From: Nitrospirales bacterium
GTDB taxonomy: Bacteria > Nitrospirota > Nitrospiria > Nitrospirales > UBA8639
Length of the DNA: 64,000 bases
Direction: 5' to 3'
Assembly: GCA_965212625.1 (NCBI GenBank)
Contig: OZ243124.1
Coordinates: 2,007,898 to 2,071,897 of the forward strand
Both the position numbers and the translations under genes were made by a program. Below the pieces are notes generated by a model. It saw only the letters and a program-made list of their open reading frames with translations, had not been told where the DNA came from and did no database searches. Positions 1-64,000 of the stretch are shown here, in pieces. Within the stretch, counting starts at the first letter, position 1. Every line of letters begins with the position of its first letter.

Positions 1-44
1 CGCGGCAGATCACCGGATGAGTCAATCGTTGTTGATGCTTCCGT

Positions 45-2789
45 GTGCGAAGGAAGGCTATCGATGTAAGCGAGAGCATGCCGACTGACGGAGAGAACGT
101 GACATCCAAAAATCCCATCACTCATACGGGGACGCACCCGGCCGGCGCCGTCTTTCATCGGTGTGCGCTGCAAGTGAACCCACGTCACTACGCGGGCACG
201 TTCCGCGGTCAGGAAACCGGCGGCGACACCGAGTCACACGCCAACGCCATCGTCGAAAAGGCCGTCGAACTCGGCGTTTCCGTGCTCGCCGTGACCGATC
301 ATAACAGCGTGAGTGACGTGCCTGCGTTTCGGAGTGCCGCCGAGGGTCGAGAGGTCACGATATTTCCCGGTTTTGAACTTTATTCCGCGGAGGGCGTTCA
401 CGTTCTTTGCATCTATCCCCAGGACACCGACGGAAGGGAACTCGAAAGGTTCCTCGGGGAGTTTGGGATCAGGCAAACCAGTCCTTCCTCGGCCCCGTCG
501 GACCATACTGTCGTCCAAATTCTCACAAAGGTCCAAACGCAAGAAGGCATTAGTGTCGTTGCACACGTCACCACCGACAAAGGACTCTTCAAGGTTCTTC
601 ACGGACAGGCGCGAATCAAGGCATGGCGGAGTGAAGAACTCCTGGCGATTCAGATTCCGGGACCCGTCAAGGACCTGCCCCAGGATATACGTCAGATTGT
701 CGAGAACAAGAACGGCGATTATCGACGCACTTCTGCGGCGGACAATCTGGGGGTTGCCGTGATCAATGCAAAGGACGTTGTGAAGCCGGAGGATTTGGAA
801 ATCCCTTCGGCCACGTGCTGGATCAAAATGTCCGACGTCAGCATTGAAGGCCTCCGGCAGGCTTTTCTCGATCCGGGATCAAGGATTCGGCTGGCGAGCG
901 ACCCCCCACTTGAAGAACATGCCGAACTGATGTCTTTGTCCTGGGAAGGCGGATTTCTTGACGGCACGGCCTTTCGCTTCAATCCGAACCTGAACGTGCT
1001 GATCGGCGGACGCGGCGCCGGCAAATCGACGATCGTTGAGAGCCTGCGGTACGTGCTCGGCTTGGAGCCCGTCGGAGAGGAAGCCCGTAAAGCCCGTGAC
1101 GGAATCGTTCGCCACGTGCTGCGAAGCGGGACGAAGATATCGCTGCTCATCCGCTCCCGTGGCCCGACGGAACGGGAGTACCGGATCGAACGAACCGTCC
1201 CAAATCCTCCCGTCGTGCGAGAAGAGCGCGGAGAAGTTTCCGGCTTGTTGCCGGAAGAGATCCTCCCTCGCGTTGAAGTCTATGGGCAGCACGAGATATC
1301 AGAACTCACCAGGAGTCGGGAAAAACTCACCCGTCTTCTCCATCGCTTCGTGAAGCAGGATGCTGATCTCGGCCGGCGCAAGGCCGACCTGCGCCGCTCC
1401 CTTGAGAAGACGAGGCGATCCATCCTTGACGTCAGGGCGGACCTCCGGCAAATCGATGAACGCTTGGCCGCCTTGCCGGGCGTGGAGGAGACGCTCAAGC
1501 GTTTTCGGGACGCCGGACTCGAAGGTCGCTTGCGTGAGCAGAGCCTGCTCGTTCGAGAGGAACGGGTGCTTGACTCGATCCCGGAACGTCTGGAACCCTT
1601 CCGCGAATGCCTGAATTTGCTTCGCCAGGAACTTCCCATCGACCGGCTCTTTCTGTCGCAGAAGTCACTGGCGGATTTGCCCGGCAAGGAAATCCTCGCA
1701 GGGGCCAATGCGATTCTGGAAAGTCTCAACGCCGATCTCGAAAAAGTGGTTCAACAACTCGAAACGGCGTTGCAGCATGCCGAGAATGGGTTGACCGGAG
1801 TCCGTTCCCGTTGGAATCAACGCAAAAGCGAGGTGCAGGACTCTTATCAGAAGATCCTGCGCGAACTTCAGAAATCGGCCGTTGACGCTGAAGAGTTCAT
1901 TCGCCTTCGGAGGAAAATCGAAGAACTGCGTCCGCTTCGCGAACGCCGGCCGCTTCTGGAACGGCTGGAAAAAGAGCACACAAGCAGGCGAAGCGCGTTG
2001 CTTGCGGAATGGGAGGACGTGAAAGCGGAAGAATTTCGGGGCTTGTACCGCGCCGCAAAGACGGTCAACAAGGAACTTCGCAACCACGTCGGCGTGACGG
2101 TGACCGCGGCGGGCAATCGGGAGCCGCTCTTCAACGTACTGAAAGCCAAAATTGGCGGACGCCTTTCTGAGGCAATCGACAAAGTTAAACAAGCATCTGA
2201 CCTTTCATTGCCGGAGTTCGTCCGGTGTTGCAAGACCGGAGCGAAGGCGGTCCACGAAACCTACGCAGTCCCGATGTCCCAGGCCGAACGCCTCGCCGGG
2301 GCGTCACCCGAGGTCTTCATGCACGTTGAAGAATTGGAGTTGCCGGCAACGACGGCAATACGTCTCAACACGGCCCCCGCCGGCGACCCACCGCAATGGC
2401 AAGCCCTTGAAGAACTCTCGACGGGTCAAAAGGCCACCGCGGTGCTACTGCTCCTGTTGCTGGAATCCGACGCACCGCTGATTGTTGATCAACCCGAGGA
2501 CGATCTCGACAACCGATTCATCACCGAAAGCATCATTCCCAGGATGCGTGAGGCAAAACGCAGGCGGCAGTTCGTCTTCTCCACCCATAACGCCAACGTC
2601 CCGGTGCTGGGCGACGCCGAGATGATTCTTGGGCTGACGGCCTCTGGCGGGCCGGAGGGAGTAACCGCGCGTATCGCGCCTGAGCATATCGGCTCAATCG
2701 ATGTACAGGACGTGCGGAAATTGATTGAAGAAGTCCTTGAAGGCGGCAAGGAAGCCTTCGAACGCCGTCGCCGCAAGTATGGATTTTGA
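45..2789 (+). CDS. PHP-domain phosphoesterase fused to an SMC/RecF-like ABC ATPase (possible single-gene defence protein)
   Basis: 914-aa ORF. N-terminal PHP-like motifs (HRCALQVNPRHY, LAVTDHNSV, VVAHV). Walker A GGRGAGKST, a long coiled-coil-like middle, then QKATAVLLLLLL...IVDQPEDDLD (signature/Walker B) and FSTHN. Start could be GTG 45 or ATG 78. Confidence 0.6.
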   Translation: MRRKAIDVSESMPTDGENVTSKNPITHTGTHPAGAVFHRCALQVNPRHYAGTFRGQETGGDTESHANAIVEKAVELGVSVLAVTDHNSVSDVPAFRSAAEGREVTIFPGFELYSAEGVHVLCIYPQDTDGRELERFLGEFGIRQTSPSSAPSDHTVVQILTKVQTQEGISVVAHVTTDKGLFKVLHGQARIKAWRSEELLAIQIPGPVKDLPQDIRQIVENKNGDYRRTSAADNLGVAVINAKDVVKPEDLEIPSATCWIKMSDVSIEGLRQAFLDPGSRIRLASDPPLEEHAELMSLSWEGGFLDGTAFRFNPNLNVLIGGRGAGKSTIVESLRYVLGLEPVGEEARKARDGIVRHVLRSGTKISLLIRSRGPTEREYRIERTVPNPPVVREERGEVSGLLPEEILPRVEVYGQHEISELTRSREKLTRLLHRFVKQDADLGRRKADLRRSLEKTRRSILDVRADLRQIDERLAALPGVEETLKRFRDAGLEGRLREQSLLVREERVLDSIPERLEPFRECLNLLRQELPIDRLFLSQKSLADLPGKEILAGANAILESLNADLEKVVQQLETALQHAENGLTGVRSRWNQRKSEVQDSYQKILRELQKSAVDAEEFIRLRRKIEELRPLRERRPLLERLEKEHTSRRSALLAEWEDVKAEEFRGLYRAAKTVNKELRNHVGVTVTAAGNREPLFNVLKAKIGGRLSEAIDKVKQASDLSLPEFVRCCKTGAKAVHETYAVPMSQAERLAGASPEVFMHVEELELPATTAIRLNTAPAGDPPQWQALEELSTGQKATAVLLLLLLESDAPLIVDQPEDDLDNRFITESIIPRMREAKRRRQFVFSTHNANVPVLGDAEMILGLTASGGPEGVTARIAPEHIGSIDVQDVRKLIEEVLEGGKEAFERRRRKYGF

Positions 2790-2797
2790 GGACGAGC

Positions 2798-4030
2798 ATG
2801 AACAGAACCGAATTGATGGAACGTATCCGCAACGGCGAAGACTCGATCTTGGAGTTCAAGCGAGCCGACGTCCGGAATGACGAGATCGCCAAGGAGTTGG
2901 TCGCGTTCCTCAATTTGGAGGGCGGCATCGTGCTGCTCGGCGTTGAGGACGACGGCGGCATTTCCGGCACGACGCGCGACGGCATGGAGGAGTGGGTCAG
3001 CGAACTCTGCCGCGTCAAGATCGAACCCCCGGTTATCCCGGTGCTTTCCTGGACCAGAGACGCCGAACCAGGTCGGCACGTGCTGGCGGTTCGCGTCTCA
3101 CTAGGACCGAACAAACCGTATGCACGGGTCCACAAGAACCGAAAGACGTACTACATCCGGGTCGGGAAAACGACGCGGGAGGCCAGCCGGGAGGAACTCG
3201 AACGCATGTTCCAGGCATCCGGCCGGCTCCACTATGGACTGAAACCGGTTCCCGGCGCCGACTTTGGGGTCTTGGACCTGCGCCGTCTGAAGGATTACTT
3301 CGTGCGCGTCACCAGCGGAACGGTCCCGAACGACGATGACGTGCTCGGCTGGGAGACGCTGCTGCGGAACCTGGACCTCATGACGACTGCCGCAGCAGGC
3401 CAGCACGTGGCAACCATTGATGGGCTGTTGCTGTTCGGCCGCACGCCCAGCCGCTTTCTTCCGCAATCGGGCGTGCGCGCCGTGTGTTATCCTGGGGTCG
3501 AACCCGACTACGCGACGCGCGCCGATGAGGATCTGCGAGGCGCCATGACTCCTCTGTGCGCCGCGGACGGCAGTCTCGTGGAATCCGGTCTTGTCGACCA
3601 GGCCTGGGACTTCATACGACGCAACACGACGCCGTCCGCCCGACTCGAAGGCGCGCGCCGTATCGACCGCTGGGATTTTCCCGAAGAAGTCGTGCGTGAG
3701 GCCGTAGGCAACGCCTTGGTCCACCGTGACTACAGTATCTCAGGTACCGACATCCTATTGGCCATCTACTCCAATCGTCTTGAAATCGTGAGTCCGGGGC
3801 GGCTGCCCAATACGGTGACGCCCAATGGCATGAAGGCGGGGATGCGTTACGCGCGCAATCAGACCATGGTCAACGTCATGCGTGATTATGGCTACGTTGA
3901 CGCGCGCGGCATGGGCGTGCGGAACAAGATCATTCCCGGAATGCGCGCACACAATGGCACCGAGCCAGACCTGATTGAGGAAGAACACCGCTTCATCGTC
4001 CGCCTGTGGAAGGAACCGGAATTCGCATGA
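2798..4030 (+). CDS. AlbA_2 (Schlafen-like DNA-binding) + HATPase_c_4 putative regulator, paralog 1
   Basis: ORF 2786-4030. ATG 2798 follows GAGGA. The N-terminus ELMERIRNGEDSILEFKRADV...LEGGIVLLGVEDDG is typical of AlbA_2. C-terminal NALVHRDYS...IVSPGRLPN is typical of HATPase_c_4. Its stop overlaps (ATGA) a DUF1156-like start. Confidence 0.6.
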   Translation: MNRTELMERIRNGEDSILEFKRADVRNDEIAKELVAFLNLEGGIVLLGVEDDGGISGTTRDGMEEWVSELCRVKIEPPVIPVLSWTRDAEPGRHVLAVRVSLGPNKPYARVHKNRKTYYIRVGKTTREASREELERMFQASGRLHYGLKPVPGADFGVLDLRRLKDYFVRVTSGTVPNDDDVLGWETLLRNLDLMTTAAAGQHVATIDGLLLFGRTPSRFLPQSGVRAVCYPGVEPDYATRADEDLRGAMTPLCAADGSLVESGLVDQAWDFIRRNTTPSARLEGARRIDRWDFPEEVVREAVGNALVHRDYSISGTDILLAIYSNRLEIVSPGRLPNTVTPNGMKAGMRYARNQTMVNVMRDYGYVDARGMGVRNKIIPGMRAHNGTEPDLIEEEHRFIVRLWKEPEFA

Positions 4031-4202
4031 TTCCCAAGGAGTGCAAGCGGCCGGCGGAGGTGGATTGTCCCATTGCCGTGGCGTTGAAACTCGTCAACGA
4101 ATCAGCGTCGGCGCATGAGAGGCGCCCTGTGTAGCGCCGCGTCTCACGCGGCGGGTGATCAGGGCAAGGGGTGTCGGGGTCGGCGCATGAGATGCGCCGC
4201 TA
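3961..4202 (+). repeat. Direct repeat copy 1 (242 bp): 3' end of the AlbA_2 gene + DUF1156 5' stub + triple GC hairpin block
   Basis: Aligns without indels to 5744-5985 (offset 1783 bp). The last ~90 bp are identical and contain three hairpins (ggcgcATGAGAGgcgcc, cgccgcgTCTCAcgcggcg, ggcgcaTGAGAtgcgcc). Confidence 0.85.
4027..4134 (+). pseudogene. Truncated 5' remnant of a DUF1156 methyltransferase gene
   Basis: MIPKECKRPAEVDCPIAVALKLVNES...* compared with the intact gene start at 6198, MIPTDCKRLAEVDFPIAVVSKHAARE. Stops after 35 codons. Confidence 0.7.
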
Positions 4203-4386
4203 CAAGTGTTTCCCTCTCCCTCCGGGAGAGGGCCATTCTCAAACTGAGATCCTGCCTGCTCAATCAAAGGGGAAGAGGGGACGATGGTTGACCATAGAAC
4301 GACGGATTCACACGCATCTCAACGTGGTCGTCTCCCTGCCTTGGAAACTGCTTGCTCAATGCGGTCCCTACCGACATAATGCGGAC

Positions 4387-4509
4387 ATGTCGGTCCAGAT
4401 CACCATACGAGGCGTCCCCGAGGACGTGCGCGACGAACTACGGCGCATGGCCCGTCTATCGCGACGACCGCGAAGGGAACCCCCATCCTGTCATTCCCGC
4501 AGCTTCTAG
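4387..4509 (+). pseudogene. Possible ribbon-helix-helix (VapB/FitA-like) antitoxin N-terminal fragment running into a REP element
   Basis: MSVQITIRGVPEDVRDELRRMA resembles RHH antitoxin N-termini. The remainder is low complexity and ends in gtcattcccgc...gcgggaatcc. Confidence 0.3.
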
Positions 4510-4574
4510 CGGGAATCCACAAAAAAGGAAAATCTTATGAATGTGTGTCGAAAAATCCAGGATGGAGGGTGATC

Positions 4575-5813
4575 GTGAACGAGGTCGAATTGACGGAACT
4601 GATCCGCAACGGTGAAAACTCGGGCGTCGAGTTCAAGCGGGACGATATCCATCCCGAGTCCATGGCAAAAGAGATGTCCGCCCTGCTCAATTTCGAGGGC
4701 GGCCTCATTTTGCTGGGAGTGGACGACGACGGTTGCATCTCCGGCTTGACGAAGAGTCGGCAGGAAGCCGAGCGATGGGTCATGGAAATCGCGCGCACGC
4801 ACGTGCAGCCGGACTTCATCCCGTCCTGGTGTTCCGTCATCCTTGACGGCAGCAAATGCGTGGGGGTCATCCGGGTCGGAGCGGATGGCCCGGGCAAACC
4901 CTACAAGGCCAAGCGCGGTTCCAACTGGGTGACGTTCGTGCGCGTCGGCAGCACGTCAAGAGAAGCGACCCGGGATGAAGAGGGTCGATTGTATCAGGCC
5001 GGCCGGCTGATGCGGTACGAGATCAAGCCCGTGCTTGATACGGGCCTGGACAGTCTCGATCGGGATCGGCTCAGCAACTATTTCCGGGTGCCGTTGAAGC
5101 GCGATGCGCCGCCCGTGACCGACCATGAAGCGTGGCGTCGGTTGCTCGTGAATACCGGCTTGCTTGTTGAGGCAGCGGGAACGACGGCCGCCACCGTCGC
5201 CGGATTGCTGCTGTTCGGCGAACACCCGAATCGCCGCGTGCCGCAGGCCGGGATCACGGCGACGGCCTTTCCCCGCACCGACAAGGACTACGATACGGTT
5301 GATGAGGAAGTGATTCGTGGCCCGCTTGTCTCGATCATGTCGGAACGCGGGCGTGCCGAGGACAAGGGCGTCATCGACCGCGCCGTGGACTTCGTCGCCC
5401 GCAACCTGCATACCGTCGCGTGGCTTGACGGCGGGCGACGACTACGGAAGAAGGCGTTGCCCCTGGAGGCGGTTCGGGAAGCGATCGCCAACGCCGTCAC
5501 CCACAGGGACTACACGCTGACGGGCACGGACGTCGAAGTGTCCGTATACCGCGACCGCCTCGAAGTCATCTCCCCGGGACGGTTGCCCAACAGCGTGACG
5601 GTCGCCAAGATGCGCGAAGGCGTGTTGCGCGTCTCCAGAAACGAACTCGTCAAGGACGTGCTGCGCGATTACGGCTACGTGGAACATCTCGGCATGGGCG
5701 TGCGCAACAGAATCATCGGAGCCATGCGCGAGCACAACGGCACCGAGCCCGACCTGATAGAAGAAGAACACCGCTTCATCGTCCGCCTGTGGAAAAAGCC
5801 AGAATCCGAATGA
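4575..5813 (+). CDS. AlbA_2 + HATPase_c_4 putative regulator, paralog 2
   Basis: ORF 4545-5813. GTG 4575 is preceded by GGAGGG. Same architecture as 2798-4030, roughly 50% identity by eye in the N-terminal part and near identity over the last ~30 aa. Confidence 0.6.
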   Translation: MNEVELTELIRNGENSGVEFKRDDIHPESMAKEMSALLNFEGGLILLGVDDDGCISGLTKSRQEAERWVMEIARTHVQPDFIPSWCSVILDGSKCVGVIRVGADGPGKPYKAKRGSNWVTFVRVGSTSREATRDEEGRLYQAGRLMRYEIKPVLDTGLDSLDRDRLSNYFRVPLKRDAPPVTDHEAWRRLLVNTGLLVEAAGTTAATVAGLLLFGEHPNRRVPQAGITATAFPRTDKDYDTVDEEVIRGPLVSIMSERGRAEDKGVIDRAVDFVARNLHTVAWLDGGRRLRKKALPLEAVREAIANAVTHRDYTLTGTDVEVSVYRDRLEVISPGRLPNSVTVAKMREGVLRVSRNELVKDVLRDYGYVEHLGMGVRNRIIGAMREHNGTEPDLIEEEHRFIVRLWKKPESE

Positions 5814-5985
5814 TTCCCAAGAAGTGCAAGCGGCCGGCGGAGGTAGATTGTCCGATTGCCGTGGCGTCGAACCCCGTCAACGAGTCAGCGTCAGCGCATG
5901 AGAGGCGCCCTGTGTAGCGCCGCGTCTCACGCGGCGGGTGATCAGGGCAAGGGGTGTCGGGGTCGGCGCATGAGATGCGCCGCTA
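5744..5985 (+). repeat. Direct repeat copy 2 of the AlbA_2-3'/DUF1156-stub/hairpin block
   Basis: See 3961-4202. Confidence 0.85.
5810..5917 (+). pseudogene. Second truncated 5' remnant of a DUF1156 methyltransferase gene
   Basis: MIPKKCKRPAEVDCPIAVASNPVNES...*. ATGA overlap with the upstream stop, as in copy 1. Confidence 0.7.
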
Positions 5986-5989
5986 CGGG

Positions 5990-6160
5990 TGTTTTCCTTT
6001 CCCTCCGGGCGAGGGAACAGGGGGGGGCCGAGTGTTTCCCTCTCCCTTCGGGAGCGGACCAGGGTGAGGGTGAAACATGTCGCCGGTGTCTTGAATGCGG
6101 TTCCGAGTATTTCCCTCTCCCCTGGCGGGAGAGGGCCAGGGTGAGGGGGGCTGAAGCGAA
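5990..6160. repeat. Cluster of three REP-like palindromes (ccctctccc-N-gggagaggg followed by ggtgaggg)
   Basis: The same motif recurs at about 4209-4235, 44535-44590, 45805-45900 and 51774-51820. Confidence 0.8.
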
Positions 6161-6197
6161 GTCGTGCGCTTGAGCGGCATGCATTGGAGGTGAACCC

Positions 6198-9194
6198 GTG
6201 ATACCGACAGACTGTAAGCGGCTGGCCGAAGTGGATTTTCCGATTGCGGTGGTGTCGAAGCACGCGGCACGGGAGAAGTCGATTCGGCATGGGCATCCGT
6301 CCACGCTGCATTTGTGGTGGGCGCGGCGGCCGTTGGCGTCGTGTCGGGCGGTGTTGTTGGCGTTGCTGTTGCCGGACCCGGGCGATTCGGCCTGTCCTGA
6401 GGACTTCAAGAGGCAGGCGCGTGAACTGCTGCCGAAGACGTCAGGGCCGGTGGGAGACGGCGACCGGGAGTTGCGGGCGAAGTTGTTGAAGTTTATCGGC
6501 GACTTTGCGAATTGGGACCACGCGGGGAAAGCCGCGTATCTGGAAGTTGGCCGCGGTCTGGTGCGGGCTGCTCACGGGGAGGAGGTGCCGTTGGTGGTGG
6601 ACCCCTTTGCCGGGGGCGGGTCGATTCCGCTGGAGGCGTTGCGGTTGGGGTGCGAGGCGTTTGCCAGTGACTTGAATCCGGTCGCCTGCCTGATTCTCAA
6701 GGTGATGCTGGAGGATATTCCCCGCCATGGGCCGGGGCTGGCTGAGGAGTTGCGCAAGGTCGGCGGGGAGATCAAGGCCGCGGCGGAAAGGGAGTTGGCC
6801 GACCTGTATCCCGCAGACCGGGATGGGGCGACGCCGATTGCCTATCTGTGGGCGCGCACGGTGCGGTGTGAGTCCCCGAACTGCGGGGCGGAGATTCCGC
6901 TGATGCGCTCGTTCTGGTTGTGCAAGAAGCCGACACGCAAGCGGGCGCTGCGTCCGAAGGTGGTGCGGCCCAAGGGGAAGCCGCCGTGCGTCGAGTTCGA
7001 GGTATTCGAGCCGGAGGGTGACGGGGAGGTGCGCACGGGCACGGTCACGCGGGCCAAGGCGTCCTGCTTGTGCTGCGGGATCGTCCTGCCGCCGGAGCGG
7101 GTGCGGGCGCAGTTGGCCGAGGAGCGCGGCGGCGCGGAAGTGATCTTCGACGGCAAGGGCAAGCGCATCGGCGGCGCGCGCATGACTGCGGTGGTGACGC
7201 TGAAGCCGGGTGAGACGGGCCGCCATTACCGGCTGCCCACGGATGCCGATTACGCGACGGTGCGCAAGGCGCAGAAGCGGCTTGCCGAAATTCTCGGCGA
7301 GTGGGAGCAGGGCGGGAAGCAGGGGCTGTGTCCGGTGCCGGATGAGCCGCTGCCGCCGATTGGTACGTTGGGCTTTCGCGTGCAGCGGTACGGGATGCTG
7401 CACTGGGGCGATCTGTTCTCGGCGCGGCAGAAGGTGGCGTTGGTATTGATGAACCGATGGATTGCTAAGGAATCTAGGAACAAGAATGTTTCACGCGCTT
7501 TAGCCTGCTTCATGGGGCGCTCTGCAGATAAATATGCCTCCTTGGTTGTTTGGAATAATATCGGTGAAAAAGTAGAACATGTGTTTGGCAGGCAAGCGTT
7601 ACCAATGGTTTGGGACTTCTGCGAAGCGAATCTCTTTTCCTTGGGGACTGGCGGATTTGACAGCAATCTGAATTGGATAAAGCAAGTCGTCGAAAAATCG
7701 ACAGGGTTTGAATTCACTGGTCAAATCCAACCCGCAGACGCCACCCAACACCCGCTTCCCGACCAAGCCGCCGGCGTTTGGTTTACCGACCCGCCCTACT
7801 ACGACGCGATTCCATATTCGGACCTTTCCGACTTCTTCCTTGTCTGGCTCAAGCGTGTCCTGCCCAATCACCCGTTGTTACGGGACTCCTTCGACCCAGC
7901 CAACCCGCTGTCACCCAAGGACCGCGAAGCGGTGCAGGACGAAACCAAGAAATGCGACGGTCGCGTCAAGGATCGAGCATTCTTCGAGGACACGATGGGT
8001 GGGGCCTTCGCCGAAGGTCGTCGTGTGTTGAGCGAGGACGGGGTTGGCTCCGTGGTCTTCGCTCACAAGACCACCGAAGGCTGGGAGGCGTTGCTCTCCG
8101 GTATGATCCACGGTGGCTGGACCATCACCGGGTCCTGGCCTATCGCTACCGAAATGGGTTCGCGCCTTCGCGCCCGTGACTCCGCCGCGCTTGCCACCAG
8201 TGTCCACCTCGTCTGCCGGCCCCGTCCCGTCAACGCGCCGGTCGGCGATTGGGCCGCTGTTCTGCGTGAGTTGCCGACCCGCGTGGGCGACTGGATGGAA
8301 CGGCTGCAAGGCGAAGGCGTGCGGGGTGCGGACTTGGTGTTCGCCTGCATCGGCCCGGCCCTGGAGATATTCAGCCGGTACCGCGCCGTCGAAACCGTGG
8401 AAGGCCGCGAGGTGGGTCTGTCCGAGTATTTGGAGAGGGTCTGGGAAGTCGTCGGCCGCACGGCTTTGGAACAGGTGCTCGGCACTGCCGAGGCAAAGGC
8501 ACGCAACGGTGCGGCCGGGGCCGTTGAAGAGGATGCCCGGCTCACGGCTTTGTTTCTCTGGACGTTGCAGGCTACCGACGGACAGCACGGCGTGAACGGC
8601 AGTTCCGGTGAGAACGGCGAAGCGGATTCCGGGGACGAGGACGACGACGAAGCCGCGCCGCAAGGCAAGACGAAGGGCTACAGCTTGGTGTTCGACGTGG
8701 TGCGCCGTTTCGCGCAGCCCCTGGGCATTGACCTTCCCAAGTGGGAAGGCCGGATCGTCGAAACGAAGAAGGGCATCGTGCGCTTGCTGGCCGTGGCCGA
8801 ACGCGCTACGCAACTGTTTGGCGAGGACGGAGCCGAGGCCGCTGCCGTCTGGATCGAACGCGACCCCGAGCAAAGCCTTCAGCAAGTGCTGTTCCCGGAA
8901 ACGGAGCACACCCACGCGCCCAACGCCCGCAAGCGCGGCCGGCGTGGGAAGGCGGTCATGGACCCCGACGCAGAGCTTGTGGGCGACCGGCAGGCCACAA
9001 CGTTGGACCGCGTCCACGCGGCCATGCTCTTTCAGGCCGGCGGCCGGACCCACGCCCTGCGCAATCTTCTCAAAGCCGAGCAGGACCGCGGCCCGGATTT
9101 CCTTCGTCTTGCCAATGCCCTGTCCGCCTTGTACCCTTCGCCCAGCGAGGAAAAACGCCTCCTTGACGCCATGCTCCTGGCCGTGCCCAAGTGA
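6198..9194 (+). CDS. DUF1156-family DNA amino-methyltransferase
   Basis: 998 aa. N-terminus CKRLAEVDFPIAVVSKHAAREKSIRHGHPSTLHLWWARRP is the DUF1156 signature as I recall it. SAM motif I VVDPFAGGGSIPLEA and catalytic motif IV FTDPPYYD. Confidence 0.75.
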   Translation: MIPTDCKRLAEVDFPIAVVSKHAAREKSIRHGHPSTLHLWWARRPLASCRAVLLALLLPDPGDSACPEDFKRQARELLPKTSGPVGDGDRELRAKLLKFIGDFANWDHAGKAAYLEVGRGLVRAAHGEEVPLVVDPFAGGGSIPLEALRLGCEAFASDLNPVACLILKVMLEDIPRHGPGLAEELRKVGGEIKAAAERELADLYPADRDGATPIAYLWARTVRCESPNCGAEIPLMRSFWLCKKPTRKRALRPKVVRPKGKPPCVEFEVFEPEGDGEVRTGTVTRAKASCLCCGIVLPPERVRAQLAEERGGAEVIFDGKGKRIGGARMTAVVTLKPGETGRHYRLPTDADYATVRKAQKRLAEILGEWEQGGKQGLCPVPDEPLPPIGTLGFRVQRYGMLHWGDLFSARQKVALVLMNRWIAKESRNKNVSRALACFMGRSADKYASLVVWNNIGEKVEHVFGRQALPMVWDFCEANLFSLGTGGFDSNLNWIKQVVEKSTGFEFTGQIQPADATQHPLPDQAAGVWFTDPPYYDAIPYSDLSDFFLVWLKRVLPNHPLLRDSFDPANPLSPKDREAVQDETKKCDGRVKDRAFFEDTMGGAFAEGRRVLSEDGVGSVVFAHKTTEGWEALLSGMIHGGWTITGSWPIATEMGSRLRARDSAALATSVHLVCRPRPVNAPVGDWAAVLRELPTRVGDWMERLQGEGVRGADLVFACIGPALEIFSRYRAVETVEGREVGLSEYLERVWEVVGRTALEQVLGTAEAKARNGAAGAVEEDARLTALFLWTLQATDGQHGVNGSSGENGEADSGDEDDDEAAPQGKTKGYSLVFDVVRRFAQPLGIDLPKWEGRIVETKKGIVRLLAVAERATQLFGEDGAEAAAVWIERDPEQSLQQVLFPETEHTHAPNARKRGRRGKAVMDPDAELVGDRQATTLDRVHAAMLFQAGGRTHALRNLLKAEQDRGPDFLRLANALSALYPSPSEEKRLLDAMLLAVPK

Positions 9195-9223
9195 CGGCCC
9201 ATTCACGCACGATTAAACGCCCC

Positions 9224-9343
9224 ATGAATGCGATGTACGTCATGGTAGCCTACCGAGAATGTCGCGAGACGGATGGTTTCATCTTGACGGCCTCCTTGAG
9301 CAGCCGACCATCATCAAGGAGAAGAATCGTATGGAAGCGTTGA
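9224..9343 (+). pseudogene. Possible C-terminal remnant of a DUF4258-type toxin
   Basis: 39-codon ORF MNAMYVMVAYRECRETDGFILTASL..., overlapping the start of the DUF2283 gene in the usual toxin-then-antitoxin arrangement. The N-terminal part is missing. Confidence 0.3.
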
Positions 9344-9579
9344 GAATTCTCGAGAGCACGCACAACGTGGGCTGGGATTACGACGGAGAGGCAGACGTCC
9401 TGTACATCTCCGTTGATTCGCCGAAACCCGCAGTAGGCGTTGATATTGGAGAGGGTGTCGTTGTCCGATACGATGAGGTCCGCGGTGAAGTCGTCGGACT
9501 CTCAATCGTGGGAATCCGTGAGAAAATGCTGCGGGAGCTCTCATCCCCCCTGCGACATGAGCCGTGGGGCGTGGGGTGA
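9331..9579 (+). CDS. DUF2283-family protein (antitoxin-like)
   Basis: ATG 9331 follows AGGAG. GWDYDGEADVLYISVD...GEGVVVRYDE.GEVVGLSIVG matches the DUF2283 pattern. The last ~8 codons come from the adjacent tandem repeat. Confidence 0.6.
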   Translation: MEALRILESTHNVGWDYDGEADVLYISVDSPKPAVGVDIGEGVVVRYDEVRGEVVGLSIVGIREKMLRELSSPLRHEPWGVG

Positions 9580-9975
9580 TCCGTGGGGCGTGGGTGATGC
9601 GGGCTGGATTCCCGCTTTCGCGGGAATGACAGAAGCGGGGGCCTGCGGCGTGAGCCGTGGGTTGTGGGTGGTGCGGGCTGGATTCCCGCTTTCGCGGGAA
9701 TGACAGAAGCGGGGGCCTGCGGCGTGAGCCGTGGGTTGTGGGTGATGCGGGCTGGATTCCCGCTTGCGCAGGAATGACAGAAGCGGGGGCCTGCGGCGTG
9801 AGCCGTGGGTTGTGGGTGGTGCGGGCTGGATTCCCGCTTGCGCGGGAATGACAGAAGCGGGGGCCTGCGACATGAGCCGTGGGGCGTGGGTGATGCGGGC
9901 TGGATTCCCGCTTTCGCGGGAATGACAGAAACGGGGGGGCCTAGGACGTGAGCCGTGGGTCGCGAGTGGTGAGGG
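9556..9975. repeat. Tandem repeat, 74-bp unit x5 (plus partial ends), each carrying the palindrome ggattcccgc-ttt-cgcgggaatgac
   Basis: The motif gggctggattcccgc starts at 9601, 9675, 9749, 9823 and 9897, an exact 74-bp period. Confidence 0.9.
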
Positions 9976-10014
9976 AGAGGGACTCGTTGCTGCCCGTAGC
10001 CAGGGAGGAAGACG

Positions 10015-10269
10015 ATGACACATGCTGAACTGTTGTCGCGCATCACTGCGTGTCCCGACGTCTTTGGCGGCAAACCGATCATTCGTGACGTGCGTATTGC
10101 CGTGGAGCACGTTCTGGGAATGCTGGCGGCCGGTGACACGGCCGAGACGATTATTAAGGAGTATCCTGATTTGACCCCCGAGGACGTTCAGGCGTGCCTA
10201 CTGTGTGCCCACCGCTCTCCGGCGGGTGAGCACGTGTATGATCGTGCTCCTATACGGGGAACCTCGTGA
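10015..10269 (+). CDS. DUF433-family protein (antitoxin-like)
   Basis: GGKPIIRDVRIAVEHVLGMLAAGDTAETIIKEYPDLTPEDVQACL is the typical DUF433 core. Confidence 0.65.
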   Translation: MTHAELLSRITACPDVFGGKPIIRDVRIAVEHVLGMLAAGDTAETIIKEYPDLTPEDVQACLLCAHRSPAGEHVYDRAPIRGTS

Positions 10270-10349
10270 AGTTTCTGCTTGACGTGCGTGCGGCGTCACG
10301 CAGTTTGCCGCCGTGCTGCCGGCGGTGCCAAGGTGATGAGAGGAATTGA
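10266..10349 (+). pseudogene. Truncated DUF5615 (PIN-like toxin partner of DUF433) remnant
   Basis: GTGA overlap with the DUF433 stop. VKFLLDV... matches the MKFLLDENL start typical of DUF5615. Stops after 27 codons. Confidence 0.45.
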
Positions 10350-10352
10350 CTC

Positions 10353-11639
10353 GTGGCACAAATTGAAGGCATCAGGATCAGGAATTACCGGGTGTTGAAA
10401 GACGTCGTGCTTGGAAACTTGGGGCTACCGCATGTCCAACCTTTGACTCCGATCACCGCGGTCATCGGAAAAAACGGGGTGGGCAAAAGTTCGCTGTTCG
10501 ATGCCTTTGGTTTTCTTGTGGACTGCATGAAAGTGGGTGTGGAAGAGGCTTGCGATGCCCGAGGACGTGGCGGATTCGATCGTATCCGTTCTCAGGGGAG
10601 CGACGACCCGATAGAATTCAAAGTCTGTTACAGGGAAGAGCCGCATGCCCGTCCTCTTACGACGTATAGTCTGCGGATCGCTAAAGACGATTCTGACCGA
10701 CCTTACGTCTTATCCGAACATCTTGTCCAATACGCCGGAGAACAGGGAAGCGGTTTGTTGTTGTCGATGAATGAAGGAAAGGGCTCGGCGTGGGAAGGAA
10801 AGGTGCAAGGACAACGGATTGATGCGGACGATCCGAAGTTCTCCCATTCTGAGCCGTTGGGTGATCTGGTAATCAAACTATTAATCGGCGAGATGAACTC
10901 AGAAGAAGAACGCATTGAGCTTGAGGACAAACGCACGCTCGCCATCGCCACGCTCGGCACTTTGAAGCAGCATCCCCGGATCGCGGCTTTTCGCCGGTTC
11001 ATCGAAGGCTGGTATCTGAGCTATTTTACGCCGGACGCGGCTCGCAGCTTGCCCTTGGCCGGCCCTCAGAAGCACTTGAACGTCCACGGGGATAATCTCG
11101 GCAACGTCGTGCAGTTCATGCAGCGGGAACACCCGGACCGATTTGCGAGCATCCTGGAGCGGATTGCCGAAAAGGTTCCGGGCATTGACCGCATTGATAC
11201 GCAGCAAAGCCCGGACGGACGGTTGCTGCTGTGCTTCAACGACAAGGGCTTTCAAGACCCCTTTTATGCCCAGCAAATGTCCGACGGTACTTTGAAGGTA
11301 TTTGCTTACCTGCTGATGGTGTACGATCCATCACCGCCGCCGTTCATCTGTATTGAAGAACCGGAGAATGGTCTGTATCACACACTGCTGGAAGTCTTGG
11401 CCGCGGAGTTTCGTAGCCACGCCACCGGAGAGCAGAATACGCCGCAGATTTTCATGACCACCCACCAGCCCTATCTGATTGACGCGCTCAAACCCGAGGA
11501 AACGTGGATTCTGGAAAAGGGCGCTGACGGTTTTGCGACCATTCGCAGGGCCAGCGACGATGCCACCGTCAAGGCTATGGTGGACGAGGGCCTGCCGCTC
11601 GGCGGCCTCTGGTACAGCGACTATCTGGATCGGGGATAG
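10353..11639 (+). CDS. ABC/AAA_15-21-type ATPase (OLD/PARIS-like ATPase component)
   Basis: 428 aa. N-terminus IRIRNYRVLKDV...ITAVIGKNGVGKSSLFDAF (Walker A). MSDGTLKVFAYLL (signature). PFICIEEPENGLY (Walker B). MTTHQP. Confidence 0.65.
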   Translation: MAQIEGIRIRNYRVLKDVVLGNLGLPHVQPLTPITAVIGKNGVGKSSLFDAFGFLVDCMKVGVEEACDARGRGGFDRIRSQGSDDPIEFKVCYREEPHARPLTTYSLRIAKDDSDRPYVLSEHLVQYAGEQGSGLLLSMNEGKGSAWEGKVQGQRIDADDPKFSHSEPLGDLVIKLLIGEMNSEEERIELEDKRTLAIATLGTLKQHPRIAAFRRFIEGWYLSYFTPDAARSLPLAGPQKHLNVHGDNLGNVVQFMQREHPDRFASILERIAEKVPGIDRIDTQQSPDGRLLLCFNDKGFQDPFYAQQMSDGTLKVFAYLLMVYDPSPPPFICIEEPENGLYHTLLEVLAAEFRSHATGEQNTPQIFMTTHQPYLIDALKPEETWILEKGADGFATIRRASDDATVKAMVDEGLPLGGLWYSDYLDRG

Positions 11640-11643
11640 GCCG

Positions 11644-12297
11644 GTGCATTTCGAGGTGCTGGTCGAGGACAAGTCGGGAAGCGTTGCGCTTGACTGTCTG
11701 TTGGAAAAGATTCTCGGTGCAAACGGAGCAGTGCATTCCTGGAAAACGTTCGCCTACAAAGGTCTTGGTCGCATCCCGAAGAATTTGCGCGGGGTCACGG
11801 ATCCGAGGAAACGGATTCTTCTGGATCGACTGCCGAAACTCTTGCGGGGATACGGGCGGAGTCTCCCGCAATCTGACGCGGTGGTGGTCGTCGTGGACTT
11901 GGATCGCAGGGATTGCAGGGCATTCAAGCGGGAGTTGCTTGGCGTGTTGAATGCGTGCCGGCCGCGTCCGAGAACGCTGTTCAGGATTGCCATTGAGGAA
12001 AGCGAAGCGTGGTTGTTGGGAGATCGTGCCGCGGTCAAGGCGGCCTATCCCGGCGCAAAGGATTCCGTTCTGAACAGGTACGTGCCGGACAGTATCTGCG
12101 GCACGTGGGAAGTGCTTGCGAATGCCGTCCGTCCCGGCGGGGCCGCACGGCTCGGGCAATCCGGCTATCCCGAGACGGGAACGGCAAAACGTGAATGGGC
12201 CGAAAAAATCGCTCCCCACGTGGACGTGCATCGGAACCGGTCGAAAAGTTTTCAGGTATTTCGAGACGGGGTGAGAGATCTTGCAGGAATCGGTTAA
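11644..12297 (+). CDS. DUF4276/TOPRIM-like small partner protein
   Basis: GTG 11644 lies 5 nt after the ATPase stop. VHFEVLVEDKSGSVALDCLLEKIL resembles DUF4276-type N-termini with a conserved acidic residue. The longer ORF from 11479 overlaps the ATPase and is unlikely. Confidence 0.45.
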   Translation: MHFEVLVEDKSGSVALDCLLEKILGANGAVHSWKTFAYKGLGRIPKNLRGVTDPRKRILLDRLPKLLRGYGRSLPQSDAVVVVVDLDRRDCRAFKRELLGVLNACRPRPRTLFRIAIEESEAWLLGDRAAVKAAYPGAKDSVLNRYVPDSICGTWEVLANAVRPGGAARLGQSGYPETGTAKREWAEKIAPHVDVHRNRSKSFQVFRDGVRDLAGIG

Positions 12298-12300
12298 CTC

Positions 12301-13695
12301 ATGGACCAAATTACACTAAAAAACTTCCGCTGCTTCCGCGAAGAACAGACCGCCCGCCTGGCCCCTCTGACCCTCCTCGTCGGCGAAAACAGCACCGGCA
12401 AAACCTCCTTCCTGGCCCTGATCCGGGCGCTGTGGGACCTTGCCCGCCGGAATCGTGTTCCTAATTTCAAGGAAGAGCCCTATGATCTGGGCAGCTTTGA
12501 CGAAATCGCTCATCACCGGGGAGGGAGGGGAAGTCAGGCTGAGACATTTGAGGCAGGGTTTGTTGTCACTCATGAAGACCGGCAAAAAGACTGGCGAACG
12601 ACGAAGGATGTCAGCTATCGGCTCAACGTCGTTTTTGGAAAGAAAGGAACTGTCCCAGTTCTGATGAAGAGATGTTTTTCCAATGAAGAAGAGGGTATTC
12701 GGATCGAATTCAGCCGCAGTCAAGACCCTTATAAAGATGTATCATGGAAATTTTCCGTCGTCACGCCGAAAGGAGAGTGGACGATTGATGATGGCATACT
12801 TTGGCTTGATGACGATCACATGTTGTCAGCGGACTTTTTTCGGGATTCTTATCTGGGCGGGATAGGCGGGAAATCCTGGCTGGATCTTGCAGATTATAGT
12901 CTCGTTGTACGACGCGGTTCCGGACAACCTGACGACAGTGATTGGGAACTGATTAAACGGATTTACGATGCAGAACAGAGATTCCGTGGTTGCAAACCGT
13001 TGTATGCCAGCGCGCCGGTTCGATCTAAACCGCATCGAACGTACGATCCCTCGCGCCCCACGCGGGACCCCGAAGGCGATTACGTTCCGATGTATCTTGC
13101 CGACTTATATTTTCGAGACGTGACACGATGGAAGGCTCTCAAAGATGCACTCGAAAAGTTCGGAAAGGAGGCTGGTCTTTTCGACGAAATCTCGGTGATG
13201 CCTCTTGGAAAAACAGCGAGCGGACCGTTTCAGTTACAGATCAGGAAATTTGGGCGTAAGGCAAAAGGGCCGCAGCGCAACCTGATTGACGTTGGCTACG
13301 GAGTCAGCCAAGTGCTGCCCGTCATTACCGAATTGCTGCGCGACGACGCTCCACCGATTTTCCTCTTGCAGCAACCGGAAGTACATCTTCATCCCAGCGC
13401 CCAAGCTGCTCTCGGAAGCCTGCTGTGTCAGGTCGCCACGCCCTGGCGTCAACTGGTGGTTGAAACACACAGCGACCACCTGCTTGACCGGGTGCGCATG
13501 GACGTCCGCGACGGCGTAGGGAATCTCAAGCCCGAGGACGTGTCCATTCTGTATTTCGAGCGCGACGGCTTGGACGTTCGCATTCATTCTCTACGGCTGG
13601 ATGAAGAGGGAAACGTCCTGGATGCGCCACCGAGTTACGGCGCGTTCTTCATGGAAGAAACGGAACGGTCCGTCTGGAAGCGCCATAAAAAATAA
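12301..13695 (+). CDS. AAA_15-type ATPase with DUF3696-like C-terminus
   Basis: 464 aa. ITLKNFRCF...LTLLVGENSTGKTSFL (Walker A). IFLLQQPEVHLHP (Walker B). VVETHSDHLLDRV. Confidence 0.6.
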   Translation: MDQITLKNFRCFREEQTARLAPLTLLVGENSTGKTSFLALIRALWDLARRNRVPNFKEEPYDLGSFDEIAHHRGGRGSQAETFEAGFVVTHEDRQKDWRTTKDVSYRLNVVFGKKGTVPVLMKRCFSNEEEGIRIEFSRSQDPYKDVSWKFSVVTPKGEWTIDDGILWLDDDHMLSADFFRDSYLGGIGGKSWLDLADYSLVVRRGSGQPDDSDWELIKRIYDAEQRFRGCKPLYASAPVRSKPHRTYDPSRPTRDPEGDYVPMYLADLYFRDVTRWKALKDALEKFGKEAGLFDEISVMPLGKTASGPFQLQIRKFGRKAKGPQRNLIDVGYGVSQVLPVITELLRDDAPPIFLLQQPEVHLHPSAQAALGSLLCQVATPWRQLVVETHSDHLLDRVRMDVRDGVGNLKPEDVSILYFERDGLDVRIHSLRLDEEGNVLDAPPSYGAFFMEETERSVWKRHKK

Positions 13696-13704
13696 GAATC
13701 TGAA

Positions 13705-14172
13705 ATGTGTGCAATCGTTGACGCCAATGTCGCCAATGAGGTGTTCGGCCCCCACCCGACTCCGGCGGGAGAGAAGTTCCTTGACTGGGTCAACGGGGGA
13801 AGTCACCGTCTGGTAGTCGGTGGCAAACTGCTTGGTGAACTCGCAAAGAGTTCGCAGGACTTTAGAAAGTGGATGAGTCGGGCCATGCGTACCGGAAAGA
13901 TGAAAGTGTTGGACAAAAATAAAGTCAGCACAAGGACCGACCGGATCGAGCAAGAGAGGCTGCACACGTCAAATGATCCTCACGTGCTCGCCTTGGCCCA
14001 ACTGAGCGGCGCCCGCTTGTTGTACTCCAACGATGCGAAGTTGCAGCAGGATTTCAAAAACAAAGACTTGATTGACCGTCCTCAAGGAAATATCTACTCA
14101 ACACGACAGAACAAAAATTTCACAAGGACACATAAACGGCTGCTTGGCAGGCAAGATTTATGCAAAACCTGA
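13705..14172 (+). CDS. PIN-like domain protein
   Basis: MCAIVDANV... at the N-terminus and SNDPHVLALAQLSGARLLYSNDAKL near the C-terminus fit PIN acidic motifs. Tightly linked to the upstream ATPase. Confidence 0.4.
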   Translation: MCAIVDANVANEVFGPHPTPAGEKFLDWVNGGSHRLVVGGKLLGELAKSSQDFRKWMSRAMRTGKMKVLDKNKVSTRTDRIEQERLHTSNDPHVLALAQLSGARLLYSNDAKLQQDFKNKDLIDRPQGNIYSTRQNKNFTRTHKRLLGRQDLCKT

Positions 14173-14884
14173 TTGACGCCATTCACGTCAAAGGCTTCCG
14201 TTCCCTCGCCGACGTCAAGATCGACGATTTGCCGAGGGTCGCCGTCTTGATCGGCGCCAATGGATCCGGGAAGTCCAACTTCATCCGCTTGCCTCGCATT
14301 TCAAAAAGAAGTGGGACGTGGGAGACAATAACTATCTTCATGCACACGGCGGCAATCTGGCTTCGGTTCTGCTTCTCCTGGAACGTGAAGATTTCCAACG
14401 ATTCGAGAGGATATGTCACCACATTGGTCGGGTGCTGCCGGTCTTTGACCGTTTCCAGATAGAAGAGAGTTACGGTAGAGCCTCGTTGAGATGGAAAGCG
14501 AAGGGGACGGACAAAACTTTCGGTGCGCACCTGACGTCCGACGGGTCGCTTCGTTTTTTTGCCCTGACGACATTGTTGAATCTCCCGCCCGAGATGCTCA
14601 CCGACGTGATCTTCCTGGACGAACCGGAGTTAGGTTTGCATCCGGCGGCGATGACCTTGGTCGGCGGCATGATTCAAGCATTTGGATATGACAGGCAGGT
14701 TATCGTCGCAACACAATCGCCTCTGCTTGTGGATACGTTCAGTCTCAATGAAATTATTGTGCTGGAACTGCAAGACGGCGAAACGAAGATCCGCCGGCTT
14801 GATCCAGATGAGTATCAAAACTGGTTGAAGGAATATACGACGGGCGAGCTTTGGCAAAAGAATCTTCTCGGTGGCCGTCCGTGA
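14160..14884 (+). pseudogene. AAA_21-type ATPase, frameshifted and internally deleted
   Basis: The N-terminal part (IHVKGFRSLADV...VLIGANGSGKSNFI) is in one frame up to ~14290. The C-terminal part (SDGSLRFFALTTLL..., IFLDEPELGLHP, VATQSP) is in another frame from 14318. Only ~15 codons separate Walker A from the distal half. Confidence 0.65.
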
Positions 14885-14940
14885 TCCGTCTCGCCATATC
14901 GGTGGAAGGTCAAATTGCCCGCGGTTTTGCGAATGGGTGA
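14881..14940 (+). pseudogene. 19-codon stub resembling a DUF4276 N-terminus
   Basis: GTGA overlap with the upstream stop. VIRLAISVEGQ... then a stop. Confidence 0.3.
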
Positions 14941-15011
14941 CGCGCTTAGAGTCACTGGGGAATCCGGTGTGAATCGCTGCGCGGGGAAACGATCGAGGAG
15001 GGAGATGTCCA

Positions 15012-17822
15012 ATGGCGCTTGAACCTTGGTACAAAGCTGTCACGCCTCGCCGGGAAGTGCGCGAAGGCCGGTCGTTCAGCCCGGATGAGTTCGCGATTGC
15101 GCTGGAACAGGTCGTCGCCGGGACCGCGCCGGAGGACTACCGGGACCCGGCGCAGTTTTTCGCCCGTACCTGCTTCACGCGCGCGCTCAAGGACCATACC
15201 GGCATGGTGCTCCGGCGCCTCTCCGGCCGAACGGAAAACACGTCGCCGGTTTTGACCCTGATAACCCAGTTCGGCGGCGGCAAGACGCATACGCTCACCT
15301 CGCTTTATCACCTCGCGCGAGCCGGCGCGAGTGCCTCTCAACTCCCGGGCGTGGGGGATCTTCTGAACGAGGCCGGGATCGCCGCCGCTCCCGCCGCTCG
15401 CGTCGGTATCTTCGTCGGCAACGCCTGGGACCCGCAAGACGGCAGGGAAACGCCGTGGATCGACGTCGCCCGGCAACTCGCCGGGGAGAAAGGCGTCAAG
15501 GAACTCGGACCCGCGGCCAGAACCACGCCTCCCGGCACCGAGGCGATTGCCCGCGTCTTCAAAGCGGCCAACGCGCCGGTCCTCCTTCTGTTCGATGAGG
15601 TCCTGAATTTTCTGAATCGGCATCGTGGATTGGCCGAACCGTTCCACGCTTTTCTCCAGAACCTGACGGTCGCCGCGACCGCCACGACGCACGGTGCGGC
15701 GGTCATCAGCCTGCCTCGCAGCCAAGTCGAGATGACCGACTGGGACGTGCAGTGGCAGGAGAAGATCACGAAGGTGGTCCGGCGCGTGGCCAAGGATTTG
15801 ATCGCCAACGACGAGGCGGAAATCAGCGACGTGATCCGGCGTCGGCTGTTCGAGAACGTCGGCCATGACCGCCACCGGAAGAAGGTCTCGAAGGCGTATG
15901 CGGACTGGTGCTTTGAGCGGCGAGCACAACTCCCGCCCGAATGGACGGCGGTGGACAGCGTCACAACGGAGAGCAAGGCCAGAGAATATTTGCGCAGCCG
16001 TTTCGAGGCGTGCTTCCCGTTCCACCCGTCAACGCTCTCCGTCTTTCAACGCAAGTGGCAGGCCCTGGCCCAATACCAACAAACCCGCGGCACGCTGGCC
16101 ATGCTGGCCCAATGGATATCGTGGGCCTTCAGGGAAGGGTTCACGATGGCCAGAACGGAGCCGCTCATCACGCTGGGGTCCGCACCGCTTGACGTGCCGG
16201 AATTCCTTAGCGTGGTGCTCGGTCAACTCGGTGAGTCCCGGCTGGTGGCCGCCATTGACGCCGACGTTTCCGGTGCGCAGGCGCACGCCCGCGCCTTGGA
16301 CGCGGATACCAAGGGTGCCTTGCGAAACATCCACCGGCGCGCCGGAACGACGATCCTTTTCGAGTCCTCCGGCGGCCAGATCGACAAAGTGGCCCACCTG
16401 CCGGAACTGCGCTTTGCGCTCGGTGAACCGGACGTCGATACCACGTCGATTGATCACGCCGCCTTCGCGCTTGAGGACAAAACGTACTTCATCCGGCGCA
16501 TCGGGTCGGACGGATTCAAGATCAGTCACCAGCCCACCATGAAGAAAGTTGTCAGCGACCGGCGCGCTTCTCTGGATGAAGAAACGGAGATACGTCCGGT
16601 CATGCGTTCAATGGTCCAAAGGGAATTCGACCGGGGCGCGACGCTCCCCATCGTGCCGTTTCCGGCCGACGGTTCATCGGTGCAGGATACGCCGAAGTTG
16701 ACGCTTGTCGTCGTTGCACCGGAGTCGGACTGGACCGGTCTGCCGCAGCACGGGCAGGCGGGCACCGGCAACGTCCGTGAGCAAATCCGGGAATGGACGA
16801 AACAGCGCGGCACGTCACCCAGGCTGTACCCTGCTTCGCTTGTCTGGTGCGTCAAGAAACCCGGACGCGACCTGCGGGATACAGTCGAATGGATGCTGGC
16901 CTGGAAGCGCGTGGCTAAGGAGATCACCGACGGTACCTTGGGTGGGGATTTCGACCGGACGGACCGCACCGAAATCCAATCCAAGGTGGCCGAGGCTGAG
17001 ATGGCCGTGAAGGACGCGATTTGGGGCAGTTACCGTTTCGTGGTCATGGCCGACGGCCTGCCCGCGCAGGCGGGCCACGAGTCGGACGGCCTGAAGAGCA
17101 TTGATCTGGGTGCGGGGCATTCGAGCGGAGTTGAAACGCTGTGTGCTCGCGTCGTGACGGCTCTGAAGTCCCAAGCGATCCTCAACGATTCCATCGGCGC
17201 CGGCTACGTCGAACGAAACTGGCCACCGGCCCTGATGGAGTCCGGGGCGTGGCCGCTGACGAGCCTCCGTCAGAGTTTTTTGAATGGGTCGCTCACGCGG
17301 CTGCTCGATCCGGATGCCACGCTTCGCGCCAAGATCGTCGAGTTCGTCAGTCGGGGCGACTTTGGCTTGGCCTCAGGCCGGCAGTCGGACGGCACTTACG
17401 AACGGACCTGGATCAACGAACCGGTCCCGATTGAAGAAGTCACCTTCGACCCCGGCGTGTTTTTGCTTCGCAAGGACAAAGCGTTGGCGCTGAAGGCCAT
17501 GCCGGAACCGCAACCAATCCCCGATCCTTCCCCGAAGCCAGAGTGTGGCCCGGCACCGTCACCGGGCCCCGAATCCACGTCGCAATCCGACGCGCCGGTG
17601 AGCGAAGCCCCCCGGACCATCCGCCTGCGCGGCGACGTTCCGCCGGAGATCTGGAACCGACTCGGCACCAAGTTGCTGCCGAAGTTACGCAGTGGAGCAC
17701 ACCTGACCATCGGCATTGAATTCTCAGTAACAGTCGAAGGCCGGATGGCCCAGGGACTCACGGACGAGTTGAAACAAATCCTCACCGACCTGGGTTTATC
17801 GGAAACGGTGAACGTTGAGTGA
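15012..17822 (+). CDS. DUF499-family ATPase
   Basis: 936 aa. N-terminus LEPWYKAVTPRREVREGRSFSPDEFAIALEQVV and P-loop QFGGGKTHTL match my recollection of DUF499. Confidence 0.7.
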   Translation: MALEPWYKAVTPRREVREGRSFSPDEFAIALEQVVAGTAPEDYRDPAQFFARTCFTRALKDHTGMVLRRLSGRTENTSPVLTLITQFGGGKTHTLTSLYHLARAGASASQLPGVGDLLNEAGIAAAPAARVGIFVGNAWDPQDGRETPWIDVARQLAGEKGVKELGPAARTTPPGTEAIARVFKAANAPVLLLFDEVLNFLNRHRGLAEPFHAFLQNLTVAATATTHGAAVISLPRSQVEMTDWDVQWQEKITKVVRRVAKDLIANDEAEISDVIRRRLFENVGHDRHRKKVSKAYADWCFERRAQLPPEWTAVDSVTTESKAREYLRSRFEACFPFHPSTLSVFQRKWQALAQYQQTRGTLAMLAQWISWAFREGFTMARTEPLITLGSAPLDVPEFLSVVLGQLGESRLVAAIDADVSGAQAHARALDADTKGALRNIHRRAGTTILFESSGGQIDKVAHLPELRFALGEPDVDTTSIDHAAFALEDKTYFIRRIGSDGFKISHQPTMKKVVSDRRASLDEETEIRPVMRSMVQREFDRGATLPIVPFPADGSSVQDTPKLTLVVVAPESDWTGLPQHGQAGTGNVREQIREWTKQRGTSPRLYPASLVWCVKKPGRDLRDTVEWMLAWKRVAKEITDGTLGGDFDRTDRTEIQSKVAEAEMAVKDAIWGSYRFVVMADGLPAQAGHESDGLKSIDLGAGHSSGVETLCARVVTALKSQAILNDSIGAGYVERNWPPALMESGAWPLTSLRQSFLNGSLTRLLDPDATLRAKIVEFVSRGDFGLASGRQSDGTYERTWINEPVPIEEVTFDPGVFLLRKDKALALKAMPEPQPIPDPSPKPECGPAPSPGPESTSQSDAPVSEAPRTIRLRGDVPPEIWNRLGTKLLPKLRSGAHLTIGIEFSVTVEGRMAQGLTDELKQILTDLGLSETVNVE

Positions 17823-17839
17823 ATCCAGCGTCCGTAGGC

Positions 17840-18893
17840 CTCCAATTCCCCTTCAAAACTGGTGCCAGCTTGGGTATCGATCCTCCAATTCCCCTTCAAA
17901 ATTGGTGACTACCGTGCCCAACTCCCTCCAATTTCCCTTCAAAACTGGTCTGCAACGGTGGGAGGAACCTCCAATTCCCCTTCAAAACTGATGACGACTA
18001 CAGCGGTGCGCCTCCAATTCCCCTTCAAAACTGGTGTGTCATGATCCGTCCTTCCTCCAATTCTCCTTCAAAACTGGTAAGGAACATCATGACCAAACCT
18101 CCAATTCCCCTTCAAAACTGGTTTGATACGCGCGCCACAGCCTCCAATTCCCCTTCAAAACTGGCCTGAAGACGTTTGTCCAGCCTCCAATTCCCCTTCA
18201 AAACTGGCATCATCACGATGTCCTTCCTCCAATTCCCCTTCAAAACTGGCTGCGCGGTCTTGGCGATGCCTCCAATTCCCCTTCAAAACTGGCCTGAGGC
18301 AGATGTATTTGCCTCCAATTCCCCTTCAAAACTGGTTCAACTTTCCTTTGGCGACCTCCAATTCCCCTTCAAAACTGGTTCACTCGCCAAATTATGGCCT
18401 CCAATTCCCCTTCAAAACTGGTTCCCAAGATAGTCGTTTTCCTCCAATTCCCCTTCAAAACTGGTTTCCAGCAACGGCAGGGTCCTCCAATTCCCCTTCA
18501 AAACTGGTAGCCAAAAAACAATTTCGCCTCCAATTCCCCTTCAAAACTGGTCGTGGTGCCGATCGCAACCTCCAATTCCCCTTCAAAACTGGTCCAGGAA
18601 CTCAACCTGAGCCTCCAATTCCCCTTCAAAACTGGTCTCAAAGAGACTGGAGGTCCTCCAATTCCCCTTCAAAACTGGTTGATCATCGTCTCTCCTTCCT
18701 CCAATTCCCCTTCAAAACTGGTGAGTCCATCCGCGCAGGACCTCCAATTCCCCTTCAAAACTGGTTATCGCAACGCGTGGCGGCCTCCAATTCCCCTTCA
18801 AAACTGGTTTGGTGATCTGAAAAATGCCTCCAATTCCCCTTCAAAACTGGTGCCGCCGTCCGCGTCGGCCCTCCAATTCCCCTTCAAAACTGG
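17840..18893 (-). CRISPR. CRISPR array: 25 repeats of 24 nt (+ strand CCTCCAATTCCCCTTCAAAACTGG), 24 spacers of 18-20 nt
   Basis: Repeat starts are spaced 42-44 bp. Repeats 7-25 are identical. Repeats 2, 3, 4 and 6 carry single substitutions, marking the old end at the left. AT-rich leader lies at the right end. The strand call is an inference from this polarity. Confidence 0.95.
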
Positions 18894-18953
18894 TCATATA
18901 TCAGTTAACCATGTATATTTCAACAAATTTTTGATTTTTTCAAAGAGTTATTT
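18894..18953 (-). promoter_or_regulatory. AT-rich CRISPR leader with a candidate minus-strand promoter
   Basis: About 75% AT against a GC-rich background. On the minus strand: TTGAAA (18918-18923), 17 nt, then TATATG (18895-18900), directly abutting the first repeat. Confidence 0.35.
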
Positions 18954-19982
18954 ATGCCTGAAATTAGTGAATTTCAACATCCAGATTCAATTTGGACATG
19001 GAAGTCAAATAAGCGTAGGAGAAAGACAACCTTGTGGCTGCCTTATGTCTCTCGGGTGGAGAGTGTCAAGAAGAGAGTCTGGCGGTTTACATATAACGGA
19101 GGCGAGGTCGACACCGATGTGGCACGGCTTGATTGCGTCATGTTTTATGGCGCGACGGGACAGATTCCCATTGCGCTCATTGACGATCTTGCCGCGCTCC
19201 GCGTGCCGCTGCTGGTCCACCGGCGCAACATCGGCCGCCCCGCCGTCTTTTTGCCGGCGCCCAGAGCCGATGCCGACGACATTCTGACGAAACAGATCGT
19301 CGCCCGCACGCATGGCCCGAAACGCGCCTACCTTGCGCGAACCCTGGTGCGCGAGCGGTTCCGAGGCGTGGCAGGCACCTTCTCTCTCCCCGATACGGCC
19401 TATCGGCGGCTTGCCCTGACGCGCACCCTCGGGCAGGTCCGCCTCTGGGAGGCCGAGCACTCACGCAAATACTGGAGGAAGTATTTCGCCAGCCTGGGCC
19501 ATCCGGACGTCACACGGCGGGAGAAAGGGCCGCTCCCCGCTGCGCTCGATGCCGGTTCCATGTTTCTGTCGGGGATTCTCCTCCGCTGGCTGTTGATCCA
19601 CCGGCTTTCACCCAGTCACGGCTTCCTCCATGAAGGGACCGATTACATGGGGCTTGTGTACGATCTCATGGAGCCGGCACGGTACATGATTGAAGAGGCA
19701 CTCGCCGTTGCGTGCAAGTCTCATCTCCCGGACGGCGATGCTGACTCGCTGACGAAATCGACTTTATCCGCAATAAAAAACAACTTGGAAAAGGTTGTCT
19801 ACGTTCCCGCGACCCGTCAGTCCGTCCGCCGCAAAAACCTGTTGCACGGAAACGTGCTGGCACTACGGGCCTATCTTGCCGGCGACATGCGTCGGTTCGT
19901 CATTCCCACCGCGGGGGAACGCAAAGGGGGGCGGCCGCCAAAAGTTTCGTACTGGCTGCCGGGTGATATTCCTTCGAGGTGA
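18954..19982 (+). CDS. cas1: CRISPR-associated integrase Cas1
   Basis: WEAEHSRKYW and GFLHEGTDYMGLVYDLMEPARY match conserved Cas1 Glu/His/Asp-Glu motifs. The start is uncertain: ATG 18954 lies in AT-rich sequence, and a TTG near 19032 is possible. Confidence 0.8.
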   Translation: MPEISEFQHPDSIWTWKSNKRRRKTTLWLPYVSRVESVKKRVWRFTYNGGEVDTDVARLDCVMFYGATGQIPIALIDDLAALRVPLLVHRRNIGRPAVFLPAPRADADDILTKQIVARTHGPKRAYLARTLVRERFRGVAGTFSLPDTAYRRLALTRTLGQVRLWEAEHSRKYWRKYFASLGHPDVTRREKGPLPAALDAGSMFLSGILLRWLLIHRLSPSHGFLHEGTDYMGLVYDLMEPARYMIEEALAVACKSHLPDGDADSLTKSTLSAIKNNLEKVVYVPATRQSVRRKNLLHGNVLALRAYLAGDMRRFVIPTAGERKGGRPPKVSYWLPGDIPSR

Positions 19983-19986
19983 AAGT

Positions 19987-20069
19987 GCCTCCCCTTTTTG
20001 AAGGGCACCCGGGGAGGCGGGGGCGCCTTCCAGGTTGAGGTATGGATGTTAATCCTTGTGCCTGGAAGG
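19987..20069. ncRNA. Candidate anti-repeat (scout/tracr-like) RNA or bidirectional terminator: two hairpins
   Basis: Hairpin 1: gcctcccc (19987-19994) pairs with ggggaggc (20011-20018). Its 16-nt loop contains ttttgaaggg (19996-20005), the reverse complement of repeat positions cccttcaaaa. Hairpin 2: ccttccagg (20026-20034) pairs with cctggaagg (20061-20069). Confidence 0.35.
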
Positions 20070-20092
20070 GAATGTGGGGACATGGTCGGTTA

Positions 20093-23000
20093 TTATCGCT
20101 GCTGGGTCAAGTCCCGCCGTGATTTTTCGGAGTCAATCCGTTCAAAAAAACGCCGTCCGATGTTGATCGATGCGTTTTCATCCGCGTGTCCCTCGAAACC
20201 GCAATCTAGATAGACGCATCTGAAACGGGACTGCGTGGTGTCGGAAGACATTTCGGATGCCGGAGGTTGGCGCATGTTTCGCTTAGCGATAGACTCGACG
20301 CGATGACGCGGTTCGGTCCCTTTTGAGATTGGGACGTTCAGCGGCGGTCTTTCCTTGCGGTGGCGGAAGTTCTTCAAAGCATTGGGCGGATAATCAGCTC
20401 GGTTGAGAAGCCGTATCGTCCCGTTTTTAAGGGCAACGTGGCCAGATTCTCCCACCTCGATCTTGTCCGGCATGTTCCGAAGCTCCTGAAGTGCGTTCCG
20501 GCCGCACCGGTGGCAGGTCTGGCTGGTGCCGGCGGGGTTTACCTTGATGCCGGGGAAGAGGCGAAGCGGCTTGGACGGGCCGGAATACTGATTTTCCGTC
20601 GTGTTCCAGTTCTGGACGTAGATGTAAGGGTGTTCCCAGGTATCTGCCGTGAACCAGTGTTGACGGCGAATGGTCTTGTGCGCGTCCACTTCCGAATACA
20701 CGTAACGCCGCAGGACCGACCCGTAGATCATCTCTAGCTGCCGGCCCCCCGATTCAAAATTGCCAACCGATCTTTCGAGTATGGGAAACCCACGGAACCG
20801 TTCGCACAGGGTCTCAATGCGGTTGCAGACGTCTCCCACGATGTTTTCCCGGAACTGCATCAGGGCGTTCGAGTAGGTCTGGCCGACCTTCTGGTTGGGT
20901 TGCCGCGAACCGCGGTGCCGGCGGACCGCGGCTTGCAATTTCCTGAAGGTGGGAATTGCGACGCTACCGACCTCGAACGGGTCTCGGCAGCCGCTTTCCA
21001 CGAACTTCTTCAGCGAGAAGATCGCGTATCCGATGCGCCGTTCGCCAAGGTCGATGGCAACGATGTTGTCGAAAAGCAGGGCGTCCTTGGTTTCGGGATA
21101 AGGCCGTTTGTCAACGACGGGAACGGCAAGCTCAGCCCGAATTTTCACCGGCTCCGCCGAAAGGCGCACATTCTCACCTTCCAGTTTCAAGGACTGCTTG
21201 AACACCCGGTCCAGGAGCAACGTGTAGTCGCCGAGTTTCACGTCCTTGTCCCTCACGGTCTCCGTCAAGGTGCGGTCCAGCCATGTCTTGAACGAAGGCG
21301 GTCCGACCAATCGAAAGGCCGGCCGTTTGAGAGGTCTCCACCGTTTGAGATCGGTCGCGTTCTTCTTCACGGGCAATCCGGCTAGCCGCGGCGCCGTACC
21401 AGAGCGGAGGTTGAGTTCGACGAACCAGTCGTGGGGCGCTTGGCGCAACAGTGCCCGCGAACCCGGCTCGGGAAAGTTCGCCTTGCTCAAGCCCTCCACT
21501 GTCTTCCGGGGTAGAACCGCGATGGTTTGATCACGCACGACCGCTGGGAGTGCCAAGCCTTTGGCAATCTCGCCCTTGGCTGAGGAATAGTCCGCGGGCG
21601 GCTGCCAAGGGCGGTCCTTCGGGACATAAAACAACTCTTCGTGGTCAAGGCGCAAAAACTTTGCGCGCACGATGAAACTGTCACGAAACGCACGAAACGA
21701 AAGTCCATTGATGTCGCTGTTGAAGAGATTAAACGCGCGCACGGCGACGTTACGGGGAACTGTTTCTGCGTCGAGTTGCGCCGCGAGCAAGGGCGGAATG
21801 TCGACGGCGGCGGTGGCCGGTCTTGCCAAGTGCCCGGGAACAGAGTCGGGCAGTCCGGCGAGCCGCGTCGTAAAGACGAACTCTTCAACCAACAACAGGT
21901 CCCGGAAATGCGCGTGATTCGCGTCTGGAACCGACCTAAGTTCCTTGCGGATTTCCGCTGCGCGCTGCTCCAACCAGGCGAGCCAGTCAATTGCCCGGGC
22001 GCGGTCCATATCGAGACCGTATGCTTGATGACGGGATGTACTGAAAGGGTGCCGATAGATGGCGCCGCTGCGGTTGTGGAAGTAACGATTGGCTTCCTTC
22101 TCATTCAGAAAAATCGGCGTCATTGCTTCCCGAACTCGCCTGGCTGCGCGGGACGACAGCCTGCGCGACATGGCAGCGATGCGGTGAAGCAGGCGTCGAA
22201 GGGCGTATTCGGCCGCAAGACTAGAATCTATCTTACGGTCGGAGAGCGCCTTTCGCTCGCGTTCTTCCAAAGCGGGAAACGGATCAAGAGCAGCACCGCC
22301 CACCCATTCGGTAAGCCGCCGGAAGTGCTCTCGACGCCCCTGCATGGCGCCATTCAGGCGGGTTTCCAGGCGTTGAATCTCGCCGCGCGCGTCGTCGGTT
22401 CCGCCGGATATCCTGTTCAGCTTCGGCAGCTTGGGGAGCTTTTTCAATTCCTTAGAGAATTCCCGCTTAAGCGATTCGAGGCGGTTTGCGCGAGCTTCGT
22501 CTTCGGCGGATTCTCTTTCCTGCTCAAGACGGTTGTCCAACATGGCGAATTGACCCCTCAGTTCGGTCAATTCACTTGCCACGGTGTCGATAGTTTCGAT
22601 CTCCTGCGGCCCTGGAATATCGCCACCTCTCAAGATGGCGAGCGCGGCGCCGGCTTCTTGGACTCGCTCGGGAACACGATCGGAGAGGGCGACCAGACCG
22701 GCCACGTCAGTGTGCTGCCCCGAAAACAGCGAGGCGTTTTCGGCGTCTGTCAGTCGTTCAGGGATCAAGATATCTGGCGGCTGAGAATACAGCGCGGTGA
22801 GTTGACAAATCCGTTTCCAGTAGTTCGAGACCCATGAGGCGATCTTGCCGCCGACCGAGCCGCGGAACTCGGCGTAGCCGTCCGTCTCGAAGATCGGGTT
22901 GACCGGAATCGCGTCTGCGAACACTTTGAGTTGCTCTACCCGTCGCAGTTCTGTGTGAGGGACGGCGAGGGCTTCAACGAGGTGCTCAATACTTGATTGA

Positions 23001-23893
23001 CGAAGGAAGCACAGACCCTTGCCGAACAACCAGGACAACCCGTTATTCTGGCTGGTGACGACCTCTCCATTCAAACGGCCGGCAAATTTGGACGATGTCG
23101 GATCGAGCCCGGGCATGTCCCGTTGCAGTCTGCCGGCGCAAACCGCCACCACCTGATGAAGCCAAATTGCTTCGTTGCCGTCCATGTCCACGAACGGCGA
23201 TTCGGGATCGTGGGCGAGTGTGCCGGACGGACCTCTTCTGCGGTTACATACAGGTGGAAGCGCGCCGATCTTTGGAAAAGAATCTCCAAGAGTTGCAAAA
23301 TACTCGTCTGCGCACGCCAACGCGCCCTCGACAGCGTCGGCGAGGTACTTCCATCCGGAGAATTTTGCGGTGACTTCTGAGGCTATTCCCTTAGCCAACG
23401 ATAATTCAGGCTGATCTTTCTCCGTCTCCTTCGGTGAACGGTTGTTCCAGTCTTGAAACAATCGTCGTGTAAGTTCGTCCGCCGACCACGGGCGCTCAAC
23501 CCCGCCTCTACTTTGTGGGGAAGTGGTAAGGACCTTTTCGATTGACCGGACTGTAACGGCAGGGTTCGTGATTTTGGCGTGTACGGTGAGCGCCGCGGCA
23601 AAGGCAGCTTCGGGGTAGTGCCTTCGATTCACGAACTGGCGTGTTTCCACTTCTTTGGAAAACAGCCGGAACCCGGATAGGTGAATCGCACAGACCAAGC
23701 CGATCAAGCTCCCCCGTGCAATCCCCTCGGTGACGTCGTATGTCCGAGCAGCCGTGTCGAAGTCTATATCGCCGTCCTGGACGTCCAGCTTGAACTTGTA
23801 CGTAAAGACGCTTTCCTTCTGTCGGCGCGCCAATGCGGCTACTTTACGCCGCCAGTCGCGGGCATTCTGACCACCGTAATATTCTCGTCTCAT
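20093..23893 (-). CDS. cas12: Type V CRISPR effector, Cas12c/Cas12d(CasY)-like
   Basis: RuvC-I is IVAIDLGERRIGYAIF. RuvC-II is FPILERSVGNFESGG. RuvC-III is GHADENASINIGRRF. Zn-ribbon cysteines: TSQTCHRCG ... CVYLDCG. ATG 23893 follows GGAG with an 8-nt spacer. The open frame extends to 23983 (1296 aa). Confidence 0.85.
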   Translation of the reverse strand: MRREYYGGQNARDWRRKVAALARRQKESVFTYKFKLDVQDGDIDFDTAARTYDVTEGIARGSLIGLVCAIHLSGFRLFSKEVETRQFVNRRHYPEAAFAAALTVHAKITNPAVTVRSIEKVLTTSPQSRGGVERPWSADELTRRLFQDWNNRSPKETEKDQPELSLAKGIASEVTAKFSGWKYLADAVEGALACADEYFATLGDSFPKIGALPPVCNRRRGPSGTLAHDPESPFVDMDGNEAIWLHQVVAVCAGRLQRDMPGLDPTSSKFAGRLNGEVVTSQNNGLSWLFGKGLCFLRQSSIEHLVEALAVPHTELRRVEQLKVFADAIPVNPIFETDGYAEFRGSVGGKIASWVSNYWKRICQLTALYSQPPDILIPERLTDAENASLFSGQHTDVAGLVALSDRVPERVQEAGAALAILRGGDIPGPQEIETIDTVASELTELRGQFAMLDNRLEQERESAEDEARANRLESLKREFSKELKKLPKLPKLNRISGGTDDARGEIQRLETRLNGAMQGRREHFRRLTEWVGGAALDPFPALEERERKALSDRKIDSSLAAEYALRRLLHRIAAMSRRLSSRAARRVREAMTPIFLNEKEANRYFHNRSGAIYRHPFSTSRHQAYGLDMDRARAIDWLAWLEQRAAEIRKELRSVPDANHAHFRDLLLVEEFVFTTRLAGLPDSVPGHLARPATAAVDIPPLLAAQLDAETVPRNVAVRAFNLFNSDINGLSFRAFRDSFIVRAKFLRLDHEELFYVPKDRPWQPPADYSSAKGEIAKGLALPAVVRDQTIAVLPRKTVEGLSKANFPEPGSRALLRQAPHDWFVELNLRSGTAPRLAGLPVKKNATDLKRWRPLKRPAFRLVGPPSFKTWLDRTLTETVRDKDVKLGDYTLLLDRVFKQSLKLEGENVRLSAEPVKIRAELAVPVVDKRPYPETKDALLFDNIVAIDLGERRIGYAIFSLKKFVESGCRDPFEVGSVAIPTFRKLQAAVRRHRGSRQPNQKVGQTYSNALMQFRENIVGDVCNRIETLCERFRGFPILERSVGNFESGGRQLEMIYGSVLRRYVYSEVDAHKTIRRQHWFTADTWEHPYIYVQNWNTTENQYSGPSKPLRLFPGIKVNPAGTSQTCHRCGRNALQELRNMPDKIEVGESGHVALKNGTIRLLNRADYPPNALKNFRHRKERPPLNVPISKGTEPRHRVESIAKRNMRQPPASEMSSDTTQSRFRCVYLDCGFEGHADENASINIGRRFFERIDSEKSRRDLTQQR

Positions 23894-24358
23894 GAAGTGA
23901 ACTCCATATTTGGGCAATTTCACAATCCCGGTTGGTGAATTCCTTCCCCTGATGCCAAGCCAACCACCTTGGCCGATATCCATTAAGACTATGTAGCGAC
24001 ATGCCCGGTACTGTCAACGCCTAGCTTGGCTAGGGACCAAGCCTCCAGGTTGCCTCCTTCGCTGCAAGGAAAAACTGATTTCAACTCCCGAGGAAAACTT
24101 GAACCTCACGCCTACCCGCCCGCGCCGTTTGTGTGTTTGACTCTCCGATTACGCTATGCGAAAAGGCACTTCAGCGAAAGTGGAAGGGTGCGGTTCATTA
24201 TGAACTGTTCGAGACAGTGCCGGCTTAGATGGTGATCGTTTCAAGGTCCCGACCGCGTGTGTCGCCGAGGTTTCCGGTCTTGACCAGCGGCCACCCCTTC
24301 CTTGTTTGATCGCTGGGTTCCTTTGCGTCTATCAGCCACGCTTTTCCACTCGTCAAGA

Positions 24359-25885
24359 ATGAACCGTTCGCTCATGGACCGTTCTTGGATACTGGTCGTC
24401 TTCGTCGGGTATTGTGCGACGCTGATCGGCATTGCCGTCTTTCGCGGCCGGCGGATGCGGGTGATGTCCGATTACGTGCTTGGGGGGCGGCGGATGAGCA
24501 GTTTCACGTCGGCGCTCAGTGCCAGTTCGTCCGGCACCAGCGGTTGGGCGATTCTGGTGTTTCCGGCGTTGGCCTTCCAGCATGGGTTGGTGGAGGCGTG
24601 GACGGCTCTGGCGTTGGTGGCGGGCATCTGGTCCGGTTGGACGGTGCTCGCGAAACGGCTGCGTCGCTACACCATTGCCGCGGAGGATTCCCTCACCCTG
24701 CCGGAGTTCCTGGAAAAGCGGTTCGGGGACGCCACCGGGACCGTGCGCACGGTGGCGGCGCTCATCACCCTCTTTTTCATCGTCTTCTACCTCAGTTCCG
24801 GCTTGATCGCGGGTTCCAAGTTGTTGGGGACGGTGTTCGGACTGGATGAGATGCTGGGGGTGGTGGTGACGCTCGCGGCCGTGGGGTCCTACACGTTCAT
24901 CGGCGGCTTCCTGGCGGTGTCCAGGACCGACGTGTTTCAGGCGGCGCTGATGCTGGCGGCGTTCGTCATCCTGCCGTTGTGGTTAATCGTCGTGACGGAC
25001 AACCCGTTCGAGGGCCTGGGTGAGACGACGCCCGGCTTCTGGAATCCCTTCACTGACCGGAAGGGCGATCCTCTCAACGCGATCTTTTTGCTCTCGACGG
25101 TAGGATGGGGATTGGGCTACTTGGGCTCGCAGCGCGTGGTGCAGCGTTTCATGGCGGTGGGAAGCGAGGCCAGGATTCCGCAAAGCCGCGCCATCGGCAC
25201 GGCGTGGATGTTCCTCGTCTATCTGTTTGCGCTGTTGCTGGGGCTGGTTGCCCTGCCGGCGCTGTCGGAGGCAGGCCGGCTGGACGAGGTGACGGCCGAC
25301 CCCGAGCGCGTCTATCTTGTGGCGACGCAGGTGTTCTTCCACCCGATCGTGGGCGGGCTGTTGCTGTCCGCGGTGATTGCCGCGGTGATGAGCACGGCGG
25401 ATTCGCAACTGTTGTTGGCGTCGGTGGTCACCACCAATGATCTGCCTTTCGTCAAACGGTACACCGCTGCGCTGGGGGCCGGTGCCCGGGTCCGGTTGGC
25501 CCGGGTTCTGCTCGTGGTGACGGGCGTCGTGGCCGCGGCGTTCTCGATTGTCAACCCGGAATCGGTGTTCGTCCTGGTGTCGTACGCCTGGGGCGGCATG
25601 GGGGCGGCGTTTGCCCCGGTCACGATCATGGCGCTGTACTGGCGCCGGTTCAACGTTCAGGGTGCGGTTGCGGCCATGGTGACCGGTACGGCTGCGGCGT
25701 CAATCTGGGGATACGCTTCGGGCGGTCCCGCCGGGATCATGGACCTGCAACCCGCCACTCCCGGCTGCCTGACGGCGGTGCTGGCGGCCGCCGTCGTGAC
25801 CGTGCTGACGCCTAGGCCGTCCACGGCGGCGGTGGCCCTGTTCGACAAGGTGAACGCTCCCGCCGCAAGACCGGCCAGGCCCTGA
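24359..25885 (+). CDS. putP: Sodium:solute (proline) symporter, SSF family
   Basis: About 508 aa, polytopic membrane protein. GGRRMSSFTSALSASSSGTSGW and further SSF-like segments. The ORF opens at 24302, but ATG 24359 is more plausible. Confidence 0.7.
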   Translation: MNRSLMDRSWILVVFVGYCATLIGIAVFRGRRMRVMSDYVLGGRRMSSFTSALSASSSGTSGWAILVFPALAFQHGLVEAWTALALVAGIWSGWTVLAKRLRRYTIAAEDSLTLPEFLEKRFGDATGTVRTVAALITLFFIVFYLSSGLIAGSKLLGTVFGLDEMLGVVVTLAAVGSYTFIGGFLAVSRTDVFQAALMLAAFVILPLWLIVVTDNPFEGLGETTPGFWNPFTDRKGDPLNAIFLLSTVGWGLGYLGSQRVVQRFMAVGSEARIPQSRAIGTAWMFLVYLFALLLGLVALPALSEAGRLDEVTADPERVYLVATQVFFHPIVGGLLLSAVIAAVMSTADSQLLLASVVTTNDLPFVKRYTAALGAGARVRLARVLLVVTGVVAAAFSIVNPESVFVLVSYAWGGMGAAFAPVTIMALYWRRFNVQGAVAAMVTGTAAASIWGYASGGPAGIMDLQPATPGCLTAVLAAAVVTVLTPRPSTAAVALFDKVNAPAARPARP

Positions 25886-25964
25886 GTTCCGTTGTCCGCT
25901 GTGCCGTCAAGACGGAACCGATTTCGCTTCTGAGGGAAAACTCACATCCCATGCCTGTGCGTGT

Positions 25965-25993
25965 TTGACTCTTCGGCGTCAACGGCGTCTAAT
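25965..25993 (+). promoter_or_regulatory. Candidate sigma70-type promoter (TTGACT-17-TCTAAT)
   Basis: 28 of 31 nt identical to the element at 28278-28308, upstream of recQ. Confidence 0.4.
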
Positions 25994-26024
25994 CAACCCG
26001 TTCATTTCACTCTGGAGTCGCCGA

Positions 26025-27260
26025 ATGGATTTCCACGTCGAACGAAGTTCGAATCGCATTTCGATACAAGGTGGCGTGCAACGTCACCATTTACGGCGCC
26101 TGTGTGCGTCTCTCCATCAAACGATAGTTGATCGTGGCTTTTCCGACGTTGTCTTGGACTTTTCTGCGTGCGACGGCGTGACGGAAGCCGTGATGCTTCC
26201 ACTGATGCCAATCATTACGGACTATCGCAGACGGGGAATCGGCTTCGATTTGATTCTACCGGCGGATGCCCAGCTCAATCGGCTTTTTCTCAATGCCAAC
26301 TGGGGACACCATATCAAACCGGAACGGTATGACCGTTCTTCACACGAAGGCGGCCACGTTCCTGCCCTTCGCTTCGGTGGGATGGACGATCAAAACGAAA
26401 TTCTCGATAACGTCATGAGATTGATTCTGAGGCAACTGGAAACGGATCGGTCAACCCTGAAGGCGATTGAGTGGTCACTTGGGGAAATCATGGATAACGT
26501 ATCCAATCACGCCCAATCACCGGTCGGTGGATTCGTGCAGGCCACGGCATATACAAACAGGAACCAAGTGGAGTTCGTCGTGTCCGACGCCGGCATCGGT
26601 ATTCCCGCGAGCATGCAAATAGACAATCACGCGACGGCACTCAGAGAAGCCATTCACGAAGGGGTTACCAGAGATCCAACCCAAAACGCCGGCAACGGCC
26701 TTTACGGAAGTTATCGCGTTGCCTTGCTGTCGGGCGGTCAATTTGAGATCCATTCCTTGCACGGCCTGTTATCCGTCAACAATCCTGACGAGGGAATCAG
26801 AAATAGTCAGGAGGCGGTGCCCTACAATGGGACGTCCGTTCGATGTGCCATCACGGTCGGCGACCATGAATTGCTCAATAAGGCTCTCCGATTCAAAGAT
26901 GTGCCGCATGATCCGCCCTTTGATTATATTGAGCGTACATTCGAGCGTGGTCGGGGTGACGTGACGCTCAACATGAGAGAGCAGGCGTGGGGTGACTTCG
27001 GCTCTCGTCAGGGGGGAGTGAAGATTCGCAGCGTGATCCGGAATCTCCTGAATCTGAATCATCCGGTTATTCTCGATTTCAACGGCGTCGGCGTCATATC
27101 AAGCAGTTTCGCCGACGAAGTTTTCGGGCGTTTGTTCGTCGAGATGGGACCGCGTGCCTTCATGACGCGAATCGACATGCGGAACGTCGATCCGACCGTT
27201 GAGGGTCTGATCGATCGGGCCATCGTGCAGCGCACCCGGCTCGGGAACGGTGACACGTGA
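26025..27260 (+). CDS. STAS-like N-domain + GHKL ATPase/kinase + C-terminal DUF4325 (STAS-like) protein
   Basis: ATG 26025 follows GGAG. GHKL N-box EIMDNVSNHA, G1 VSDAGIGIP, G2 NAGNGLYG. C-terminus VILDFNGVGVISSSFADEVFGRL is typical of DUF4325. Confidence 0.55.
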   Translation: MDFHVERSSNRISIQGGVQRHHLRRLCASLHQTIVDRGFSDVVLDFSACDGVTEAVMLPLMPIITDYRRRGIGFDLILPADAQLNRLFLNANWGHHIKPERYDRSSHEGGHVPALRFGGMDDQNEILDNVMRLILRQLETDRSTLKAIEWSLGEIMDNVSNHAQSPVGGFVQATAYTNRNQVEFVVSDAGIGIPASMQIDNHATALREAIHEGVTRDPTQNAGNGLYGSYRVALLSGGQFEIHSLHGLLSVNNPDEGIRNSQEAVPYNGTSVRCAITVGDHELLNKALRFKDVPHDPPFDYIERTFERGRGDVTLNMREQAWGDFGSRQGGVKIRSVIRNLLNLNHPVILDFNGVGVISSSFADEVFGRLFVEMGPRAFMTRIDMRNVDPTVEGLIDRAIVQRTRLGNGDT

Positions 27261-27509
27261 CGCGCGTACTGCCGCGACCGGCCAGCGGCTCAACCGCCGT
27301 GAAAAATTCCGCGTTGATGGTCCTCAATGGTGTACGCAATCGTCGCATTCGGCGAAGACGCGGATGATACCGGTTTGTCTCATTGCAAACTCGTTCCGCG
27401 TCTGCTATAAACGGGGTCGTCTCAATCGTTGTGGCGGTCACAATCCGGCCCACGTGGGGCCGCTGGGTGATCGTCATGATGCCGTTAATCTTCTTTTTCG
27501 TCTTCATCC

Positions 27510-28046
27510 TCATTCTCTTCTTCGGCGGGGTCGGGCTCGTCTCCGTTCTCTCCGGCTTTGTGTAGGGCACGGCATGGCCGCGTCGGCCGTGCCGTGGTTT
27601 GGCTCGTCCTGCTTTGTCTGGTCTTGGCGCGTCGGCCGTGCTGTTTCAAGCGCGTAGGGTCGAAGCTTTTTGCGTAGTTCTTTGGAAGGGTTGGCGGTGG
27701 TATACTTGCCGCCCTTCAGCCACGATTCCGACTTCTTCCAAGCGTCAGGCGCGAACTCCAGCAGTGTATCGTGGGGCACGAGATACCAGACTCCCTCAAT
27801 GGGGAAGTTCATCCATATCTCTTTCCCTTCATACTTTTTGTCTATTCCCAGGCGGCTTTTCAGTTGGACCTTGAGGGTTGTGTCTGCATCCTTGTGGTAT
27901 GCGAGAAAATCGGCGCCTTGCCAGTCGTCCGCCAGCTTGATGCAGTTGAATCCATATTCGGCGAGGACGGCTGCGGATTTCTGAAAATTGTATATTTCCT
28001 TCTGTCTCGCACTCAGTTTCTTAAATTCGACCCGACGCAGCTTCAT
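27510..28046 (-). CDS. Small hypothetical protein, possible PD-(D/E)xK nuclease fold
   Basis: MKLRRVEFKK... with GADFLAY-x13-LKVQLKS, a D...(Q/E)xK-like pattern. The arginine-rich C-terminal tail looks non-native, and the upstream extension to 28133 lies in repeat-derived sequence. Confidence 0.35.
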   Translation of the reverse strand: MKLRRVEFKKLSARQKEIYNFQKSAAVLAEYGFNCIKLADDWQGADFLAYHKDADTTLKVQLKSRLGIDKKYEGKEIWMNFPIEGVWYLVPHDTLLEFAPDAWKKSESWLKGGKYTTANPSKELRKKLRPYALETARPTRQDQTKQDEPNHGTADAAMPCPTQSRRERRRARPRRRRE

Positions 28047-28169
28047 GCCCGTTGCCTCTGCGCCGCCGCCGGCACCATCGGCACCGCCGGAAGAAGCCGG
28101 CACATGGGAAGATGATTGCTTTGAGTTTGCCAAGTCTTCTTCCTGTCTCGTCCTGGGAAAGGGAGAGAG

Positions 28170-28198
28170 ATTGTGAAAGAGCCGTGAGCCGATGTCAA
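28170..28198 (-). promoter_or_regulatory. Candidate promoter (TTGACA-17-CACAAT) inside duplicated cassette copy A
   Basis: The homologous element at 32904-32932 is TTGACA-17-CAACAT. Confidence 0.4.
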
Positions 28199-28279
28199 CC
28201 GGTTGGCAGCCGATTTTCGACGGGTCGAGACCGCGGTCGGGCTTTGATCACCTTGAGACCGTTTGACTCTTCGGACCGT

Positions 28280-28308
28280 TTGACTCTTCGCCGTCAACGG
28301 CATTTAAT
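28280..28308 (+). promoter_or_regulatory. Candidate promoter (TTGACT-17-TTTAAT) for recQ
   Basis: The -35-containing 18-mer gaccgtttgactcttcg is tandemly duplicated here. Homologous to 25965-25993. Confidence 0.4.
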
Positions 28309-28346
28309 TCGGCGTGTCCGTAAAACAAGCAAGAGGAAAAGACGAA

Positions 28347-29873
28347 GTGAAGTACGATTCCCATCGAGCTCGCGCATTACTGAAGTCCGGCACCGGCCGA
28401 CCTGATGCCGCGTTCCGGGAGGGACAGGAAGAGGCTATTCGCCGTCTCGTGGAAGGACGCGGTCGCCTTCTCGTTGTCCAGAAAACCGGTTGGGGCAAGA
28501 GCGTTGTGTACTTCATTGCGGCCAAACTCCTGCGTGAAGCCAGAGAGGGTCCCGCGCTTCTCGTCTCCCCACTGCTTGCGTTGATGCGGAACTAGATCGC
28601 CGCCGCGGAGCGGATGGGGATTCACGCAATCCGTATCGCTTCCGACAACCAGGATGACTGGAAGGTCGGAGAAGAAGAGGTGCGATGCGGCAAGGCGGAC
28701 GTCCTGCTCATTTCCCCCGAGCGACTTGGCAACGAACGCTTCCGTACCGAGGTGTTGGCGGAAGTTGCCGAACGCATCAGCCTGCTGGTCATTGACGAAG
28801 CCCACTGCATCTCGGATTGGGGACACGATTTCAGGCCCGACTACCGGCGGATCGAACGGATCGCCCGCGACCTTCCGGCGAACCTCCGCCTTCTCGCCAC
28901 CACCGCGACCGCAAACGATCGGGTGATGGACGATCTCGCCGCGGTGCTTGGCCCCGGCCTGGAGGTGCTTCGCGGCGATCTCGACCGGCCGTCGCTCATG
29001 CTCCGGACGATACGATTACCTCGGCAGTCGCAACGGTTGGGGTGGCTTGCGGAGCAGCTTCCCGCGTTGCCCGGCTGCGGAATCATCTACACGCTCACCG
29101 TCCGGGATGCGATTCAGGTGGCGGAATGGCTCCGGTCACGAGGACTGGCCGTGGAATCCTATACGGGACAAACCGGAGACCGGCGCGAGGCCCTTGAACG
29201 GTCGTTGCTTGAGAATCGCGTGAAGGCGCTGGTCGCGACGACCGCGCTGGGAATGGGCTTCGACAAACCGGATCTCGGCTTCGTGATCCACTACCAGACC
29301 CCGGGATCGGTCGTGGCTTATTACCAGCAGGTGGGCCGTGCCGGTCGTGCGCTTGACGTGGCCTATGGCGTGCTGTTGAGCGGCGAGGAAGAGACCGACA
29401 TCACGGATTACTTCATTGCCAGTGCGTTCCCGACCCGTGATGAAGTTCGGCAGGTGATCGAAGCGCTCGAAGCCGCACCGAGCGGCCTGTCCGTCCCGGA
29501 TCTGCTCGGAAGCATCAATCTCAGCCGTGGACGCATCGAGAAGACGATAGCACTGCTCTCACTCGAATCACCGGCGCCCATCGCAAAACAAGGGACCACG
29601 TGGCAGTTGACCGCCGCAAACCTGAGCGACGAATTCTGGGAGCGGGCGGAGCGCCTGACCACCCTGCGGCATGAGGAGCAGCGCCAGATGCAGGAGTACG
29701 TGAGGCTCGAATCCGGACACATGGAGTTTCTCATCCGGGCGCTGGATGGAGATCCGGGAACCGTTCGCCCGCCGGACCTGCCGCCGCTGCCTACGGAGGT
29801 CGATCCGAGGCTCTTGCAGGAGGCGGTCACGTTCCTCCGCCGTACCAGTATACGACGTCAAGCAGAATGTTAA
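28347..29873 (+). pseudogene. recQ: RecQ-family helicase, helicase part of a RecQ-PRTase fusion, interrupted by an in-frame TAG and a MITE
   Basis: FREGQEEAI, VVQKTGWGKSVVY (motif I), VSPLLALMRN*IAAAERMGI (TAG 28593-28595 where RecQ has Q), LLVIDEAHCISDWGHDFRP (DEAH), LATTATA, VATTALGMGFDKPD, QQVGRAGR. Both ORFs are in the same frame. Confidence 0.8.
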
Positions 29874-29977
29874 AATGAGAATAGAAACAAGCGAAAACGC
29901 CTTTATTTGCAAGGCATTCACGATTATTCACAAATATTTCTCAAAATCGCAATTAACATTTTGATTGACGTCCTATA
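29849..29977. mobile_element. MITE-like insertion, 129 bp, AT-rich, ~25-bp terminal inverted repeats, 5-bp target-site duplication ACCAG
   Basis: Left end is tatacgacgtcaagcagaatgttaa. The reverse complement of the right end is tataggacgtcaatcaaaatgttaa, giving 22 of 25 matches. ACCAG is present at 29844-29848 and 29978-29982. Confidence 0.8.
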
Positions 29978-29983
29978 ACCAGC

Positions 29984-30559
29984 TTGCCCATCGAACCGCG
30001 CAAGCAATGGCCGGCTGGCGGTATGCCGCAATACGGAGTGCGGCGCAGATTGATCCCCGCGGAGCACCGGGCCGAGACCGGAAAGGCGCTCTGCGTCTGG
30101 GGCGACGCCGGCTGGGGCGGGCTCGTTCGGCGTGGCAAATGCCATGACGGCCGATTCGCGGATGATCTCGTCCGCGCCTGTGCTGCGCTGATGGCCCAAT
30201 GGACCCCGCGGCCGGCGCCCGAATGGGTGACCTGCATTCCGTCACGACGGCAGCCGAATCTCGTCCCGGATTTCGCCGGACGCTTGGCGACGGAGATGGG
30301 CCTGCCGTTCCATCGCTCGCTTTCGAAGGTCAAGGACCGTGCCGAGCAGAAGTCGATGGCGAACAGCGTCCGGCAGGCGCGTAACGTGGACGGCTCGATC
30401 GCGATCTCTACGGGACCGTTGCCGGGTGGGTCGGTCCTCCTGGTGGACGACGTGGTGGACTCGCGCTGGACGTTGACGGTCGCTGCATGGTTGCTGCGAT
30501 CCAACGGCTGCGGACACGTCTGGCCCCTCGCCCTTGCCTTTGCAGGCCATGACCAATGA
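29984..30559 (+). CDS. ComF-like phosphoribosyltransferase domain ORF (3' part of the MITE-split recQ-PRTase gene)
   Basis: [22 protein letters not shown] and the PRPP-loop-like [16 protein letters not shown] start only. The frame is continuous with recQ once the MITE and one TSD copy are removed. Confidence 0.6.
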
Positions 30560-31878
30560 ACACTGAACTTTCTCTGAACACGCAGGCGATGCTGCTGCTG
30601 ACCGCGCCGCTGATCGTCGGGCGGAGTCAGTCCGCCGTCAGCCCTCTGACTGCCCGCGAGTATAACGGTCTTGAACAATGGCTTCGAGAGCGACGGCGCG
30701 ACCCCACCGACTTGTTGGACACCGGAGCGAACGTGGCGTTGAAAGATTGCCGTCTCGGCTTGGATCATGAACGGATAGAACGTCTGCTCGGACGAGGCTT
30801 CCTCCTCAGTCAGGCGGTGGACCGTTGGCGAACGCGAGCGATCTGGGTCGTGAGTCGAGCCGATACAGACTACCCGCGATGCCTGAAAAAGCGTCTTGGT
30901 GATCATACGCCTCCGGTGCTCTACGGCTGTGGCGATGTCACGCTCCTGGAGACCGGCGGTCTGGCGGTCGTCGGCTCCCGGAACGTGGACGATCGACTGA
31001 TAGAATACACCGAGGGCGTGGGGCGGCTCACTGCCGAGGCGCGATGCACGCTGGTATCGGGAGGTGCCCGAGGCGTTGATCAGGCCGCGATGCGCGGGGC
31101 GCTGGAAGCAGGCGGAAGGGTGGTAGGAGTTCTAGCCGACGGTCTCGAAAAGGCCGTGATGCACCGGGAGCACCGCGAAACGTTGATGGACGGTCGGTTG
31201 ACGTTGATTTGTCCATACGATCCCGCTGCCGGTTTCCACGTCGGGCGTGCCATGGAACGTAACAAGCTAATCTACGCGCTATCGGATGCGGCCCTGGTCG
31301 TGAGCTCGGACTACGAGAAAGGAGGCACATGGACCGGAGCCGTGGAGCAACTGGATAAGCTCAAGTTCGTTCCAGTGTACGTCCGTACCAATGACGAGAG
31401 GAATAAGGGTCTTGACGGACTTCGGAAACGAGGTGCTCAACCGTGGCCGAATCCACGTGCTTCGGAAGTTCTCGAAGACATTCTGAAGGGACCATCACTC
31501 GTGGAAGGGATCACGTTGAAGCAAGAGATTCTTCCGCTCAGTGTCCAAGAAGAACGGATGCCGTCTGAGCACGATCGGCAGGTCAAGGCAACAACTTCGG
31601 AAGCCGTGCCTGACGTTCGCGTTGCGGTCACTCCTGGACCCGCGGACGAGTTGCTTGATAAGGTCGGAGATATCCTGAAACGAGCGTGCATGGATGTGCC
31701 TAAGACCGAAACTGAAGTAGCAGAAGCCCTTGACGTCTCGAGACCTCAGGCTCGAGATTGGCTGAAACGCCTGGTCGCCGGAGGCGTCCTTGAAAAACTC
31801 CCTCGGCGGCCGGCCAGATATCGCGCCGTTGGCTCCGCAAGCCCTCTGTTCGATCACGCTGCACTAGACAAACGGTGA
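30556..31878 (+). CDS. DprA/Smf-like (SLOG Rossmann) protein with C-terminal winged HTH
   Basis: ATGA overlap with the PRTase stop. [67 protein letters not shown]-terminus [22 protein letters not shown]. Confidence 0.65.
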
Positions 31879-32833
31879 GAGTGTTCTTGTGCTTCGTTTG
31901 AGAAACCGCCCGGACGTGAAATATGAAGGAACGCAGAAATCCCTGATTTCTTGACAGGATACGCGCTTGCTGCCGCGACCGGCCCGCGGATCGGCCCCCG
32001 TGAACAATTGAGTACGTCATGCGACGAACGTGAGCCGGCAGGTGTTCATTGTAGCCCTCCCAGTCGGCGTATTGCGGAAGTTTCAAGTCACGCGGCCACG
32101 TTTCCATGCTGGCCATCACCTGCATTGGCCCACCGGCCTCCATGGCCTTGCGAATTTCGCCGTTCACCAAGTTGAATAAATCACTCATGAACTTCACGTT
32201 CTCGTCAACGATTGCCACGGAGGCGTCCGCCGAGTGGGCGTTCACCGCGTGGCGCAGGTCTTTCTTTTGCAACTCCTTCAACATCCGGAGGATGGCCAGG
32301 TAGTTGGCGTCGTCCATCCACTTCCCCGGCGTCAGCGCGCGGCGTTCATAGAGGTCGGCGGTAAACGCGATGCGCTCCTCGGGCAAATGCACCACGATGG
32401 AGGCGAACCCGTCGCCCGGACCATAGTAGTGCAGGTCCACCGGTGGCCCGCGAAAGTCCACCCGCAGAGAGTCGGTGAACGTCACGACCACTTTTTCAGG
32501 AGCTACTCCCCCCACATCCAGGTCGAACACGGCTTGGCATGCGGCGTGGCAGATCACCTGAGCCTCGGGGAAGACTCCGGTGCCGCCCACGTGGTCGTAG
32601 TGTTCGTGGGACAGGACGATTCTCGTGACGGGCTTGTCGGTGATGTCGGCGATGGCACGTTTCAGCGACTGGGCCCGTCCCGGAAACGCAGGGTCGGTGA
32701 TCAGCACCCCGTCTTCGCCCACCACCACCAGGCTGGTATAGTGGAACTCGCTCATCATGTACACGTTGTCGGTGAGTCGCTTCACCGTCGGCACCGCCGG
32801 CACCATCGGCACCGCCGGAAGAAGCCGGCACAT
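31700..32833 (-). CDS. MBL-fold metallo-hydrolase; the native 3' end is apparently lost
   Basis: [10 protein letters not shown]...[24 protein letters not shown] (HxHxDH). After ...YSIVHGG the frame reads ~90 low-complexity codons through a repeat junction and antisense into the dprA-like gene. Confidence 0.6.
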
Positions 32834-32903
32834 GGGAAAATGATTGCTTTGAGTTTGCCAAGTCTTATTTTTCTCTACTATCTCGTCTTGGTAAAGGGAC
32901 GGG

Positions 32904-32932
32904 ATGTTGAAGGAACAATGAGCCTATGTCAA
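32904..32932 (-). promoter_or_regulatory. Candidate promoter (TTGACA-17-CAACAT) inside duplicated cassette copy B
   Basis: Homologous to 28170-28198. Confidence 0.4.
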
Positions 32933-33069
32933 CCAGTTGGCATCCGATTTTCGACGGGTCGAGACCGTGGTCATCGTGCCGTCAACGGCATCAAATTCGA
33001 CCTCTTCATTTGACATTTTTTGCAACGACGCCCTAGCTTCGTTTCGAGAAAGTAAAAGGAATCTGAAGA

Positions 33070-34635
33070 ATGATAAAGGAAGATACGGGAACAAAGGAGA
33101 TTTTTAATCGCACCGAAGCCGCGGCGTTTATTCGCGTAAGCGAAAAGACGCTTGGAGAGATGGCCAGAACCCGACGGATTCCATCACAGAAGGTCGGCCG
33201 GGAGTGGCGCTTTTTACGTCGCGCACTGGAAGCGTGGCTGGTCGGAGCAGGAATTCGTGATGACGCCGGACGAACGGACGTTGTCGCCCACGACCGGCCG
33301 GGCGTCGCCGAATCGGTGTTGCAATACGAACTGCCGCTTTCGAACGTTCGCGATACGGCTTTTTCAGAGAACCACGACTGTACCGTGCATCGCTGGGTGC
33401 CCTGGATCGCTGGATTCTCCGGGTCGTTTGTTGCCGGCGTGCTTGAAGGCGTGAAACGCAAGCGCCGGAAGTTGCGGGTGTTGGACCCGTTTGCCAGCGT
33501 CGGGACGACGTTGATCGAAGCCCTCAAGCAGGAATGCGACGCGGTCGGATTTGAGATCAATCCGTACGCGGCGCTGGCATGTAAGGCAAAGGTCCAAGCT
33601 GCTCACTACGATGCTGAGATGCTGGCGGCAACGCTCGACCGTTTCGAAGAATACGGCGAGGAAAAATTGTCGTTCAACGAGAAGGCCGCGTCTCTTCCTC
33701 CCTGGGGATTTTCAAGCCGGGTCCCGTTTTTCAGCCAGGAAGTGGAACGGCAAGTCCTGACCTGTCAGGATTTTATTGCGCAAGAAACGACGGGTTGGGT
33801 CACGGACTTGTTTCAGGTGGCGTTCGGCGCCGTCATGGTGAGTTTCTCAAACTACTCGTATGAGCCGAGCCTTGGGACGCGGGCCGGCGTTGGAAAGCCC
33901 AATATCGATCGTGCCGACGTGTTCAGCATTGTGAAGCGCAAGCTCCGGGACATGCACGAGGATATCGTCACGTTTCAACGGTGGATGACCAAGCACAAGC
34001 GGATGCCGCGAACGAAGGTGTATCCCCTGTCGTATTTGGACCATGCCCGGCGGATCACCCCGCACAGTATCGACGTGCTCATTACCTCACCTCCGTATCT
34101 CAACAACTATCATTACGTTCGCAACACGCGGCCGCATCTGTTCTGGCTCGGGATGGTACGCACGTCGTCCGATCTGAAGACCATTGAACGCAAGAGCTTT
34201 GGTCAATTTTGGCAGACGGTTCGGTCTGGGCCGGAGATTACGTTACGGCCGCCCCTGCCCCATCTGGCCGAACAACTTGAAGACCTCAGAGCGCGTCATG
34301 CAGAGAAAGGTGCCTATGGCGGGCGAGGGTGGGCAAACTACGTTGCGGCCTACTTTAACGATTGTCAACGCTTTTGCGCTCTCACGCGGACTCGTATGCG
34401 GCCCGGGGGAAAGGTTGTCGTTGTCATCGGCAACAACGTTCTGCAAGGCATGGAGTTTCAAACGGACAAGCTGTTTGCCGAAATTGCGGAACACGAGGGT
34501 TTTGGGGTCGTCGCGCTGCATGAAGTACGTAAAAAGCGCACGGGCAACGGCATCGTGAATTCGTCGGTCAGAATCGGGACGGTGACACAACCAACGCGCT
34601 TATACGAAACCGCGGTGGAACTTTGGTCGCCGTAA
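33070..34635 (+). CDS. Excisionase-type HTH fused to an N6/N4 DNA amino-methyltransferase (orphan)
   Basis: N-terminus NRTEAAAFIRVSEKTLGEMARTRRIPSQKVGREWRF. Motif I VLDPFASVGTTLIEA, motif IV VLITSPPYLNNY. No nuclease partner is visible. Confidence 0.65.
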   Translation: MIKEDTGTKEIFNRTEAAAFIRVSEKTLGEMARTRRIPSQKVGREWRFLRRALEAWLVGAGIRDDAGRTDVVAHDRPGVAESVLQYELPLSNVRDTAFSENHDCTVHRWVPWIAGFSGSFVAGVLEGVKRKRRKLRVLDPFASVGTTLIEALKQECDAVGFEINPYAALACKAKVQAAHYDAEMLAATLDRFEEYGEEKLSFNEKAASLPPWGFSSRVPFFSQEVERQVLTCQDFIAQETTGWVTDLFQVAFGAVMVSFSNYSYEPSLGTRAGVGKPNIDRADVFSIVKRKLRDMHEDIVTFQRWMTKHKRMPRTKVYPLSYLDHARRITPHSIDVLITSPPYLNNYHYVRNTRPHLFWLGMVRTSSDLKTIERKSFGQFWQTVRSGPEITLRPPLPHLAEQLEDLRARHAEKGAYGGRGWANYVAAYFNDCQRFCALTRTRMRPGGKVVVVIGNNVLQGMEFQTDKLFAEIAEHEGFGVVALHEVRKKRTGNGIVNSSVRIGTVTQPTRLYETAVELWSP

Positions 34636-34866
34636 GTCATCGCGCCCGGGTATCAAAAAGCCGGACGATCTGATTGGCCGTCTCCGCGGCATGGAGTTTC
34701 TGACGTGAAGGGATGGGAATTGCGTGAAAGGAGTGGATATGGAAAAAACAGGCTCCGGCGTTTGTCAGAACGTCAAACTGAGGTGGCGGCACAACTACGG
34801 AACGCAGGAATCCCGGATTTCTTGACAGGATGCAAGAGGCTTCTCTAGCATGTTTCGTTCGTGATA

Positions 34867-34940
34867 GGCGCGTAGCTCAGGGGGAGAGCGCTACCTTGAC
34901 ACGGTAGAGGTCGGCGGTTCAATACCGCCCGCGCCTACCA
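34867..34940 (+). tRNA. tRNA-Val (GAC), CCA encoded
   Basis: Cloverleaf read by eye: acceptor GGCGCGU/GCGCGCC, anticodon arm CUACC-UUGACAC-GGUAG, T arm GGCGG-UUCAAUA-CCGCC. Confidence 0.9.
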
Positions 34941-34972
34941 TGAGTATCCACGTGAGGGTCGGAGGGGGAGTC

Positions 34973-36949
34973 GTGTCGGTTTCGGTCGAGGCTGAGAACG
35001 TTCAAGGTGAACGCATCGAAATTTCGTTGCCAGGAACGGGGACGAAAACCTTCCGGGCCGGGGTCACGGCGCGTGACGTGTTGACTGAGATGACCGGCAC
35101 GCTGTCCCCTGAGGTGTTTGCGGTGAAGATTAACGGGGCACCCGGGGATTTAAATGCGCCTCTGACGGAGAGTGCCACGGTCGAGCCGTTGACGTTTGCG
35201 TCGGACGACGGGAAAGAGGTGTATCGCCACAGCAGCACGCACATTATGGCACAAGCGGTGAAAGACGTGTTTCCTTCGGCCAATCTGACCATCGGGCCTG
35301 CCATAGACGACGGCTTTTATTACGATTTTTCCTTTGAACGTCCGTTCACTCCGGAGGATCTCGAGAAAATAGAGGCGCGGGCGCATGAGATTCTCCGCGA
35401 GAATTATCCCGTGCATCGGCTTGAGATGTCGAAGGCGGCCGCGGTCAAGTTGTTTCAAGAAAAAGGGGAAACCTTTAAGGTGGAGATTATTGAGCAGATC
35501 GAGGACGAGACCGTCTCGCTCTACCGGCAAGGCGATTTCATCGATTTGTGTCGGGGGCCTCACGTGAGCGCGACCGGGCAAGTGAAGGCGATCAAGCTGT
35601 TACACGCCGCCGGAGCGTATTGGCGAGGCGATGAACGCAACCCGATGCTGCAACGCATTTATGGCACCTCGTTTCCGACGCAACGGGAACTGGACGCGCA
35701 TCTCCATAAGCTTGAAGAAATTAAACGGCGAGATCATCGCAAACTCGGGAAGGAACTGGATCTTTTCAGCATTCAGGATGAAACGGGTCCGGGTTTGATC
35801 CTCTGGCATCCCAAGGGCTCGTTGATTCGATTGTTGATCGAAAATTTTTGGCGCGACCAGCACGTCAAACATGGCTATGATTTGCTCTATTCTCCGCACG
35901 TCGCGCGGTTGGATTTATGGAAGACCAGCGGGCACGTGGATTATTACCAGGAGAACATGTTTGCCCCCATGACCGTTGAGGCCGGTGAATATCAGTTGAA
36001 ACCCATGAATTGTCCGTTTCATCTCATGGTGTACAAGTCGCACTTGCGGAGTTATCGGGAACTTCCCCTTCGCTATGGTGAATTGGGCACGGTGTATCGC
36101 TACGAGCGCTCGGGGGTGTTGCACGGACTCATGCGGGTGCGGGGCTTTACCCAGGACGACGCGCACATCTTTTGTCGTCCCGACCAGATCGAATCCGAAG
36201 TGCGAAGCGTCCTTGATTTCACCACGTTCATGCTGAGGAGATTCGGGTTTACGGAATGTGATTTGTATCTGTCCACGAGACCGGAGCAGGCGGTGGGCAC
36301 CGTGGAGAAGTGGGACCAGGCGACGCAGGCACTTGAAGCTGCCCTGAAGGGGAGCGGGTTCCCGTATACCATTGACCCGGGCGAAGGCGTGTTTTACGGC
36401 CCGAAGATCGATCTGAAAATCCGCGACGCCTTAGGGCGTGCGTGGCAATGTTCGACGGTTCAAATCGACTTTAATAATCCTGAACGGTTTGGGCTGTCTT
36501 ACGTTGGGGAAGACGGGGCGGCGCACCGGCCGATCATGATTCATCGGGCGCTGCTGGGGTCCATTGAGCGATTTTTCGGCATCCTCGTTGAACATTACGC
36601 CGGGGTCTTTCCGACATGGCTGGCACCCGTCCAAGCGAAAGTCCTGCCCATTAGCGACAAACAGGCGGATTATGCGTCACACGTGCGCGAGCAATTAACG
36701 GACGTGGGTCTGCGCGTCGAACTGGACTTGCGAAATGAAAAGATAGGGTTCAAAATCCGTGAAGCCGAAAAAGCCAAAATTCCCTACATGCTCGTGGTCG
36801 GGGACCGGGAACGGGAGACGCAGACGGTCTCCGTCCGAAAACGAAGCGGAACCAACGTAGGGGCCATGCCGATCACAGGGGTAAGAGATCTGATTCGACA
36901 AGACGTGCCCTCAGACCAATTGACCCGTTCCTCTGGCACGAATGAGTAG
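34973..36949 (+). CDS. thrS: Threonine--tRNA ligase
   Basis: TGS, second-additional and class II core motifs (HRKLGKELDLF, FRDQHVKHGY, LRVRGFTQDDAHIF). GTG 34973 follows GGAGGGGGAG. The ORF opens at ATG 34940, overlapping the tRNA CCA. Confidence 0.9.
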   Translation: MSVSVEAENVQGERIEISLPGTGTKTFRAGVTARDVLTEMTGTLSPEVFAVKINGAPGDLNAPLTESATVEPLTFASDDGKEVYRHSSTHIMAQAVKDVFPSANLTIGPAIDDGFYYDFSFERPFTPEDLEKIEARAHEILRENYPVHRLEMSKAAAVKLFQEKGETFKVEIIEQIEDETVSLYRQGDFIDLCRGPHVSATGQVKAIKLLHAAGAYWRGDERNPMLQRIYGTSFPTQRELDAHLHKLEEIKRRDHRKLGKELDLFSIQDETGPGLILWHPKGSLIRLLIENFWRDQHVKHGYDLLYSPHVARLDLWKTSGHVDYYQENMFAPMTVEAGEYQLKPMNCPFHLMVYKSHLRSYRELPLRYGELGTVYRYERSGVLHGLMRVRGFTQDDAHIFCRPDQIESEVRSVLDFTTFMLRRFGFTECDLYLSTRPEQAVGTVEKWDQATQALEAALKGSGFPYTIDPGEGVFYGPKIDLKIRDALGRAWQCSTVQIDFNNPERFGLSYVGEDGAAHRPIMIHRALLGSIERFFGILVEHYAGVFPTWLAPVQAKVLPISDKQADYASHVREQLTDVGLRVELDLRNEKIGFKIREAEKAKIPYMLVVGDRERETQTVSVRKRSGTNVGAMPITGVRDLIRQDVPSDQLTRSSGTNE

Positions 36950-37463
36950 AACGGTCATTGCCAAATATCGGGTCAATCATTTGATTCGAGTCCCCGAAGT
37001 CCGAGTCATTGGCCCGGAAGGGGAGCAACTGGGTGTTCTCAAGACCGGTGACGCTCTCAAGCAGGCCGTGAAAAGCGGGTATGATCTAGTGGAAGTTGCC
37101 CCCAACTCCACCCCGCCGGTCTGCCGCATCATGGATTATGGAAAATTCAAGTATGAGCAGAGCAAGAAAGAACATAAAATTCGCCAGCACCAGAAATCGA
37201 CCCAGGTCAAGGAAATCAAATTTCGTCCCCGCACGGACAAGCATGATCTGGAGACCAAGGTTCGTCGAATTTTAGAATTTCTGGCAGATGGAAACAAAAC
37301 CAAAGTGACGGTCATGTTTCGGGGGCGAGAAATGGCCAACCAGGAACTTGGTCGCGTGGCAATGGGGAAGGTGCGGGAAGAAATTCAAGACGCATGCATG
37401 ATCGAAATGGAACCCAGAATGGAAGGGCGCAATCTGTATATGATCGTGGCCCCGAAGCATTAA
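36942..37463 (+). CDS. infC: Translation initiation factor IF-3
   Basis: RVNHLIRVPEVRVIGPEGEQLGV, CRIMDYGKFKYE. The true start may be a non-ATG codon such as ATT a few codons in. Confidence 0.9.
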   Translation: MSRTVIAKYRVNHLIRVPEVRVIGPEGEQLGVLKTGDALKQAVKSGYDLVEVAPNSTPPVCRIMDYGKFKYEQSKKEHKIRQHQKSTQVKEIKFRPRTDKHDLETKVRRILEFLADGNKTKVTVMFRGREMANQELGRVAMGKVREEIQDACMIEMEPRMEGRNLYMIVAPKH

Positions 37464-37594
37464 GGGGCCCTTTGTCACGTGTCATTCTGAGGTTCCCCTG
37501 AGCCTCGAAGGGCCTTGAAGCGAAGAATTTCAAGGGCCTGCTGAAAGATGACGAAGAACGGGAGTTTTGCAAAGGTCTCGTAAGGGAGCAGCAC

Positions 37595-37798
37595 ATGGCG
37601 CGTATGAAGTTAAAAAGTCATTCGGGAGCAGCCAAACGGTTTACGCGAACGGGAACGGGGAAATTCATGAGGCGGAAGGCGGGATTGCGACACATCCTCA
37701 CCACGAAGAGCGCCAAACGGAAAAAACGGCTGAATGATACGGTCGTCGTTTCGAAATCAGATCGGGATTCGCTGTCCCGACTCTTACCTTATTCCTGA
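37595..37798 (+). CDS. rpmI: 50S ribosomal protein L35
   Basis: MKLKSHSGAAKRF..GTGKFMRRKAGLRHIL. Confidence 0.9.
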   Translation: MARMKLKSHSGAAKRFTRTGTGKFMRRKAGLRHILTTKSAKRKKRLNDTVVVSKSDRDSLSRLLPYS

Positions 37799-37859
37799 CT
37801 GGAGAAACCGGAGAAACGGCAACCAGGTTCAAGCCATCTCAACGAAGGAGTGCTACCTC

Positions 37860-38213
37860 ATGCCACGCGTAAAAGGCGGCCCGCAAACTCGCCGCCGCAG
37901 AAAGAAGCGGTTGAAGTTAGCCAAAGGGCAATACGGTGCCAGAAGCAAACTGTTTCGGACGGCCACGGAGTCCGTCGATAAAGGTCAAGCCTACGCCTAC
38001 GTTGGCCGGCGACATCGCAAACGGGATTTTCGGCGATTGTGGATTACCAGAATTTCCGCGGCGGTCAAAGCGCATGGCTTATCGTACAGCCGATTCATCC
38101 ATGCGTTGGCCGAAGCCAACGTGGCCGTGAACCGGAAGATGCTGTCAGAAATGGCCATCCACGATCCGGCGGGGTTCAAGTCTCTCACGGATCTCGCAAA
38201 AGCCTCCGCCTGA
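37860..38213 (+). CDS. rplT: 50S ribosomal protein L20
   Basis: MPRVKGGPQTRRRRKKRLKLAKG...RDFRRLWITRI. Confidence 0.9.
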   Translation: MPRVKGGPQTRRRRKKRLKLAKGQYGARSKLFRTATESVDKGQAYAYVGRRHRKRDFRRLWITRISAAVKAHGLSYSRFIHALAEANVAVNRKMLSEMAIHDPAGFKSLTDLAKASA

Positions 38214-38324
38214 CTCTGTCACACCATCAAGGGTGCTGAGGACGCACCCGATTCCTTTCTTGTCACCCTGAGTGACAATGCCTGCACGTTGTCGGGGCTT
38301 TGATGGCCTGCCCTCTGTAGCTTC

Positions 38325-38651
38325 CTATGCTGCTGGTTGCGGCTCGTAGGGCTCAATCTCAATCTCATCCTCGCGCGCTTGGGCCTGCATCACGTCGTAG
38401 GCGGTTTGCAGGCGTATCCACGTTTCCGTCGTGGAGCCGAAAGCCTTCGCCAGCCGTATGGCCATTTCGCTCGACAGACGTGCGCGACCGTTCACCAGAT
38501 TCGAGAGTGCCTGACGACTGACGCCGAGGACCTTCGCGCCGTTGGTGACGTTGAGGCCAAGCGGTTCCAGACAGGACACCCGCACCACCGTGCCCGGATG
38601 CGGCGGATTTTTCATAGGCATCGTGGTTCTCCGTTTCTTAGTGGTAGTCAA
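38325..38651 (-). CDS. higA: HigA-family antitoxin (XRE HTH)
   Basis: HPGTVVRVSCLEPLGLNVTNGAKVLGVSRQALSNLVNGRARLSSEMAIRLAKAF. Confidence 0.8.
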   Translation of the reverse strand: MTTTKKRRTTMPMKNPPHPGTVVRVSCLEPLGLNVTNGAKVLGVSRQALSNLVNGRARLSSEMAIRLAKAFGSTTETWIRLQTAYDVMQAQAREDEIEIEPYEPQPAA

Positions 38652-38916
38652 TCAATTCGACATCGTAGACGTCTTCACCTTCGAAGTGGAAGATGAGACG
38701 CCAGTTGGTCTTCACGGTTAACGACCAATAACCTTTTCGATCACCTTTGAGTGCATGAAGTCGGTAGTGGGGAATGCGCATTGCCTCGGGTGAACTGGCG
38801 ACATCAAGCTGGGCGAGCATCACTTCGACCCGTTCTTGCAGATCAGGACGGATGAGGCTACGGTCGCCGTGTTCATAAAGACGTTTGAGTCCGCGATGAC
38901 GAAAGCTCCGTATCAT
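38638..38916 (-). CDS. higB: HigB/RelE-family toxin (killer protein)
   Basis: MIRSFRHRGLKRLYE...LHALKGDRKGYWSLTV..NWRLIFHFEGEDVYDVELIDYH. Overlaps higA by 14 nt. Confidence 0.8.
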   Translation of the reverse strand: MIRSFRHRGLKRLYEHGDRSLIRPDLQERVEVMLAQLDVASSPEAMRIPHYRLHALKGDRKGYWSLTVKTNWRLIFHFEGEDVYDVELIDYH

Positions 38917-39082
38917 TCATTTGGAATGTAATGTGTCAATCGACGCTTGTCAACACGGAGATTCCCAGAAGGAAGACAGGGAGCCTGAAAGATGACGTGG
39001 GGAGTGCCAGTCCCTCTCCGTCATTCCCGACGTTTTCCATCGGGAATCGTGCCAGTCCAGGAGAGGCTTGGAGGCGTGTCCT

Positions 39083-39757
39083 ATGTGTGGCCGGTACAGC
39101 TTGACGACGGAAGCAGACGTGATCACGGAACGATTTGTCGGGCAATCAACGTCTGAGGCGCGGCTGCCCGCACGAGGGGCACGCTATAACGTCGCTCCGT
39201 CTCAGCCGGTCTGGGCGGTGGTCCATGACGAGGAACCAAGGATCGTGGCGCTGCATTGGGGACTGATTCCCTCATGGGCAAAGGACAAGGCGATGGGCAC
39301 CCGCATGATTAACGCCCGGTCTGAAGGGATTGCGGAAAAACCGAGCTTTCGCCGCGCGATTCGGACACGTCGCTGTCTGGTGTTGGCCGATGGGTTTTAT
39401 GAATGGAAACAAGAGGGTGCCTTCAGAGTGCCCCACTATATTCGGCTGAAATCTCGTGAGCCATTTGGTTTTGCCGGCCTATGGGAAAGCTGGTCTGATC
39501 CATCCGGGGAAACGATTCAGTCGTGTGCGATTATCACCACAGCGGCGAATGCCTTCCTGAAACGGATTCACCATCGTATGCCGGTGATTCTTCCCCGTGA
39601 AGTTGAAGCCCACTGGCTCGACCCAACCGTAGATGACCTTCAAAACGTTCTTCCCCTCCTCCGACCCTATCCCGCCGCCGACGTGGAAGGATTTCCCGTC
39701 ACGACCGTCGTGAATGCTCCCCACAACGACGTACCCGCCTGCACGGCGCCGGCCTAA
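39083..39757 (+). CDS. SOS response-associated peptidase (SRAP/YedK family)
   Basis: MCGRYSL with the required catalytic Cys2. WGLIPSWAKD, NARSE, RRCLVLADGFYEW, HHRMPVIL. Confidence 0.85.
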   Translation: MCGRYSLTTEADVITERFVGQSTSEARLPARGARYNVAPSQPVWAVVHDEEPRIVALHWGLIPSWAKDKAMGTRMINARSEGIAEKPSFRRAIRTRRCLVLADGFYEWKQEGAFRVPHYIRLKSREPFGFAGLWESWSDPSGETIQSCAIITTAANAFLKRIHHRMPVILPREVEAHWLDPTVDDLQNVLPLLRPYPAADVEGFPVTTVVNAPHNDVPACTAPA

Positions 39758-39817
39758 GCTCTTCATACATTGACAGACTCTGCACGTCAGGGGAGAAACG
39801 TCAGCTTCGACGAGTTG

Positions 39818-40090
39818 TCAGGCCGCAGATAATCGTTTGACCTTGATCTTGCCAAGAGCCCGTTGCGTCACCCACCTCTCATAGAGGGCTTGCTGATTGA
39901 GCCAACTTTCCGCTGACGTACCAAAAGCTTTGGACAAACGAATAGCCATCTCGGGACTGACCCCAGCGTGGCCGTTCAAAATCGATGACAACGTCTTGCG
40001 ACTCACCCCGAGTGCTTCCGCTGCCCGGGTGACGCCTAATCCTAAAGGCGCCAAGCAGAGTTCCTTTAATACTTCGCCCGGACAATGCAC
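39818..40090 (-). CDS. Orphan HigA-like antitoxin
   Basis: [55 protein letters not shown]. No intact HigB upstream, only a possible ...AVDLEDVG stub around 40090-40160. Confidence 0.65.
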
Positions 40091-40165
40091 TCTGGATTTG
40101 GTATGCCAACATCTTCAAGGTCAACGGCACGCGACGTCCGTTACGGCAAGAAGTGGGCAATACAC

Positions 40166-40396
40166 TCAGCCCGCCGCTGCCAGTGCTTCATGTGCTTTAC
40201 GGGTCAGTTCGATGAGAATGAAATAGGATTCGGGATACAAGTACTCTTCCTTGGATTCGTCTACGACTCTCAGATACCCCTCTTGAGCCGCTTCTTCGTC
40301 AGGCAGGATTTGATATATCTTTCGCTTCTCCAGATTCTCGCAATCGCTGTTTTCAATGCAAAGCGCAAATCGAGATTCTGCGGGGTGCTTTTTCAT
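40166..40396 (-). CDS. Small conserved-looking hypothetical protein in an AT-rich islet
   Basis: 76 aa: KIYQILPDEEAAQEGYLRVVDESKEEYLYPESYF. I recall similar small proteins but cannot name the family. Confidence 0.4.
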   Translation of the reverse strand: MKKHPAESRFALCIENSDCENLEKRKIYQILPDEEAAQEGYLRVVDESKEEYLYPESYFILIELTRKAHEALAAAG

Positions 40397-40402
40397 AGCC
40401 GT

Positions 40403-40717
40403 TCATCCAAAAATCGTTTTGATTTTTATCTTTTTTCTGCCAATCCCATGAGCCTCGTACTCAAGCCTGCTCAACGGTTCCAGTCGCACGTGGCTGTAAG
40501 CCGTCGGGTGCAATATCTTGTTGGGCAATTGCTGATTATGCCGTGGAGTAAAGGCAAATAAATACAAAGACTGGTGTCGGCACTCGAAAGTAGCGGCGTC
40601 GCGGGGTTGCAAAAAAGAGTAGACTTTCCCGCCATGGTCATCGAAACAAATACGGAAAATCGGCGATAATCCAGTCGTGCTCCGTACGATTGAGTGCATT
40701 AAAAGACATGGCGCCAA
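40403..40717 (-). CDS. Hypothetical protein, possible partner of 40166-40396
   Basis: 104-aa ORF ending 6 nt upstream of the next gene. No recognisable motif. Confidence 0.25.
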   Translation of the reverse strand: MAPCLLMHSIVRSTTGLSPIFRICFDDHGGKVYSFLQPRDAATFECRHQSLYLFAFTPRHNQQLPNKILHPTAYSHVRLEPLSRLEYEAHGIGRKKIKIKTIFG

Positions 40718-40971
40718 GGTGTTCTACTTGATGCTTATTCCCGATAGGGATACACGTGCCGAGGAATTCTTCTGCACGCTCCGTCAATCACAGTTCCCAT
40801 CCGTTCCGTGTTGGGATGTGTCGCGTTATGGCTATCTCACTTGGGCCGAGGTGAAAAGGTCTTGCGAAGAACGAAGACTCGCAAGAACGCTTGACGTGTT
40901 TACCTACAACGAGGGCCGGATTTTCTAGGAGTGAGCAGTCGGAATAGGTCCACTTCCGTCATCCTTCACGC

Positions 40972-42687
40972 TTATCCTATTGACGAATCGTCGCGGCACA
41001 GCCAGTCCACGTCGAGTTCGACGACGGAGATGGGCATGGAGATTTGCCAGTGTTCCAGGACTTCCGGGTGGAGTTCTCCGATCAGGCCGATGGATTGCCC
41101 GTCGCACAGAACGTTGCCGGAGCGTCCCTCAATGAAGGATCGATGGTGTATGGGTTCGAGGTCATAGGCTTTCACGAGATAAAACATCAGGACGTCCAGA
41201 CAGGTATGGACTTCAGAAAAGTTCGCCGTGGGATGCGCGATGAGAATCCCAAGCCGCATCACCGTGCGGGAGCCGAGTGCCTGGCTCATGTCGGGAAGGG
41301 CGACTTCCCCGATTTCAAAAAGCCGATGCGGGTAAAACGCGCGCGCGGAAGCCGTTTCCACGCGCAACAACGACGGCACGATCCAGGAGCGGAGACACGA
41401 AAAACTTTGCGACATGACGTTCTCCACTTCCACGACGTGCTGCCGGTCGGACGCGGTCAGGCGCATCCGTTCAACGAGGTCCTGATGGGACATCAGAATG
41501 TTGGAGAAGATTTCCTGGAACCCCTGTCCGATCATGTGCCCCCGGAGAGAATCAGAGGTCTCATCAAGCGCAGACGGCGCGCCCACGGTGAATTGGGCCG
41601 GCATCTCGGGAATAAACGAGTCATACCCGCGGCTGATCGCCACGTCTTCAGCCACGTCCACCGCGTGCATGAGGTCGCCGCGATAGGGTGGTAACCGCAC
41701 CATCAGTTTCTTGCCCCGCCCTTTGACGGCATACCCATAGGCCCGCAAGGCTTGCTGAACCTGTTCAACGGCCATGGGCAGGCCGAGGGCCGATTCAAGC
41801 TCGGTCAGAGGAATTGTCTGCGTCCTGGTGACGTCGCAAGGAGTTTTGAGCGACGTTCCCCATTCGGTGGAGTACGGATATACCACGTCGACCGGGTCAA
41901 TGGCGGCGCCCCGGTCCGCCAGATTCGCGGCAAAAATGTTGAGGGACAGCAGCACCATTCTCAGATCGGTTCCGGTCACTTCCACGAAGACTTCCGCGTC
42001 CCCGACCTGGAGTTCACCAATTTCCCGGCTGTTGATGATGGGGGGAAAGGAGAGAATTTGCCCTTCTTTATCCCACAGCAACGGCAGCAACGGTTGATCG
42101 GCGAGAATGTGCCCGTACTCCAGGCCTTTCGGATGAACCGTCAGCACGTCTTGAAGCGTCATGGTTTCGGAAAACCCAAGAGGGGTAAACCGGGCCTCAG
42201 TGGGTTTGACGAGGCCATACGTCACCGGGAACTGAATCTGAGACAGTCGATACAGCCCCACGGAAATCGTTTTTCGTTTATGGCCGAAAATATCCGCAAG
42301 CTTCTCCTGAAACTGAATGAGTTGCGTCAAGCCTTCCTCGGTGAGGGTGTAGCCGGTGGCGGCACAGGCCGCCACGTAGGGTCGCACCCGTTCCATGCCC
42401 ACGGCCACCGTCACGCGGCGTTTGGGGCGAGTCTTGGTGTAGAAAAAGGGATAATCGGACGGCGCCCCTTGGAGCTTCGTCCGAATCTGTCGGGCAATCC
42501 CTTCCACGCTCCACAAATCCGGCCGGTTGCTGTCTTGCAGCTCAACGCGCATTTCGCCGGTGGTCTGGGTGAATTCTTTCAATTCCCCTTTGACCAGAGG
42601 CAACCACGACTCGAGTTGCTCGATCGTGGTCGATTGCCCGAGGAGGCGTTCAAAATCGTTATGAAACAGAGAAAGCGTCGGCATCAC
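40972..42687 (-). CDS. pheT: Phenylalanine--tRNA ligase beta subunit, short archaeal/eukaryotic type
   Basis: 571 aa, versus ~800 aa for the bacterial type. N-terminus MPTLSLFHNDFERLLGQSTTIEQLESWLPLVKGELKEF resembles archaeal PheT. Confidence 0.8.
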   Translation of the reverse strand: MMPTLSLFHNDFERLLGQSTTIEQLESWLPLVKGELKEFTQTTGEMRVELQDSNRPDLWSVEGIARQIRTKLQGAPSDYPFFYTKTRPKRRVTVAVGMERVRPYVAACAATGYTLTEEGLTQLIQFQEKLADIFGHKRKTISVGLYRLSQIQFPVTYGLVKPTEARFTPLGFSETMTLQDVLTVHPKGLEYGHILADQPLLPLLWDKEGQILSFPPIINSREIGELQVGDAEVFVEVTGTDLRMVLLSLNIFAANLADRGAAIDPVDVVYPYSTEWGTSLKTPCDVTRTQTIPLTELESALGLPMAVEQVQQALRAYGYAVKGRGKKLMVRLPPYRGDLMHAVDVAEDVAISRGYDSFIPEMPAQFTVGAPSALDETSDSLRGHMIGQGFQEIFSNILMSHQDLVERMRLTASDRQHVVEVENVMSQSFSCLRSWIVPSLLRVETASARAFYPHRLFEIGEVALPDMSQALGSRTVMRLGILIAHPTANFSEVHTCLDVLMFYLVKAYDLEPIHHRSFIEGRSGNVLCDGQSIGLIGELHPEVLEHWQISMPISVVELDVDWLCRDDSSIG

Positions 42688-42867
42688 GTCATCAGTAAGG
42701 AAAGACTCGGACTTTCCTTGCTGTCACTCCCGCCGGCAGTTAGCGGGAATCCAGGGGTTTACGCTTTGTCATCAACGTCTCAGCATGGATTCCCGATTAA
42801 AAACGTCGGAAATGACAGAGCAAGGGCAAGCCTGCACGGGGGATTCGTTGTACATGCCGTCCGGCGC

Positions 42868-44421
42868 TTAAGAAAACCGTCCCCGCATCGTGCGAATTTT
42901 TTCAAGGTCCACGGAAAACAGGTCGCGGATGTCGTGAATTCCGAGGGCGACCATCGCCATTCGATCCAGACCCAATCCCCAGGCAATCACCGGGACGGTG
43001 ACCCCGAGGGGTTGCGTCACTTCCGGCCGAAACAAGCCGGCTCCGCCTAATTCCATCCAGCCGAGTTTCGGATGCCGGACGTGGAGTTCCACGGACGGTT
43101 CCGTGAACGGAAAGTAAGCCGGCAAAAATTTGCTCTCCTGTGCCTGAGCCATTTCTTTGGCAAACAGGGTCAGCAGGCCGAGCAGCGTCCGAAAGTGAAT
43201 AGCCTCGCCCAACACGATGCCTTCCACTTGGAAAAAGTCCGTGGCATGGGTTGCATCAACCTGGTCGTAGCGAAAGCACCGGGCCATAGAAAAATATTTG
43301 CCCGGGATCAGAGGCTTCGCCGCCATGGTTCGAGCCGACACCGCGGTACCTTGGCTTCGCAAAATCAAGCGGCGCGCCCGGGTCCGGTCATACTGATAGC
43401 CCCACCCGCTTGACCCCGTGCCGCCGCCGCGTTCGTGGGTATCGGCGACTTGAGACAAAAACGGTTCCGCAATCGTATCCGCATGAGTGGGGGTTTTCAC
43501 AAAGTACACGTCGTGAATGGCTCGGGCAGGATGAAATTGAGGCATGTACAGGGCATCCATGTCCCAGAATTCGGTTTCCACCAACGGGCCTCTCATTTCC
43601 TGAAACCCCATCCCGACCAGTTTGAGTTTGACCGAGTCAAGAAATTCCCGATAGGGATGCCGCCGTCCCGGGGCCACGCGCGGCGGTCTGAGGGTAATGG
43701 TGTATTTCCGAAAGGGCTTCTTGCGCCAGGACCCGTCCTTGAGCACGTCCGGCGTCAGTTGGGAAATTTCTTCCACGGCACCCGGACGGCAGAGTTTCGC
43801 TACGTCTTTCCCGGTTTCGGTCAGCGTATAGTCGCGTTGAATGCGGTCCTCAATACGAAACGGTTCCTGAGCGTTTCCCCGCTTCACCGAGTACTGGCGT
43901 AACAGGGTTTGTTGATCGGAAGCAAAGGACTGCATCGCTCGACTGGTCTCGCTCAATTGGCGAAGGAGATCGTGAAACTGCTCCGTCGTGGGGCTGGACG
44001 TCTCCATTGCGGCGACGTAGCCGCCGGATGCCAAGCGGATGGCCGACTCTTTTTTGAGCAGCCCAAGGGCCCGACTGAATTCGGTCAGCTGAAACGTCCC
44101 CATCCCCTGTAAATCTTTCACGGTGAACGAGCGCCCTTCTTGCGCGCCTTGCCGACACGTCGTGAGGATCCATTCGGCCGGAGAGCCGGTGGCCAGATAC
44201 CTCCGCCCCACCTCCGTCAAGCTCACCCAGGGCGTTCTGGTTTCCGCGTGGAGTTGCACCAACGCCTTCGCTTGCAGCCATCCCATGGCCATACTGACTT
44301 GGGACGGTTCCAATTGCGAGCGCGTTTGCAGGGAGGAATCGGAGACCGGCGAATCGGATTGCCCGAACGCTGCCAGCAGATTGATTTCCAGCGGATGCAA
44401 ACTGTCGTACACGGCATTCAT
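42868..44421 (-). CDS. pheS: Phenylalanine--tRNA ligase alpha subunit, long archaeal/eukaryotic type
   Basis: 517 aa with a ~200-aa N-terminal winged-helix-like extension. Class II motifs: FFVKTP.., RSQGTAVSAR, FSMARCFRYD, GLGLDRMAM. Confidence 0.8.
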   Translation of the reverse strand: MNAVYDSLHPLEINLLAAFGQSDSPVSDSSLQTRSQLEPSQVSMAMGWLQAKALVQLHAETRTPWVSLTEVGRRYLATGSPAEWILTTCRQGAQEGRSFTVKDLQGMGTFQLTEFSRALGLLKKESAIRLASGGYVAAMETSSPTTEQFHDLLRQLSETSRAMQSFASDQQTLLRQYSVKRGNAQEPFRIEDRIQRDYTLTETGKDVAKLCRPGAVEEISQLTPDVLKDGSWRKKPFRKYTITLRPPRVAPGRRHPYREFLDSVKLKLVGMGFQEMRGPLVETEFWDMDALYMPQFHPARAIHDVYFVKTPTHADTIAEPFLSQVADTHERGGGTGSSGWGYQYDRTRARRLILRSQGTAVSARTMAAKPLIPGKYFSMARCFRYDQVDATHATDFFQVEGIVLGEAIHFRTLLGLLTLFAKEMAQAQESKFLPAYFPFTEPSVELHVRHPKLGWMELGGAGLFRPEVTQPLGVTVPVIAWGLGLDRMAMVALGIHDIRDLFSVDLEKIRTMRGRFS

Positions 44422-45269
44422 CAGAATGCTCCGCCCTCAACCTTGTTCCCACGTCCACGGGAACCCAGTCCTCGGTCCTGTCCCGCTTCCTGGATTCCCG
44501 CTTTTGCGGGAATGACGGTTGGGTTGGCAGGAGAGGGCTCACTCCTTCTTCCCTCTCCCATGGAGGGAGAGGGCAAGGGTGAGGGGGGAATTTCCCGGAA
44601 CGCGGCAATCGTCGCCGCATAATCGGGTTGAGCAAAAATTGCCGATCCCGCCACCAGCACCGTAGTGCCGGCTCTTCCGTCATCCTGAGCGGCGCGAAGG
44701 ATCGCTGCCGCGTTCTCAAGGTTGACGCCGCCGTCCACCTCAAGAAAGGCCTGACTGCCGGTACGGTTGAGCAGATGTCTCGCACGACGGATTTTGTCGA
44801 ACGAAGACGGAATAAAGGTCTGTCCCCCGAACCCTGGATTGACCGACATAATCAGCACCAGGTCAACATCCGTCACGACTTCTTCGATGGCGTTCAGGGA
44901 CGTGGAGGGGTTGAGCGTCACGCCGGCCTTTACCCCATGTTCTTTGATGGCGTGAATGGTCCGGTGCAAGTGAGGGCAGGCTTCCACGTGTACCGTGAGA
45001 TAATCGGCCCCGGCTTGCGCAAAGTCGGGAATAAATGCGTCCGGATTGGTCATCATGAGATGAACGTCCAGAGGCAGAGCCGTGACTTTCCGCAATGACT
45101 CCACAATGGGCGGGCCGACCGTGAGATTGGGCACAAAATGCCCGTCCATGACGTCCACGTGCAGCCAATCGGCCCCGCCCGCTTCTACCGCGGCCACCTC
45201 CTCCGCCAACCGCGCAAAGTCCGCGGACAGAATCGACGGCGCAATTGTTACGGGTGATGGGGTTGTCAT
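44421..45269 (-). CDS. rpe: Ribulose-phosphate 3-epimerase with a REP-derived ~55-aa C-terminal extension
   Basis: [46 protein letters not shown]. The tail [14 protein letters not shown]...[12 protein letters not shown] is encoded by two REP elements. Its stop overlaps the pheS ATG (TGATG). Confidence 0.85.
44490..44590. repeat. Two REP elements (ggattcccgc..gcgggaatgac, and ccctctccc..gggagaggg..ggtgaggg) inside the rpe 3' end
   Basis: Palindromes visible directly. Coordinates are approximate. Confidence 0.8.
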
Positions 45270-45308
45270 CGGGGGAACATCCTAAGAAAACTCCTTGTTC
45301 CTCATCCT

Positions 45309-46943
45309 TTACGTCCGTCGAAGTCGGGCGGCAAAGAATCCGTCCATGTTATAGGGGGAACCCACGGTCAGGAAATCTCCCGCCGGGTTCGTGAGGGAAC
45401 GAGCCCGTGGAGGAAGCCACGGGGCCGATGGTTCGTGGCAGAAATCCGGATGCTCTCGGCAGAAACGGGAAATGACGTCCGTAGTTTCCTCAGGCTCGGT
45501 TGAGCAGGCACTATAGACTAACACTCCATTGGGTCTCAAGTAACGGGACACCCGTTGCAGGATGGTGAATTGGCGTTCCCCGTGCCGGTCGAGCCATGGT
45601 TCACGCGCCGTCGGATACCCAATCCCTGTCCCTGCACCGTCTTCCGGATTCCCATTCCCCGATAACAAATGCCCGTCTGCCGGGGCACAGGCAGGTCGGG
45701 GACGGATTGCGTATGCATGGCGGTCGGGTTTCTGCCACTTGGCTTCGGGGTGTCGACGCAAGACCCCTAACCCTGAACAGGGCACGTCCGCCAGAATCCG
45801 GTCAAACCCACCCTCCTCCTTCTCCCACCGGGAGAGGGCAAGAGGCCTCCCTTCTTCTTCCCTCTCCCCTGGTGGGAGAGGGCTAGGGTGAGGGGGAAAG
45901 GCAGGGTGACGGGCGTCATGGGAGAGACGGACGGGTTGTGCGCAGGTGATGCCCAGGGTTCGCAGATTCGATTCCAGGCGTTTCAGGCGCCTGGGGTCTG
46001 GGTCGGTGGCGATAATTTCTCCCTGATTCTGCATCAATGCCGCGACGTGTGAGCATTTTCCCCCGGGAGCGGCGCAGGCATCCAACACGCGGTGACCGGG
46101 CCGGACGTCCAGGAGTAACGGCACCAGTTGCGCGGCTTCATCCTCCACGTAACACCATCCCTCCCGGAGCACGGCCAACGGATGCAGCGGCCCGCAATGC
46201 TCCAGGACGAGGCCCTGCGGGCTGATTGCCGTTCGAGAGACCGCGTACCCTTGTTCCCGAAGGGTCGATTCCAGTTGCTCACGAGAACAGCGAAGCGTGT
46301 TCGTTCGCAACGTCAGGGGTGGAACGGTGAGGGTGCGTCGGCACAGTTGTTCGGCCAGTTCACGCCCCCATTGGTCAATCCAGCGTTGCGTCAACCAGTG
46401 AGGGCAGGAGTACGTGACGGACAACCCTTCAACGGGGTCGTGCGCGACGTCAGGCCACTCCACCTCGCGTCGTCGATCCAGATTCCGAAGAATCCCGTTG
46501 ACCATCCCTCGCCAATCCCGGCCTTTCACCCTCCTGGCGAGCGTGACGGATTCATTCACGGCCGCGGAAACCGGGATGCGGTCCAGATACAGCATTTGGT
46601 AGGCCCCAAGACGGAGCACGTTGGCCACGACAAGAGGGAGTCGCTCCATCGGACGACTGGCCACCGCGTTCAACCGCCAATCCAACGTTGCCCGGTGACG
46701 GAGGACCCCATACACCAGTTCAAACGCCAAGGCCTGGTCTTGGGCCGACAACTTCGCGGCCGCGGCGAATCGGGCAAACGCCTCATCCGCAAAGCCACGG
46801 TCGCGTTCCACGGCACCAAGTGTTTGAAGGGCCAACCGCCGAGACGTAGCGGCAGCATCGAATGCTGCCCTGGAAGAGTCTTGCGGATTGCGGATGTTTG
46901 ATCGTGGATGTTTGATTTTCAATCGCCAATCCGCAATCTTCAA
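45309..46943 (-). CDS. rsmB: 16S rRNA (cytosine-C5)-methyltransferase RsmB/Sun with in-frame insertions
   Basis: NusB-like N-domain. VLDACAAPGGK, FDRILADVPCSGLGVLRRHPE, LVYSACS. REP-encoded PHPSPLPPGEREEEGRPLALSRWEKEEGG inserted at 45805-45900. The N-terminal ~25 codons are doubtful. Confidence 0.8.
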   Translation of the reverse strand: MKIADWRLKIKHPRSNIRNPQDSSRAAFDAAATSRRLALQTLGAVERDRGFADEAFARFAAAAKLSAQDQALAFELVYGVLRHRATLDWRLNAVASRPMERLPLVVANVLRLGAYQMLYLDRIPVSAAVNESVTLARRVKGRDWRGMVNGILRNLDRRREVEWPDVAHDPVEGLSVTYSCPHWLTQRWIDQWGRELAEQLCRRTLTVPPLTLRTNTLRCSREQLESTLREQGYAVSRTAISPQGLVLEHCGPLHPLAVLREGWCYVEDEAAQLVPLLLDVRPGHRVLDACAAPGGKCSHVAALMQNQGEIIATDPDPRRLKRLESNLRTLGITCAQPVRLSHDARHPAFPPHPSPLPPGEREEEGRPLALSRWEKEEGGFDRILADVPCSGLGVLRRHPEAKWQKPDRHAYAIRPRPACAPADGHLLSGNGNPEDGAGTGIGYPTAREPWLDRHGERQFTILQRVSRYLRPNGVLVYSACSTEPEETTDVISRFCREHPDFCHEPSAPWLPPRARSLTNPAGDFLTVGSPYNMDGFFAARLRRT

Positions 46944-48022
46944 TCCACGCCTCTGGCGTCAATCAATTGTCTCGCCAGTTTGATCGCTTCCAACAGGCTG
47001 TGGGGGTCGGCCTGACCCGTTCCGACAATATCATACGCGGTACCGTGATCGACGGAAGTCCGAATGATCGGCAGGCCGACCGTCAGGTTCACGCACCGAC
47101 CGAATGCCACGGTTTTGAGCGGGATCAGTCCCTGGTCGTGATACATGGCCACCACGACGTCATACGCTCCGCGAACGGCCGCCCCGAACAACGTATCGGC
47201 CGGCAGGGGACCGGCGGCCTGGACGTTACCGCGTCGGGCCATGCGAACCGCGGGCGCAATGACGTCTTGCTCTTCGTGACCCAAGACTCCGCGTTCGCCT
47301 GCGTGTGGATTGAGCGCGGCGACGCCGATACGCGGACGACCAACCTGGAAATCGTCCTTCACGGCTTGATGAGCGAGTTGAATGGCCGTCAACACGCGCT
47401 GCACCGTCAGGGTCCGGGGAACCTGCCGAAGGGGCAGATGCGTGGTCACAAACAGAATTTTTAACGGCCCACCCACCAACATCATCCCGACCCGTTTCGA
47501 ACCCGTCAGCTCGGCCAGGAGTTCCGTATGCCCGGGGTACGCATACCCGGCAAGGTGGATGGCCTCTTTGTTAATCGGAGCCGTGACCACGGCCGACGCG
47601 CACCCGGCTTGGGCTACCTGCACGGCGGTTTGAATGAAGGCAATGGACGCCGCGCCCGAAGCACGGCCGGCTCGGCCTGCTCGAAATCGACCCAGCGGAG
47701 TGTGCAACGGATCAAGCACCGGAAGATGACCTCGTCTGAAGGTGTGGCGTTCTTTCGCACCATGAGACGGCGCCGGTACAGGACCGTGGTCCCAAGGCAA
47801 GGGCACCACCGTGAGCGAAGAAGAAAGCCGGCGGATTTCGCGTTGGAAAACCGGAACCGACCCGATCACGATGGGCCGACACAGACGCCACACGAGCGGG
47901 GAAGCCAGGGCCTTGACCACGACCTCCGGGCCAATCCCCGCGGGGTCGCCCATGGTCACGGCGAGATACGGTCGGGGTGACGGTGGATTGTTGACGGCGG
48001 ATGGTTGAGTGTGGATTTTCAC
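46940..48022 (-). CDS. pdxA: 4-hydroxythreonine-4-phosphate dehydrogenase
   Basis: TMGDPAGIGPEV, YPGHTELLAELTG, LNPHAGE, MYHDQGLIPLK. Confidence 0.85.
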   Translation of the reverse strand: MKIHTQPSAVNNPPSPRPYLAVTMGDPAGIGPEVVVKALASPLVWRLCRPIVIGSVPVFQREIRRLSSSLTVVPLPWDHGPVPAPSHGAKERHTFRRGHLPVLDPLHTPLGRFRAGRAGRASGAASIAFIQTAVQVAQAGCASAVVTAPINKEAIHLAGYAYPGHTELLAELTGSKRVGMMLVGGPLKILFVTTHLPLRQVPRTLTVQRVLTAIQLAHQAVKDDFQVGRPRIGVAALNPHAGERGVLGHEEQDVIAPAVRMARRGNVQAAGPLPADTLFGAAVRGAYDVVVAMYHDQGLIPLKTVAFGRCVNLTVGLPIIRTSVDHGTAYDIVGTGQADPHSLLEAIKLARQLIDARGVD

Positions 48023-48032
48023 TCGGCCATTC

Positions 48033-49262
48033 TCACTCTGCCATTTTCTTCTTCACCATGTCGATCACGTCTTGAACGGGAAGGCCGGTCTTCCGGGCAA
48101 GGGTCTGGCAGTCTTGAAATTCCGGTCGATACGTGACGGTCTTCCCCACGTGAACGATTTTCACGCGCACCCGGCCTTGGGGGAGACGGATCGTTTTCAT
48201 GGAACGCGGCAACGTCACGCGGTTGATGAACTGGTGACGCACCCCAAGCGTCGTGGTTTCCCGAAACAGCGTCTGAGTCAGGACCCCGGCCCGCTCGGGA
48301 GGGGCCAGCACCGTCAGGAGAATCCCGGGGCGAGACCGCTTCATCATGGTCGAGGTCAAGGTGACGTCAAGGGCACCGTTCTCAAACAGCTGCGTCATGA
48401 CTGATTCATACAGTTGAGGATTCAGGTCGTCGATCGTGGTTTCTAATTGGATCACCCGGTCGGCCTCAAGCGACTCCGTTGACCCTTCGAAGCTCAGGGC
48501 AAGCCCTTCGAAATTCGGGGCAAGCCCTTCGAAGTTCGGGGCGGGCGTTGAAGATGACAGAACCACGCGCAACACGTTCGGCCAGTCGGGCGGATCGGCT
48601 GTGCCTGCGCCGTACCCGATGGAACGGGGAACGACGGGCGGCAGGTGGCTGCACGGCCGAGTCAGCGTGGTCAACAGGGCCATTCCGGTGGGGGTCGTGA
48701 ATTCCATCGCCGGCCCTCGAGCATAGATGGAAAACCCTTTGGCTAACTCGGTGACCGCGGGACCAGGGACCGGGAACGTGCCGTGGGCCCCGTGGACCGT
48801 TCCGGACCCCACGTTGACGGGCGTGGCCCCGAACGTCTGAATCCCGAGTTCATGACAGCCCAACAGGCTCCCCACAATATCCACCAGGGAATCGATCACG
48901 CCGACTTCATGGAAACGGACGGTGGCACGGTCTCGTCCATGCACGGTGCCTTCGGCTTGGGCGAGCCGCTCGAAGACCGAAAGCGCCTGGGTTTTCACCC
49001 AGGGCGGCAACCGGCTCGTCGAAAGAAGTCGTCGGATTTGCGGCCAGGAAAGAGGAGCGGCACGGCCTTTGGCAATGACGACGTTCACTTTCGTCGCATG
49101 AATCCCGCCGCGGTGGACCTTTGAGACGGTGAGACGATAGCCGGAGACCGGCAGCGCCTTGAGGCCCTTGCGCAGCTTGTGCGGAGACAGCCCCGCGTCA
49201 ATCAGGGCTCCCAACGTCATGTCCCCGCTGATGCCCGAGAAACAATCGAAGTGCAGATACAT
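48033..49262 (-). CDS. larC: Nickel-pincer cofactor biosynthesis protein LarC (DUF111)
   Basis: MYLHFDCFSGISGDMTLGALIDAG. Contains the in-frame repeat-encoded PNFEGLAPNFEGLALSFEG (48483-48542). Confidence 0.8.
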   Translation of the reverse strand: MYLHFDCFSGISGDMTLGALIDAGLSPHKLRKGLKALPVSGYRLTVSKVHRGGIHATKVNVVIAKGRAAPLSWPQIRRLLSTSRLPPWVKTQALSVFERLAQAEGTVHGRDRATVRFHEVGVIDSLVDIVGSLLGCHELGIQTFGATPVNVGSGTVHGAHGTFPVPGPAVTELAKGFSIYARGPAMEFTTPTGMALLTTLTRPCSHLPPVVPRSIGYGAGTADPPDWPNVLRVVLSSSTPAPNFEGLAPNFEGLALSFEGSTESLEADRVIQLETTIDDLNPQLYESVMTQLFENGALDVTLTSTMMKRSRPGILLTVLAPPERAGVLTQTLFRETTTLGVRHQFINRVTLPRSMKTIRLPQGRVRVKIVHVGKTVTYRPEFQDCQTLARKTGLPVQDVIDMVKKKMAE

Positions 49263-49339
49263 GGTTGTGCTGATTGTTGATTGTGAATTGCTGATGGGAG
49301 ATTGACAAGTCGGAAGTCCACAATCCACAATCCGCAATC

Positions 49340-49888
49340 ATGAGTCAAGCCTTCATCAGCCTCGTCACGCTTCTGGCCTTGTTGAGCACGCCGGCGGCTC
49401 TGGAAGCCAAACGAAAAAAGCCACCCCCGCCGCCGCTTCAAATCGTCGACGTCACCACCTCGCCGGAGCCCTTTACCCCCGGGAACCATTCCATGTCCAT
49501 GACCGTGGAGGTCGAGTTGCCCGAGGACCTCAGCGACGTCGAGGTCCTGGAGGTGTCTTCCCTGATTAGTAGTCCGTCCAAGCGCGTCATCCGCTTTTTA
49601 TTCAGCCGACAACGACTGGATCACGTGATCATGGAACGTGGAAAGCCTCGCATGAGGGCCACCCTGCTCTGGGATGGGAAGGATCAGTTCCGGCGGTATA
49701 TGACTGAGGGGACCTATGCCTACGAAGTCCGAGCCAAATTGATGGCCGATGAGAACGGATTTATGAAGGCCAAAATGGTCTCGCGGCGCGCGCGCGGCAC
49801 GGTGGAAGTGGCGTGGCCTCAACAACGCACCAACGCTGCACGGGACGGGCAACCCGTGACGACGGGGTTCACGTGGCCAGGGTATTGA
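49340..49888 (+). CDS. Hypothetical exported protein
   Basis: Signal-peptide-like MSQAFISLVTLLALLSTPAALEA. No family recognised. The 3' end overlaps larB convergently by 20 nt. Confidence 0.4.
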   Translation: MSQAFISLVTLLALLSTPAALEAKRKKPPPPPLQIVDVTTSPEPFTPGNHSMSMTVEVELPEDLSDVEVLEVSSLISSPSKRVIRFLFSRQRLDHVIMERGKPRMRATLLWDGKDQFRRYMTEGTYAYEVRAKLMADENGFMKAKMVSRRARGTVEVAWPQQRTNAARDGQPVTTGFTWPGY

Positions 49889-50633
49889 TGCGATGCGCCA
49901 GATGCCCGGCGCCAAAGCCGTTGTCGATATTCACCACTCCGATTCCCGCGGAACACGCGTTCAGCATCGTGAGTAACGGCGCCAACCCCCCGAAATGCGC
50001 ACCGTAACCCCGGCTGGTGGGCACGGCAATGACGGGAGTCGGGATCAGCCCGCCCACCACGGTCGGTAAGACCCCGTCCATCCCCGCGACGACGATCACC
50101 ACGCGGGCTTGTCTCAGGCGATCAAGCTGATCGAACAAGCGATGGATTCCGGCCACGCCCACGTCGAACAGCGTGTCCACGGCACTGCCCAGCGTCACGG
50201 CGGTCACTTTGGCCTCTTCCGCCACCGGAACGTCGGCCGTGCCGGCCGTGACCACGACGATATCGCCTTGCAGGGGCTTGGGGGGCGTTGACGGAATCAC
50301 GACGATGCGTGCCTCTCGATGATACACGGCTTTTCGACGCAACCGTTTGAGTGCGCGAGCCACGTGGTCATCGACCCTCGTGGCGAGAACCGGAACCTTG
50401 TGTTTCAGTAATCCCCGGGCGATCTGCAGGATTTGCGCCTCGGTCTTGCCTTCGCAGAAAATCGCCTCCGGTGCGCCGTGGCGGAGCGCGCGATGGTGGT
50501 CCACCTTGGCAAATCCCAGATCGGCATAGGGAAGGGTGCGCAGGCGGTGAAGCGCGTGCTCAACCGACACCGCCCCGTTTTGCACCGACAAGAGAAGATC
50601 GTGAAGAACCGAGGGGTCCATACTCTCCTTCAC
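49869..50633 (-). CDS. larB: LarB (PurE-like nicotinic acid mononucleotide carboxylase/hydrolase)
   Basis: DLGFAKVDHHRALRHGAPEAIFCEGKT, VVTAGTADVPVAEEA, DVGVAGIHRL, VVAGMDGVLP. Confidence 0.8.
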   Translation of the reverse strand: MKESMDPSVLHDLLLSVQNGAVSVEHALHRLRTLPYADLGFAKVDHHRALRHGAPEAIFCEGKTEAQILQIARGLLKHKVPVLATRVDDHVARALKRLRRKAVYHREARIVVIPSTPPKPLQGDIVVVTAGTADVPVAEEAKVTAVTLGSAVDTLFDVGVAGIHRLFDQLDRLRQARVVIVVAGMDGVLPTVVGGLIPTPVIAVPTSRGYGAHFGGLAPLLTMLNACSAGIGVVNIDNGFGAGHLAHRINTLAT

Positions 50634-51685
50634 CCTCCCCCTTGATTTACCCTTTCTTCCTTGGCCGAACGGGTCATCAATTCAGCGACCGCGTGAGTTG
50701 CCGACTGCCCCTCGAACAGGATCGCGTACACGCATTGGACAATCGGCATCTCCACTTGCAACCGTTGAGCCAAAGCCATGGCAGCCTTGGTGGTCCGGAC
50801 GCCTTCGGCCACCGTCACGGTCTTTTTCAGAATATCCTCCGGCCGTCGGCCGCGAGCCACCTCCACTCCCACGGCATGATTCCGACTCAAGCACCCCGTG
50901 CCGGTGAGGACCAGATCACCTAAGCCCGACAGGCCGTAGAACGTATGGACGTCGGCACCGGCCGCGACGCCGAGCCGAATCACCTCAGCCAAGCCGCGGG
51001 TCATCAGCGCAGCCCGGGCGTTCAGGCCCAACTCCAACCCATCCACCACACCCGCGGCAATGGCCATCACGTTCTTCAGCGCCCCGCCCAATTGCGCCCC
51101 AATGAGATCGGTTCCGGTGTAGACGCGGAAAGACGCAGACATGAACACCCGTTGGAGATGAGCCGTGATCCCCGCGTCACGACCGGCCAACAACACCGTC
51201 GTCGGCTTGTATCGACACACTTCCGCCGCAAAGCTTGGCCCCGTGAGCACGGTCACGCCCGGAGCCCAGGCCGCGGGCAGGAGTTCGTCAAGAACCTGAG
51301 ACATTAGATACAGCGACTCTTCCTCAATGCCCTTGGAGGCCACGACAACCGGCATCGGGTCGGCAAGCGAGGGCCTCAACGCCTGGACCACCGATCTCAT
51401 GGCATGAGACGGCACGGCCAGTACGATCACATCAACGCCAGCGACCGCTTCCTCAAAAGAATGAGTAGCGGAGAGACCCGTCGGCAGCGTGACTCCTGGC
51501 AGAAACACGGAATTTTCCCGGCGGCGATTGATGTGGTCGACGACGTCTTGCTCATACGTCCAAAGCGTAACCCTCAGCCCCTGATTCACCAAATGCCGAG
51601 CCAGCGTCGTGCCCCAGGCCCCGGCCCCAATAACCGACGCAGCATGAATGGCAGGGTAAGCAGTTGTCATCACGTTCGCAAACAT
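50630..51685 (-). CDS. gpsA: NAD(P)H-dependent glycerol-3-phosphate dehydrogenase
   Basis: VIGAGAWGTTLA, GPSFAAEV, LKNVMAIAAG, GDLVLTGTG..SRN. Confidence 0.85.
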   Translation of the reverse strand: MFANVMTTAYPAIHAASVIGAGAWGTTLARHLVNQGLRVTLWTYEQDVVDHINRRRENSVFLPGVTLPTGLSATHSFEEAVAGVDVIVLAVPSHAMRSVVQALRPSLADPMPVVVASKGIEEESLYLMSQVLDELLPAAWAPGVTVLTGPSFAAEVCRYKPTTVLLAGRDAGITAHLQRVFMSASFRVYTGTDLIGAQLGGALKNVMAIAAGVVDGLELGLNARAALMTRGLAEVIRLGVAAGADVHTFYGLSGLGDLVLTGTGCLSRNHAVGVEVARGRRPEDILKKTVTVAEGVRTTKAAMALAQRLQVEMPIVQCVYAILFEGQSATHAVAELMTRSAKEERVNQGGG

Positions 51686-52018
51686 TGCCCAGAAAAACGG
51701 GTGCGGGATTATAAAAACGCCGTTCCAGAACTGTCAATTTTCAATGCTCGCCAACCTCTTCCCTTTCCCAATTCCTCCCTCTCCCCCCTGCGGGAGAGGG
51801 CCGGGGTGAGGGGGAGGGTGCCGTTCCAAGTGCAATTTGAAGCAGTCTGTCCGCCTGCCTTCGTCGTGGGCGCAGACAATCTTCCAAGATGTGCTGGACT
51901 CACGCTTCACACTTCCCACTTCAATCAGTTGTCCTAGCCCCGCCTATTCCCATGTGCTAGACTCGCAAGATTTTCACCAAGGCGGCTATTTCCGGGACAT
52001 CACGTCAGGAGTACCAGA

Positions 52019-52558
52019 ATGTTTGAATTCCTCACACCGTTCACTGCGTTTTCTGCGCTGATTCTCAGCTTTTATAATTGGACACAGGCGCGTCGCCGGA
52101 AACGGCGAAAACTTGTCAACACTATCTATTACCATACGAAGTACGCCATAGAAGCTCTCCAGTACCAGCAGAAAAAGAATCACTTGATTCAAGAAAAAAT
52201 CAAGAGCAACAATTCCTACACGCCTTATGCAGCACATTCATCTGCAGATGATCTTACGTATGAGCATGTTATCGATGTGATGGAATGGCTGGATGAAGAT
52301 GGAGAAAAGGCCGTGTCGTCCTATTTTTATACCCAGATGGTGCTTAGCGCGCTTGGGCAAAGTTTCGACAAGGAGTTTGTGAGAGGCTGGACGCCGGATA
52401 GAAAACTGGAATTATGGAAGGTGTGTGAAAAATATCAGAAGGAAACACTCAAATATGCAAAAGAAGCGATGAAAGTTCTGGAGGCACATCGCTTCCTCAA
52501 ACGAGCGAACAGGGGAAAGACCAACCCGTCCCCGGACCGGAATAGCTTCAAGGTGTGA
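52019..52558 (+). CDS. Hypothetical membrane-anchored protein in an AT-rich islet
   Basis: 179 aa with one N-terminal TM helix followed by a basic stretch. Strongly lower GC than the flanks. No family recognised. Confidence 0.4.
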   Translation: MFEFLTPFTAFSALILSFYNWTQARRRKRRKLVNTIYYHTKYAIEALQYQQKKNHLIQEKIKSNNSYTPYAAHSSADDLTYEHVIDVMEWLDEDGEKAVSSYFYTQMVLSALGQSFDKEFVRGWTPDRKLELWKVCEKYQKETLKYAKEAMKVLEAHRFLKRANRGKTNPSPDRNSFKV

Positions 52559-52745
52559 TGCCTACACAATAGGCCCGGTACCTGGACCACAATATGTCAT
52601 TATGTCTTTGTCCATGACGTGCCTGAGGAGAAATCGTGAATCAAACTGATAGTCCGGTCCTTTCTGTTTTTTGCAGAATGCAACGCTAACCCGCTTTTTC
52701 TCCAGTTGTCAAGGAGTTATCTGGTTCTCATCTGACGTGTCCGTG

Positions 52746-53096
52746 ATGAATGATCCCAAGACGTGTCGGGCTTGCGGGCGGGCCGTGCCTTCGGCGGCTC
52801 GTTTTTGTCCCGATTGCGGGAAGCAGGGTTTTCAGGAGCCGCGAGGGGCGTCTCGGTCACGGGAAATTCTCAATCTTCGGATTTTGTACGTCATGGTGGG
52901 GGCGTTGATTGCGGCGGTGCTGTTTCCGCCGTGGGAATCACCGCCCGGTGACCCTCCCGCCTACTTGGGGATGCACTTTCTCCTGTCTCCTCCGCAGCCC
53001 GAGGCCGTGGTGAGTCGAGTCCTCCAGACCGTGGAGTTGGTCACCCTGGCCATCGCCGGCCTGTACTTGGCTTGGTGGTTTCGAGAAAAGCCATAG
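52746..53096 (+). CDS. Zinc-ribbon membrane protein
   Basis: CRACGRAVPSAARFCPDCG followed by two hydrophobic helices. Confidence 0.5.
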   Translation: MNDPKTCRACGRAVPSAARFCPDCGKQGFQEPRGASRSREILNLRILYVMVGALIAAVLFPPWESPPGDPPAYLGMHFLLSPPQPEAVVSRVLQTVELVTLAIAGLYLAWWFREKP

Positions 53097-53113
53097 GATC
53101 GTTCGCGCTGACC

Positions 53114-54373
53114 CTATAACGTCATCGTTGGAAAGGTCGGGACGTCGGATTCCGTGACGTTGGTGAGTTTGAGTGCCCAGGCGTAGAATTGAGCGAAGCG
53201 GTCGGCTTTCGAGGTCTGAAACCCGTGACCCAGGACGCTGTGATGCGCCGCGTCCCAAAGGGTTTTCATCTTCGGCCATTCATGCAGAAAGGTTTCCCCC
53301 ATGGGGTGTCCCAGCCCGGCCAGGGTGCGCAATTGTGCGTAGAGCGGCAGGTGGAATTTCCCGTCAACCTCGTTGGTATAACACGCACGACAGGGTTCCT
53401 GTAACTCTGGCGGTAATTGTTCTACCCGCACGTCCCAGCTTTTGATTTGATAACGATTCCACAATTGGTGCTGGGCATACGCTTCCAGGGCTCGAAGCAA
53501 CAGGTGGAGGGCCAGGTCCACGTGACGGTTGCGTTCTCCGCGTCGTTTGGCGTGGGCAAGTAAATCGTGCGCTACGGAGAGCTTGGCGTCATTGGGGTCC
53601 GTGACGAGGCGTTCCAGGAACGTCAGGTTGCGTTTGACGCTGCCGAGCAAGGACGCCATCCCGGGTGGACTTCCCCAGACTGAGGCTAACTCCAGGGCTT
53701 TGAGCGCGGTTTTGAGTTTGTCCCAGGCCCCGCGATAATGAAAACCTTCCCAGGAGGCGTACCCCTCGGCCAGATCCGCGAGCGCGTGATAGAAGGGTTT
53801 CTGATTTCCACTGACCAACGATTCCATGCGCCGAAACTGTTTGGCCGCCACGGAGAATTCACCGTGGGTAAACGACAGAGCGGCGTCTCGTCGTGCAGAG
53901 ACGGCTTCTTCATTCCAGGGGTTACCGTCTTCCCACACGAAGGTCCGTCCTTCGAACTCAACCAGGTCCCGTTTCGACGTCCCCGTGCCCGGGGTGGTCA
54001 CGTGAACGATCCGCGAGGTCCATGGTCGGCCGGCAAGAGCCATGGCCGCGGCCACGGCCGGATCGGCGCTGCTGAAATCGACCACCAAGTCTCCGGGTTG
54101 TATGCCCCAGGTCGTCAACGTGTCGTGCAGGCGTTGGGTGACGGTCTGATGAGCGGTGGTAAAACTTCCGGAATCATCCGTCAGAATCCAATCCCAACGT
54201 TGCGGCATTGTGGTGATCGTCGGTTGAACGTCTGATTCGATGAAGCCTTTCTGCGATTCGGATACCACGAAACAGAGAAACTCGGGAATGAGGCGATTGA
54301 TGCAGGCTTGCACGGGTCGGAGATCCGCCGAGACGGCGATGAGTAAGGCTTTGGTCCGATAGTCCGCGTGCAT
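53114..54373 (-). CDS. CARF-domain protein of the TIGR02710 (Cas02710) type, orphan
   Basis: N-terminal Rossmann-like KALLIAVSADLRP...FLCFVVSESQ. C-terminus DLLAHAKRRGERNRHVDLALHLLLRALEAYAQHQL and HHSVLGHGF, where the family usually has RNxSxLAHG. Confidence 0.55.
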   Translation of the reverse strand: MHADYRTKALLIAVSADLRPVQACINRLIPEFLCFVVSESQKGFIESDVQPTITTMPQRWDWILTDDSGSFTTAHQTVTQRLHDTLTTWGIQPGDLVVDFSSADPAVAAAMALAGRPWTSRIVHVTTPGTGTSKRDLVEFEGRTFVWEDGNPWNEEAVSARRDAALSFTHGEFSVAAKQFRRMESLVSGNQKPFYHALADLAEGYASWEGFHYRGAWDKLKTALKALELASVWGSPPGMASLLGSVKRNLTFLERLVTDPNDAKLSVAHDLLAHAKRRGERNRHVDLALHLLLRALEAYAQHQLWNRYQIKSWDVRVEQLPPELQEPCRACYTNEVDGKFHLPLYAQLRTLAGLGHPMGETFLHEWPKMKTLWDAAHHSVLGHGFQTSKADRFAQFYAWALKLTNVTESDVPTFPTMTL

Positions 54374-54439
54374 CGTGACGGGACTATACCATTGCCCCGG
54401 GCGAACGCCAAGCGTCGGGTGACGTTGACGTCTGCTCCT

Positions 54440-54686
54440 CTTCTGTCATGCTGCCGCGCAGTAACGGGCGAGTGGAGAGTGGTCCTTCTTATGCCGAACC
54501 CCCTTCTGTCATGCTGAACGAAGTGCCTGTCCTGAGCCTCGAAGGAAAGCATCTTTTTTCCCTCAACGGACTCGGGAAGATCCTTCGGCCGCACCTCCGG
54601 TTGAGATTTTTGGAACGGCAGCCTAGAATCGCCTCCGATGACGCCAGAGCAATCCGTTCCGTCATGCTGAACGAAGTGAAGCATCT
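54440..54686. repeat. Three copies of a gtcatgctg(aacgaagtg) REP-type element in an intergenic region
   Basis: Copies at about 54446, 54508 and 54661. Related gtcatcctgagcg.. and gtcattctgagg.. motifs occur at 44680 and 37480. Confidence 0.6.
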
Positions 54687-54688
54687 GT

Positions 54689-55279
54689 TTGTTGACTATG
54701 ACGCCGGAGCAAATAGAACAGCGATTTCAGGAAAGTGCAGAAGTCAAACGCCAATTTGTGCGAGCCCATGCCGACCGGATTGCGCGGGTCGCGGAGTGCA
54801 TCCTCACCACCATTGAGGCGGGCGGGAAACTGCTGTTCTTCGGCAATGGAGGGAGTGCGACGGATGCGTCCCACCTTGCGGCCGAGTTTGTGGGCCGATA
54901 TGCCCGAGACCGGGCGCCGTGGCCTGCCTTGGCCCTGGCGACGGACATGGCGGCCGTGACGTGTATTGCCAATGATTACGGCTATGACGACGTCTTTGCC
55001 CGGCAGATCGACGCACTCGGGCGTCCGAACGATCTCGCCGTGGCCATCAGCACCAGCGGGAATTCATCCAACGTCGTGAAAGGAGCAGAGACGGCCCGAC
55101 GCAAAGGCCTGATTACCGTCGCGTGGACCGGACACGACGGCGGCTCCCTCGCTCCCCTGGTCGATCATCCCTTCATTGTTCCGTCAACCGTCACCGCGCG
55201 CATTCAGGAATGCCACATCACGCTCGGCCACGTGTTGTGTGAACTGGTCGAAGAGAAAATCGTTGCGCACTCCTCGTAA
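54689..55279 (+). CDS. gmhA: D-sedoheptulose-7-phosphate isomerase (SIS domain)
   Basis: LLFFGNGGSATDASHLAAEFVGRY, AISTSGNSSNV, ECHITLGH. ATG 54695 is the likely start. Confidence 0.85.
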   Translation: MLTMTPEQIEQRFQESAEVKRQFVRAHADRIARVAECILTTIEAGGKLLFFGNGGSATDASHLAAEFVGRYARDRAPWPALALATDMAAVTCIANDYGYDDVFARQIDALGRPNDLAVAISTSGNSSNVVKGAETARRKGLITVAWTGHDGGSLAPLVDHPFIVPSTVTARIQECHITLGHVLCELVEEKIVAHSS

Positions 55280-56255
55280 GACGCCGGCGTCCGTCGGCCC
55301 AATTGACGTCTCACGCCTGAAAACCTATCCGCTGAACGCGCGTCGGAGCAAGGTCCGGGTGTCCGACGGGGCCGTGCCCTGGAAGCAGGGACAATCGTTG
55401 TCCGCGTTTCTCTCGTCTCTTCCCGACGTGCTGGCGGTCAAAACCCTGCGCGGGTTAGTCCGGGACATTGTCCGGGCCCGCACCCGCAATCGTCCGGTGA
55501 TTCTGGGGATGGGGGCACACCCGACCAAAGTGGGACTCAATCCCGTTCTCGTCGATATGATGCAACGGGAAATCGTCACCGCGATCGCGATCAATGGGGC
55601 CGTCGTCGTTCATGATTTCGAACTGGCGTTGATGGGGCATACGTCTGAGGAAGTCGATGCCGAAATCGATTCCGGCCGGTTTGGGATGGCCGAGGAAACG
55701 GGCCGCATGATTAACGAAGCCGTCCTGACCGGCGTGCGGGAAGGCTGCGGAATCGGCGAAGCCGTGGGGCAGTCCATCCTTCGGCAGCGTCAACGGTTTC
55801 CGCATTGGAAAACGAGCCTGCTGGCCGTGGGCGCACAACTGGGCGTGCCCGTGACCGTCCACGTGGCCATTGGCACGGATATCGTCCACATGCACCCGTC
55901 GGCGGACGGCGCCGCGTGGGGGAAGGGGTCGCTGCTGGACTTTCGAAGATTGACCGCAGTCGTGTCGAACATGGAAGGGGGCGTCTACCTGAACGTCGGG
56001 TCCGCGGTCCTCTTGCCCGAAGTCTTTCTCAAGACCGTCACGCTGAGCCGGAATTTGGGCAAGGCGTTGAAGAACATTACCACCGCGAACCTGGATTGTT
56101 TTCCGCATTACCGTCCCATGACCAACGTCGTGAAGCGCCCCACCCAGAAGGGCGGCAAGGGCTACGCATTAATAGGGCATCATGAAATTCTGATTCCCCT
56201 GTTGGCCGCGGCCGTCATGGAAGCGTGGGGGGCCGGACCCGGACGAAAAGCGTGA
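55176..56255 (+). CDS. Conserved hypothetical protein, possibly deoxyhypusine-synthase-like fold
   Basis: LGMGAHPTKVGLNPVLVDMM..IVTAIAINGAVVVHDFELALMGHTSEEV. There is no internal ATG before residue ~110, so the start is probably a TTG or GTG near 55257-55360. The first ~100 nt overlap gmhA. Confidence 0.4.
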   Translation: MFRQPSPRAFRNATSRSATCCVNWSKRKSLRTPRKTPASVGPIDVSRLKTYPLNARRSKVRVSDGAVPWKQGQSLSAFLSSLPDVLAVKTLRGLVRDIVRARTRNRPVILGMGAHPTKVGLNPVLVDMMQREIVTAIAINGAVVVHDFELALMGHTSEEVDAEIDSGRFGMAEETGRMINEAVLTGVREGCGIGEAVGQSILRQRQRFPHWKTSLLAVGAQLGVPVTVHVAIGTDIVHMHPSADGAAWGKGSLLDFRRLTAVVSNMEGGVYLNVGSAVLLPEVFLKTVTLSRNLGKALKNITTANLDCFPHYRPMTNVVKRPTQKGGKGYALIGHHEILIPLLAAAVMEAWGAGPGRKA

Positions 56256-56282
56256 TGCTCCGCGCTACGCGGAGCGGCGTTG

Positions 56283-58619
56283 TCACCGGGTTGAAAGCGT
56301 GAAATAGAATTGAGACCCCGCTCCCCGTTGACTTTCCACCCAGATGCGTCCGTGGTGCAGTTCCACGAGACTTTTGGTAATCGCTAATCCCAGTCCGGCT
56401 CCCCGCGTTTCGCTTGCTCCTTCCCGTCCCCGATAAAAGCGGTCAAACACGTGCGTGACGTCTGCCGGAGCAATGCCGCAGCCCGTGTCGGTGACGCAGA
56501 TTTGGACGCCGTGCTCCTCCGGAGCGGTGAGGGACACGGAAATGCGTCCGCCGGCCGGAGTAAATTTCACGGCATTGTACGTGAGATTGGTCAGGATTTG
56601 GAAAATCTTATCCCGGTCACCAGGGACGGACGGGAGGTGCGGGGGATACACGGCATGAAGTCGGATCGATTTTTCCTCTGCCTGGGGGCGCAAATTGTCA
56701 AGCAGTTCGTCCACTAATTCGCGTAGGGACACGTCCGTGATCCGTAACTCCATGCGGCCGGCCTCAATACGGGACAGATCAAGCAGATCGTTCACCATGT
56801 GGGTCAAGCGGTCAATGTTATGGTTGACCCGCGTCAGAAAAAAGGCCTGCCGCTCGCTGACTGCGCCGATGAAACCGTGCCGCATGTTTTCCACGAGCCC
56901 CTTCATGGACGTTAACGGGGTGCGTAATTCGTGGGAGACCATGGACACAAAGGTGGATTTGAGGCGATCCAGTTCTCGAAGTTTCTCATTGGCGACTTCG
57001 AGCTCGCGGGTTCGTTCGTGAATTCGTTTCTCCAAGCCCACGTTCAGTTCTTCGATCCGGTGGTAGGCTGCGGAGTTATCCAAGGCCACGGCGATTTGAT
57101 TCGCCACGGTCACCATGACTTGCACGTCATCCTGGGTCAACGCGTGTTCGTGAGGAGGTTCGACGGTCAGCGACCCGATGACCGTCCCCTGTGCCTTCAG
57201 GGGAACCGAAATCAGCGATTTTGCGCGAGTCAATCGAGCCAATTGCTGATTGAGTGGGTGCAGCCGGTCCCATTCCCGTGCGAGATCACGGATCAACAAT
57301 GGTTGTCCCTGAAGCAACACCACGCCTTCGAGACTGGAGGGATCGATGACGGGGACTTCCAGGGTTCGCGCGTAACGGACCACCTCGGGCGAGGCGCCGA
57401 GCATTCTGGCGTCGTGCGCACAGTGTCGATCCTGATCAAAAAACGCAATCATGACGCGCTCGTACGGCAGTTCGCTTCTGATCGTTTCCAGAACGTGCTC
57501 CAGCAGGGTTTCCCGATCGATCGTGGAACTGAACACTAATCCCGCTTGGAAAAGGGTGGTGAGTTGACTCACCTTACGACGGAGTTCTACGGCGGTGTGT
57601 TCCTGTTCCAGGTAGGCTTCGCGCAGTTCTTCATGGCGGGTGTCGGCGGAGACGATTTGTTCATGGATCAGGGTTTCCCGTTCTTTTGCCTGTTTCTTCA
57701 GCCGGTACCAATTCCCGGCAAACCAGTACCCCGTGCCTGACACGACGGCCCACGCGCCGGCCTCCGGCCAGGAAAACTCCGGGTGCCACCATCGAACGGC
57801 GGCGAAAACGACGCTGCTCACGACGAGGCCGCTCGCGGTCCATGCCGCGTGGGTTGCGACGGGAGGCTGAGCGGGCCAATGAAATTCCCATTCACAGTAT
57901 TCGTCCCCGTCCGCGATACATTGCCGGTCGCGGATATCGGCGAATGCCAAGTGATGAATGCGTTGAGGCACCGCAGCGAGGCCGGCTTTGGCCGAGAGAC
58001 AAATCAGATGGGCGCACCGCTTTCGAAAGGGGCCGAATTGCTCATAAACGTGATCGGTAAATTTCATGCCGAGGACCGCGGAGTCATTCGTCACTGACCC
58101 AACGTGGAAATCGATTGATCCCTTGGCGAATTTTTCTCCGAAGTGTGGAAACATTCTGAAGATTTGTGGCACGGAGAACGGACGGCCCAAGTTCTGAATG
58201 AGGGGAGAAATATATTTGTGTTTGCCTATTTTGAATGGGAAGTGCGGGTCGTCGGTGATCCGGATGCAGAATTCCGTAAGATAACAGACAAACTCATAAG
58301 AATAACTGTTCCAGACGTTTCGGAGAAACTTGGGAGTGACGTGGTAAGCCGGATCAGTGATCCGTGCGTTCAACGACTCGCAGAGCCGGTCAACCGCGTC
58401 GCGGGCCGCGTCGTCCCCTTTGGTCTTCTGGGAAACCTCTTCCAGGTAGTCGACGTTGGCCTTGACCGTGACCCCGCTGACGTCGCGAATCTTTTGCCCG
58501 TCCGGTGTCACACCGAACGGGCGAAACTGCATCAAGGGTCTCTCGATGATGGACCGATCTTTCGGAAACAGCGTGGTCTCGGGTTCAGAGTGAGGCTGGG
58601 CGGGCAATCCGGCACGCAT
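56283..58619 (-). CDS. Sensor histidine kinase (N-terminal sensor domain, 2 TM, GAF, HisKA, HATPase_c)
   Basis: H-box FVSMVSHELRTPLTS. N-box LTNLTYNAVKFT. G-boxes VTDTGCGI and GAGLGLAI. ATG 58532 (MQFRPF) is an alternative start. Confidence 0.8.
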   Translation of the reverse strand: MRAGLPAQPHSEPETTLFPKDRSIIERPLMQFRPFGVTPDGQKIRDVSGVTVKANVDYLEEVSQKTKGDDAARDAVDRLCESLNARITDPAYHVTPKFLRNVWNSYSYEFVCYLTEFCIRITDDPHFPFKIGKHKYISPLIQNLGRPFSVPQIFRMFPHFGEKFAKGSIDFHVGSVTNDSAVLGMKFTDHVYEQFGPFRKRCAHLICLSAKAGLAAVPQRIHHLAFADIRDRQCIADGDEYCEWEFHWPAQPPVATHAAWTASGLVVSSVVFAAVRWWHPEFSWPEAGAWAVVSGTGYWFAGNWYRLKKQAKERETLIHEQIVSADTRHEELREAYLEQEHTAVELRRKVSQLTTLFQAGLVFSSTIDRETLLEHVLETIRSELPYERVMIAFFDQDRHCAHDARMLGASPEVVRYARTLEVPVIDPSSLEGVVLLQGQPLLIRDLAREWDRLHPLNQQLARLTRAKSLISVPLKAQGTVIGSLTVEPPHEHALTQDDVQVMVTVANQIAVALDNSAAYHRIEELNVGLEKRIHERTRELEVANEKLRELDRLKSTFVSMVSHELRTPLTSMKGLVENMRHGFIGAVSERQAFFLTRVNHNIDRLTHMVNDLLDLSRIEAGRMELRITDVSLRELVDELLDNLRPQAEEKSIRLHAVYPPHLPSVPGDRDKIFQILTNLTYNAVKFTPAGGRISVSLTAPEEHGVQICVTDTGCGIAPADVTHVFDRFYRGREGASETRGAGLGLAITKSLVELHHGRIWVESQRGAGSQFYFTLSTR

Positions 58620-58628
58620 GAAGCAACG

Positions 58629-59426
58629 TCAGTCTCGGCACGAGACCGTATAGCGTTTCCCGTCTTCCAGACGAACGCAGCCGAGTTCCTTTCCCCAGAC
58701 GCATCCGGCGTCCAAGGCAAGAAACCCTTCACCCTCACGTAATCCTAACGCCGACCAATGGCCGAAAATCACGGTTTCTTTTCGTGTGGTCCGCGGAGGA
58801 ACGCGAAACCAGGGAACAAGGCCGGCAGGGGCCCGTTCCGGTGGGCCCTTGAACGAAAGGTCGAGGGTGCCGTCTTCAGAACACATCCGCATTCTGGTGA
58901 ACACGTTCGTAATCAGTCCCAGCCGGGCCGGGGAAGGGAAGGCATCGTTCCAACGGGTTTCCTCGCTTCGGTAGATGAACGGTAACACGTCGTCGTACCG
59001 TTCGGATCTCAGGACGTGTTCCACTTCCTGGGCCAACCCGACTGCTTGGTCGATTGACCATTGGGGAAGGACCCCCGCGTGGACCAGCACGTATCCCCCC
59101 TCGCGGTAGAGCAGGCGTTGCCGTCGAAGCCAGTCCAACAGTTCTTCTGCATCAGGTGCCTCCAGGACCGGCTGAAGCGTATCCTTTGTCCGGAGTTGCG
59201 CGACGCCGGAATGGACCGCCAATAAGTGCAGATCATGATTGCCAAGCACGACTACGCAATCGAGATTTTTCAGAAATCGCAAGACTTCCAAGGATTGGGG
59301 GCCGCGGTTGACTAAATCACCTACGCACCAGAGCCGATCCGCGGCAGGATTGAATCGAATATGCTCCAACAGTCTGTGCAGTGGGGCCAGGCACCCCTGA
59401 ATGTCGCCGACGGCATAGGTGGCCAT
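58629..59426 (-). CDS. apaH: Symmetrical bis(5'-nucleosyl)-tetraphosphatase
   Basis: MATYAVGDIQGC, VGDLVNRGP, LGNHD, GHW. Confidence 0.85.
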   Translation of the reverse strand: MATYAVGDIQGCLAPLHRLLEHIRFNPAADRLWCVGDLVNRGPQSLEVLRFLKNLDCVVVLGNHDLHLLAVHSGVAQLRTKDTLQPVLEAPDAEELLDWLRRQRLLYREGGYVLVHAGVLPQWSIDQAVGLAQEVEHVLRSERYDDVLPFIYRSEETRWNDAFPSPARLGLITNVFTRMRMCSEDGTLDLSFKGPPERAPAGLVPWFRVPPRTTRKETVIFGHWSALGLREGEGFLALDAGCVWGKELGCVRLEDGKRYTVSCRD

Positions 59427-59598
59427 TGGGGTTCCTTACGGTACGCTCATCGGGCCAACCTTAGCCGGAACCGCGGCTTGGTGCAAGGGGTGCCTGTAAA
59501 GGGCCATGCGTTCACGACCTTGAATCAGAAGGAGAGGGCGGGTAGGATCGTGCTTGGCGTTGATGGAACAGAGACGATTCTGGAAAGGAAGCAGATCC

Positions 59599-60258
59599 AT
59601 GGAACGCACGGTGGAACCGGAAATCATGGACGGCGAAGCGCAGGTACGAGCGTATGCGAACGCCGATTTCGCGGAAGAAAATCAAGGATTCGTCGATCAA
59701 TTCCTGGCCTTGTACCCTGATTTTCAAGAGGGCACCGTCTTGGATCTGGGATGTGGCCCGGCGGACGTTCCCATCCGGTTGCTCCGGAGTCGTCCCGCTC
59801 TGGACGTCATCGGCGTGGATGCCTCCGGCCCCATGATTCAGTGGGCTGAAGAAGCCATGCACCGGGCAGGACTGCAAGGACGAATCCGGCTCATCCGTCA
59901 GCGGTTTCAGGAACTCCGGTTGGATCCGCCGGCAGATGCCCTGATCTCCAACAGCCTTGCGCATCACGTGCCCAACCCGTTTCAGTTCTGGTACGCGGTC
60001 AAAACCTTGGCCAAGCCCGGGGCGCCGGTGCTTATCATGGATCTGTTGCGGCCCGATACTGAAGAGGAGGCCCAGGCGTTAGTGGACCGCTACGCCGCTG
60101 ATGAGCCGGGCCAACTGCGACACGATTTTTATCATTCTTTATTGAGTGCCTTCACCGAGGATGAAGTCGCGGCTCACTTGGCGGAAATGAATTTGAGCCG
60201 CCTGCTGATCGACGTGCCCGATGATCGGCATTGGGTGGTCTCCGGTCGGGTGTATTAG
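59599..60258 (+). CDS. Class I SAM-dependent methyltransferase
   Basis: VLDLGCGPADV (motif I). The ORF opens at 59554. Confidence 0.65.
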   Translation: MERTVEPEIMDGEAQVRAYANADFAEENQGFVDQFLALYPDFQEGTVLDLGCGPADVPIRLLRSRPALDVIGVDASGPMIQWAEEAMHRAGLQGRIRLIRQRFQELRLDPPADALISNSLAHHVPNPFQFWYAVKTLAKPGAPVLIMDLLRPDTEEEAQALVDRYAADEPGQLRHDFYHSLLSAFTEDEVAAHLAEMNLSRLLIDVPDDRHWVVSGRVY

Positions 60259-60330
60259 CAGATGATCGTTGGCAACACCCGTCACAATCCTTGACTGGCT
60301 AAGACCGAGCCGATAAGGTGATTCCCCGGT

Positions 60331-60404
60331 TGGGGGATCGTCTAGGGGCAAGACAACAGATTTTGGATCTGTGAACCCAGGTTCGATTCCTGGTCCCCCA
60401 GCCA
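60331..60404 (+). tRNA. tRNA-Gln (UUG), CCA encoded
   Basis: UGGGGGA acceptor paired with UCCCCCA. Anticodon arm ACAGA-UUUUGGA-UCUGU. T arm CCAGG-UUCGAUU-CCUGG. Layout parallels E. coli tRNA-Gln. Confidence 0.85.
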
Positions 60405-60920
60405 TTCTTTGGTCATCATGAGTGTGACTGAAACTCATGAGATGATCGCCTCCAGGGTACAAAGCGCGGGCTTGCCAGCTAAGCGAATTGCTGACTCCAC
60501 ACCCTTCGAAAACCTGCCAAACTCTATAGAGGTGCAGGAACAAGGAAGAGCGGTACATAGTGGTCCTACGGATACATCGACTTGGTTTGCTTCTTCAGCA
60601 ATGAAATCTTTGGTGGCTTGTGATACAGAAGCCTATGCCTGGGCCGACGTCAGACCGAGGATGCCGTTCTCTCAATCCCCTCTGGGTCGCATAATCATCC
60701 ATAGCACAACTCATTGTTCACACCCGCTTAATAAGAATCAGGGAATAGTAAGAAAATTACAGGAATTGAAGGATACTCACGTGAAAACTTGCGTGATTGC
60801 AAAAGGAGAGTTGTCGAGGCTCAGGGCAGGCCCAGGGCAGGCATCGTTCATTCGACGATGAACAATTCTTTTCGTCAGACCTGAAAGAAGGTGACCTGGA
60901 AATTGAGTCGTTCGCATGCC

Positions 60921-62024
60921 ATGACCTATCAGGGTGCCGGGGTCAATAGTGAACGAGCCGTTCAATCTCTGGCCGGTATTACGAACCAATTCAGACGGAC
61001 GTGGACGCGGTCTAAGGGAGAAGTCGGCAGCGTGCGTCTGGACTTCGGATTATTCGCCAACGTGATTGAGGTCGGGAACAATCAGGGCATCGCCGTGACC
61101 ACGGACGGCGTAGGATCAAAGGTCCTGATTGCCCAACGAATGGGAAAATACGAGACCATCGGCATTGATTGTGTCGCCATGAACGTCAACGATCTGCTCT
61201 GCGTCGGGGCGACGCCCCTGGCCATGGTGGATTATATCGCGGTGCAGGATCTCGATCCGGGCTGCCTGCATGAAATGGCAAAGGGCTTGACGGAGGGGGC
61301 CCGGATGGCCGGCGTGTCCATTCCCGGAGGGGAAATTGCTCAGCTCAAGGACGTCATCAAGAGTGAAGCCGGCAAGGAAGGCGAAGGGTTTGATTTAGCA
61401 GGATCGGCCATAGGCATCGTGGATCTGGACAAGATCATCGTCGGGGACGCGGTTCACAAAGGCGACGTCATCATCGGCATTGAGAGCAACGGCGTGCATA
61501 GTAATGGACTCACCTTGGCACGAAAAGCCATAGGAAACGACGGGTCCTTATACGACAAACGGTTTCCCGGACTGCATCGATCCTTAGGCGAGGAATTACT
61601 CCGACCGACGTTGATCTACACCCGGGAAGTCTTACACGTCCTCAAGGCGGAACACGCCATTGACGTCAAAGCATTGATTCACGTGACCGGCGACGGCTTC
61701 ATGAATCTGAGTCGCGTGCCGTCTCCGGTCAGCTTTGTGATTGATGCGCTTCCTCTTCCTCCTCCCATCTTCACCATCGTGCAACAGCTCGGCGGAATCG
61801 CCGATTCGGAAATGTTTGAGGTGTTCAACATGGGAATCGGCTTCTGTCTCGTGGTGCCGGAACGCCAAGCAGACCGGACGCTTGAGCTGGCCGCCGCGTT
61901 TGAGAAAAAAGCTCACCGGATTGGATACGTGACCGACAGGGGTCGCGACGATTGGGAAGTCTTGATCGACACCGACGACGTGAAACTTCGCGGGAGATCG
62001 AAACACTTCCGTCCCGCAGAATAG
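60921..62024 (+). CDS. purM: Phosphoribosylformylglycinamidine cyclo-ligase (AIR synthase)
   Basis: MTYQGAGVN..., DGVGSKV, DCVAMNVNDLLCVGA, GGEIA, NMGIGF. Confidence 0.85.
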   Translation: MTYQGAGVNSERAVQSLAGITNQFRRTWTRSKGEVGSVRLDFGLFANVIEVGNNQGIAVTTDGVGSKVLIAQRMGKYETIGIDCVAMNVNDLLCVGATPLAMVDYIAVQDLDPGCLHEMAKGLTEGARMAGVSIPGGEIAQLKDVIKSEAGKEGEGFDLAGSAIGIVDLDKIIVGDAVHKGDVIIGIESNGVHSNGLTLARKAIGNDGSLYDKRFPGLHRSLGEELLRPTLIYTREVLHVLKAEHAIDVKALIHVTGDGFMNLSRVPSPVSFVIDALPLPPPIFTIVQQLGGIADSEMFEVFNMGIGFCLVVPERQADRTLELAAAFEKKAHRIGYVTDRGRDDWEVLIDTDDVKLRGRSKHFRPAE

Positions 62025-62081
62025 CCGGACCTTTCGCGGCTCAGGGCAAGCCCTTCGCGGCTCAGGGGAACCTCAGGGTGG

Positions 62082-62966
62082 GTGTCAATGTCAACGACTC
62101 GTACCATCAGCAGCTTGCAAAATTCCCACGTGAAGCGATGGGTGTCGTTACGGGACGCGCGCGGGATTGAACGATTTCGGCAATGTCTCGTCTTTGGAAA
62201 AAAAATCGTGCAGGAAACCCTCAGCCGGCACCCTGCTCGTTGTCTGGAACTTCTCCATTCTGCCAAGACCCTTCGAACCTCAGGGCAGGCTCGCGTGTCT
62301 CTCTCGATTCCGGTTCACGTCGCCACCTATACCTTGTCCCCAACGTGTTTCAACCACGTTGACATCTTTGGGACGGGCTGTCCGATTTTAGTCTGTACGG
62401 CCCTTCCCCTTCCTTGTGCAGACATCGAGACGCCACCGCGGGGTTTGGAACTCCTGTGTCCTTTGGGATATCCGGCGAACGTGGGGGCTTTGTTGCGGAC
62501 GGCGTTGGCAATGGGCGTCAACCGAGTCATCCTGCTCAAAGAGTCGGCTCATCCCTATCATCCCAAGTCCATACGAGCCGCCAGCGGATCGATATTTGAA
62601 GTGCCTCTGACTCAAGGACCTTCGGTCCGGGACCTGCCTGCCCCTTCAAGGCCCTTCGAGGCTCAGGGCAAGCTCAGGGCAAGCCCTTCGCGGCCCAGTG
62701 CAGGCCCTGCTGCGTGGGTGACGCTGCACGTGGAAGGTGAGGGGATACCCGGGTTTCAATGGCCGAAAGACGTTCGGATACTCGTTGGAGAAGAGGGCCC
62801 GGGGCTGCCGCCGTGCTCTTCCGGCAAACGGCTCGCCATCCCCATGACGGAATCGGTTGAATCCTTAAACGCCGTCGCTGCCGTGAGCATGGCATTGTAT
62901 GCCTATCGCGTTCAGCATCCTTTGCTCCGCCGTTCGGACCACGTGGCAGAGGTTGCCGAACCTTGA
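62082..62966 (+). CDS. TrmH/SpoU-family RNA 2'-O-methyltransferase with repeat-derived insertions
   Basis: PANVGALLRTALAMGV, IRAASGSIFEVPL, GEEGPGLP, ESLNAVAAVSMALY. Repeat-encoded PAPSRPFEAQGKLRASPSRP at 62641-62695. Confidence 0.7.
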   Translation: MSMSTTRTISSLQNSHVKRWVSLRDARGIERFRQCLVFGKKIVQETLSRHPARCLELLHSAKTLRTSGQARVSLSIPVHVATYTLSPTCFNHVDIFGTGCPILVCTALPLPCADIETPPRGLELLCPLGYPANVGALLRTALAMGVNRVILLKESAHPYHPKSIRAASGSIFEVPLTQGPSVRDLPAPSRPFEAQGKLRASPSRPSAGPAAWVTLHVEGEGIPGFQWPKDVRILVGEEGPGLPPCSSGKRLAIPMTESVESLNAVAAVSMALYAYRVQHPLLRRSDHVAEVAEP

Positions 62967-63010
62967 CAATCCGTGGATGCTAAGGCTAAGTCCAAAAATC
63001 GGCCGTAAGC

Positions 63011-63250
63011 TTGGCGGATGAAAGGGAGGGGCCAATGCCAGTCAACGTTCTCCGAAAAGACGTTCCAAAAGGGCAAAAACCGCCAGGGTGGTTCTCTGGG
63101 AGCGAGCGGGAGGCAAAGCTTAGTTTGGAAGACAAACAGAGAGAGGCCGACTTGGCGGCACGAGAACAGGAGGCATTGTGGGAATCAGAAGAAATCGGCA
63201 TCGTGCGCTGGTCGGGTGAGGAAGGCCAGCGCTTCAGCGATCCTGAGTAG
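63011..63250 (+). CDS. Small hypothetical acidic protein
   Basis: 79-aa ORF with no recognisable motif. Confidence 0.25.
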   Translation: MADEREGPMPVNVLRKDVPKGQKPPGWFSGSEREAKLSLEDKQREADLAAREQEALWESEEIGIVRWSGEEGQRFSDPE

Positions 63251-63528
63251 GGGCGTTATGAGGGGATTCCAGGGAAAGCAACGCGCCGGCGGCTCAGGAC
63301 ACCCAAAGGCCCACCGATGGGGCTTGCCTGGTTCTTTCAAGAAGTCCCTTGACGTGGCATTCAGCTTTCAGGTGAGGCATGAGTGGTCGAGACGTGCAGA
63401 AGAATGGGGAAGAGGGGTGGTACAAGGCCGCATCGTTTCCGTCGTGCGAGGCATAGTCAGCGCGCTCTCTACCGCCGACGAAACCTCGGTCCCGAACGCG
63501 AATGGACGGGAGCCGAACGTCAACGTTC

Positions 63529-64000
63529 ATGGAAGAGCTTGAGATCGTGAAACGTGCAACGTCGAACAAATTATTTCGCCAAGCCCAGCGGTATATTCCC
63601 GGGGGCGTCAACAGTCCGGTCCGTGCGTTCCGGTCGGTGGGAGGAACCCCGCTGTTTATCACCCGAGCGCGGGGAGCGAGACTAACCGACGCCGACGGCA
63701 ACGTGTACCTGGATTACGTGGCCTCATGGGGACCCATGATCTTGGGGCATGCTCATCCGGTGGTGACCCGGACGATTCAGCAAGCGGCACGTCACGGGAC
63801 CAGTTACGGCGCGCCGACCGAACGGGAAGTGACGCTGGCTCGAATGATTTGTGACGCCTTGCCTTCCGTCGAAAAGGTTCGACTCGTCAGTTCGGGCACA
63901 GAAGCGGTGATGAGCGCCATCCGGGTGGCCCGCGGAGTGACCAAACGGGATGCCATCCTGAAATTCGAAGGGTGTTACCATGGCCACGCGGATCATCTCC
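63529..64000 (+). CDS. hemL: Glutamate-1-semialdehyde 2,1-aminomutase (5' partial, runs off the window)
   Basis: [48 protein letters not shown]. Confidence 0.85.

Follow-up and report, generated by a model that had tools for sequence, protein, structure and literature searches.

A Cas12c-based subtype V-C CRISPR-Cas locus with a candidate tracrRNA gene in a Nitrospirales chromosome

The 64-kb stretch of Nitrospirales DNA analysed here (the window) very probably carries a complete subtype V-C CRISPR-Cas system composed of four functional parts, i.e., cas12c, a putative tracrRNA gene, cas1 and a CRISPR array. Judged from its sequence, the locus is a member of an already known V-C kind and apparently a working copy. 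Cas12c proteins have attracted interest for their minimal TN PAM and because DNA binding without cleavage is sufficient for protection of the cell in at least some of them. A first-pass annotation had described a minimal type V locus in which adaptation relies on Cas1 only and spacers are short (18–20 nt, or 17–19 nt in an alternative reading), regarded as a hallmark of subtypes V-C and V-D, and this description has been supported by the present analysis, with spacers of 17–19 nt.

Identity of the effector and its relatives

The effector gene is located on the minus strand (20093–23893) and encodes a product of 1266 aa, followed by the stop codon TAA (20095–20093). It lies within a large open reading frame (20093–23983, minus strand), whose true start codon is the ATG at 23893, because the profiles begin there, a GGAG motif is found 10 nt upstream, orthologues start at the same place, and a record exists for the exact 1266-aa product but not for the 1296-aa form. 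The convergent orientation of this gene noted at first pass has been retained, but the length of ∼1270–1296 aa given with it has been revised. A promoter-like site, TTGACA-18-CATAGT (23988–24017, minus strand), has been found upstream of cas12c by consensus match only, and its sequence is kept in the closest syntenic locus.

On the basis of profile and full-length alignments, the effector is a full-length Cas12c, which places the locus in subtype V-C. The NCBIfam equivalog for Cas12c (NF033950) scores 1043.8 bits against a cut-off of 250 and is covered end to end (model positions 1–1244 of 1246), and PADLOC has returned 1295.5 bits for Cas12c vs. 47.6 bits for Cas12d. The effector had previously been taken for a Cas12d (CasY)-like protein or a divergent, unclassified type V branch, a reading that would come with a scoutRNA-type guide. 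Indeed, the Cas12d model NF033951 gives the second-best NCBIfam score, and V-D systems are also Cas1-only with short spacers (PMC6977970); the Cas12d match is, however, a weak one of 94.9 bits, far under the cut-off of 250, and covers only the C-terminal third with the RuvC/TNB part. The solved structures of Cas12c2 (7v93, E = 1.4e-147, 496 bits) and Cas12c1 (7vyx, E = 2.6e-125, 423 bits), in contrast, align with the effector along its entire length (residues 37–1284), including the Cas12 RuvC/Nuc regions on which the first-pass reading had been made to depend. The motifs that had been described as CasY-like have been found to align to GGKIDSWIANY, STDAHK, and TSQTCSCCG of Cas12c2. Taking into account the profile scores, the full-length Cas12c alignments and the guide layout described below, with its three anti-repeat segments as in Cas12c1 and Cas12c2, a Cas12d-like or unclassified effector is essentially refuted.

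The split RuvC domain and zinc ribbon reported earlier have been confirmed. The motifs VAIDLGER, FPILERSV, and HADENAS align to the catalytic positions of Cas12c2 and Cas12c1, the resulting triad D948/E1040/D1238 corresponds to D928/E1014/D1201 of Cas12c2, and both the triad and the four zinc-ribbon cysteines (C1127, C1130, C1226, and C1231) are invariant in 22 family members. The Cas12c2 system (7v93/7v94; Kurihara et al., 2022, PMC9522604) shares with this locus the RuvC triad, the zinc ribbon and the REC1 PAM arginine as well as a 25-nt repeat with 17–18-nt spacers. The effector nevertheless belongs to a distinct subclade, whose members are 53–90% identical, whereas Cas12c-named proteins elsewhere reach ∼30%.

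Relatives within this range of 53–90% identity lie on contigs of 1.5–6.5 Mb in MAGs of Nitrospirales, Binatia and Desulfurellaceae, and their surroundings are those of ordinary chromosomes, so that the GC-rich, free-living-type chromosome is not the unusual host it had been considered to be. The clade resembles Cas12d/CasY (V-D) systems in its Cas1-only adaptation, short spacers and short trans RNA, and distantly in the RuvC/TNB part, but differs in residing in these large chromosomes, V-D being typical of CPR bacteria. The convergence of cas12c and cas1, likewise held to be exceptional, is common to all 13 related loci examined (39–90% identity), and a 31%-identical relative carries both genes co-directionally. 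The DUF499 gene next to the array, formerly called unrelated, is HmaC of the Hma defence system and lies inside a defence island; its adjacency to the array is restricted to the closest relatives, and the distance from its stop codon to the array has been measured as 16 bp instead of 18 bp.

The array and the reduced adaptation module

The CRISPR array (17839–18894, minus strand) consists of 25 repeats of 25 nt separated by 24 unique spacers. In its 24-nt form, the repeat CCTCCAATTCCCCTTCAAAACTGG occurs in 25 copies on the plus strand between 17839 and 18893, with no further copies outside the array in the window. Four repeats near the distal end (17839) carry a single mismatch each, and the rest are identical. 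With the 24-nt form, the spacers measure 18–20 nt (19 nt in 21 of 24), and the base that follows on the plus strand is T, or C in four consecutive units. On the crRNA strand, the adjoining base is A or G and is fixed within each of 13 loci; it has therefore been assigned to the repeat, which becomes 25 nt long with spacers of 17–19 nt (mode 18), as the first-pass annotation had allowed in the alternative. In crRNA sense the repeat reads 5′-ACCAGUUUUGAAGGGGAAUUGGAGG-3′, with G as first base in the four consecutive units, and the leader-proximal copy spans 18894–18870. Reading of the crRNA from the minus strand is supported by a conserved leader next to cas1, the degenerate repeats at the far end, the match to the Cas12c1/c2 guide architecture, and the wobble pairs in stem 1 of the candidate tracrRNA.

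An AT-rich leader of 59 bp (18895–18953, minus strand) separates the first repeat from the start codon of cas1. In 12 of 13 loci this leader is 59–64 bp long and contains conserved sequence blocks. The promoter of the array and the site of spacer integration are probably located in it, and on the plus strand a promoter-like sequence (18891–18919) that faces cas1 overlaps with it. Transcription of the array would start from this leader on the minus strand, in the orientation supported above and from a predicted promoter, to give units of the form 5′-repeat(25)-spacer(18)-3′.

As the sole adaptation gene, cas1 (18954–19982, plus strand) encodes a protein of 342 aa that matches Pfam Cas_Cas1 (PF01867, 2.4e-10) and PADLOC Cas1 (8.9e-20). 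Its Glu, His and Asp-Glu motifs (WEAEHS, FLHEG, and DLMEP) align with those of solved Cas1 proteins, in agreement with the earlier statement that the catalytic motifs are intact, and a Cas1 of 311–354 aa is found next after cas12c in every related locus. Neither Cas2 nor Cas4 has been detected by Pfam among 105 open reading frames of 60–399 aa between 11.5 and 30.5 kb or among the larger flanking genes, and cas2 and cas4 are likewise missing from 14 related loci; the absence of both genes proposed at first pass therefore holds. As far as it is described in PMC6977970, the V-C Cas1 "mini-integrase" (Wright et al., 2019) is similar: a single Cas1 of ∼340 aa is encoded next to Cas12c, cas2 and cas4 are missing, and the spacers are short. 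By analogy with the family, Cas1 would integrate spacers of ∼18 bp at the leader-proximal repeat near cas1 without Cas2 or Cas4.

None of 158 spacers is common to any two of 13 related arrays, including the array whose flanking DNA is 93–94% identical, and this absence of shared spacers even from so close a locus points to ongoing spacer acquisition. It also argues against the view that the locus is a remnant, either decaying or silent, in which genes and array are present but immunity has been lost, as do the intact cas12c and cas1 frames with every catalytic residue present, the nearly uniform repeats with 24 unique spacers, and the intact candidate tracrRNA. Decay would be in line with broken cas12c reading frames in two Binatia relatives (L002 and L003), a 640-bp insert that interrupts one related array, the displaced PI-loop arginine discussed below, and the outcome of the proposed protospacer search, in which seven spacers scanned against IMG/VR have yielded no convincing target. 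On balance, a remnant is considered very unlikely. The few IMG/VR matches obtained are probably due to chance; three of the four independent ones show T at position −2.

A candidate tracrRNA between cas12c and cas1

The gap between cas1 and the effector stop codon, previously given as 110 bp, is exactly of this length (19983–20092), and its sequence suggests that it encodes a tracrRNA, a candidate overlooked in the first-pass annotation. Subtype V-C systems require such a helper RNA for their dual-RNA guide, whose three anti-repeat segments are arranged around stem 1 as an X-junction or H-shape. The predicted RNA of ∼95 nt (19983–20080, minus strand, ends predicted) immediately follows the cas12c stop codon and may be produced from the minus strand by its own promoter or as the cas12c 3′ UTR. 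The gap sequence is conserved in all related loci, in contrast to the sequence that precedes cas12c. From 5′ to 3′, the RNA would contain anti-repeat 2 (AUUCC, 20073–20069), stem 1 of 9 bp (20069–20061 with 20034–20026), stem 2 (20055–20053 with 20046–20044), the "dock" or anti-repeat 3 (CCUC, 20040–20037), and a terminator-like stem 3 (20018–20011 with 19994–19987), in whose loop anti-repeat 1 (CCCUUCAAAA, 20005–19996) is found. Co-variation and the analogy with two solved structures suggest a guide in which CCCUUCAAAA pairs with repeat positions −20..−11, AUUCC with −11..−7, and CCUC with −4..−1 beside the spacer, while positions −6 and −5 stay unpaired and the pairings are built around stem 1. 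Since the long anti-repeat is enclosed by stem 3, this stem must open for pairing.

Across 14 related loci, the anti-repeat segments co-vary with the repeat. Paired states account for 91.3% of 473 pair cells, vs. 43–65% in slid registers, six double-change pairs have been counted vs. 1.9 expected (1/500 shuffles), and the repeat/anti-repeat duplex energy of −26.4 kcal/mol compares with −17.5 ± 2.9 kcal/mol for shuffled repeats. Hand-checked compensatory changes convert GGAAU:AUUCC to GGAGU:ACUCC in L010, to UGAGU:ACUCA in L012, and to GGUAU:GUACC in L022, and UUUUGAAGGG:CCCUUCAAAA to UUCUGUAGGG:CCCUACAGAA in L002, to UUUGAAUG:CAUUCAAA in L012, and to UUUUGAGAGG:CCUCUCAAAA in L022; repeat position −5, predicted to be unpaired, varies between G and A without a change in the tracrRNA. 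RNAalifold has recovered stem 3 and stem 1 unaided, the latter with 9 bp, no broken and four compensatory pairs. The wobble cells of stem 1 (5 G·U, 0 A·C) separate the two strands, whereas those of the entire hand-drawn structure (15 G·U vs. 17 A·C) do not. No Rfam family matches the candidate.

The register is almost identical to that of Cas12c1 (7vyx; Zhang et al., 2022, PMC9723637), in which duplexes are formed at −18..−11, −10..−7, and −4..−1 with −6/−5 unpaired, and the tracrRNA there is of similar length (∼92 nt), although the repeat and tracrRNA sequences differ from those of this locus. Cas12c2 likewise shows tracrRNA–repeat pairing at three places around a central stem, including a 4-nt dock that immediately precedes the 3′ strand of stem 1 and pairs with the last four repeat nucleotides; here, by difference, the long anti-repeat has 10 nt and is part of the loop of a hairpin that resembles a terminator. 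The hairpin raises the question of whether the element is a shared bidirectional terminator only, with guide maturation by another RNA or none, as stem 3 is G+C-rich and followed by ACUUU/AUUUU, and a terminator-like match is also present on the plus strand (19976–19991). A terminator of this kind would leave unexplained the three repeat-complementary segments that change together with the repeat in four lineages, the four compensatory pairs of stem 1, and a layout that corresponds one to one to that of the Cas12c1/c2 guides, which makes it highly improbable as the sole function. Termination of cas12c could, however, account for part of the conservation.

Interference, PAM reading and significance of the clade

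Taking the gap element as a tracrRNA, the assembled complex would be expected to bind dsDNA beside a short 5′ T-containing PAM and to form an R-loop of 17–18 bp. In Cas12c2 and OspCas12c the RuvC site processes the crRNA and DNA has been left uncut in vitro (PMC9522604, bioRxiv 10.1101/2021.12.06.471469), and Cas12c pre-crRNA is cut 17 nt after the 25-nt repeat (bioRxiv 10.1101/2021.12.06.471469). If the biochemistry of Cas12c1/c2 applies, the present Cas12c would use its RuvC site to cut the pre-crRNA where the spacer ends on its 3′ side. Because RuvC serves crRNA processing, an intact RuvC in a member of this family does not indicate that DNA is cut. By analogy, silencing by binding without cutting, as in Cas12c2 and OspCas12c, which silence by binding, appears slightly more likely than cleavage as in Cas12c1. 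Cutting of both DNA strands by the same system is a substantial though not the favoured possibility: the RuvC triad is intact, dsDNA cleavage by Cas12c1 has been reported in two studies (PMC9723637, PMC9522604), with a TG PAM needed (PMC9723637), and the C-terminal RuvC/TNB region alone is slightly nearer to Cas12c1 (216.8 vs. 198.8 bits for Cas12c2), but the whole protein is nearer to Cas12c2 (496 bits) than to Cas12c1 (423 bits).

Among the PAM-reading residues, R344 corresponds to the REC1 arginine R351 of Cas12c2 and does not vary among 22 family members. The other PAM-reading arginine has shifted: the equivalent of R137 in the Cas12c2 PI loop, which is needed for DNA binding (PMC9522604), is Q127, with an arginine two residues later (R129). 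The shift is confined to this copy, as the ancestral PPR motif has been retained by all close relatives, also within the 90%-identity cluster to which this copy belongs. If the shift reflects selection, the rewired PAM-interacting loop might read a different PAM or one more relaxed than TN, which we consider unlikely.

CRISPR biology as known is left unchanged by this locus. As far as could be told, it belongs to a well-populated but unstudied clade of such systems in free-living Nitrospirales/Binatia/Desulfurellaceae-type genomes. For this clade, comparative analysis has provided a guide design consisting of the crRNA polarity, a 25-nt repeat, a candidate tracrRNA of ∼95 nt and three pairing segments. 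Should the reading of the PAM loop prove true, the clade would offer ∼45 natural Cas12c variants with a compact and well-defined tracrRNA encoded as a 3′ extension of the effector gene.

Effector, Cas1 and related loci

The locus is a previously unannotated member of subtype V-C. Its large protein, encoded on the minus strand with the ORF ending at 20093, had been described in the first-pass annotation as Cas12d-like or possibly unclassified, a suggestion that has been overturned by profile comparison: it scores 1043.8 bits against the NCBIfam Cas12c equivalog, from the first to the last model position, versus 94.9 bits against the Cas12d model, where only the C-terminal third is matched (cut-off 250 in both cases), and up to 1295 bits against the PADLOC Cas12c models. 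Alignment with Cas12 proteins across the RuvC/Nuc regions has been obtained for both solved references, with residues 37-1283 aligning to Cas12c2 (PDB 7v93, E = 1.4e-147) and residues 50-1284 to Cas12c1 (PDB 7vyx, E = 2.6e-125). The split RuvC and zinc ribbon read from the sequence have likewise been borne out, as the D of VAIDLGER, the E of FPILERSV and the D of HADENAS align with D928, E1014 and D1201, the RuvC residues of Cas12c2 (Kurihara et al., PMC9522604), and across 22 aligned family members (27-86% identity) neither this triad nor any of the four zinc-ribbon cysteines varies. The proposed convergent orientation towards cas1 stands; the proposed size of ~1270-1296 aa has been revised to 1266 aa, counted from the second in-frame ATG at 23893, where every profile and orthologue starts and which is preceded by GGAG 10 nt upstream. 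The 1296-aa reading has been rejected, its first 30 codons lying upstream of all of these starts, and in public data the exact 1266-aa product has been found and the 1296-aa version is absent.

In Cas12c2, the arginine R137 of the PAM-interacting (PI) loop is required for PAM reading and DNA binding (PMC9522604). The PPR motif holding its equivalent has been found in 19 of the 22 family members and in all close relatives, and in the window the loop (23503-23517; residues 125-129 of 1266 aa) reads SPQSR in place of PPR(R/K)S, with Gln127 and Arg129. This replacement is confined to the window; relatives of its own 90% cluster keep PPR, and the second PAM arginine, R344 here (R351 in Cas12c2), is invariant. 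The 77 residues around the PI loop show 58-74% identity, versus 90% for the whole protein to its closest relative.

The cas1 gene (18954-19982, plus strand) has matches in Pfam, NCBIfam and PADLOC, and the Glu, His and Asp/Glu motifs of its catalytic site, earlier judged intact, do align with those of solved Cas1 proteins. In agreement with the first reading, no Cas2 or Cas4 domain has been found in the larger neighbours or in any of 105 ORFs (60-399 aa) from 11.5 to 30.5 kb, and cas2 and cas4 are also missing from every related locus at ≥39% identity.

Among 5.8 billion clustered proteins, 73 homologues of the effector have been identified, ∼44 of which form one clade with 53-90% identity; the name Cas12c is carried by a homologue in a Desulfurellaceae MAG and by a distant homologue in a Vibrio. 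Many homologues reside on contigs of 1.5-6.5 Mb, and the chromosomal setting is thus not the peculiarity it had been taken for. We have compared 14 related loci, from three species-representative genomes (one MAG of Nitrospirales and two of Binatia) and 11 metagenome assemblies. All loci at ≥39% identity consist of cas12c, a gap of ∼100-145 bp, a convergent cas1, a leader (59-64 bp long except for one locus with 138 bp) and the array, so the convergent gene order, first regarded as unusual, is the common layout. In L023, a 31%-identical relative, the array lies between co-directional cas12c and cas1, and convergence is therefore a trait of the clade and not a rule for V-C. The window shares 84-94% nucleotide identity, flanks included, with the Nitrospirales MAG and three metagenome contigs, so that its host most likely belongs to this group; across loci, the flanks vary (recA/alaS, rho/purH, thiolase, restriction-modification genes and others), and hence the module moves as a unit. 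In the two Binatia MAGs (L002 and L003), cas12c is split into overlapping ORFs, and the L002 array holds two repeats only, parted by a 638-bp insert (11057-11694) with coding potential; the split genes reflect either frameshifts of long-read assembly or decay.

Array, repeat and predicted tracrRNA

The kind of system first proposed has been confirmed in its 25 repeats, short unique spacers, cas1 and 110-bp gap. Tandem Repeats Finder, a repeat finder and a direct pattern count agree on 25 copies of CCTCCAATTCCCCTTCAAAACTGG in 17839-18893, with a period of 42-44 bp and 24 spacers that all differ from one another. Repeat copies 2, 3, 4 and 6, near the 17839 end, carry a single mismatch each, and the copies toward 18893 are perfect. 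The base 3' of each plus-strand repeat is T, or C in four consecutive units, and at this position the base is fixed inside each of the 13 loci compared. We therefore count it as repeat, so that the 24-nt repeat and 18-20-nt spacers first preferred give way to the alternative then also offered, a repeat of 25 nt with spacers of 17-19 nt, mostly 18. On the cas12c strand the repeat reads 5'-ACCAGUUUUGAAGGGGAAUUGGAGG-3'. The repeat of the L023 array at 6082-6532 (GTCAGTTATGTAGTGAGGTATGA in reverse complement) has the pattern CAGTTnTGnAG...T.GA(GG) in common with it, and the repeat family is therefore conserved across distant V-C systems. Identical spacers have been seen within two related arrays as internal duplications, namely the pairs 7 and 8, 14 and 16, and 15 and 17 of L011 (9975-10730) and spacers 1 and 2 of L012.

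Between the end of cas1 (19982) and the end of the large ORF (20093), exactly 110 bp remain, and this gap is conserved across all loci, in contrast to the sequence upstream of cas12c, for which conservation is limited to syntenic genomes. Judged from its sequence, the gap encodes a predicted tracrRNA, whose elements on the cas12c strand, with verified coordinates, are AUUCC, then a 9-bp stem (CCUUCCAGG / CCUGGAAGG) enclosing a small hairpin and CCUC, and then a G+C-rich hairpin (GCCUCCCC / GGGGAGGC) with CCCUUCAAAA in its loop. Counted back from the spacer, CCCUUCAAAA is complementary to repeat positions -20 to -11, AUUCC to -11 to -7 and CCUC to -4 to -1, leaving -6 and -5 outside the three pairings. 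The same arrangement has been observed in the Cas12c1 crystal structure, with duplexes at -18 to -11, -10 to -7 and -4 to -1 and with -6/-5 flipped out; there, as here, the second anti-repeat lies directly 5' of stem 1 and the third directly 5' of the stem-1 3' strand (PMC9723637). The Cas12c2 cryo-EM structure agrees in its guide arrangement as well (PMC9522604).

The pairings are supported by co-variation across loci: repeat GGAGU (L010), UGAGU (L012) and GGUAU (L022) face tracrRNA ACUCC, ACUCA and GUACC, respectively, and repeat UUCUGUAGGG (L002), UUUGAAUG (L012) and UUUUGAGAGG (L022) face CCCUACAGAA, CAUUCAAA and CCUCUCAAAA; repeat position -5 varies between G and A without a change in the tracrRNA. 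In an unedited MAFFT alignment of tracrRNA and repeat from 13 loci, standard pairs occupy 91.3% of 473 pair cells, versus 43-65% with the partners slid, and double changes occur in six pairs versus 1.9 in shuffles (1 of 500). From the tracrRNA sequences alone, RNAalifold has recovered stem 1 (0 broken cells, four compensatory pairs) and stem 3. Pairing of tracrRNA and repeat gives a duplex energy of -26.4 kcal/mol versus -17.5 ± 2.9 for shuffled repeats. The one-sided changes in stem 1 all give G.U on the cas12c strand (five cells), where the opposite strand would give A.C, and the transcribed strand is thereby fixed. A wobble count over the whole hand-drawn structure has not separated the strands (15 versus 17), in part due to misaligned distant loci; the informative part is stem 1 of the RNAalifold alignment. 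No Rfam family matches the tracrRNA or the repeat in 17.5-24.6 kb at E ≤ 1. The anti-repeat hairpin is duplicated in the tracrRNA region of L002.

The crRNA is read from the minus strand, from the leader into the array and away from cas1, because the guide layout is then that of Cas12c1 and Cas12c2, the conserved leader adjoins cas1, repeats are perfect next to cas1 and degenerate at the opposite end, and the stem-1 wobble pairs favour this strand. A promoter scan has predicted TTGACA-18-CATAGT upstream of cas12c, conserved in the syntenic locus L001, and a promoter-like site facing cas1 inside the leader; under the strict rule of the scan tool, none has been found for array or tracrRNA. The conserved AT-rich boxes of the leader could serve either direction, and the tracrRNA would be transcribed either from its own promoter or within the cas12c 3' UTR.

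Genomic neighbourhood

The left flank of the array (45-17822) is a defence island, comprising a Ppl-like PHP+ATPase (45-2789), two Schlafen/AlbA_2 paralogues (2786-4030 and 4545-5813), the HmaB DUF1156 methylase (6198-9194) and the HmaC DUF499 ATPase (15012-17822). HmaB and HmaC are ∼6 kb apart, no Hma helicase has been identified adjoining them, and between them lie an HEC-01A ATPase (10353-11639) with its partner DUF4276 protein (11479-12297), an NsnB-like ATPase (12301-13695) and an AAA_21 fragment (14318-14884). On the right lies ordinary chromosome, where a solute symporter, tRNA-Val, thrS and an SRAP peptidase are encoded. At 25965-27260, a STAS-like DUF4325 domain is joined to a histidine-kinase-like ATPase, and this fusion protein is also found beside the V-C module of L001 and L006. 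Otherwise syntenic with the window, these two loci lack a stretch of ∼4.6 kb (∼27308-31961) with genes for a DEAD/Helicase_C protein (28614-29873) and a DprA/SLOG-HTH protein (30556-31878), which suggests an indel in the island. The tRNA-Val(GAC) gene (34866-34940) is directly upstream of thrS, with a one-base overlap with the predicted thrS ATG at 34940, and tRNA-Gln(TTG) lies at 60331-60404; at gathering score, Rfam has returned only these two tRNAs in the whole window, which contains no rRNA.

Spacer targets and proposed mode of action

With up to two mismatches, no spacer has a target within the window or the related loci. The protospacer search once suggested for deriving a PAM has covered 7 of the 24 spacers against IMG/VR, and no PAM has been drawn from it: five have no match, spacer 2 matches two unrelated contigs (38% GC with TG upstream; 58% GC with TC upstream), and spacer 9 matches one 32%-GC phage family and one unrelated contig, which is about at chance level for 18-mers. 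On the contigs matched, no second spacer out of the 158 in 13 arrays has been found beyond expectation.

We consider the system alive, because cas12c and cas1 are both intact, the array has uniform repeats and none of these 158 spacers is common to different arrays, even for loci with 93-94% DNA identity. According to the account of Wright et al. (2019) in PMC6977970, Cas1 alone integrates short spacers, and the lone Cas1 would insert them here. In the family, Cas12c with its tracrRNA binds the repeat and the RuvC site cuts pre-crRNA after the spacer (PMC9522604; bioRxiv 10.1101/2021.12.06.471469), and the complexes bind dsDNA beside a 5' TN or TG PAM (PMC9723637; bioRxiv 10.1101/2021.12.06.471469; PMC9522604). 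By analogy with this biochemistry, repeat binding by the Cas12c-tracrRNA complex would be followed by RuvC cleavage 3' of the spacer, and the guide complex would then bind dsDNA beside such a PAM. With Cas12c2 and OspCas12c, transcription is silenced by DNA binding and no cut is made, whereas Cas12c1 cuts (PMC9723637; bioRxiv 10.1101/2021.12.06.471469; PMC9522604); we lean slightly towards interference by binding only, which this system may share with the former two. Genuinely new are the predicted tracrRNA and the guide architecture for this Cas12c clade.

Follow-up and report, generated by a model that had tools for sequence, protein, structure and literature searches.

In type II systems, Cas9 works with a tracrRNA, a trans-encoded small RNA which carries an anti-repeat, lies beside the effector gene and is needed for guide formation; it pairs with the repeat in one long continuous duplex that is cut by RNase III. 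A trans RNA of short complementarity, the scoutRNA, was reportedly described by Harrington et al. in 2020 as a requirement of the effector Cas12d (CasY). According to papers that cite this work, Cas12d is a sister type V effector with spacers of 17–19 nt, and the complementarity of its scoutRNA to the repeat amounts to 3–5 nt. The tracrRNA of Cas12c2, in turn, is said to go back to Yan et al. in 2019. Two Cas12c tracrRNAs are known in structural detail, that of Cas12c2 by cryo-EM (Kurihara et al. 2022; PMC9522604) and that of Cas12c1 by crystallography (Zhang et al. 2022; PMC9723637), and both have a 3′ anti-repeat of 7–8 nt, a 4-nt 5′ anti-repeat and a 4-nt dock. As to activity, Cas12c1 cleaves its target, whereas Cas12c2 and Cas12c_4 only bind it (bioRxiv 2021.12.06.471469; PMC9522604; PMC9723637).

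Here, a whole stretch of 64 kb of DNA (the window) was analysed, and positions 19980–20075, read on the minus strand, are with a probability of about 0.9 the tracrRNA (scoutRNA) gene of a type V-C CRISPR-Cas12c locus, judging from sequence comparison. The RNA is an additional member of the known type V-C tracrRNA/scoutRNA class and not a new kind of system. Cas12d reportedly needs a trans RNA of short complementarity as well; however, the effector in the window is Cas12c and not Cas12d, and the complementarity to the repeat comprises 18 nt in three segments, compared to the 3–5 nt reported for the scoutRNA. The name “tracrRNA” is therefore to be preferred, in line with the argument of Kurihara et al. 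In contrast to the single long duplex of the Cas9 tracrRNA, three short and discontinuous duplexes are predicted for the window RNA, and processing in the Cas12c system would be carried out by the RuvC site of the effector itself rather than by RNase III.

Organization of the type V-C locus

The effector gene, cas12c (20093–23983, minus strand), is an ORF of 1296 aa counted from the first ATG, with its TAA stop codon at 20093–20095. Its product matched the NCBIfam Cas12c model NF033950 with 1043.8 bits over the whole model, and it matched the PDB entries of Cas12c2 (7v93, E = 1e-147) and Cas12c1 (7vyx, E = 3e-125); the NCBIfam Cas12d model was also matched, weakly (4e-27). Since Cas12c homologues have approximately 1260–1275 aa, the true start of cas12c may lie about 30 codons inside this ORF. 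The cas1 gene (18954–19982, plus strand; 342 aa; Pfam Cas_Cas1, 2.4e-10), whose TGA stop codon ends at 19982, is convergent with cas12c, a synteny that is identical across all related loci, and the adaptation module consists here of cas1 alone. The two stop codons are separated by 110 nt of non-coding DNA, and the RNA element begins about 20 nt past the cas12c stop codon in the same sense, in keeping with membership in type V-C. Short spacers, 25-nt repeats and a lone cas1 are typical of this type (bioRxiv 2021.12.06.471469; PMC9522604).

The CRISPR array (17839–18894, minus strand) contains 25 repeats of 24–25 nt, with spacers of 18–20 nt. In the crRNA sense, the repeat is (A)CCAGUUUUGAAGGGGAAUUGGAGG; it ends in GAGG, as does the Cas12c2 crRNA used experimentally, ..UUCAGGUUGGGUUUGAGG (Table S1, PMC9522604). 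The earlier statement that this repeat has no convincing internal hairpin was roughly right, with RNAfold giving a weak, G-U-rich hairpin of −6.6 kcal/mol for the crRNA sense. Mutated repeats (units 2, 3, 4 and 6) are all located at the low-coordinate end of the array, which is thus taken as the trailer end, and degenerate terminal repeats are likewise found at the cas1-distal end in the related loci. The AT-rich leader (18895–18953, minus strand) is common to the array and the divergent cas1 start, and it probably carries promoter function. A conserved leader motif, TTG(A/T)AATATA.., adjoins the first repeat in 15 loci, with the cleanest repeats on that side. The position of the trailer, together with the conserved leader, indicates that transcription of the array, like that of cas12c, proceeds on the minus strand.

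The predicted tracrRNA and its counterparts in Cas12c2 and Cas12c1

The full match of the covariance model (R1) covers 19979–20077 on the minus strand, with 115 bits and E = 6e-24, and no second copy was found in the 64-kb window. The transcript would extend from about 20075 to about 19980, i.e., approximately 96 nt by its predicted ends, and would occupy the whole spacer on the cas12c-sense strand. Read 5′ to 3′ on the minus strand, like all features given below, it begins with the 5′ anti-repeat AUUC (20070–20073), complementary to GAAU at positions −10 to −7 of the repeat. Next is the 5′ strand of stem 1, CCUUCCAGG (20061–20069), which forms 9 bp with the 3′ strand, CCUGGAAGG (20026–20034). 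Stem 1 encloses the stem 2 hairpin, GGAU-UAAC-AUCC (20044–20055), whose GGA/UCC base is invariant, and the dock CCUC (20037–20040), which lies between AUA and AA and is complementary to the GAGG at −4 to −1 of the repeat. Stem 3 consists of 5 bp between CGCCC (20021–20025) and GGGUG (20006–20010), and its loop holds the linker CC (20020–20019) and the 5′ arm of the 3′ hairpin, GCCUCCCC (20011–20018). Stem 3 precedes the 3′ anti-repeat CCCUUCAAAA (19996–20005), which is complementary to UUUUGAAGGG at −20 to −11 of the repeat, and this order of elements corresponds to the architecture of Cas12c RNAs. A single linker A (19995) leads to the 3′ arm of the hairpin, GGGGAGGC (19987–19994), and to the tail ACUUUCAC (19986–19979), which has three U residues and overlaps the cas1 stop codon on the opposite strand.

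The first-pass annotation had described this spacer as two hairpins in plus-strand letters. The 8-bp stem formed by gcctcccc (19987–19994) and ggggaggc (20011–20018) with its 16-nt loop (19995–20010) was confirmed, and so was the loop 10-mer, TTTTGAAGGG (ttttgaaggg, 19996–20005), as the exact reverse complement of cccttcaaaa in the repeat. The 9-bp hairpin at 20026–20069 (ccttccagg, 20026–20034; cctggaagg, 20061–20069) is present as well, but it is not a separate second element, being stem 1 of the same RNA. Addition of AUUC and CCUC to the 10-mer leads to pairing of the last 20 nt of the repeat in three pieces, with duplexes of 10, 4 and 4 nt at −20 to −11, −10 to −7 and −4 to −1, and with positions −6 and −5 left unpaired. 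In RNAcofold predictions for the tracrRNA with a crRNA, the structure shifted with the spacer.

A promoter for this RNA is predicted on the minus strand, with the −35 box TTGACC (20105–20110) inside the final cas12c codons and the −10 box GACCAT (20082–20087) at a spacing of 17 nt; the 8 nt between the −10 box and the 5′ anti-repeat (20081–20074) read GUCCCC and then AC. Nearly all loci preserve the −35 box as TTGAC(C/A), L016 having the variant TTGATA and L015 CTTGCG; L006 and L011 retain the box although it lies past the cas12c stop codon there, and L017 retains it although box and stop codon overlap. The −10 box has an invariant T at position 6 and an almost invariant A at position 2. A simple promoter scan did not call the tracrRNA promoter, because only three of the six bases of the −10 box match. 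The conserved promoter-like sequence and the geometry that it shares with the Cas12c2 locus predict an independent transcript starting near 20075. An Rfam search of positions 17000–25000 with E values up to 10 returned nothing relevant, Rfam having no family for V-C tracrRNAs.

It had been pointed out that same-strand transcripts of the array and of this element could pair whichever strand is used. The strand is now fixed as minus, the sense of cas12c and of the crRNAs. The plus strand was rejected as the RNA strand, with a fold z-score of −1.26 versus −2.24 for the minus strand; the minus strand is also favoured by every conserved feature, by the predicted promoter and by the orientation of the crRNAs.

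Among the loci compared, L030 encodes a protein that matches PDB 7v93 (Cas12c2) with 2783 bits over its full length; by its sequence, L030 is either the native locus of Cas12c2 or one almost identical to it. The published Cas12c2 tracrRNA maps to positions 7654–7724 of L030, in the spacer between cas12c and the convergent cas1 and in the cas12c sense, and the −10 box of the L030 promoter, TTGCAC-N16-TATAAT, ends 6 nt before the published 5′ end of the tracrRNA. The window RNA has the same spacer position, the same sense and a predicted promoter of matching geometry just upstream. Moreover, its elements come in the same order as those of the Cas12c2 RNA, i.e., 5′ anti-repeat, stem 1, stem 2, dock, stem 1′, stem 3 and 3′ anti-repeat; the dock is identical (CCUC:GAGG), and the core GGAU..AUCC-RUA-CCUC-AA is common to the window RNA and the Cas12c2 sgRNA. 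The stem-2-like hairpin of Cas12c2 is GGAUC-AUA-GAUCC, compared to GGAU-UAAC-AUCC in the window.

At the same time, the two effector proteins are distant (E = 1e-147), and the RNAs differ in several dimensions. The 3′ anti-repeat has 10 nt in the window and 7 nt in Cas12c2, the 5′ anti-repeat targets −10 to −7 in the former and −11 to −8 in the latter, and stem 1 has 9 bp plus a 2-nt AA spacer in the window versus 10 bp in Cas12c2. The 3′ hairpin of the window has 8 bp and is not accompanied by a separate terminator, whereas that of Cas12c2 has at most 4 bp (GCAG/CUGC) and is followed by a canonical terminator. The score of a global alignment between the window RNA and the Cas12c2 tracrRNA was reached by 20 of 1000 shuffles. 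Since global similarity is thus only marginally above that of shuffled sequences, the homology rests on architecture, the common core and position.

The agreement with Cas12c1 concerns the register of pairing in particular. Its repeat duplexes lie at −18 to −11, −10 to −7 and −4 to −1, with −6 and −5 unpaired, which is the register of the window (PMC9723637). Stems 1–3 are also arranged as in the window RNA, according to the published description with which the comparison was made. The Cas12c1 RNA has 92 nt, with longer stems 2 and 3, and the proteins are again distant (E = 3e-125).

Comparative evidence for the fold and for pairing with the repeat

The comparison included 3 genomic loci (Nitrospirales and Binatia MAGs) and 14 metagenomic ones, with Cas12c proteins 38–90% identical to the window protein. 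A metagenome scan provided 40 further, more distant loci, and the overall comparison comprised 16 close and approximately 10 distant Cas12c loci. Three close loci were found in the genome scan, two of them with a frameshifted cas12c, and most of the comparative power came from metagenome contigs. The close loci share one layout, i.e., cas12c, a gap of 106–145 nt, a convergent cas1 and an array beside the cas1 start. The exceptions are L002, which has no array, L007 and L008, in which the cas12c ORF extends into the tracrRNA, and L009, in which cas1 is a 98-aa remnant.

The covariance model, built on 16 distinct sequences, gave exactly one strong match in each of the 16 loci, with 72–116 bits, always in the cas12c sense and at the same place. 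In an unbiased MAFFT alignment of these loci, the 9 bp of stem 1 were 100% paired, with compensatory change in two pairs, and the 5 bp of stem 3 were 98.8% paired, with compensatory change in four of the five. None of 500 shuffles reached the values observed for these two stems with their six compensatory pairs, and slid controls were only 33–55% paired. RNAalifold independently predicted both stems. Stem 2 varies in loop and length among the loci, and a C(UUCG)G tetraloop is present in L017. The fold of the RNA, as shown by covariation among these sequences, is thus stem 1, enclosing stem 2 and the single-stranded dock, followed by stem 3.

The decisive test of an anti-repeat is whether it changes with the repeat, and across the compared sequences all three segments do so. 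The 3′ anti-repeat, CCCUUCAAAA in the window with the repeat UUUUGAAGGG, is CCCUACA in L003, L007 and L009 (repeat UGUAGGG), CAUUCAAA in L016 (repeat UUUGAAUG) and CUUCUCAAAA in L017 (repeat UUUUGAGAAG). Further variants are CCUCUCA in L018 and L020 (repeat UGAGAGG), CACCAAA in L031 (repeat UUUGGUG) and ACCACA in L035 (repeat UGUGGU). The 5′ anti-repeat AUUC of the window (repeat GAAU) is replaced by ACUC in L014 and L016 (repeat GAGU), by GUAC in L017 (repeat GUAU) and by AUAU in L018 (repeat AUAU). The dock, CCUC with the repeat end GAGG in the window, is CCUU with AAGG in the distant loci L018 and L020 and CCCU with AGGG in the distant locus L031. When repeats were swapped between the RNAs, the native repeat gave the better pairing in 150 of 194 comparisons with a different repeat.

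The proposal of a scoutRNA/tracrRNA candidate with a 10-nt anti-repeat, made from the window alone, is supported by these data, because that anti-repeat changes together with the repeat in other lineages. One of the checks suggested at that time was a covariation analysis of the homologous intergenic regions, and in this analysis the stems and all three anti-repeat segments were found to covary. Homologous loci keep the repeat complementarity in the cas12c–cas1 spacer; its lack there had been named among the outcomes that would refute the proposal.

The match of the 10-mer to the repeat is, by itself, suggestive and weak evidence. Within the 64-kb window, this single site apart, the 10-mer is confined to the array, where 24 of the 25 repeats contain it; 0.15 occurrences are expected per window. 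The chance that the 500 nt of non-coding DNA of the locus contain an exact repeat match of at least 10 nt on either strand was 2.8% with dinucleotide shuffles (139 of 5000) and 1.4% analytically, so the initial estimate of about 1% had the right order of magnitude and was slightly optimistic. A match of this probability is not negligible as chance, and the GC-rich stems do sit exactly between the convergent stop codons, as would be expected if both hairpins were only terminators of cas1 and cas12c. The U-runs AUUUUU and AUUUUC that follow the 3′ hairpin on the cas12c-sense strand of relatives point the same way. Such a purely terminating function of the spacer is nevertheless very improbable, and it is already contradicted by the covariation of the match with the repeat in several lineages, with two more segments behaving likewise. 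The 9-bp hairpin lacks a U-tract, and its interior of 26 nt includes conserved motifs that are single-stranded; on the plus strand, neither hairpin is followed by a U-tract and neither is called by the terminator scan; and the experimentally validated Cas12c2 tracrRNA is a positional and structural homologue of the window RNA.

The resemblance between the spacer and the array might also be explained by decay of an inverted stand-alone repeat, which would give a cr-like or regulatory RNA acting in autoregulation of cas genes and not in crRNA maturation. Repeat-like regulatory elements are widespread (bioRxiv 2023.03.03.530964), and the minus-strand text CCUCC..CCCUUCAAAA does resemble the plus-strand repeat text CCTCCAATTCCCCTTCAAAA. 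This resemblance, however, is to the antisense of the crRNA, which is what an anti-repeat would have and a guide-like repeat would not. In addition, the CCUCC is part of a hairpin arm whose changes follow the partner arm rather than the end of the repeat, which stays GAGG, and the full tracrRNA architecture is present, so an origin of this kind is hardly to be expected.

For the tracrRNA, the following course of events may be proposed. A sigma-70-type promoter of its own, TTGACC-N17-GACCAT, overlapping the 3′ end of cas12c, would drive transcription of the RNA from a start about 2 nt upstream of AUUC, and transcription would end at or just past the GC-rich 3′ hairpin, beside the cas1 stop codon. 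Three single-stranded segments of the RNA pair with the 3′ part of each pre-crRNA repeat, as their complementarity and co-variation show, and the 10-nt anti-repeat, exposed in a hairpin loop, could serve as the site of first contact for the repeat. By analogy with the published work on Cas12c1, Cas12c2 and Cas12c_4, Cas12c would then bind the tracrRNA:repeat scaffold, and its RuvC site would cleave the pre-crRNA within the spacer region, about 17–18 nt past the bound repeat. Guided by the mature dual RNA, Cas12c would bind DNA beside a TN/TG PAM and, in some orthologues, cleave it.

The locus, which belongs to a Nitrospirales/Binatia-like lineage, is thereby fully annotated with respect to the effector, cas1, the orientation of the array, the leader and a tracrRNA with three anti-repeat segments. 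This annotation suffices for the design of a single-guide RNA for this Cas12c orthologue. Moreover, the three-duplex guide architecture of Cas12c, previously established by structures, is recovered here by comparison of loci alone.

The 8-bp 3′ hairpin as a probable terminator or possible pseudoknot

In 18 of 18 loci, a stretch in the loop of stem 3 is complementary, over 5–8 bp, to the stretch 3′ of the anti-repeat. The arms have approximately 11 different sequences, e.g., GCCGCCCC/GGGGCGGC, GGCUGCC/GGCAGCC, AUGCCCCU/AGGGGCAU, GCCCCCA/UGGGGGC, GGGCGC/GCGCCC and UCCCG/CGGGA. Since the MAFFT and covariance-model alignments failed on such divergent arms, the hairpin was counted by a script, which is a weaker count than the formal ones for stems 1 and 3; the arm ends were picked by complementarity, so that the percentage of pairing is inflated and the variety of pair types is unaffected. 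The geometry is constant, with 1–2 nt before the 5′ arm, 0–1 nt between this arm and the 3′ strand of stem 3, and a loop of 10–12 nt, and it is the same in the distant loci L018, L020, L027, L031 and L032. The 5′ arm is located within the stem 3 loop, and stem 3 covaries too; the two helices thus cross, as in an H-type pseudoknot whose loop 3 would be the anti-repeat.

Most likely, as far as its position and form suggest, the 8-bp hairpin is a transcription terminator that also protects the 3′ end. The initial alternative of bidirectional terminators holds in one part: termination by this hairpin is compatible with the tracrRNA, but the hairpin is not a bidirectional terminator, because the plus strand has no U-tract after it. 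An intrinsic-terminator scan of both strands called neither hairpin of the spacer; the 8-bp hairpin has the GC-rich stem of an intrinsic terminator, but its loop is 16 nt instead of 3–8 nt, and only three U residues are present. In relatives, short U-runs (AUUUUU, AUUUUC, AUUUCC) follow the hairpin on the cas12c-sense strand, and weak terminator activity is plausible in view of these tails.

A more tentative reading is that stem 3 and the 3′ hairpin together form a stable H-type pseudoknot which is a working part of the tracrRNA and not merely a terminator to be trimmed or melted. It is favoured by the covariation of both crossing helices, by linker and loop lengths that stay constant in distant lineages, and by U-tracts that are weak or absent after the hairpin in several loci (L014, L016). 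At the same time, loci with an additional, canonical terminator show a shorter pairing (L002, 5 bp; L030, 4 bp; L035, 3 bp), and such shrinkage is the pattern expected if termination is the main job of the hairpin. Moreover, sgRNAs without the 3′ arm still function, supporting processing and DNA binding by Cas12c1 and Cas12c2 (PMC9522604, PMC9723637), so the 3′ arm is not essential for the effector complex. A 10-bp anti-repeat:repeat helix in loop 3 might also clash sterically with the knot. The roles that could be assigned to a pseudoknot, namely, gating, presenting or protecting the anti-repeat, or persisting in the Cas12c complex, are accordingly rather doubtful, and that the conserved 3′ arm acts across much of the Cas12c family as an H-type pseudoknot, gating or presenting the anti-repeat and protecting the 3′ end, is possible at somewhat unfavourable odds. 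No description of the pairing between the stem 3 loop and the 3′ arm was found in the Cas12c literature covered, which did not include Harrington 2020 and Yan 2019, and the pairing may already be known.

Should this pairing have a function, the native tracrRNAs would not be equivalent to the shortened ones employed in structural studies and as tools. If the pseudoknot exists as such, tracrRNA stability, the kinetics of assembly and the design of guides for Cas12c tools would be affected. Additionally, the CCUCC of the hairpin 5′ arm was considered as a second dock for GGAGG and was rejected, since this arm varies together with its partner arm, while the repeat keeps its GAGG.

Gene order and neighbourhood of type V-C loci

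In several of the more distant Cas12c lineages (L019, L020, L023, L029, L031, and L035/L038), the CRISPR array was located upstream of cas12c and not beyond cas1, and in two of these, L020 and L031, the tracrRNA lay upstream of the array and not downstream of cas12c. Type V-C loci thus have no single fixed gene order. In the window, a 936-aa ORF (15012–17822, plus strand) directly adjoins the array at its trailer end and carries DUF499 (Pfam DUF499, 3e-12; NCBIfam NF042962, below cutoff), an anti-phage-associated domain. The same neighbour was also found in the close Cas12c loci L001 and L004, being accompanied in L004 by a gene for an AAA_15/SMC_N ATPase, and this recurrence suggests a common defence island.

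Transcript ends, repeat folding, and the cas12c start

The published tracrRNA of the experimentally studied orthologue Cas12c2 was mapped to positions 7654–7724 of L030, either the native Cas12c2 locus itself or one nearly identical to it. Within 7620–7757 of this locus, the tracrRNA has its own promoter (TTGCAC-N16-TATAAT), and a canonical terminator, CCGGCGAAAGCCGGUUUUUU, is located at 7738–7757, beyond the mapped tracrRNA; judging from this, the native transcript probably extends ≈ 30 nt further in the 3′ direction than the 71-nt RNA of the published structure. Each repeat of the window array (17839–18894, minus strand) could form, in the crRNA sense, a weak G-U-rich hairpin, CCAGUUUU/GGAAUUGG, with a predicted energy of −6.6 kcal/mol, and pairing with the tracrRNA would face competition from this fold. 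The window cas12c ORF (20093–23983, minus strand) encodes 1296 aa when counted from the first ATG; its homologues comprise 1260–1275 aa, and the alignment of the family model begins only at residue 41. Translation probably starts some 25–35 codons downstream of 23983.

Signs of decay in relatives and a tandem repeat in the window

Several relatives show signs of decay. The cas12c ORF of L007 (8849) and L008 (5638) continues into the tracrRNA, with the stop codon placed inside the stem-2 loop, and cas1 is shortened to 231 aa in both loci. Only a 98-aa cas1 remnant is present in L009 (8927–9223), along with the retained array and tracrRNA. Frameshifts split cas12c in L002, which is also without an array, and in L003; these frameshifts may be long-read assembly errors.

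Elsewhere in the window, a tandem repeat with a 74-nt unit (5.2 copies, 92% matches) occupies positions 9576–9962, and the unit includes a GC-rich palindrome, GGATTCCCGCTTTCGCGGGAATG.

Follow-up and report, generated by a model that had tools for sequence, protein, structure and literature searches.

A MITE insertion in the psyrT/rqlH toxin gene of a Nitrospirales defence island

The window, a 64-kb stretch of DNA from a Nitrospirales bacterium, contains a RecQ-like helicase frame followed by a PRTase frame, with a short AT-rich sequence between them. The NCBI and ENA records annotate two ORFs at this place, P0121 (419 aa, 28614-29873) and P0126 (178 aa, ~30023-30559). The question is whether these are two genes or the remains of a single one that a mobile element has split and, if the latter, what kind of element it was and what became of the gene. 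A sequence-only reading of the same DNA had proposed that a MITE interrupts an ancestral RecQ-PRTase fusion gene of about 690 codons.

The interrupted gene and its insert

The features on which the argument depends are the following.

28347..29848, plus strand: psyrT/rqlH pseudogene, 5' part with the RecQ-like helicase and the linker (codons 1-500 and two nucleotides of codon 501)
28593..28595, plus strand: in-frame TAG nonsense at codon 83; CAG (Gln) in the relative L008 and Q in 8/8 intact homologs
29844..29848, no strand: left copy of the target-site duplication, ACCAG; a single ACCAG here in relatives
29849..29977, plus strand: MITE, 129 bp, 33% GC, non-coding; absent from the same site in the relatives L008, L019 and L025
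29849..29873, plus strand: left terminal inverted repeat (TIR), TATACGACGTCAAGCAGAATGTTAA; positions 4-17 (ACGACGTCAAGCAG) invariant in 4/4 copies
29953..29977, minus strand: right TIR; its reverse complement is TATAGGACGTCAATCAAAATGTTAA, matching the left arm at 22/25 positions
29978..29982, no strand: right copy of the target-site duplication, ACCAG; a single ACCAG here in relatives
29983..30559, plus strand: 3' part of the psyrT pseudogene, PRTase domain (last nucleotide of codon 501 to codon 692 and the stop)
30556..31878, plus strand: psyrA/rqlI, DprA-like antitoxin gene, 440 aa, intact; its ATG overlaps the psyrT stop

Along the window the order is ACCAG, TATACGACGTCAAGCAGAATGTTAA ... 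TTAACATTTTGATTGACGTCCTATA (29849-29977), ACCAG. Direct reading and alignment agree with the anatomy first proposed, an AT-rich 129-bp element with 25-bp arms that are complementary at 22/25 positions and a flanking ACCAG duplication. The GC content of the element is 32.6%, against 63% and 68% in the 500-bp flanks, and stop codons occur in all six frames (no transposase ORF). When up to three mismatches are allowed, the TIR 25-mer is found at two places only in the 64 kb, and in 0/100 dinucleotide-preserving shuffles; the window thus holds one copy of the element. As single-stranded DNA the element forms a single extended hairpin (-20.6 kcal/mol, z = -4.6), with complementarity between the arms limited to ~25 bp. 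A candidate functional module inside it, a GCCTT...AAGGC hairpin with terminator-like and promoter-like matches on the minus strand, was rejected, as it is not conserved in the copies at L020 and L021 described below. Its identity as a known RNA or ribozyme was likewise discarded, since an Rfam search with the element returned sub-threshold noise only (mir-44, E=0.75; M23, E=0.13).

The helicase frame opens with GTG at 28347 and is broken inside codon 501 of 692, at the helicase boundary and just upstream of the PRTase domain. It enters the element and, as had been read from the sequence, stops there, after seven element-encoded codons (IRRQAEC) and a TAA. The insert measures 134 bp (129 + 5), which is 2 mod 3, and its removal joins ...FLRRTS to LPIEPRK... 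in frame. With the TAG at codon 83 read as Gln, the excised ORF encodes 692 aa and is 98% identical to P0001 (692 aa) over 98% of its length; the proposed repair therefore holds. The junction FLRRTS-LPIEPRK is invariant in 8/8 intact homologs aligned, and none of the intact homologs carries the element at the psyrT site. Such single-ORF homologs of 688-708 aa, whose existence the sequence-only reading had made a check on itself, are abundant: at least 8000 proteins were matched at E<=1e-20, and the best 120 of these are single ORFs of 658-708 aa with 94-100% query coverage. One detail of that reading has to be corrected. The downstream PRTase ORF was said to have a TTG start only, whereas an ATG at ~30023 (MPQYGV..., 178 aa) is present besides the TTG at 29984.

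The repaired ORF matches the Pfam families DEAD, Helicase_C and ResIII, with a weak C-terminal match to Pribosyltran, and P0001 aligns with the PADLOC profile PsyrT at E=3.5e-266 (residues 1-689 against profile positions 1-685 of 689). On these profile matches, the split gene is assigned to PsyrT/RqlH, the predicted RecQ-like helicase and PRTase toxin of PsyrTA/RqlHI. The helicase-PRTase fusion is real and ancestral, so the proposed gene of about 690 codons stands, but it belongs to an already-known family and is no new architecture.

Empty sites and further copies of the element

Evidence for insertion comes from relatives. The locus L008, on ENA ERZ25068339 contig_6 (1.44 Mb), was reached via P0001 as a match to the repaired protein, and its DNA is 96-99% identical to window positions 15353-17838 and 24335-33030. 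At the corresponding site it reads ...CGCCGTACCAG joined directly to CTTGCCCATCG..., with one ACCAG. The same empty site is present in L019 (98% identical) and in L025 (94-97% identical), so that all three relatives share ...CGCCG[T/G]ACCAG followed at once by CTTGCCC..., within flanks about 94-99% identical to the window. Relative to these three, the window has exactly 134 bp extra, of which 129 bp are the element and 5 bp a repeat of ACCAG. Such a difference between filled and empty sites is what transposition through a 5-bp staggered cut leaves behind.

The search for other copies began from the TIR. An exact TIR-core pattern, GACGTCAANCANAATGTTAA, was run on GTDB representative genomes, JGI metagenomes and IMG/VR, and gave 7 (genome), 10 (metagenome) and 0 (viral) single matches. 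None of these was similar beyond the pattern and they were rejected as chance matches; the scans covered the window-type TIR only and would have missed the L020/L021 subfamily. Because the exact-core scans gave nothing but chance matches, a peptide-based search was chosen, in which protein databases were queried with the element's six-frame peptides for ORFs predicted through other copies. It returned one match. A HMMER scan of representatives with P0149 then yielded the third copy, together with the host gene of the second. The copies outside the window are as follows.

L020, 273-401: 129 bp, 89% identical to the window copy; target-site duplication ATGGG/ATGGG
L021, 10029-10167: 139 bp with a 10-bp internal duplication, intergenic; target-site duplication CCGGC/CCGGC
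L027, 13562-13690: 129 bp, 83% identical to the window copy; target-site duplication ATGAC/ATGAC

The copy at L020 also interrupts a gene, in this case for a protein of ~490 aa. After excision in silico its frame is colinear with P0151 and 79% identical across the junction, and the uninterrupted allele of this host gene is P0150, in L027 (an empty site). The L021 copy is identical in four independent assemblies (L021-L024). L027 lies on the same contig as L008, which means that the genome with an empty psyrT site carries the element elsewhere, at one copy in the 42.7 kb sampled. A TIR-like 22-mer (19/22) at L027 8341-8362 was dismissed as a further copy, being inside GC-rich coding sequence and having no partner arm. 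Overall, homologous elements with the same ends occur in five independent assemblies (ENA, Logan), and a four-copy nhmmer profile found no further copies in the 302 kb examined.

The four loci carry four different 5-bp duplications, ACCAG, ATGAC, ATGGG and CCGGC. Three more copies at unrelated loci, each with a 5-bp duplication of its own, establish a real MITE family, and one that was recently active in this lineage. The claim that a non-autonomous transposon is or was active in this genome is thereby borne out, by three empty sites and four insertions with different duplications. As far as the database comparisons made here can tell, the family appears to be previously uncatalogued. The copies fall into two subfamilies, the window and L027 copies against those at L020 and L021, told apart by TIR positions 18-19. 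The L020/L021 subfamily, whose TIR arms match at 19-20/25, has TT instead of AA at these positions in both arms. Since the change affects both arms, the ends evidently evolve under a constraint to remain similar, which is what binding of both by a single protein would lead to. The outermost 2-4 terminal bases vary among copies (TATA, TAGA, TGAA), and a degenerate TIR pattern across the family can be written, for example, as ACGACGTCAAGCAGNNTGNNAAAATGAGAATA.

The earlier reading had also suggested a search for further copies and for the autonomous partner that would supply the transposase. The copies were found and the partner was not. Pfam scans of about 45 window ORFs showed no transposase domain, and neither the window ORFs nor the exact-core scans revealed an autonomous element with these TIRs. 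A broader left-end pattern gave nothing on viral contigs, and blastn with the element against PLSDB plasmids and INPHARED phages gave no meaningful match. Duplications of 5 bp are also made by some IS3, IS21, IS1380, IS701 and Tn7/Mu-type elements. To our knowledge, however, arms of ~25 bp beginning T-A-N-A resemble the ends of none of these, nor those of Tn3, and we know of no catalogued IS or MITE family that combines a 5-bp duplication with T-A-N-A termini. The transposase was presumably a DDE-type enzyme of the cut-and-paste or copy-in kind; outermost bases that vary, as they do here, are unusual for DDE transposon ends.

Decay of psyrT beside an intact psyrA

PsyrTA, or RqlHI, is an anti-phage toxin-antitoxin pair that consists of a PRTase toxin and a DprA-like antitoxin (Sberro 2013; PMC4670107; bioRxiv 10.1101/2022.05.11.491447). 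In E. coli, RqlH alone brings about SOS induction and filamentation, which RqlI counteracts; residues 509-690 of the RqlH PRTase are needed for toxicity, while the PRTase domain alone is non-toxic; and suppressors of an rqlI deletion were isolated through transposon disruption of rqlH (Russell & Mulvey 2015, PMC4670107). The window shares the layout of this system, as its repaired gene is a full-length PsyrT followed by the overlapping gene for a DprA-like PsyrA. It resembles the E. coli suppressors in that the toxin gene was hit by a transposon in both. The literature describes neutralisation of the toxin by the antitoxin and protection from phage for the E. coli and P. syringae homologs; the toxin gene here is a natural pseudogene in a lineage of the uncultured type.

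The antitoxin gene adjoins psyrT in the same orientation. Its product matches PADLOC PsyrA at E=3.6e-131 and the Pfam families DNA_processg_A and SLOG, with a C-terminal wHTH. The window, L008, L019 and L025 all have an intact psyrA, of the same length in the first three; in the psyrA dN/dS comparison, the pairs with L025 were set aside as invalid on account of a 1-codon length difference.

A second lesion in psyrT, the TAG at 28593-28595, had escaped the sequence-only reading. It falls in the SPLLALMRNQ stretch and is a C>T change that turns CAG into TAG. This nonsense at codon 83 is independent of the MITE. L019, which is without the MITE, has a different psyrT nonsense, AGA>TGA at codon 523, and P0123 ends at the same residue as this stop. 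The dN/dS of psyrT between the window and L008 is 0.20, and the other pairs give 0.15-0.25, in a comparison of four alleles of which that of L019 is itself a pseudogene. As the ratio is unchanged in the window, the inactivation of psyrT there is recent. Together, the MITE and the nonsense codon make the window psyrT a pseudogene, and by analogy with the genetics of E. coli RqlH both toxin and defence function would have been lost.

The setting is a defence island, which occupies positions 1-34.6 kb of the window. It includes genes for a Ppl-like ATPase, two Schlafen/AlbA_2 proteins, HmaB, HmaC, HEC-01A and an Nsn-like ATPase, as well as a type V-C CRISPR-Cas locus, PsyrTA and a methyltransferase. 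Housekeeping genes follow the island (ThrRS, IF3, L35, L20, PheST), and the relatives carry different cargo between the gene for HmaC/DUF499 and that for an SSF transporter.

Alternatives, mechanism and significance

Several other accounts of the insert have to be weighed. The one that survives best, though very unlikely, is that a palindromic repeat moved by another route, either as a REP/PATE-type repeat via an IS200/IS605-like single-strand transposase or as a Tn3-derived TIME. The single long hairpin (z = -4.6), arms that covary as those of a hairpin would, and the lack of an IS partner in the searches made are all in keeping with it. However, single-strand (Y1) transposition leaves no target duplication, whereas a 5-bp duplication was found at 4/4 loci. 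Tn3 inverted repeats end in GGGG, which is absent from the TIRs of this element. TIMEs are non-autonomous and, like Tn3, also give 5-bp duplications, in which the present element is like them, but they measure ~262 bp with Tn3-type inverted repeats of 38-40 bp, and the copies found here measure 129-139 bp with unrelated TIRs of ~25 bp that start T-A-N-A (PMC4133298). TIMEs are usually single-copy in Pseudomonas (PMC4133298).

With bacterial MITEs, on the other hand, the element has in common its 129 bp, the missing ORF, TIRs of ~25 bp, a target-site duplication of fixed length, dispersed copies, insertion polymorphism and gene inactivation. Prokaryotic genes inactivated by MITEs are well documented, for example the mcy microcystin genes of Anabaena (PMC10969869, PMC3184786). 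What sets the window element apart from described bacterial MITEs is that it is without a match in Rfam, PLSDB plasmids and INPHARED phages. Its palindromic form, a length in the 100-150 bp range and ~25-bp TIRs also resemble those of the Correia elements of Neisseria, ERIC and the Rickettsia palindromic elements (RPEs). Correia TIRs also start TATAG, but Correia elements duplicate TA, against the 5 bp duplicated by the window element. RPEs, too, lie within protein-coding genes, but they insert in frame and leave the host protein intact, unlike the insertion described here, which adds 134 bp (2 mod 3) and a stop codon.

Another account holds that the interruption is functional, as a reversible excision switch or as the source of a promoter or start for a free-standing PRTase and PsyrA module; it is given only a slender chance. 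The PRTase ORF does retain two starts, ATG and TTG, shortly after the element, psyrA is intact, and the duplication of the L027 copy supplies the ATG of the next gene. Yet the only promoter-like match of the element lies on the minus strand and points away from the PRTase, the unrelated upstream nonsense shows that the gene is decaying, the PRTase of E. coli RqlH is non-toxic by itself, and no evidence for precise excision was encountered. That the source record contains a chimeric join, and the insertion is thus an artefact of assembly or sequencing, is most improbable: the single copy within the 64-kb window would fit, but the 5-bp duplication at the junctions is perfect, homologous elements with the same ends recur in the five independent ENA/Logan assemblies, and two contigs (NCBI and ENA) carry the chimeric 419-aa ORF whose end falls within the element. 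An ordinary pair of neighbouring genes, one for a RecQ helicase and one for a ComF-like PRTase, with an AT-rich spacer and a chance inverted repeat between them, can be dismissed despite the two ORFs that gene callers annotated (P0121, 419 aa; P0126, 178 aa), since three near-identical relatives without exactly these 134 bp refute this, the best 120 of at least 8000 homologs are single ORFs of ~690 aa at >=94% query coverage, and the 129-bp sequence recurs at three unrelated loci with 5-bp duplications of their own.

The account preferred is that a MITE mobilised in trans inserted recently into psyrT and, together with the nonsense codon, left a toxin pseudogene beside a retained antitoxin gene; this is very probably correct. 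A transposase supplied in trans would bind the ~25-bp TIRs of the non-autonomous 129-bp element, and a 5-bp staggered cut at the target would lead to insertion within codon 501 of psyrT. The insertion ends the helicase part after seven foreign codons and uncouples from it the C-terminal PRTase domain, which E. coli RqlH requires to be toxic. With the change from CAG to TAG at codon 83, the outcome is a psyrT pseudogene next to an intact psyrA. Loss of the toxin may have been tolerated, or even favoured, because the antitoxin was kept. A more far-reaching version seems doubtful to us. In it, the element belongs to an uncatalogued transposon family whose transposase, outside the described IS families, makes 5-bp staggered cuts and recognises T-N-N-A-[C/G]-GACGTCA ends. 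The repeated independent knock-outs of psyrT in this clade, by a MITE and a nonsense codon here and by a different nonsense codon in L019, would then be due to selection for losing a costly PRTase toxin, the DprA-like antitoxin being kept as an 'anti-addiction' gene.

What appears to be new here is a MITE family in a known defence gene; the psyrT/rqlH family and the inactivation of genes by MITEs were both known. In itself this is ordinary gene inactivation by a small transposon, and nothing known is overturned. The locus nevertheless offers a clear natural case of MITE mobility, in which near-identical genomes have the site either occupied or empty and four insertions have four different 5-bp duplications, and it points to a trans-acting transposase that was recently active in this lineage of ~2.8-2.9 Mb and 58-59% GC. 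In annotation, the 'genes' at 28614-29873 and ~30023-30559 should be joined as a single psyrT pseudogene, and any tally of working PsyrTA defence systems should leave this locus out. Independent events struck the toxin gene, which lies in a variable defence island, in two sister lineages, and the window adds a case of toxin-first decay in which the antitoxin is retained.

A hotspot of variable defence cargo

Part of the defence island is occupied by different genes in different genomes, each set lying between the HmaC/DUF499 gene on one side and the SSF transporter gene on the other.

17838-24335 in the window, 2486-6550 in L008 and 575-7144 in L025: defence-cargo hotspot
17836-18897, 18954-19982 (+) and 20093-23983 (-): type V-C CRISPR-Cas locus (array, cas1 and Cas12c)

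The cargo is type V-C CRISPR-Cas in the window, XamI- and Eco57I-type restriction-modification genes in the close relative L008, and DruA, DUF87 and Eco57I-type genes in L025, another close relative. The type V-C locus is absent from L008 and L025. Its array contains approximately 25 repeats with a period of 43 bp, each unit consisting of a repeat of about 25 nt (CCTCCAATTCCCCTTCAAAACTGG) and a spacer of just ~18 nt. The array is accompanied by cas1 without other adaptation genes and is adjoined by a Cas12c of 1296 aa (PADLOC E=0). Very short spacers and an adaptation module of Cas1 only are typical of type V-C. A stand-alone CARF-HEPN gene (Csm6/Csx1-like; 53114-54373, minus strand; PADLOC E=6.7e-164) lies 30 kb from this locus and is surrounded by housekeeping genes.

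Variable sequence and paired modules around psyrTA

25965-27260: GHKL-ATPase and STAS-like DUF4325 gene, the upstream neighbour of psyrT
27251-28238 and 31952-32972: two paralogous modules
27510-28133, minus strand: 207-aa ORF
27612-28143: 532-bp stretch carrying this ORF, with a 9-bp direct repeat (CTCGTCCTG) at its bounds
28257-28290: 17-bp tandem duplication (GACCGTTTGACTCTTCG twice), ~60 bp 5' of the psyrT start

The product of the GHKL-ATPase gene matches part of a DrmA model (E=9e-30). In L025, 593 bp of this gene (window 26172-26764) are missing at 8981/8982, and a 138-aa ORF remains. The 532-bp stretch is found in the window and in L019, and is missing from L008 and L025; this difference may be an insertion, or it may be a deletion mediated by the direct repeat. 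The 207-aa ORF had no Pfam, NCBIfam or PADLOC match. L008 has only one copy of the 17-bp unit.

The two modules have three repeat blocks in common (D9, D7 and D8; 58-88 bp, 80-92% identity), which flank the minus-strand 207-aa ORF in one module but a minus-strand metallo-beta-lactamase-fold gene in the other. These blocks look like the upstream and downstream regions common to a cassette-like unit. L019 is without window 32599-32869.

The L027 MITE copy and other repeats

L027 13562-13695: MITE copy with its TSD, directly 5' of an HTH_31 and metallo-beta-lactamase-fold gene
L027 8341-8362: TIR-like 22-mer (ACGACGTCGTGCAGAATTTTAA), 19/22 against the left TIR of the MITE
9554-10011: tandem array of 74-bp units, ~5-6 copies, 88-91% identical
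6094-6152, 44532-44590 and 45841-45899: dispersed ~59-nt palindromic repeats (TCCCTCTCCC...GGGAGAGGG)
48481-48544, 62028-62070 and 62650-62703: dispersed repeats with a ~21-nt unit (GCCCTTCGAAGCTCAGGGCAA)

In L027, from the same contig as L008, the right-hand TSD of the MITE copy (ATGAC) supplies the ATG start of the downstream gene, and the element has therefore replaced the whole upstream region of that gene. The 22-mer falls within an 808-aa ORF without a Pfam family, and its flanks are ordinary coding DNA. Shuffled L027 sequence gave no matches to the left TIR at this stringency, and no partner arm was found for the 22-mer.

The 74-bp array overlaps an unassigned minus-strand ORF (9378-10139). 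The short dispersed GC-rich repeats form two families, both possibly REP-like, and neither is related to the MITE.

Parallel decay of the toxin gene

L019 11567-11569: nonsense change in psyrT, AGA>TGA at codon 523, in a relative without the MITE

A psyrT protein from another assembly (P0123) terminates at the same residue. The L019 nonsense change is independent of the lesions in the window: the toxin gene has decayed in parallel, with psyrA intact.

Follow-up and report, generated by a model that had tools for sequence, protein, structure and literature searches.

The closest described relatives of the gene pair analysed here are the two-gene PsyrTA (RqlHI) systems. RqlH of Mycobacterium smegmatis is a biochemically characterised 3′–5′ helicase, and mycobacteria that possess it have no RecQ (PMC3378886). 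The same study defined a tetracysteine zinc-binding domain between the motor and the phosphoribosyltransferase (PRTase) domain of this protein. RqlH and RqlI of E. coli F11 display toxin–antitoxin behaviour, and the PRTase domain is needed for toxicity (PMC4670107). RqlI physically interacts with RqlH, with which it co-precipitates, and its binding target is the PRTase-containing part. In these homologues, the PRPP-binding loop of the PRTase domain is required for a genotoxic effect seen as SOS induction, filamentation and loss of viability, and the helicase domain and PsyrA/RqlI restrain this effect (PMC4670107). As that paper relates, crediting Sberro 2013, PsyrT of P. syringae is toxic without PsyrA. 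Millman 2022 reported anti-phage activity of PsyrTA and counted it among phage-resistance systems, and a psyrA deletion was not transformable (bioRxiv 10.1101/2022.05.11.491447). An E. coli PsyrTA gave no detectable protection in one native-host study. A parallel with the competence proteins ComFA, ComFC and DprA was drawn in 2015 (PMC4670107) and again in 2017.

The window, which is the whole stretch of 64,000 nucleotides analysed here, contains a gene pair that is very probably a recently decayed copy of this toxin–antitoxin-type anti-phage system. Two syntenic relatives, L001 (PsyrT protein P0001) and L002 (P0002), each contain an intact psyrT of 692 aa and an empty insertion site. The pair in the window is composed of the following features.

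28347–28592, plus strand: 5′ fragment of psyrT (rqlH), codons 1–82, with motif I (TGWGKS, 28485–28502) and most of motif Ia
28593–28595, plus strand: amber at codon 83, CAG>TAG, in place of the conserved Gln of motif Ia (PLLALMRNQ)
28596–29848, plus strand: middle part of psyrT, codons 84–501, encoding the remaining RecQ-like motor and a linker without the Cys4 zinc module
29844–29848, no strand: ACCAG, left copy of a 5-bp target-site duplication; the empty site in L001 has a single ACCAG
29849–29977, no strand: 129-bp AT-rich, non-coding, MITE-like insertion bounded by terminal inverted repeats (TIRs); L001 and L002 lack it
29978–29982, no strand: ACCAG, right copy of the same duplication, again single at the empty site in L001
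29983–30559, plus strand: 3′ part of psyrT, codons 501–692, in a different frame, encoding the ComF-like PRTase domain
30556–31878, plus strand: psyrA (rqlI), intact 440-aa DprA/SLOG-like antitoxin gene with a PADLOC PsyrA match

The psyrT frame opens with GTG at 28347 and extends to 29848, with a single in-frame TAG at 28593–28595. Beyond the 129-nt AT-rich insert, the same protein resumes in the +2 frame and runs from 29983 to the TGA at 30557–30559. The second ORF (440 aa) extends from the ATG at 30556 to 31878, and its start overlaps the psyrT stop as ATGA (30556–30559). The 5′ fragment of psyrT aligns with the intact 692-aa orthologues from residue 1. Pfam assigns DEAD, Helicase_C and ResIII to the helicase part and detects no HRDC or RQC domain in it. 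The middle part contains DEAH at 28794–28805 and motif VI at 29325–29348. The Pfam match of the tail to Pribosyltran is weak. The 12-residue PRPP loop (30437–30472) is intact and aligns with LLVDDIVDSAWT of E. coli RqlH, in which the acidic loop is DIVD663. Motif I (TGWGKS), DEAH, motif VI (QQVGRAGR) and the PRPP loop are all conserved in the homologue alignment. The second protein matches DNA_processg_A (1e-37, 30829–31440), SLOG cluster 4 and a TrmB-type winged helix-turn-helix (wHTH); its C-terminal wHTH lies at 31699–31830. The frames, the Pfam matches and the ATGA overlap bear out a preliminary description of the locus as a RecQ helicase–ComF-like PRTase fusion coupled to a DprA-like SLOG protein.

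The PADLOC PsyrT model matches the helicase part over model positions 1–500 of 689 (E=6e-198) and the PRTase part over positions 505–685 of 689 (E=1e-62). The PsyrA model matches the 440-aa protein over positions 1–395 of 398 (E=4e-131). This model spans the C-terminal wHTH, so the domain is present as previously described, but it is not an extra one. The next-best PADLOC matches are far weaker (DpdF, 2e-87; ShosA, 4e-25; ShosT, 6e-4). Once repaired, psyrT encodes a product of 692 aa that is 98% identical to intact P0001 and 49% identical, over the full length, to a 698-aa chromosomal RqlH of E. coli. PsyrA of the window is 42% identical to the RqlI adjoining this E. coli RqlH. The PsyrT homologue search scored at least 8000 candidates, every one with E ≤ 1e-20, and 119 of the best 120 homologues listed are 688–708 aa long.

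The pair has the same order of two overlapping genes as PsyrTA/RqlHI. It also has the same domain composition, with a RecQ-like motor without HRDC joined to a ComF-like PRTase and, in the next gene, a DprA/SLOG protein carrying a C-terminal wHTH. The residues mutated in published work (the motif I Lys, DEAH and the PRPP-loop aspartates) are conserved in the window. The difference is that the toxin gene of the window is a pseudogene. The pair is already known as a family, and this copy is an ordinary, decayed member. An earlier statement that no experimentally characterised system was known with this architecture is thus wrong: both PADLOC models matched, and PsyrTA/RqlHI has been studied experimentally. 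No solved structure of PsyrT or PsyrA was found in the PDB, where only RecQ cores, DprA and ShosA were matched.

The mechanistic part of this reading is an analogy from the homologues and ShosTA. An intact system would consist of a 692-aa PsyrT, built from an N-terminal RecQ-like 3′–5′ DNA motor and a C-terminal ComF-like PRTase, and a PsyrA with a DprA/SLOG fold and a C-terminal winged helix, translated from the overlapping start codon. Phage infection may disturb the restraint on the toxin, for instance through contact between phage DNA intermediates and the DprA-like protein, along the lines suggested for ShosTA. The freed PRTase activity would then damage nucleotide or DNA metabolism and abort the infection. 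What the PRTase makes or modifies and what triggers it are questions for the PsyrT family at large rather than ones posed by this locus.

Two lesions interrupt psyrT. At the amber position, L001 and L002 carry CAG, and Gln is present in all six aligned homologues with a readable codon; an E. coli pseudogene (L083) has an amber there. This genome uses TAG as a regular stop codon, for example at the end of thrS. A sequencing error is possible in principle for the amber codon, and the insertion cannot be one.

The termini of the insert are 25-nt inverted repeats with three mismatches (0 expected by chance). The GC content falls to 0.44 at the insert, and its predicted hairpin has a z of −4.6. The insert interrupts psyrT at codon 501, parting the helicase from the PRTase domain; it causes a +2 frameshift and contains stops in every forward frame. 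At the insertion point, the genes of P0001 and P0002 have an uninterrupted CGTACCAGCTTGCCC, and the L002 alignment likewise shows no insert at the junction corresponding to the empty site of L001. TIRs, a target-site duplication, small size and a lack of coding capacity are all seen, as in MITEs. The term implies many copies, and the multi-copy status of the element is unproven. No second copy was found in the 64-kb window, searched with up to three mismatches, or in about 200 fetched loci. When JGI metagenomes were scanned twice with degenerate TIR patterns, only single chance matches to a 16-base core appeared, and no second element. Of the earlier claim that psyrT was inactivated twice, by an amber codon and a MITE, both lesions are therefore real, and the name MITE is weaker, as no second copy appeared in the sets scanned. 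Rfam matched two tRNAs only, and nothing in the repeated flanks.

The psyrT sequences of the two syntenic relatives are 98% and 95% identical to that of the window, and window PsyrA is 97% identical to the L001 protein and 95% to the L002 protein. Codon changes in the window lineage amount to 9 synonymous versus 6 non-synonymous in psyrT and 12 versus 4 in psyrA, similar in both genes to the intact L001 lineage. Relaxed selection was considered and set aside, as the window lineage has no non-synonymous excess, in counts too small for a test. The decay appears recent because the catalytic motifs are all intact and lineage-specific amino-acid changes are not in excess. Broken by the amber and the insertion, psyrT makes no full-length protein, and the system is therefore non-functional as defence. 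The intact psyrA probably remains as an orphan antitoxin gene. With both lesions polarisable against relatives of 98% and 95% identity, the locus offers a clean and datable example of how a toxin–antitoxin-type defence system decays toxin first. It is also a reminder that automatic defence annotation misses pseudogenised systems. In other respects it adds one more, inactivated PsyrTA/RqlHI to the defence island of an uncultured bacterium, with little to gain.

There is a small chance that psyrA has been kept by selection as an orphan antitoxin after the death of the toxin, either against PsyrT toxins of mobile elements (anti-addiction) or as a DNA-binding regulator, and, as a related possibility, that a cysteine-less PsyrT works unlike the zinc-containing RqlH. 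The window protein has none of the four Cys that make up the zinc-binding module of M. smegmatis RqlH, and five residues are deleted. No Cys or one Cys in residues 425–505, together with the 5-residue gap, is found in the window, L001, L002 and 32 of the 80 aligned genome loci. The remaining aligned loci have four or five Cys in this segment, except one with three. An E. coli ICE copy also lacks the four Cys (separate alignment), and the pattern C..CGxC..C is kept in E. coli F11-type, Pseudomonas and Providencia proteins. A widespread subclade of the PsyrT family thus lacks the zinc module. The missing module is a difference between subclades and not a ground for exclusion from the PADLOC family. 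We know of no experiment on any member of the cysteine-less subclade.

It is very unlikely that the pair is instead a housekeeping module for DNA repair or DNA uptake, with RqlH and RqlI acting on chromosomal or incoming ssDNA as a paralogue of ComFA/ComFC/DprA and not in defence. Such a role would suit the genuine 3′–5′ helicase activity of RqlH and the lack of RecQ in RqlH-bearing mycobacteria (PMC3378886). Russell and Mulvey suggested that the two proteins cooperate on DNA and noted the competence parallels (PMC4670107), in the same study that established toxin–antitoxin behaviour. Phage resistance has also been published (bioRxiv 10.1101/2022.05.11.491447). The pair is dispensable here, since one lineage has lost it to pseudogenisation and close relatives retain it intact.

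As in the ComFA/ComFC/DprA set, an SF2 helicase, a ComF-type PRTase and a DprA Rossmann/SLOG fold are all present, and the parts are indeed paralogues of these proteins, as the preliminary description held. The helicase of the window, however, belongs to the RecQ type and forms a fusion with the PRTase, and the pair sits in a defence island. The NCBIfam comF model TIGR00201 scores 20.3 bits against a cut-off of 233.6, and dprA TIGR00732 scores 89.9 bits against 191.2. With both scores this far below the cut-offs, the notion that a RecQ helicase replaces ComFA in a competence set does not hold. The helicase core aligns with the RecQ structures 4q47 and 1oyw (E=1e-45 to 1e-49), but the protein has a C-terminal PRTase and no HRDC or RQC by Pfam. 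Identity with housekeeping RecQ was rejected on the absence of these domains and on scores below both RecQ cut-offs (TIGR01389, 248 bits against 640; recQ_fam, 215.9 against 219.8).

The distribution of the family bears on the same question. A PsyrA homologue directly follows psyrT in L001, L002 and 72 of the 80 genome loci, which represent many phyla; of the other eight loci, four have little or no sequence after psyrT and four have a solo psyrT. Altogether, psyrA stands directly behind psyrT in about 95% of loci (80 genomes). The solo genes (in four of roughly 77 loci, including two actinobacterial ones) adjoin ordinary metabolic genes, in favour of a housekeeping role, and solo psyrT is reported to be common in Gram-positives (PMC4670107). 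Given these solo genes, some family members may have a non-defence role. Against a housekeeping role, the patchy cross-phylum distribution at high identity suggests horizontal transfer. Only 1651 of 5426 E. coli genomes contain the pair, and in one E. coli case it is carried by an integrative element, adjoining Trb transfer genes. Among 72,556 plasmid records, only 14 contain full-length PsyrT, 12 of these with coverage of 80% or more, and phage records gave no full-length match.

Neighbouring genes were surveyed in 15 diverse loci (88 proteins), a qualitative census without a control set, in which defence genes recur. Hma is found in two loci, AAA_21/HEC-01-type ATPases account for three or four proteins, and BrxL, a Schlafen-type helicase and a C5 methyltransferase occur once each. 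Many housekeeping genes also stand beside psyrT in these loci, as the housekeeping reading would have it. As the census has no control set, defence-island enrichment is taken from published work (bioRxiv 10.1101/2022.05.11.491447). The surroundings in the window are those of a defence island, as earlier proposed from its CRISPR, methyltransferase and toxin–antitoxin genes. A CRISPR array, cas1 and cas12c (type V-C CRISPR-Cas) lie upstream of the pair, an HTH-methyltransferase lies downstream, and HigB and HigA are at 38325–38916. The surrounding genes include Ppl-like, Schlafen-like, HmaB, HmaC, HEC-01, an NsnB-like ATPase, the type V-C CRISPR-Cas system and a type II methyltransferase, and the island terminates at a tRNA-Val gene. 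No competence genes are found near the pair in the window. The earlier assignment to a conflict or defence module, and not to competence or housekeeping machinery, is supported.

ShosTA is the other known system most pertinent to the pair. It combines a PRTase toxin with a DprA-like, ssDNA-binding antitoxin and is a toxin–antitoxin-type anti-phage system associated with DNA damage and filamentation (PMC11961720, PMC12961424). PsyrA of the window matches both the ShosA model (E=4e-25) and the ShosA structure 9vzo (E=1e-4). ShosT has no helicase, and its match in the window is marginal (E=6e-4). In addition, neutralisation by ShosA does not involve binding to ShosT, whereas RqlI and RqlH co-precipitate. 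Identity with ShosTA was rejected on these scores, the ShosA match of 4e-25 standing against 4e-131 for PsyrA.

A reduced but active locus, in which a stand-alone PRTase frame (29984–30559) and psyrA act like ShosTA, or in which the amber is a sequencing error or suppressed, is scarcely credible. The PRTase fragment retains the PRPP loop and the ATGA overlap with psyrA and has the weak ShosT match, but it would need a TTG start, and a consensus scan found no plus-strand promoter-like site in or near the insert. Moreover, the PRTase domain of RqlH alone is not toxic (PMC4670107). The ShosA match of PsyrA and the synonymous versus non-synonymous changes in psyrA (12 versus 4) also speak for this reading. 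Correcting a mistaken TAG would not restore the gene, since the 134 bases gained still shift the frame and introduce in-frame stops; TAG is moreover a normal stop in this genome. A decayed PsyrTA remains the preferred reading.

A DpdF-type component of a 7-deazaguanine (Dpd) DNA-modification/restriction system, suggested by several PADLOC DpdF models that match the helicase core (best E=2e-87) and two short ones that match the PRTase tail, is effectively refuted by scores and context: the PsyrT model reaches 657 bits against 292 for DpdF, NCBIfam DpdF scores 160 bits against a cut-off of 550, no Dpd family is among the listed PADLOC matches of the other scanned window ORFs, and the partner gene is PsyrA.

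A programmed amber was also considered for psyrT, as rqlH of E. coli strain 1919D62 has an amber at the identical Gln codon. It was rejected, since only 2 of the 1651 E. coli genomes have it; amber-bearing genomes had ranked first because the query itself contained TAG. In E. coli, this Gln codon falls within a CCAGG Dcm site, and Dcm sites are deamination hotspots.

The genes psyrT and psyrA occupy 28347–31878 and overlap by an ATGA, both exactly as in the preliminary description. The RecQ-type helicase frame of psyrT runs on the plus strand from a GTG at 28347 to 29848 and contains a single in-frame TAG at 28593–28595. Coding resumes in another frame 3′ of an insert, from 29983 to the TGA at 30557–30559. 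The psyrA frame extends from the ATG at 30556 to 31878 and encodes 440 residues. Repair of psyrT in silico, with TAG read as Gln and 29849–29982 deleted, yields a protein of 692 residues. In Pfam, the repaired PsyrT matches DEAD, Helicase_C and ResIII within residues 1–340 and, weakly, Pribosyltran in the final 100 residues. PsyrA contains a DNA_processg_A domain at residues 92–295 (1.4e-37), a SLOG cluster 4 match (1.2e-10) and a TrmB/MarR-type winged helix at residues 382–425. Pfam and PADLOC confirm the fusion of a RecQ helicase to a ComF-like phosphoribosyltransferase (PRTase), accompanied by a DprA-like SLOG protein.

Both proteins score far under the curated NCBIfam cut-offs of the housekeeping families: 248 bits against 640 for RecQ, 20 against 234 for comF, 90 against 191 for dprA and 160 against 550 for DpdF. 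The helicase part aligns with positions 1–500 of the 689-position PADLOC model of PsyrT (E = 6e-198), the PRTase part with positions 505–685 (E = 1e-62), and the downstream protein with positions 1–395 of 398 in the PsyrA model (E = 4e-131). The runner-up models are far weaker (DpdF, 2e-87; ShosA, 4e-25; ShosT, 6e-4). By these library matches, which settle its identity, the locus is assigned to PsyrTA, also named RqlHI; it is an already known system in a decayed state. The preliminary description knew of no experimentally characterised system with this architecture. The PADLOC match and a substantial literature (PMC3378886, PMC4670107) therefore contradict it; its guess of a conflict system was right. 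Its observation is confirmed and its interpretation partly supported.

All 8000 scored candidates for the repaired PsyrT lie at E ≤ 1e-20. Of the 120 best homologues listed, 119 have lengths of 688–708 residues. The closest, P0001 and P0002, are 98% and 95% identical and are encoded on megabase contigs in the syntenic loci L001 and L002. The window and these two loci share a sodium:solute symporter gene, a HATPase/STAS-like gene, psyrT, psyrA and an opposite-strand metallo-beta-lactamase-fold gene; in L002, the synteny goes on through the HTH-methyltransferase gene to thrS-infC-rpmI-rplT.

Codon 83 of psyrT is CAG in both relatives and TAG in the window. All six aligned homologues whose codon could be read at this position have the same residue, a Gln belonging to helicase motif Ia (PLLALMRNQ). 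TAG serves as a normal stop codon in the window, where thrS and three more long genes also end in it. An amber occurs at the same Gln codon in an rqlH pseudogene of E. coli 1919D62 (6127–6129 of that locus, against 28593–28595 in the window), where the equivalent codon is part of a Dcm site (CCAGG). This amber is confined to 2 of 1651 E. coli genomes, and the two ranked at the top because the query itself contained TAG.

The second lesion is a 129-nt AT-rich insert at 29849–29977, with a GC content of 0.44 against about 0.6–0.69 in its flanks. The site is unbroken in L001 (CGTACCAGCTTGCCC), and L002 aligns across the same junction without the insert. Flanked on each side by one copy of a duplicated ACCAG, the insert has terminal inverted repeats of 25 nt with three mismatches (chance expectation, none) and folds into a long hairpin (z = −4.6). 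Both lesions, an amber codon and an inserted element as first proposed, are real and specific to the window lineage. The element had been called a MITE. Its terminal inverted repeats, target-site duplication, 129-bp length and absence of an ORF fit that name, but repeated copies are not demonstrated: the 64-kb window holds a single copy, the fetched loci hold no further one, and metagenome scans returned chance matches only. The insert is thus best described as MITE-like on its structure.

psyrA is intact, its protein being 97% and 95% identical to those of L001 and L002. The window lineage has 9 synonymous and 6 non-synonymous private codon changes in psyrT, the same numbers as the intact L001 lineage, and 12 and 4 in psyrA. 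Since the psyrT substitutions match those of an intact lineage and the catalytic motifs (TGWGKS, DEAH, QQVGRAGR and the PRPP loop) are all unaltered, the inactivation is recent. Loss of the toxin with retention of the antitoxin would be the expected order of decay for such a pair, because loss of the antitoxin first would be lethal.

Homologues of PsyrT are 3′–5′ DNA motors. The M. smegmatis RqlH (691 aa), a DNA-dependent ATPase and 3′–5′ helicase, joins a RecQ-like motor to a tetracysteine zinc domain and has a ComF-like PRTase module at its C-terminus (PMC3378886). In E. coli F11, RqlH without RqlI causes SOS induction, filamentation and viability loss; this genotoxicity depends on the PRTase domain and an intact PRPP loop, including its aspartate, and is restrained by both the helicase activity and the DprA-like RqlI (PMC4670107). 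RqlI co-precipitates with full-length RqlH but no longer does so once the PRTase domain is removed, placing its binding on the PRTase-bearing portion (PMC4670107). The parallel with ComFA/ComFC/DprA has already been discussed for RqlHI (PMC4670107), and Aravind's group described the same coupling of a helicase-PRTase with DprA in 2017. P. syringae PsyrT is toxic without PsyrA (Sberro 2013, as cited in PMC4670107). PsyrTA is one of the two-gene toxin–antitoxin systems that Millman et al. 2022 list as involved in phage resistance; their attempt to delete psyrA yielded no mutant (bioRxiv 10.1101/2022.05.11.491447). No solved structure of PsyrT or PsyrA was found in the PDB.

The related anti-phage system ShosTA has a PRTase toxin that binds PRPP; one study found that it combines a PRTase with a pyrophosphatase activity and thereby disturbs purine metabolism. 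Its DprA-like antitoxin binds both ssDNA and RecA, the latter in an ssDNA-sensitive manner (PMC11961720, PMC12961424). By analogy, phage replication or recombination intermediates may engage PsyrA or the helicase, which would release the PRTase activity, and damage to DNA or nucleotide metabolism would stop the infected cell. This mechanism cannot operate in the window genome because full-length PsyrT cannot be made. The leftover fragments are a motor without motif I and, at best, a TTG-start PRTase domain; the isolated PRTase domain of E. coli RqlH is non-toxic (PMC4670107).

A scan with one genome per species confirmed at least 599 PsyrT relatives. The best 80 of them, 47–84% identical, come from Nitrospirota, Proteobacteria, Acidobacteriota, Chloroflexota, Verrucomicrobiota, Cyanobacteria, Actinomycetota, Bacteroidota, Spirochaetota and others, a spread that suggests frequent horizontal transfer. 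In L001, L002 and 72 of these 80 loci, a PsyrA homologue lies directly 3′ of psyrT. Four of the remaining eight have little or no sequence past psyrT. In the other four (L030, L048, L068 and L079, two of them actinobacterial), psyrT is solo and followed by a sulfatase, LysR regulator, PhyH or type IV pilin-like gene, in keeping with the published statement that rqlH without rqlI is frequent in Gram-positives (PMC4670107). Of 5426 complete E. coli genomes, 1651 carry the chromosomal rqlHI pair, which lies between gntU and yhgN. A second E. coli copy is closer to that of the window (69% identical) and adjoins Trb conjugation genes, an ABC-three-component system and a HigA gene. Full-length PsyrT is rare on plasmids (14 records, haloarchaeal among them), and phage records gave no full-length match.

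The family alignment (window residues 425–505; the 80 genome loci and L084, a further locus) contains two subclades. One, to which E. coli F11-type RqlH and the proteins of Pseudomonas and Providencia belong, keeps the zinc module C..CGxC..C. The second has none of the four cysteines and a 5-residue deletion; it includes the window, L001 and L002, as well as 32 of the 80 genome loci in the alignment, M. colombiense and the copy on the E. coli integrative element. PsyrA splits in parallel, with 45–66% identity to the window protein within its own clade against 31–51% (most 35–45%) in the other. Characterised proteins with examinable sequences belong to the zinc-containing group. The cysteine-less type is a variant inside the PsyrTA family, not a new kind of system.

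psyrTA lies in a dense defence island (1–34.6 kb) bordered by a tRNA-Val at 34866–34940, ahead of thrS. The CRISPR, methyltransferase and toxin–antitoxin genes named as its setting are all present.

Features of the island and one pair beyond it
45–2786, Ppl-like PHP-ATPase
2786–4027 and 4545–5810, tandem Schlafen AlbA_2 genes
6198–9191, HmaB methylase
10353–12294, HEC-01 A/B
12301–13692, NsnB-like ATPase
14318–14881, truncated HEC-01A
15012–17819, HmaC
17838–18895, CRISPR array
18954–19979, cas1
20096–23983, minus strand, cas12c (1296 aa; PADLOC Cas12c, E = 0)
24302–25885, sodium:solute symporter
25965–27257, HATPase/STAS-like protein resembling the DrmA N-terminus
28347–31878, psyrTA
31703–32833, minus strand, metallo-beta-lactamase-fold gene
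33070–34632, HTH-fused type II methyltransferase
38325–38916, HigB and HigA, beyond the island

No obvious HmaA lies between HmaB and HmaC (window 1–17819). Defence genes recur among 88 psyrTA neighbours in 15 other genomes: Hma is present in two loci, and AAA_21/HEC-01-type ATPases, BrxL, a Schlafen-type helicase and a C5 methylase are also represented. The neighbours include ordinary metabolic genes as well. These 15 loci, taken with no control set, show only a frequent association with defence genes, not a universal one.

Because the CRISPR array adjoins cas1 and Cas12c, the three are assigned to a type V-C locus. The array has about 25 units with a period of 43 nt, of which the repeat (CCTCCAATTCCCCTTCAAAACTGG) takes up about 25 nt and the spacer only about 18 nt; spacers this short look unusual yet are a published trait of type V-C (PMC6546366). 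Elsewhere in the island, the Schlafen AlbA_2 pair shares a 300-nt repeat (3873–4172 and 5656–5955). Between HmaB and HEC-01A, a tandem repeat at 9576–9962 (74-nt unit, about five copies, 92% identity) overlaps only a doubtful minus-strand ORF.

Upstream of psyrT, a 9-bp direct repeat (CTCGTCCTG) bounds a 532-bp segment (27612–28143) that L001 and L002 lack; the segment could be an insertion in the window or a deletion in the relatives. Its minus strand holds an ORF of about 145 aa (MKLRRVEFKK...) with a possible PD-(D/E)xK-like motif and no Pfam or PADLOC match. At its high-coordinate end, upstream of this ORF, 88 bp (28061–28148) are 92% identical to 32789–32876, which precedes the metallo-beta-lactamase-fold gene on its upstream side. 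Two direct-repeat pairs, 27251–27308/31952–32009 and 28153–28238/32887–32972, are 80–81% similar and bracket psyrTA at a spacing of about 4.7 kb; each adjoins a minus-strand gene, on either its 3′ or its 5′ side. They have no Rfam match, and in the 5′ copies the minus strand carries a promoter-like TTGACA-17-CACAAT. Short GC-rich palindromic repeats are dispersed at 6094–6152, 44532–44590 and 45841–45899, and also at 48481–48544 and 62028–62703. Their two types, CCCTCTCCC..GG.GGGAGAGGGC and GCCCTTCG..GGGCAAG units, resemble REP-like intergenic elements.
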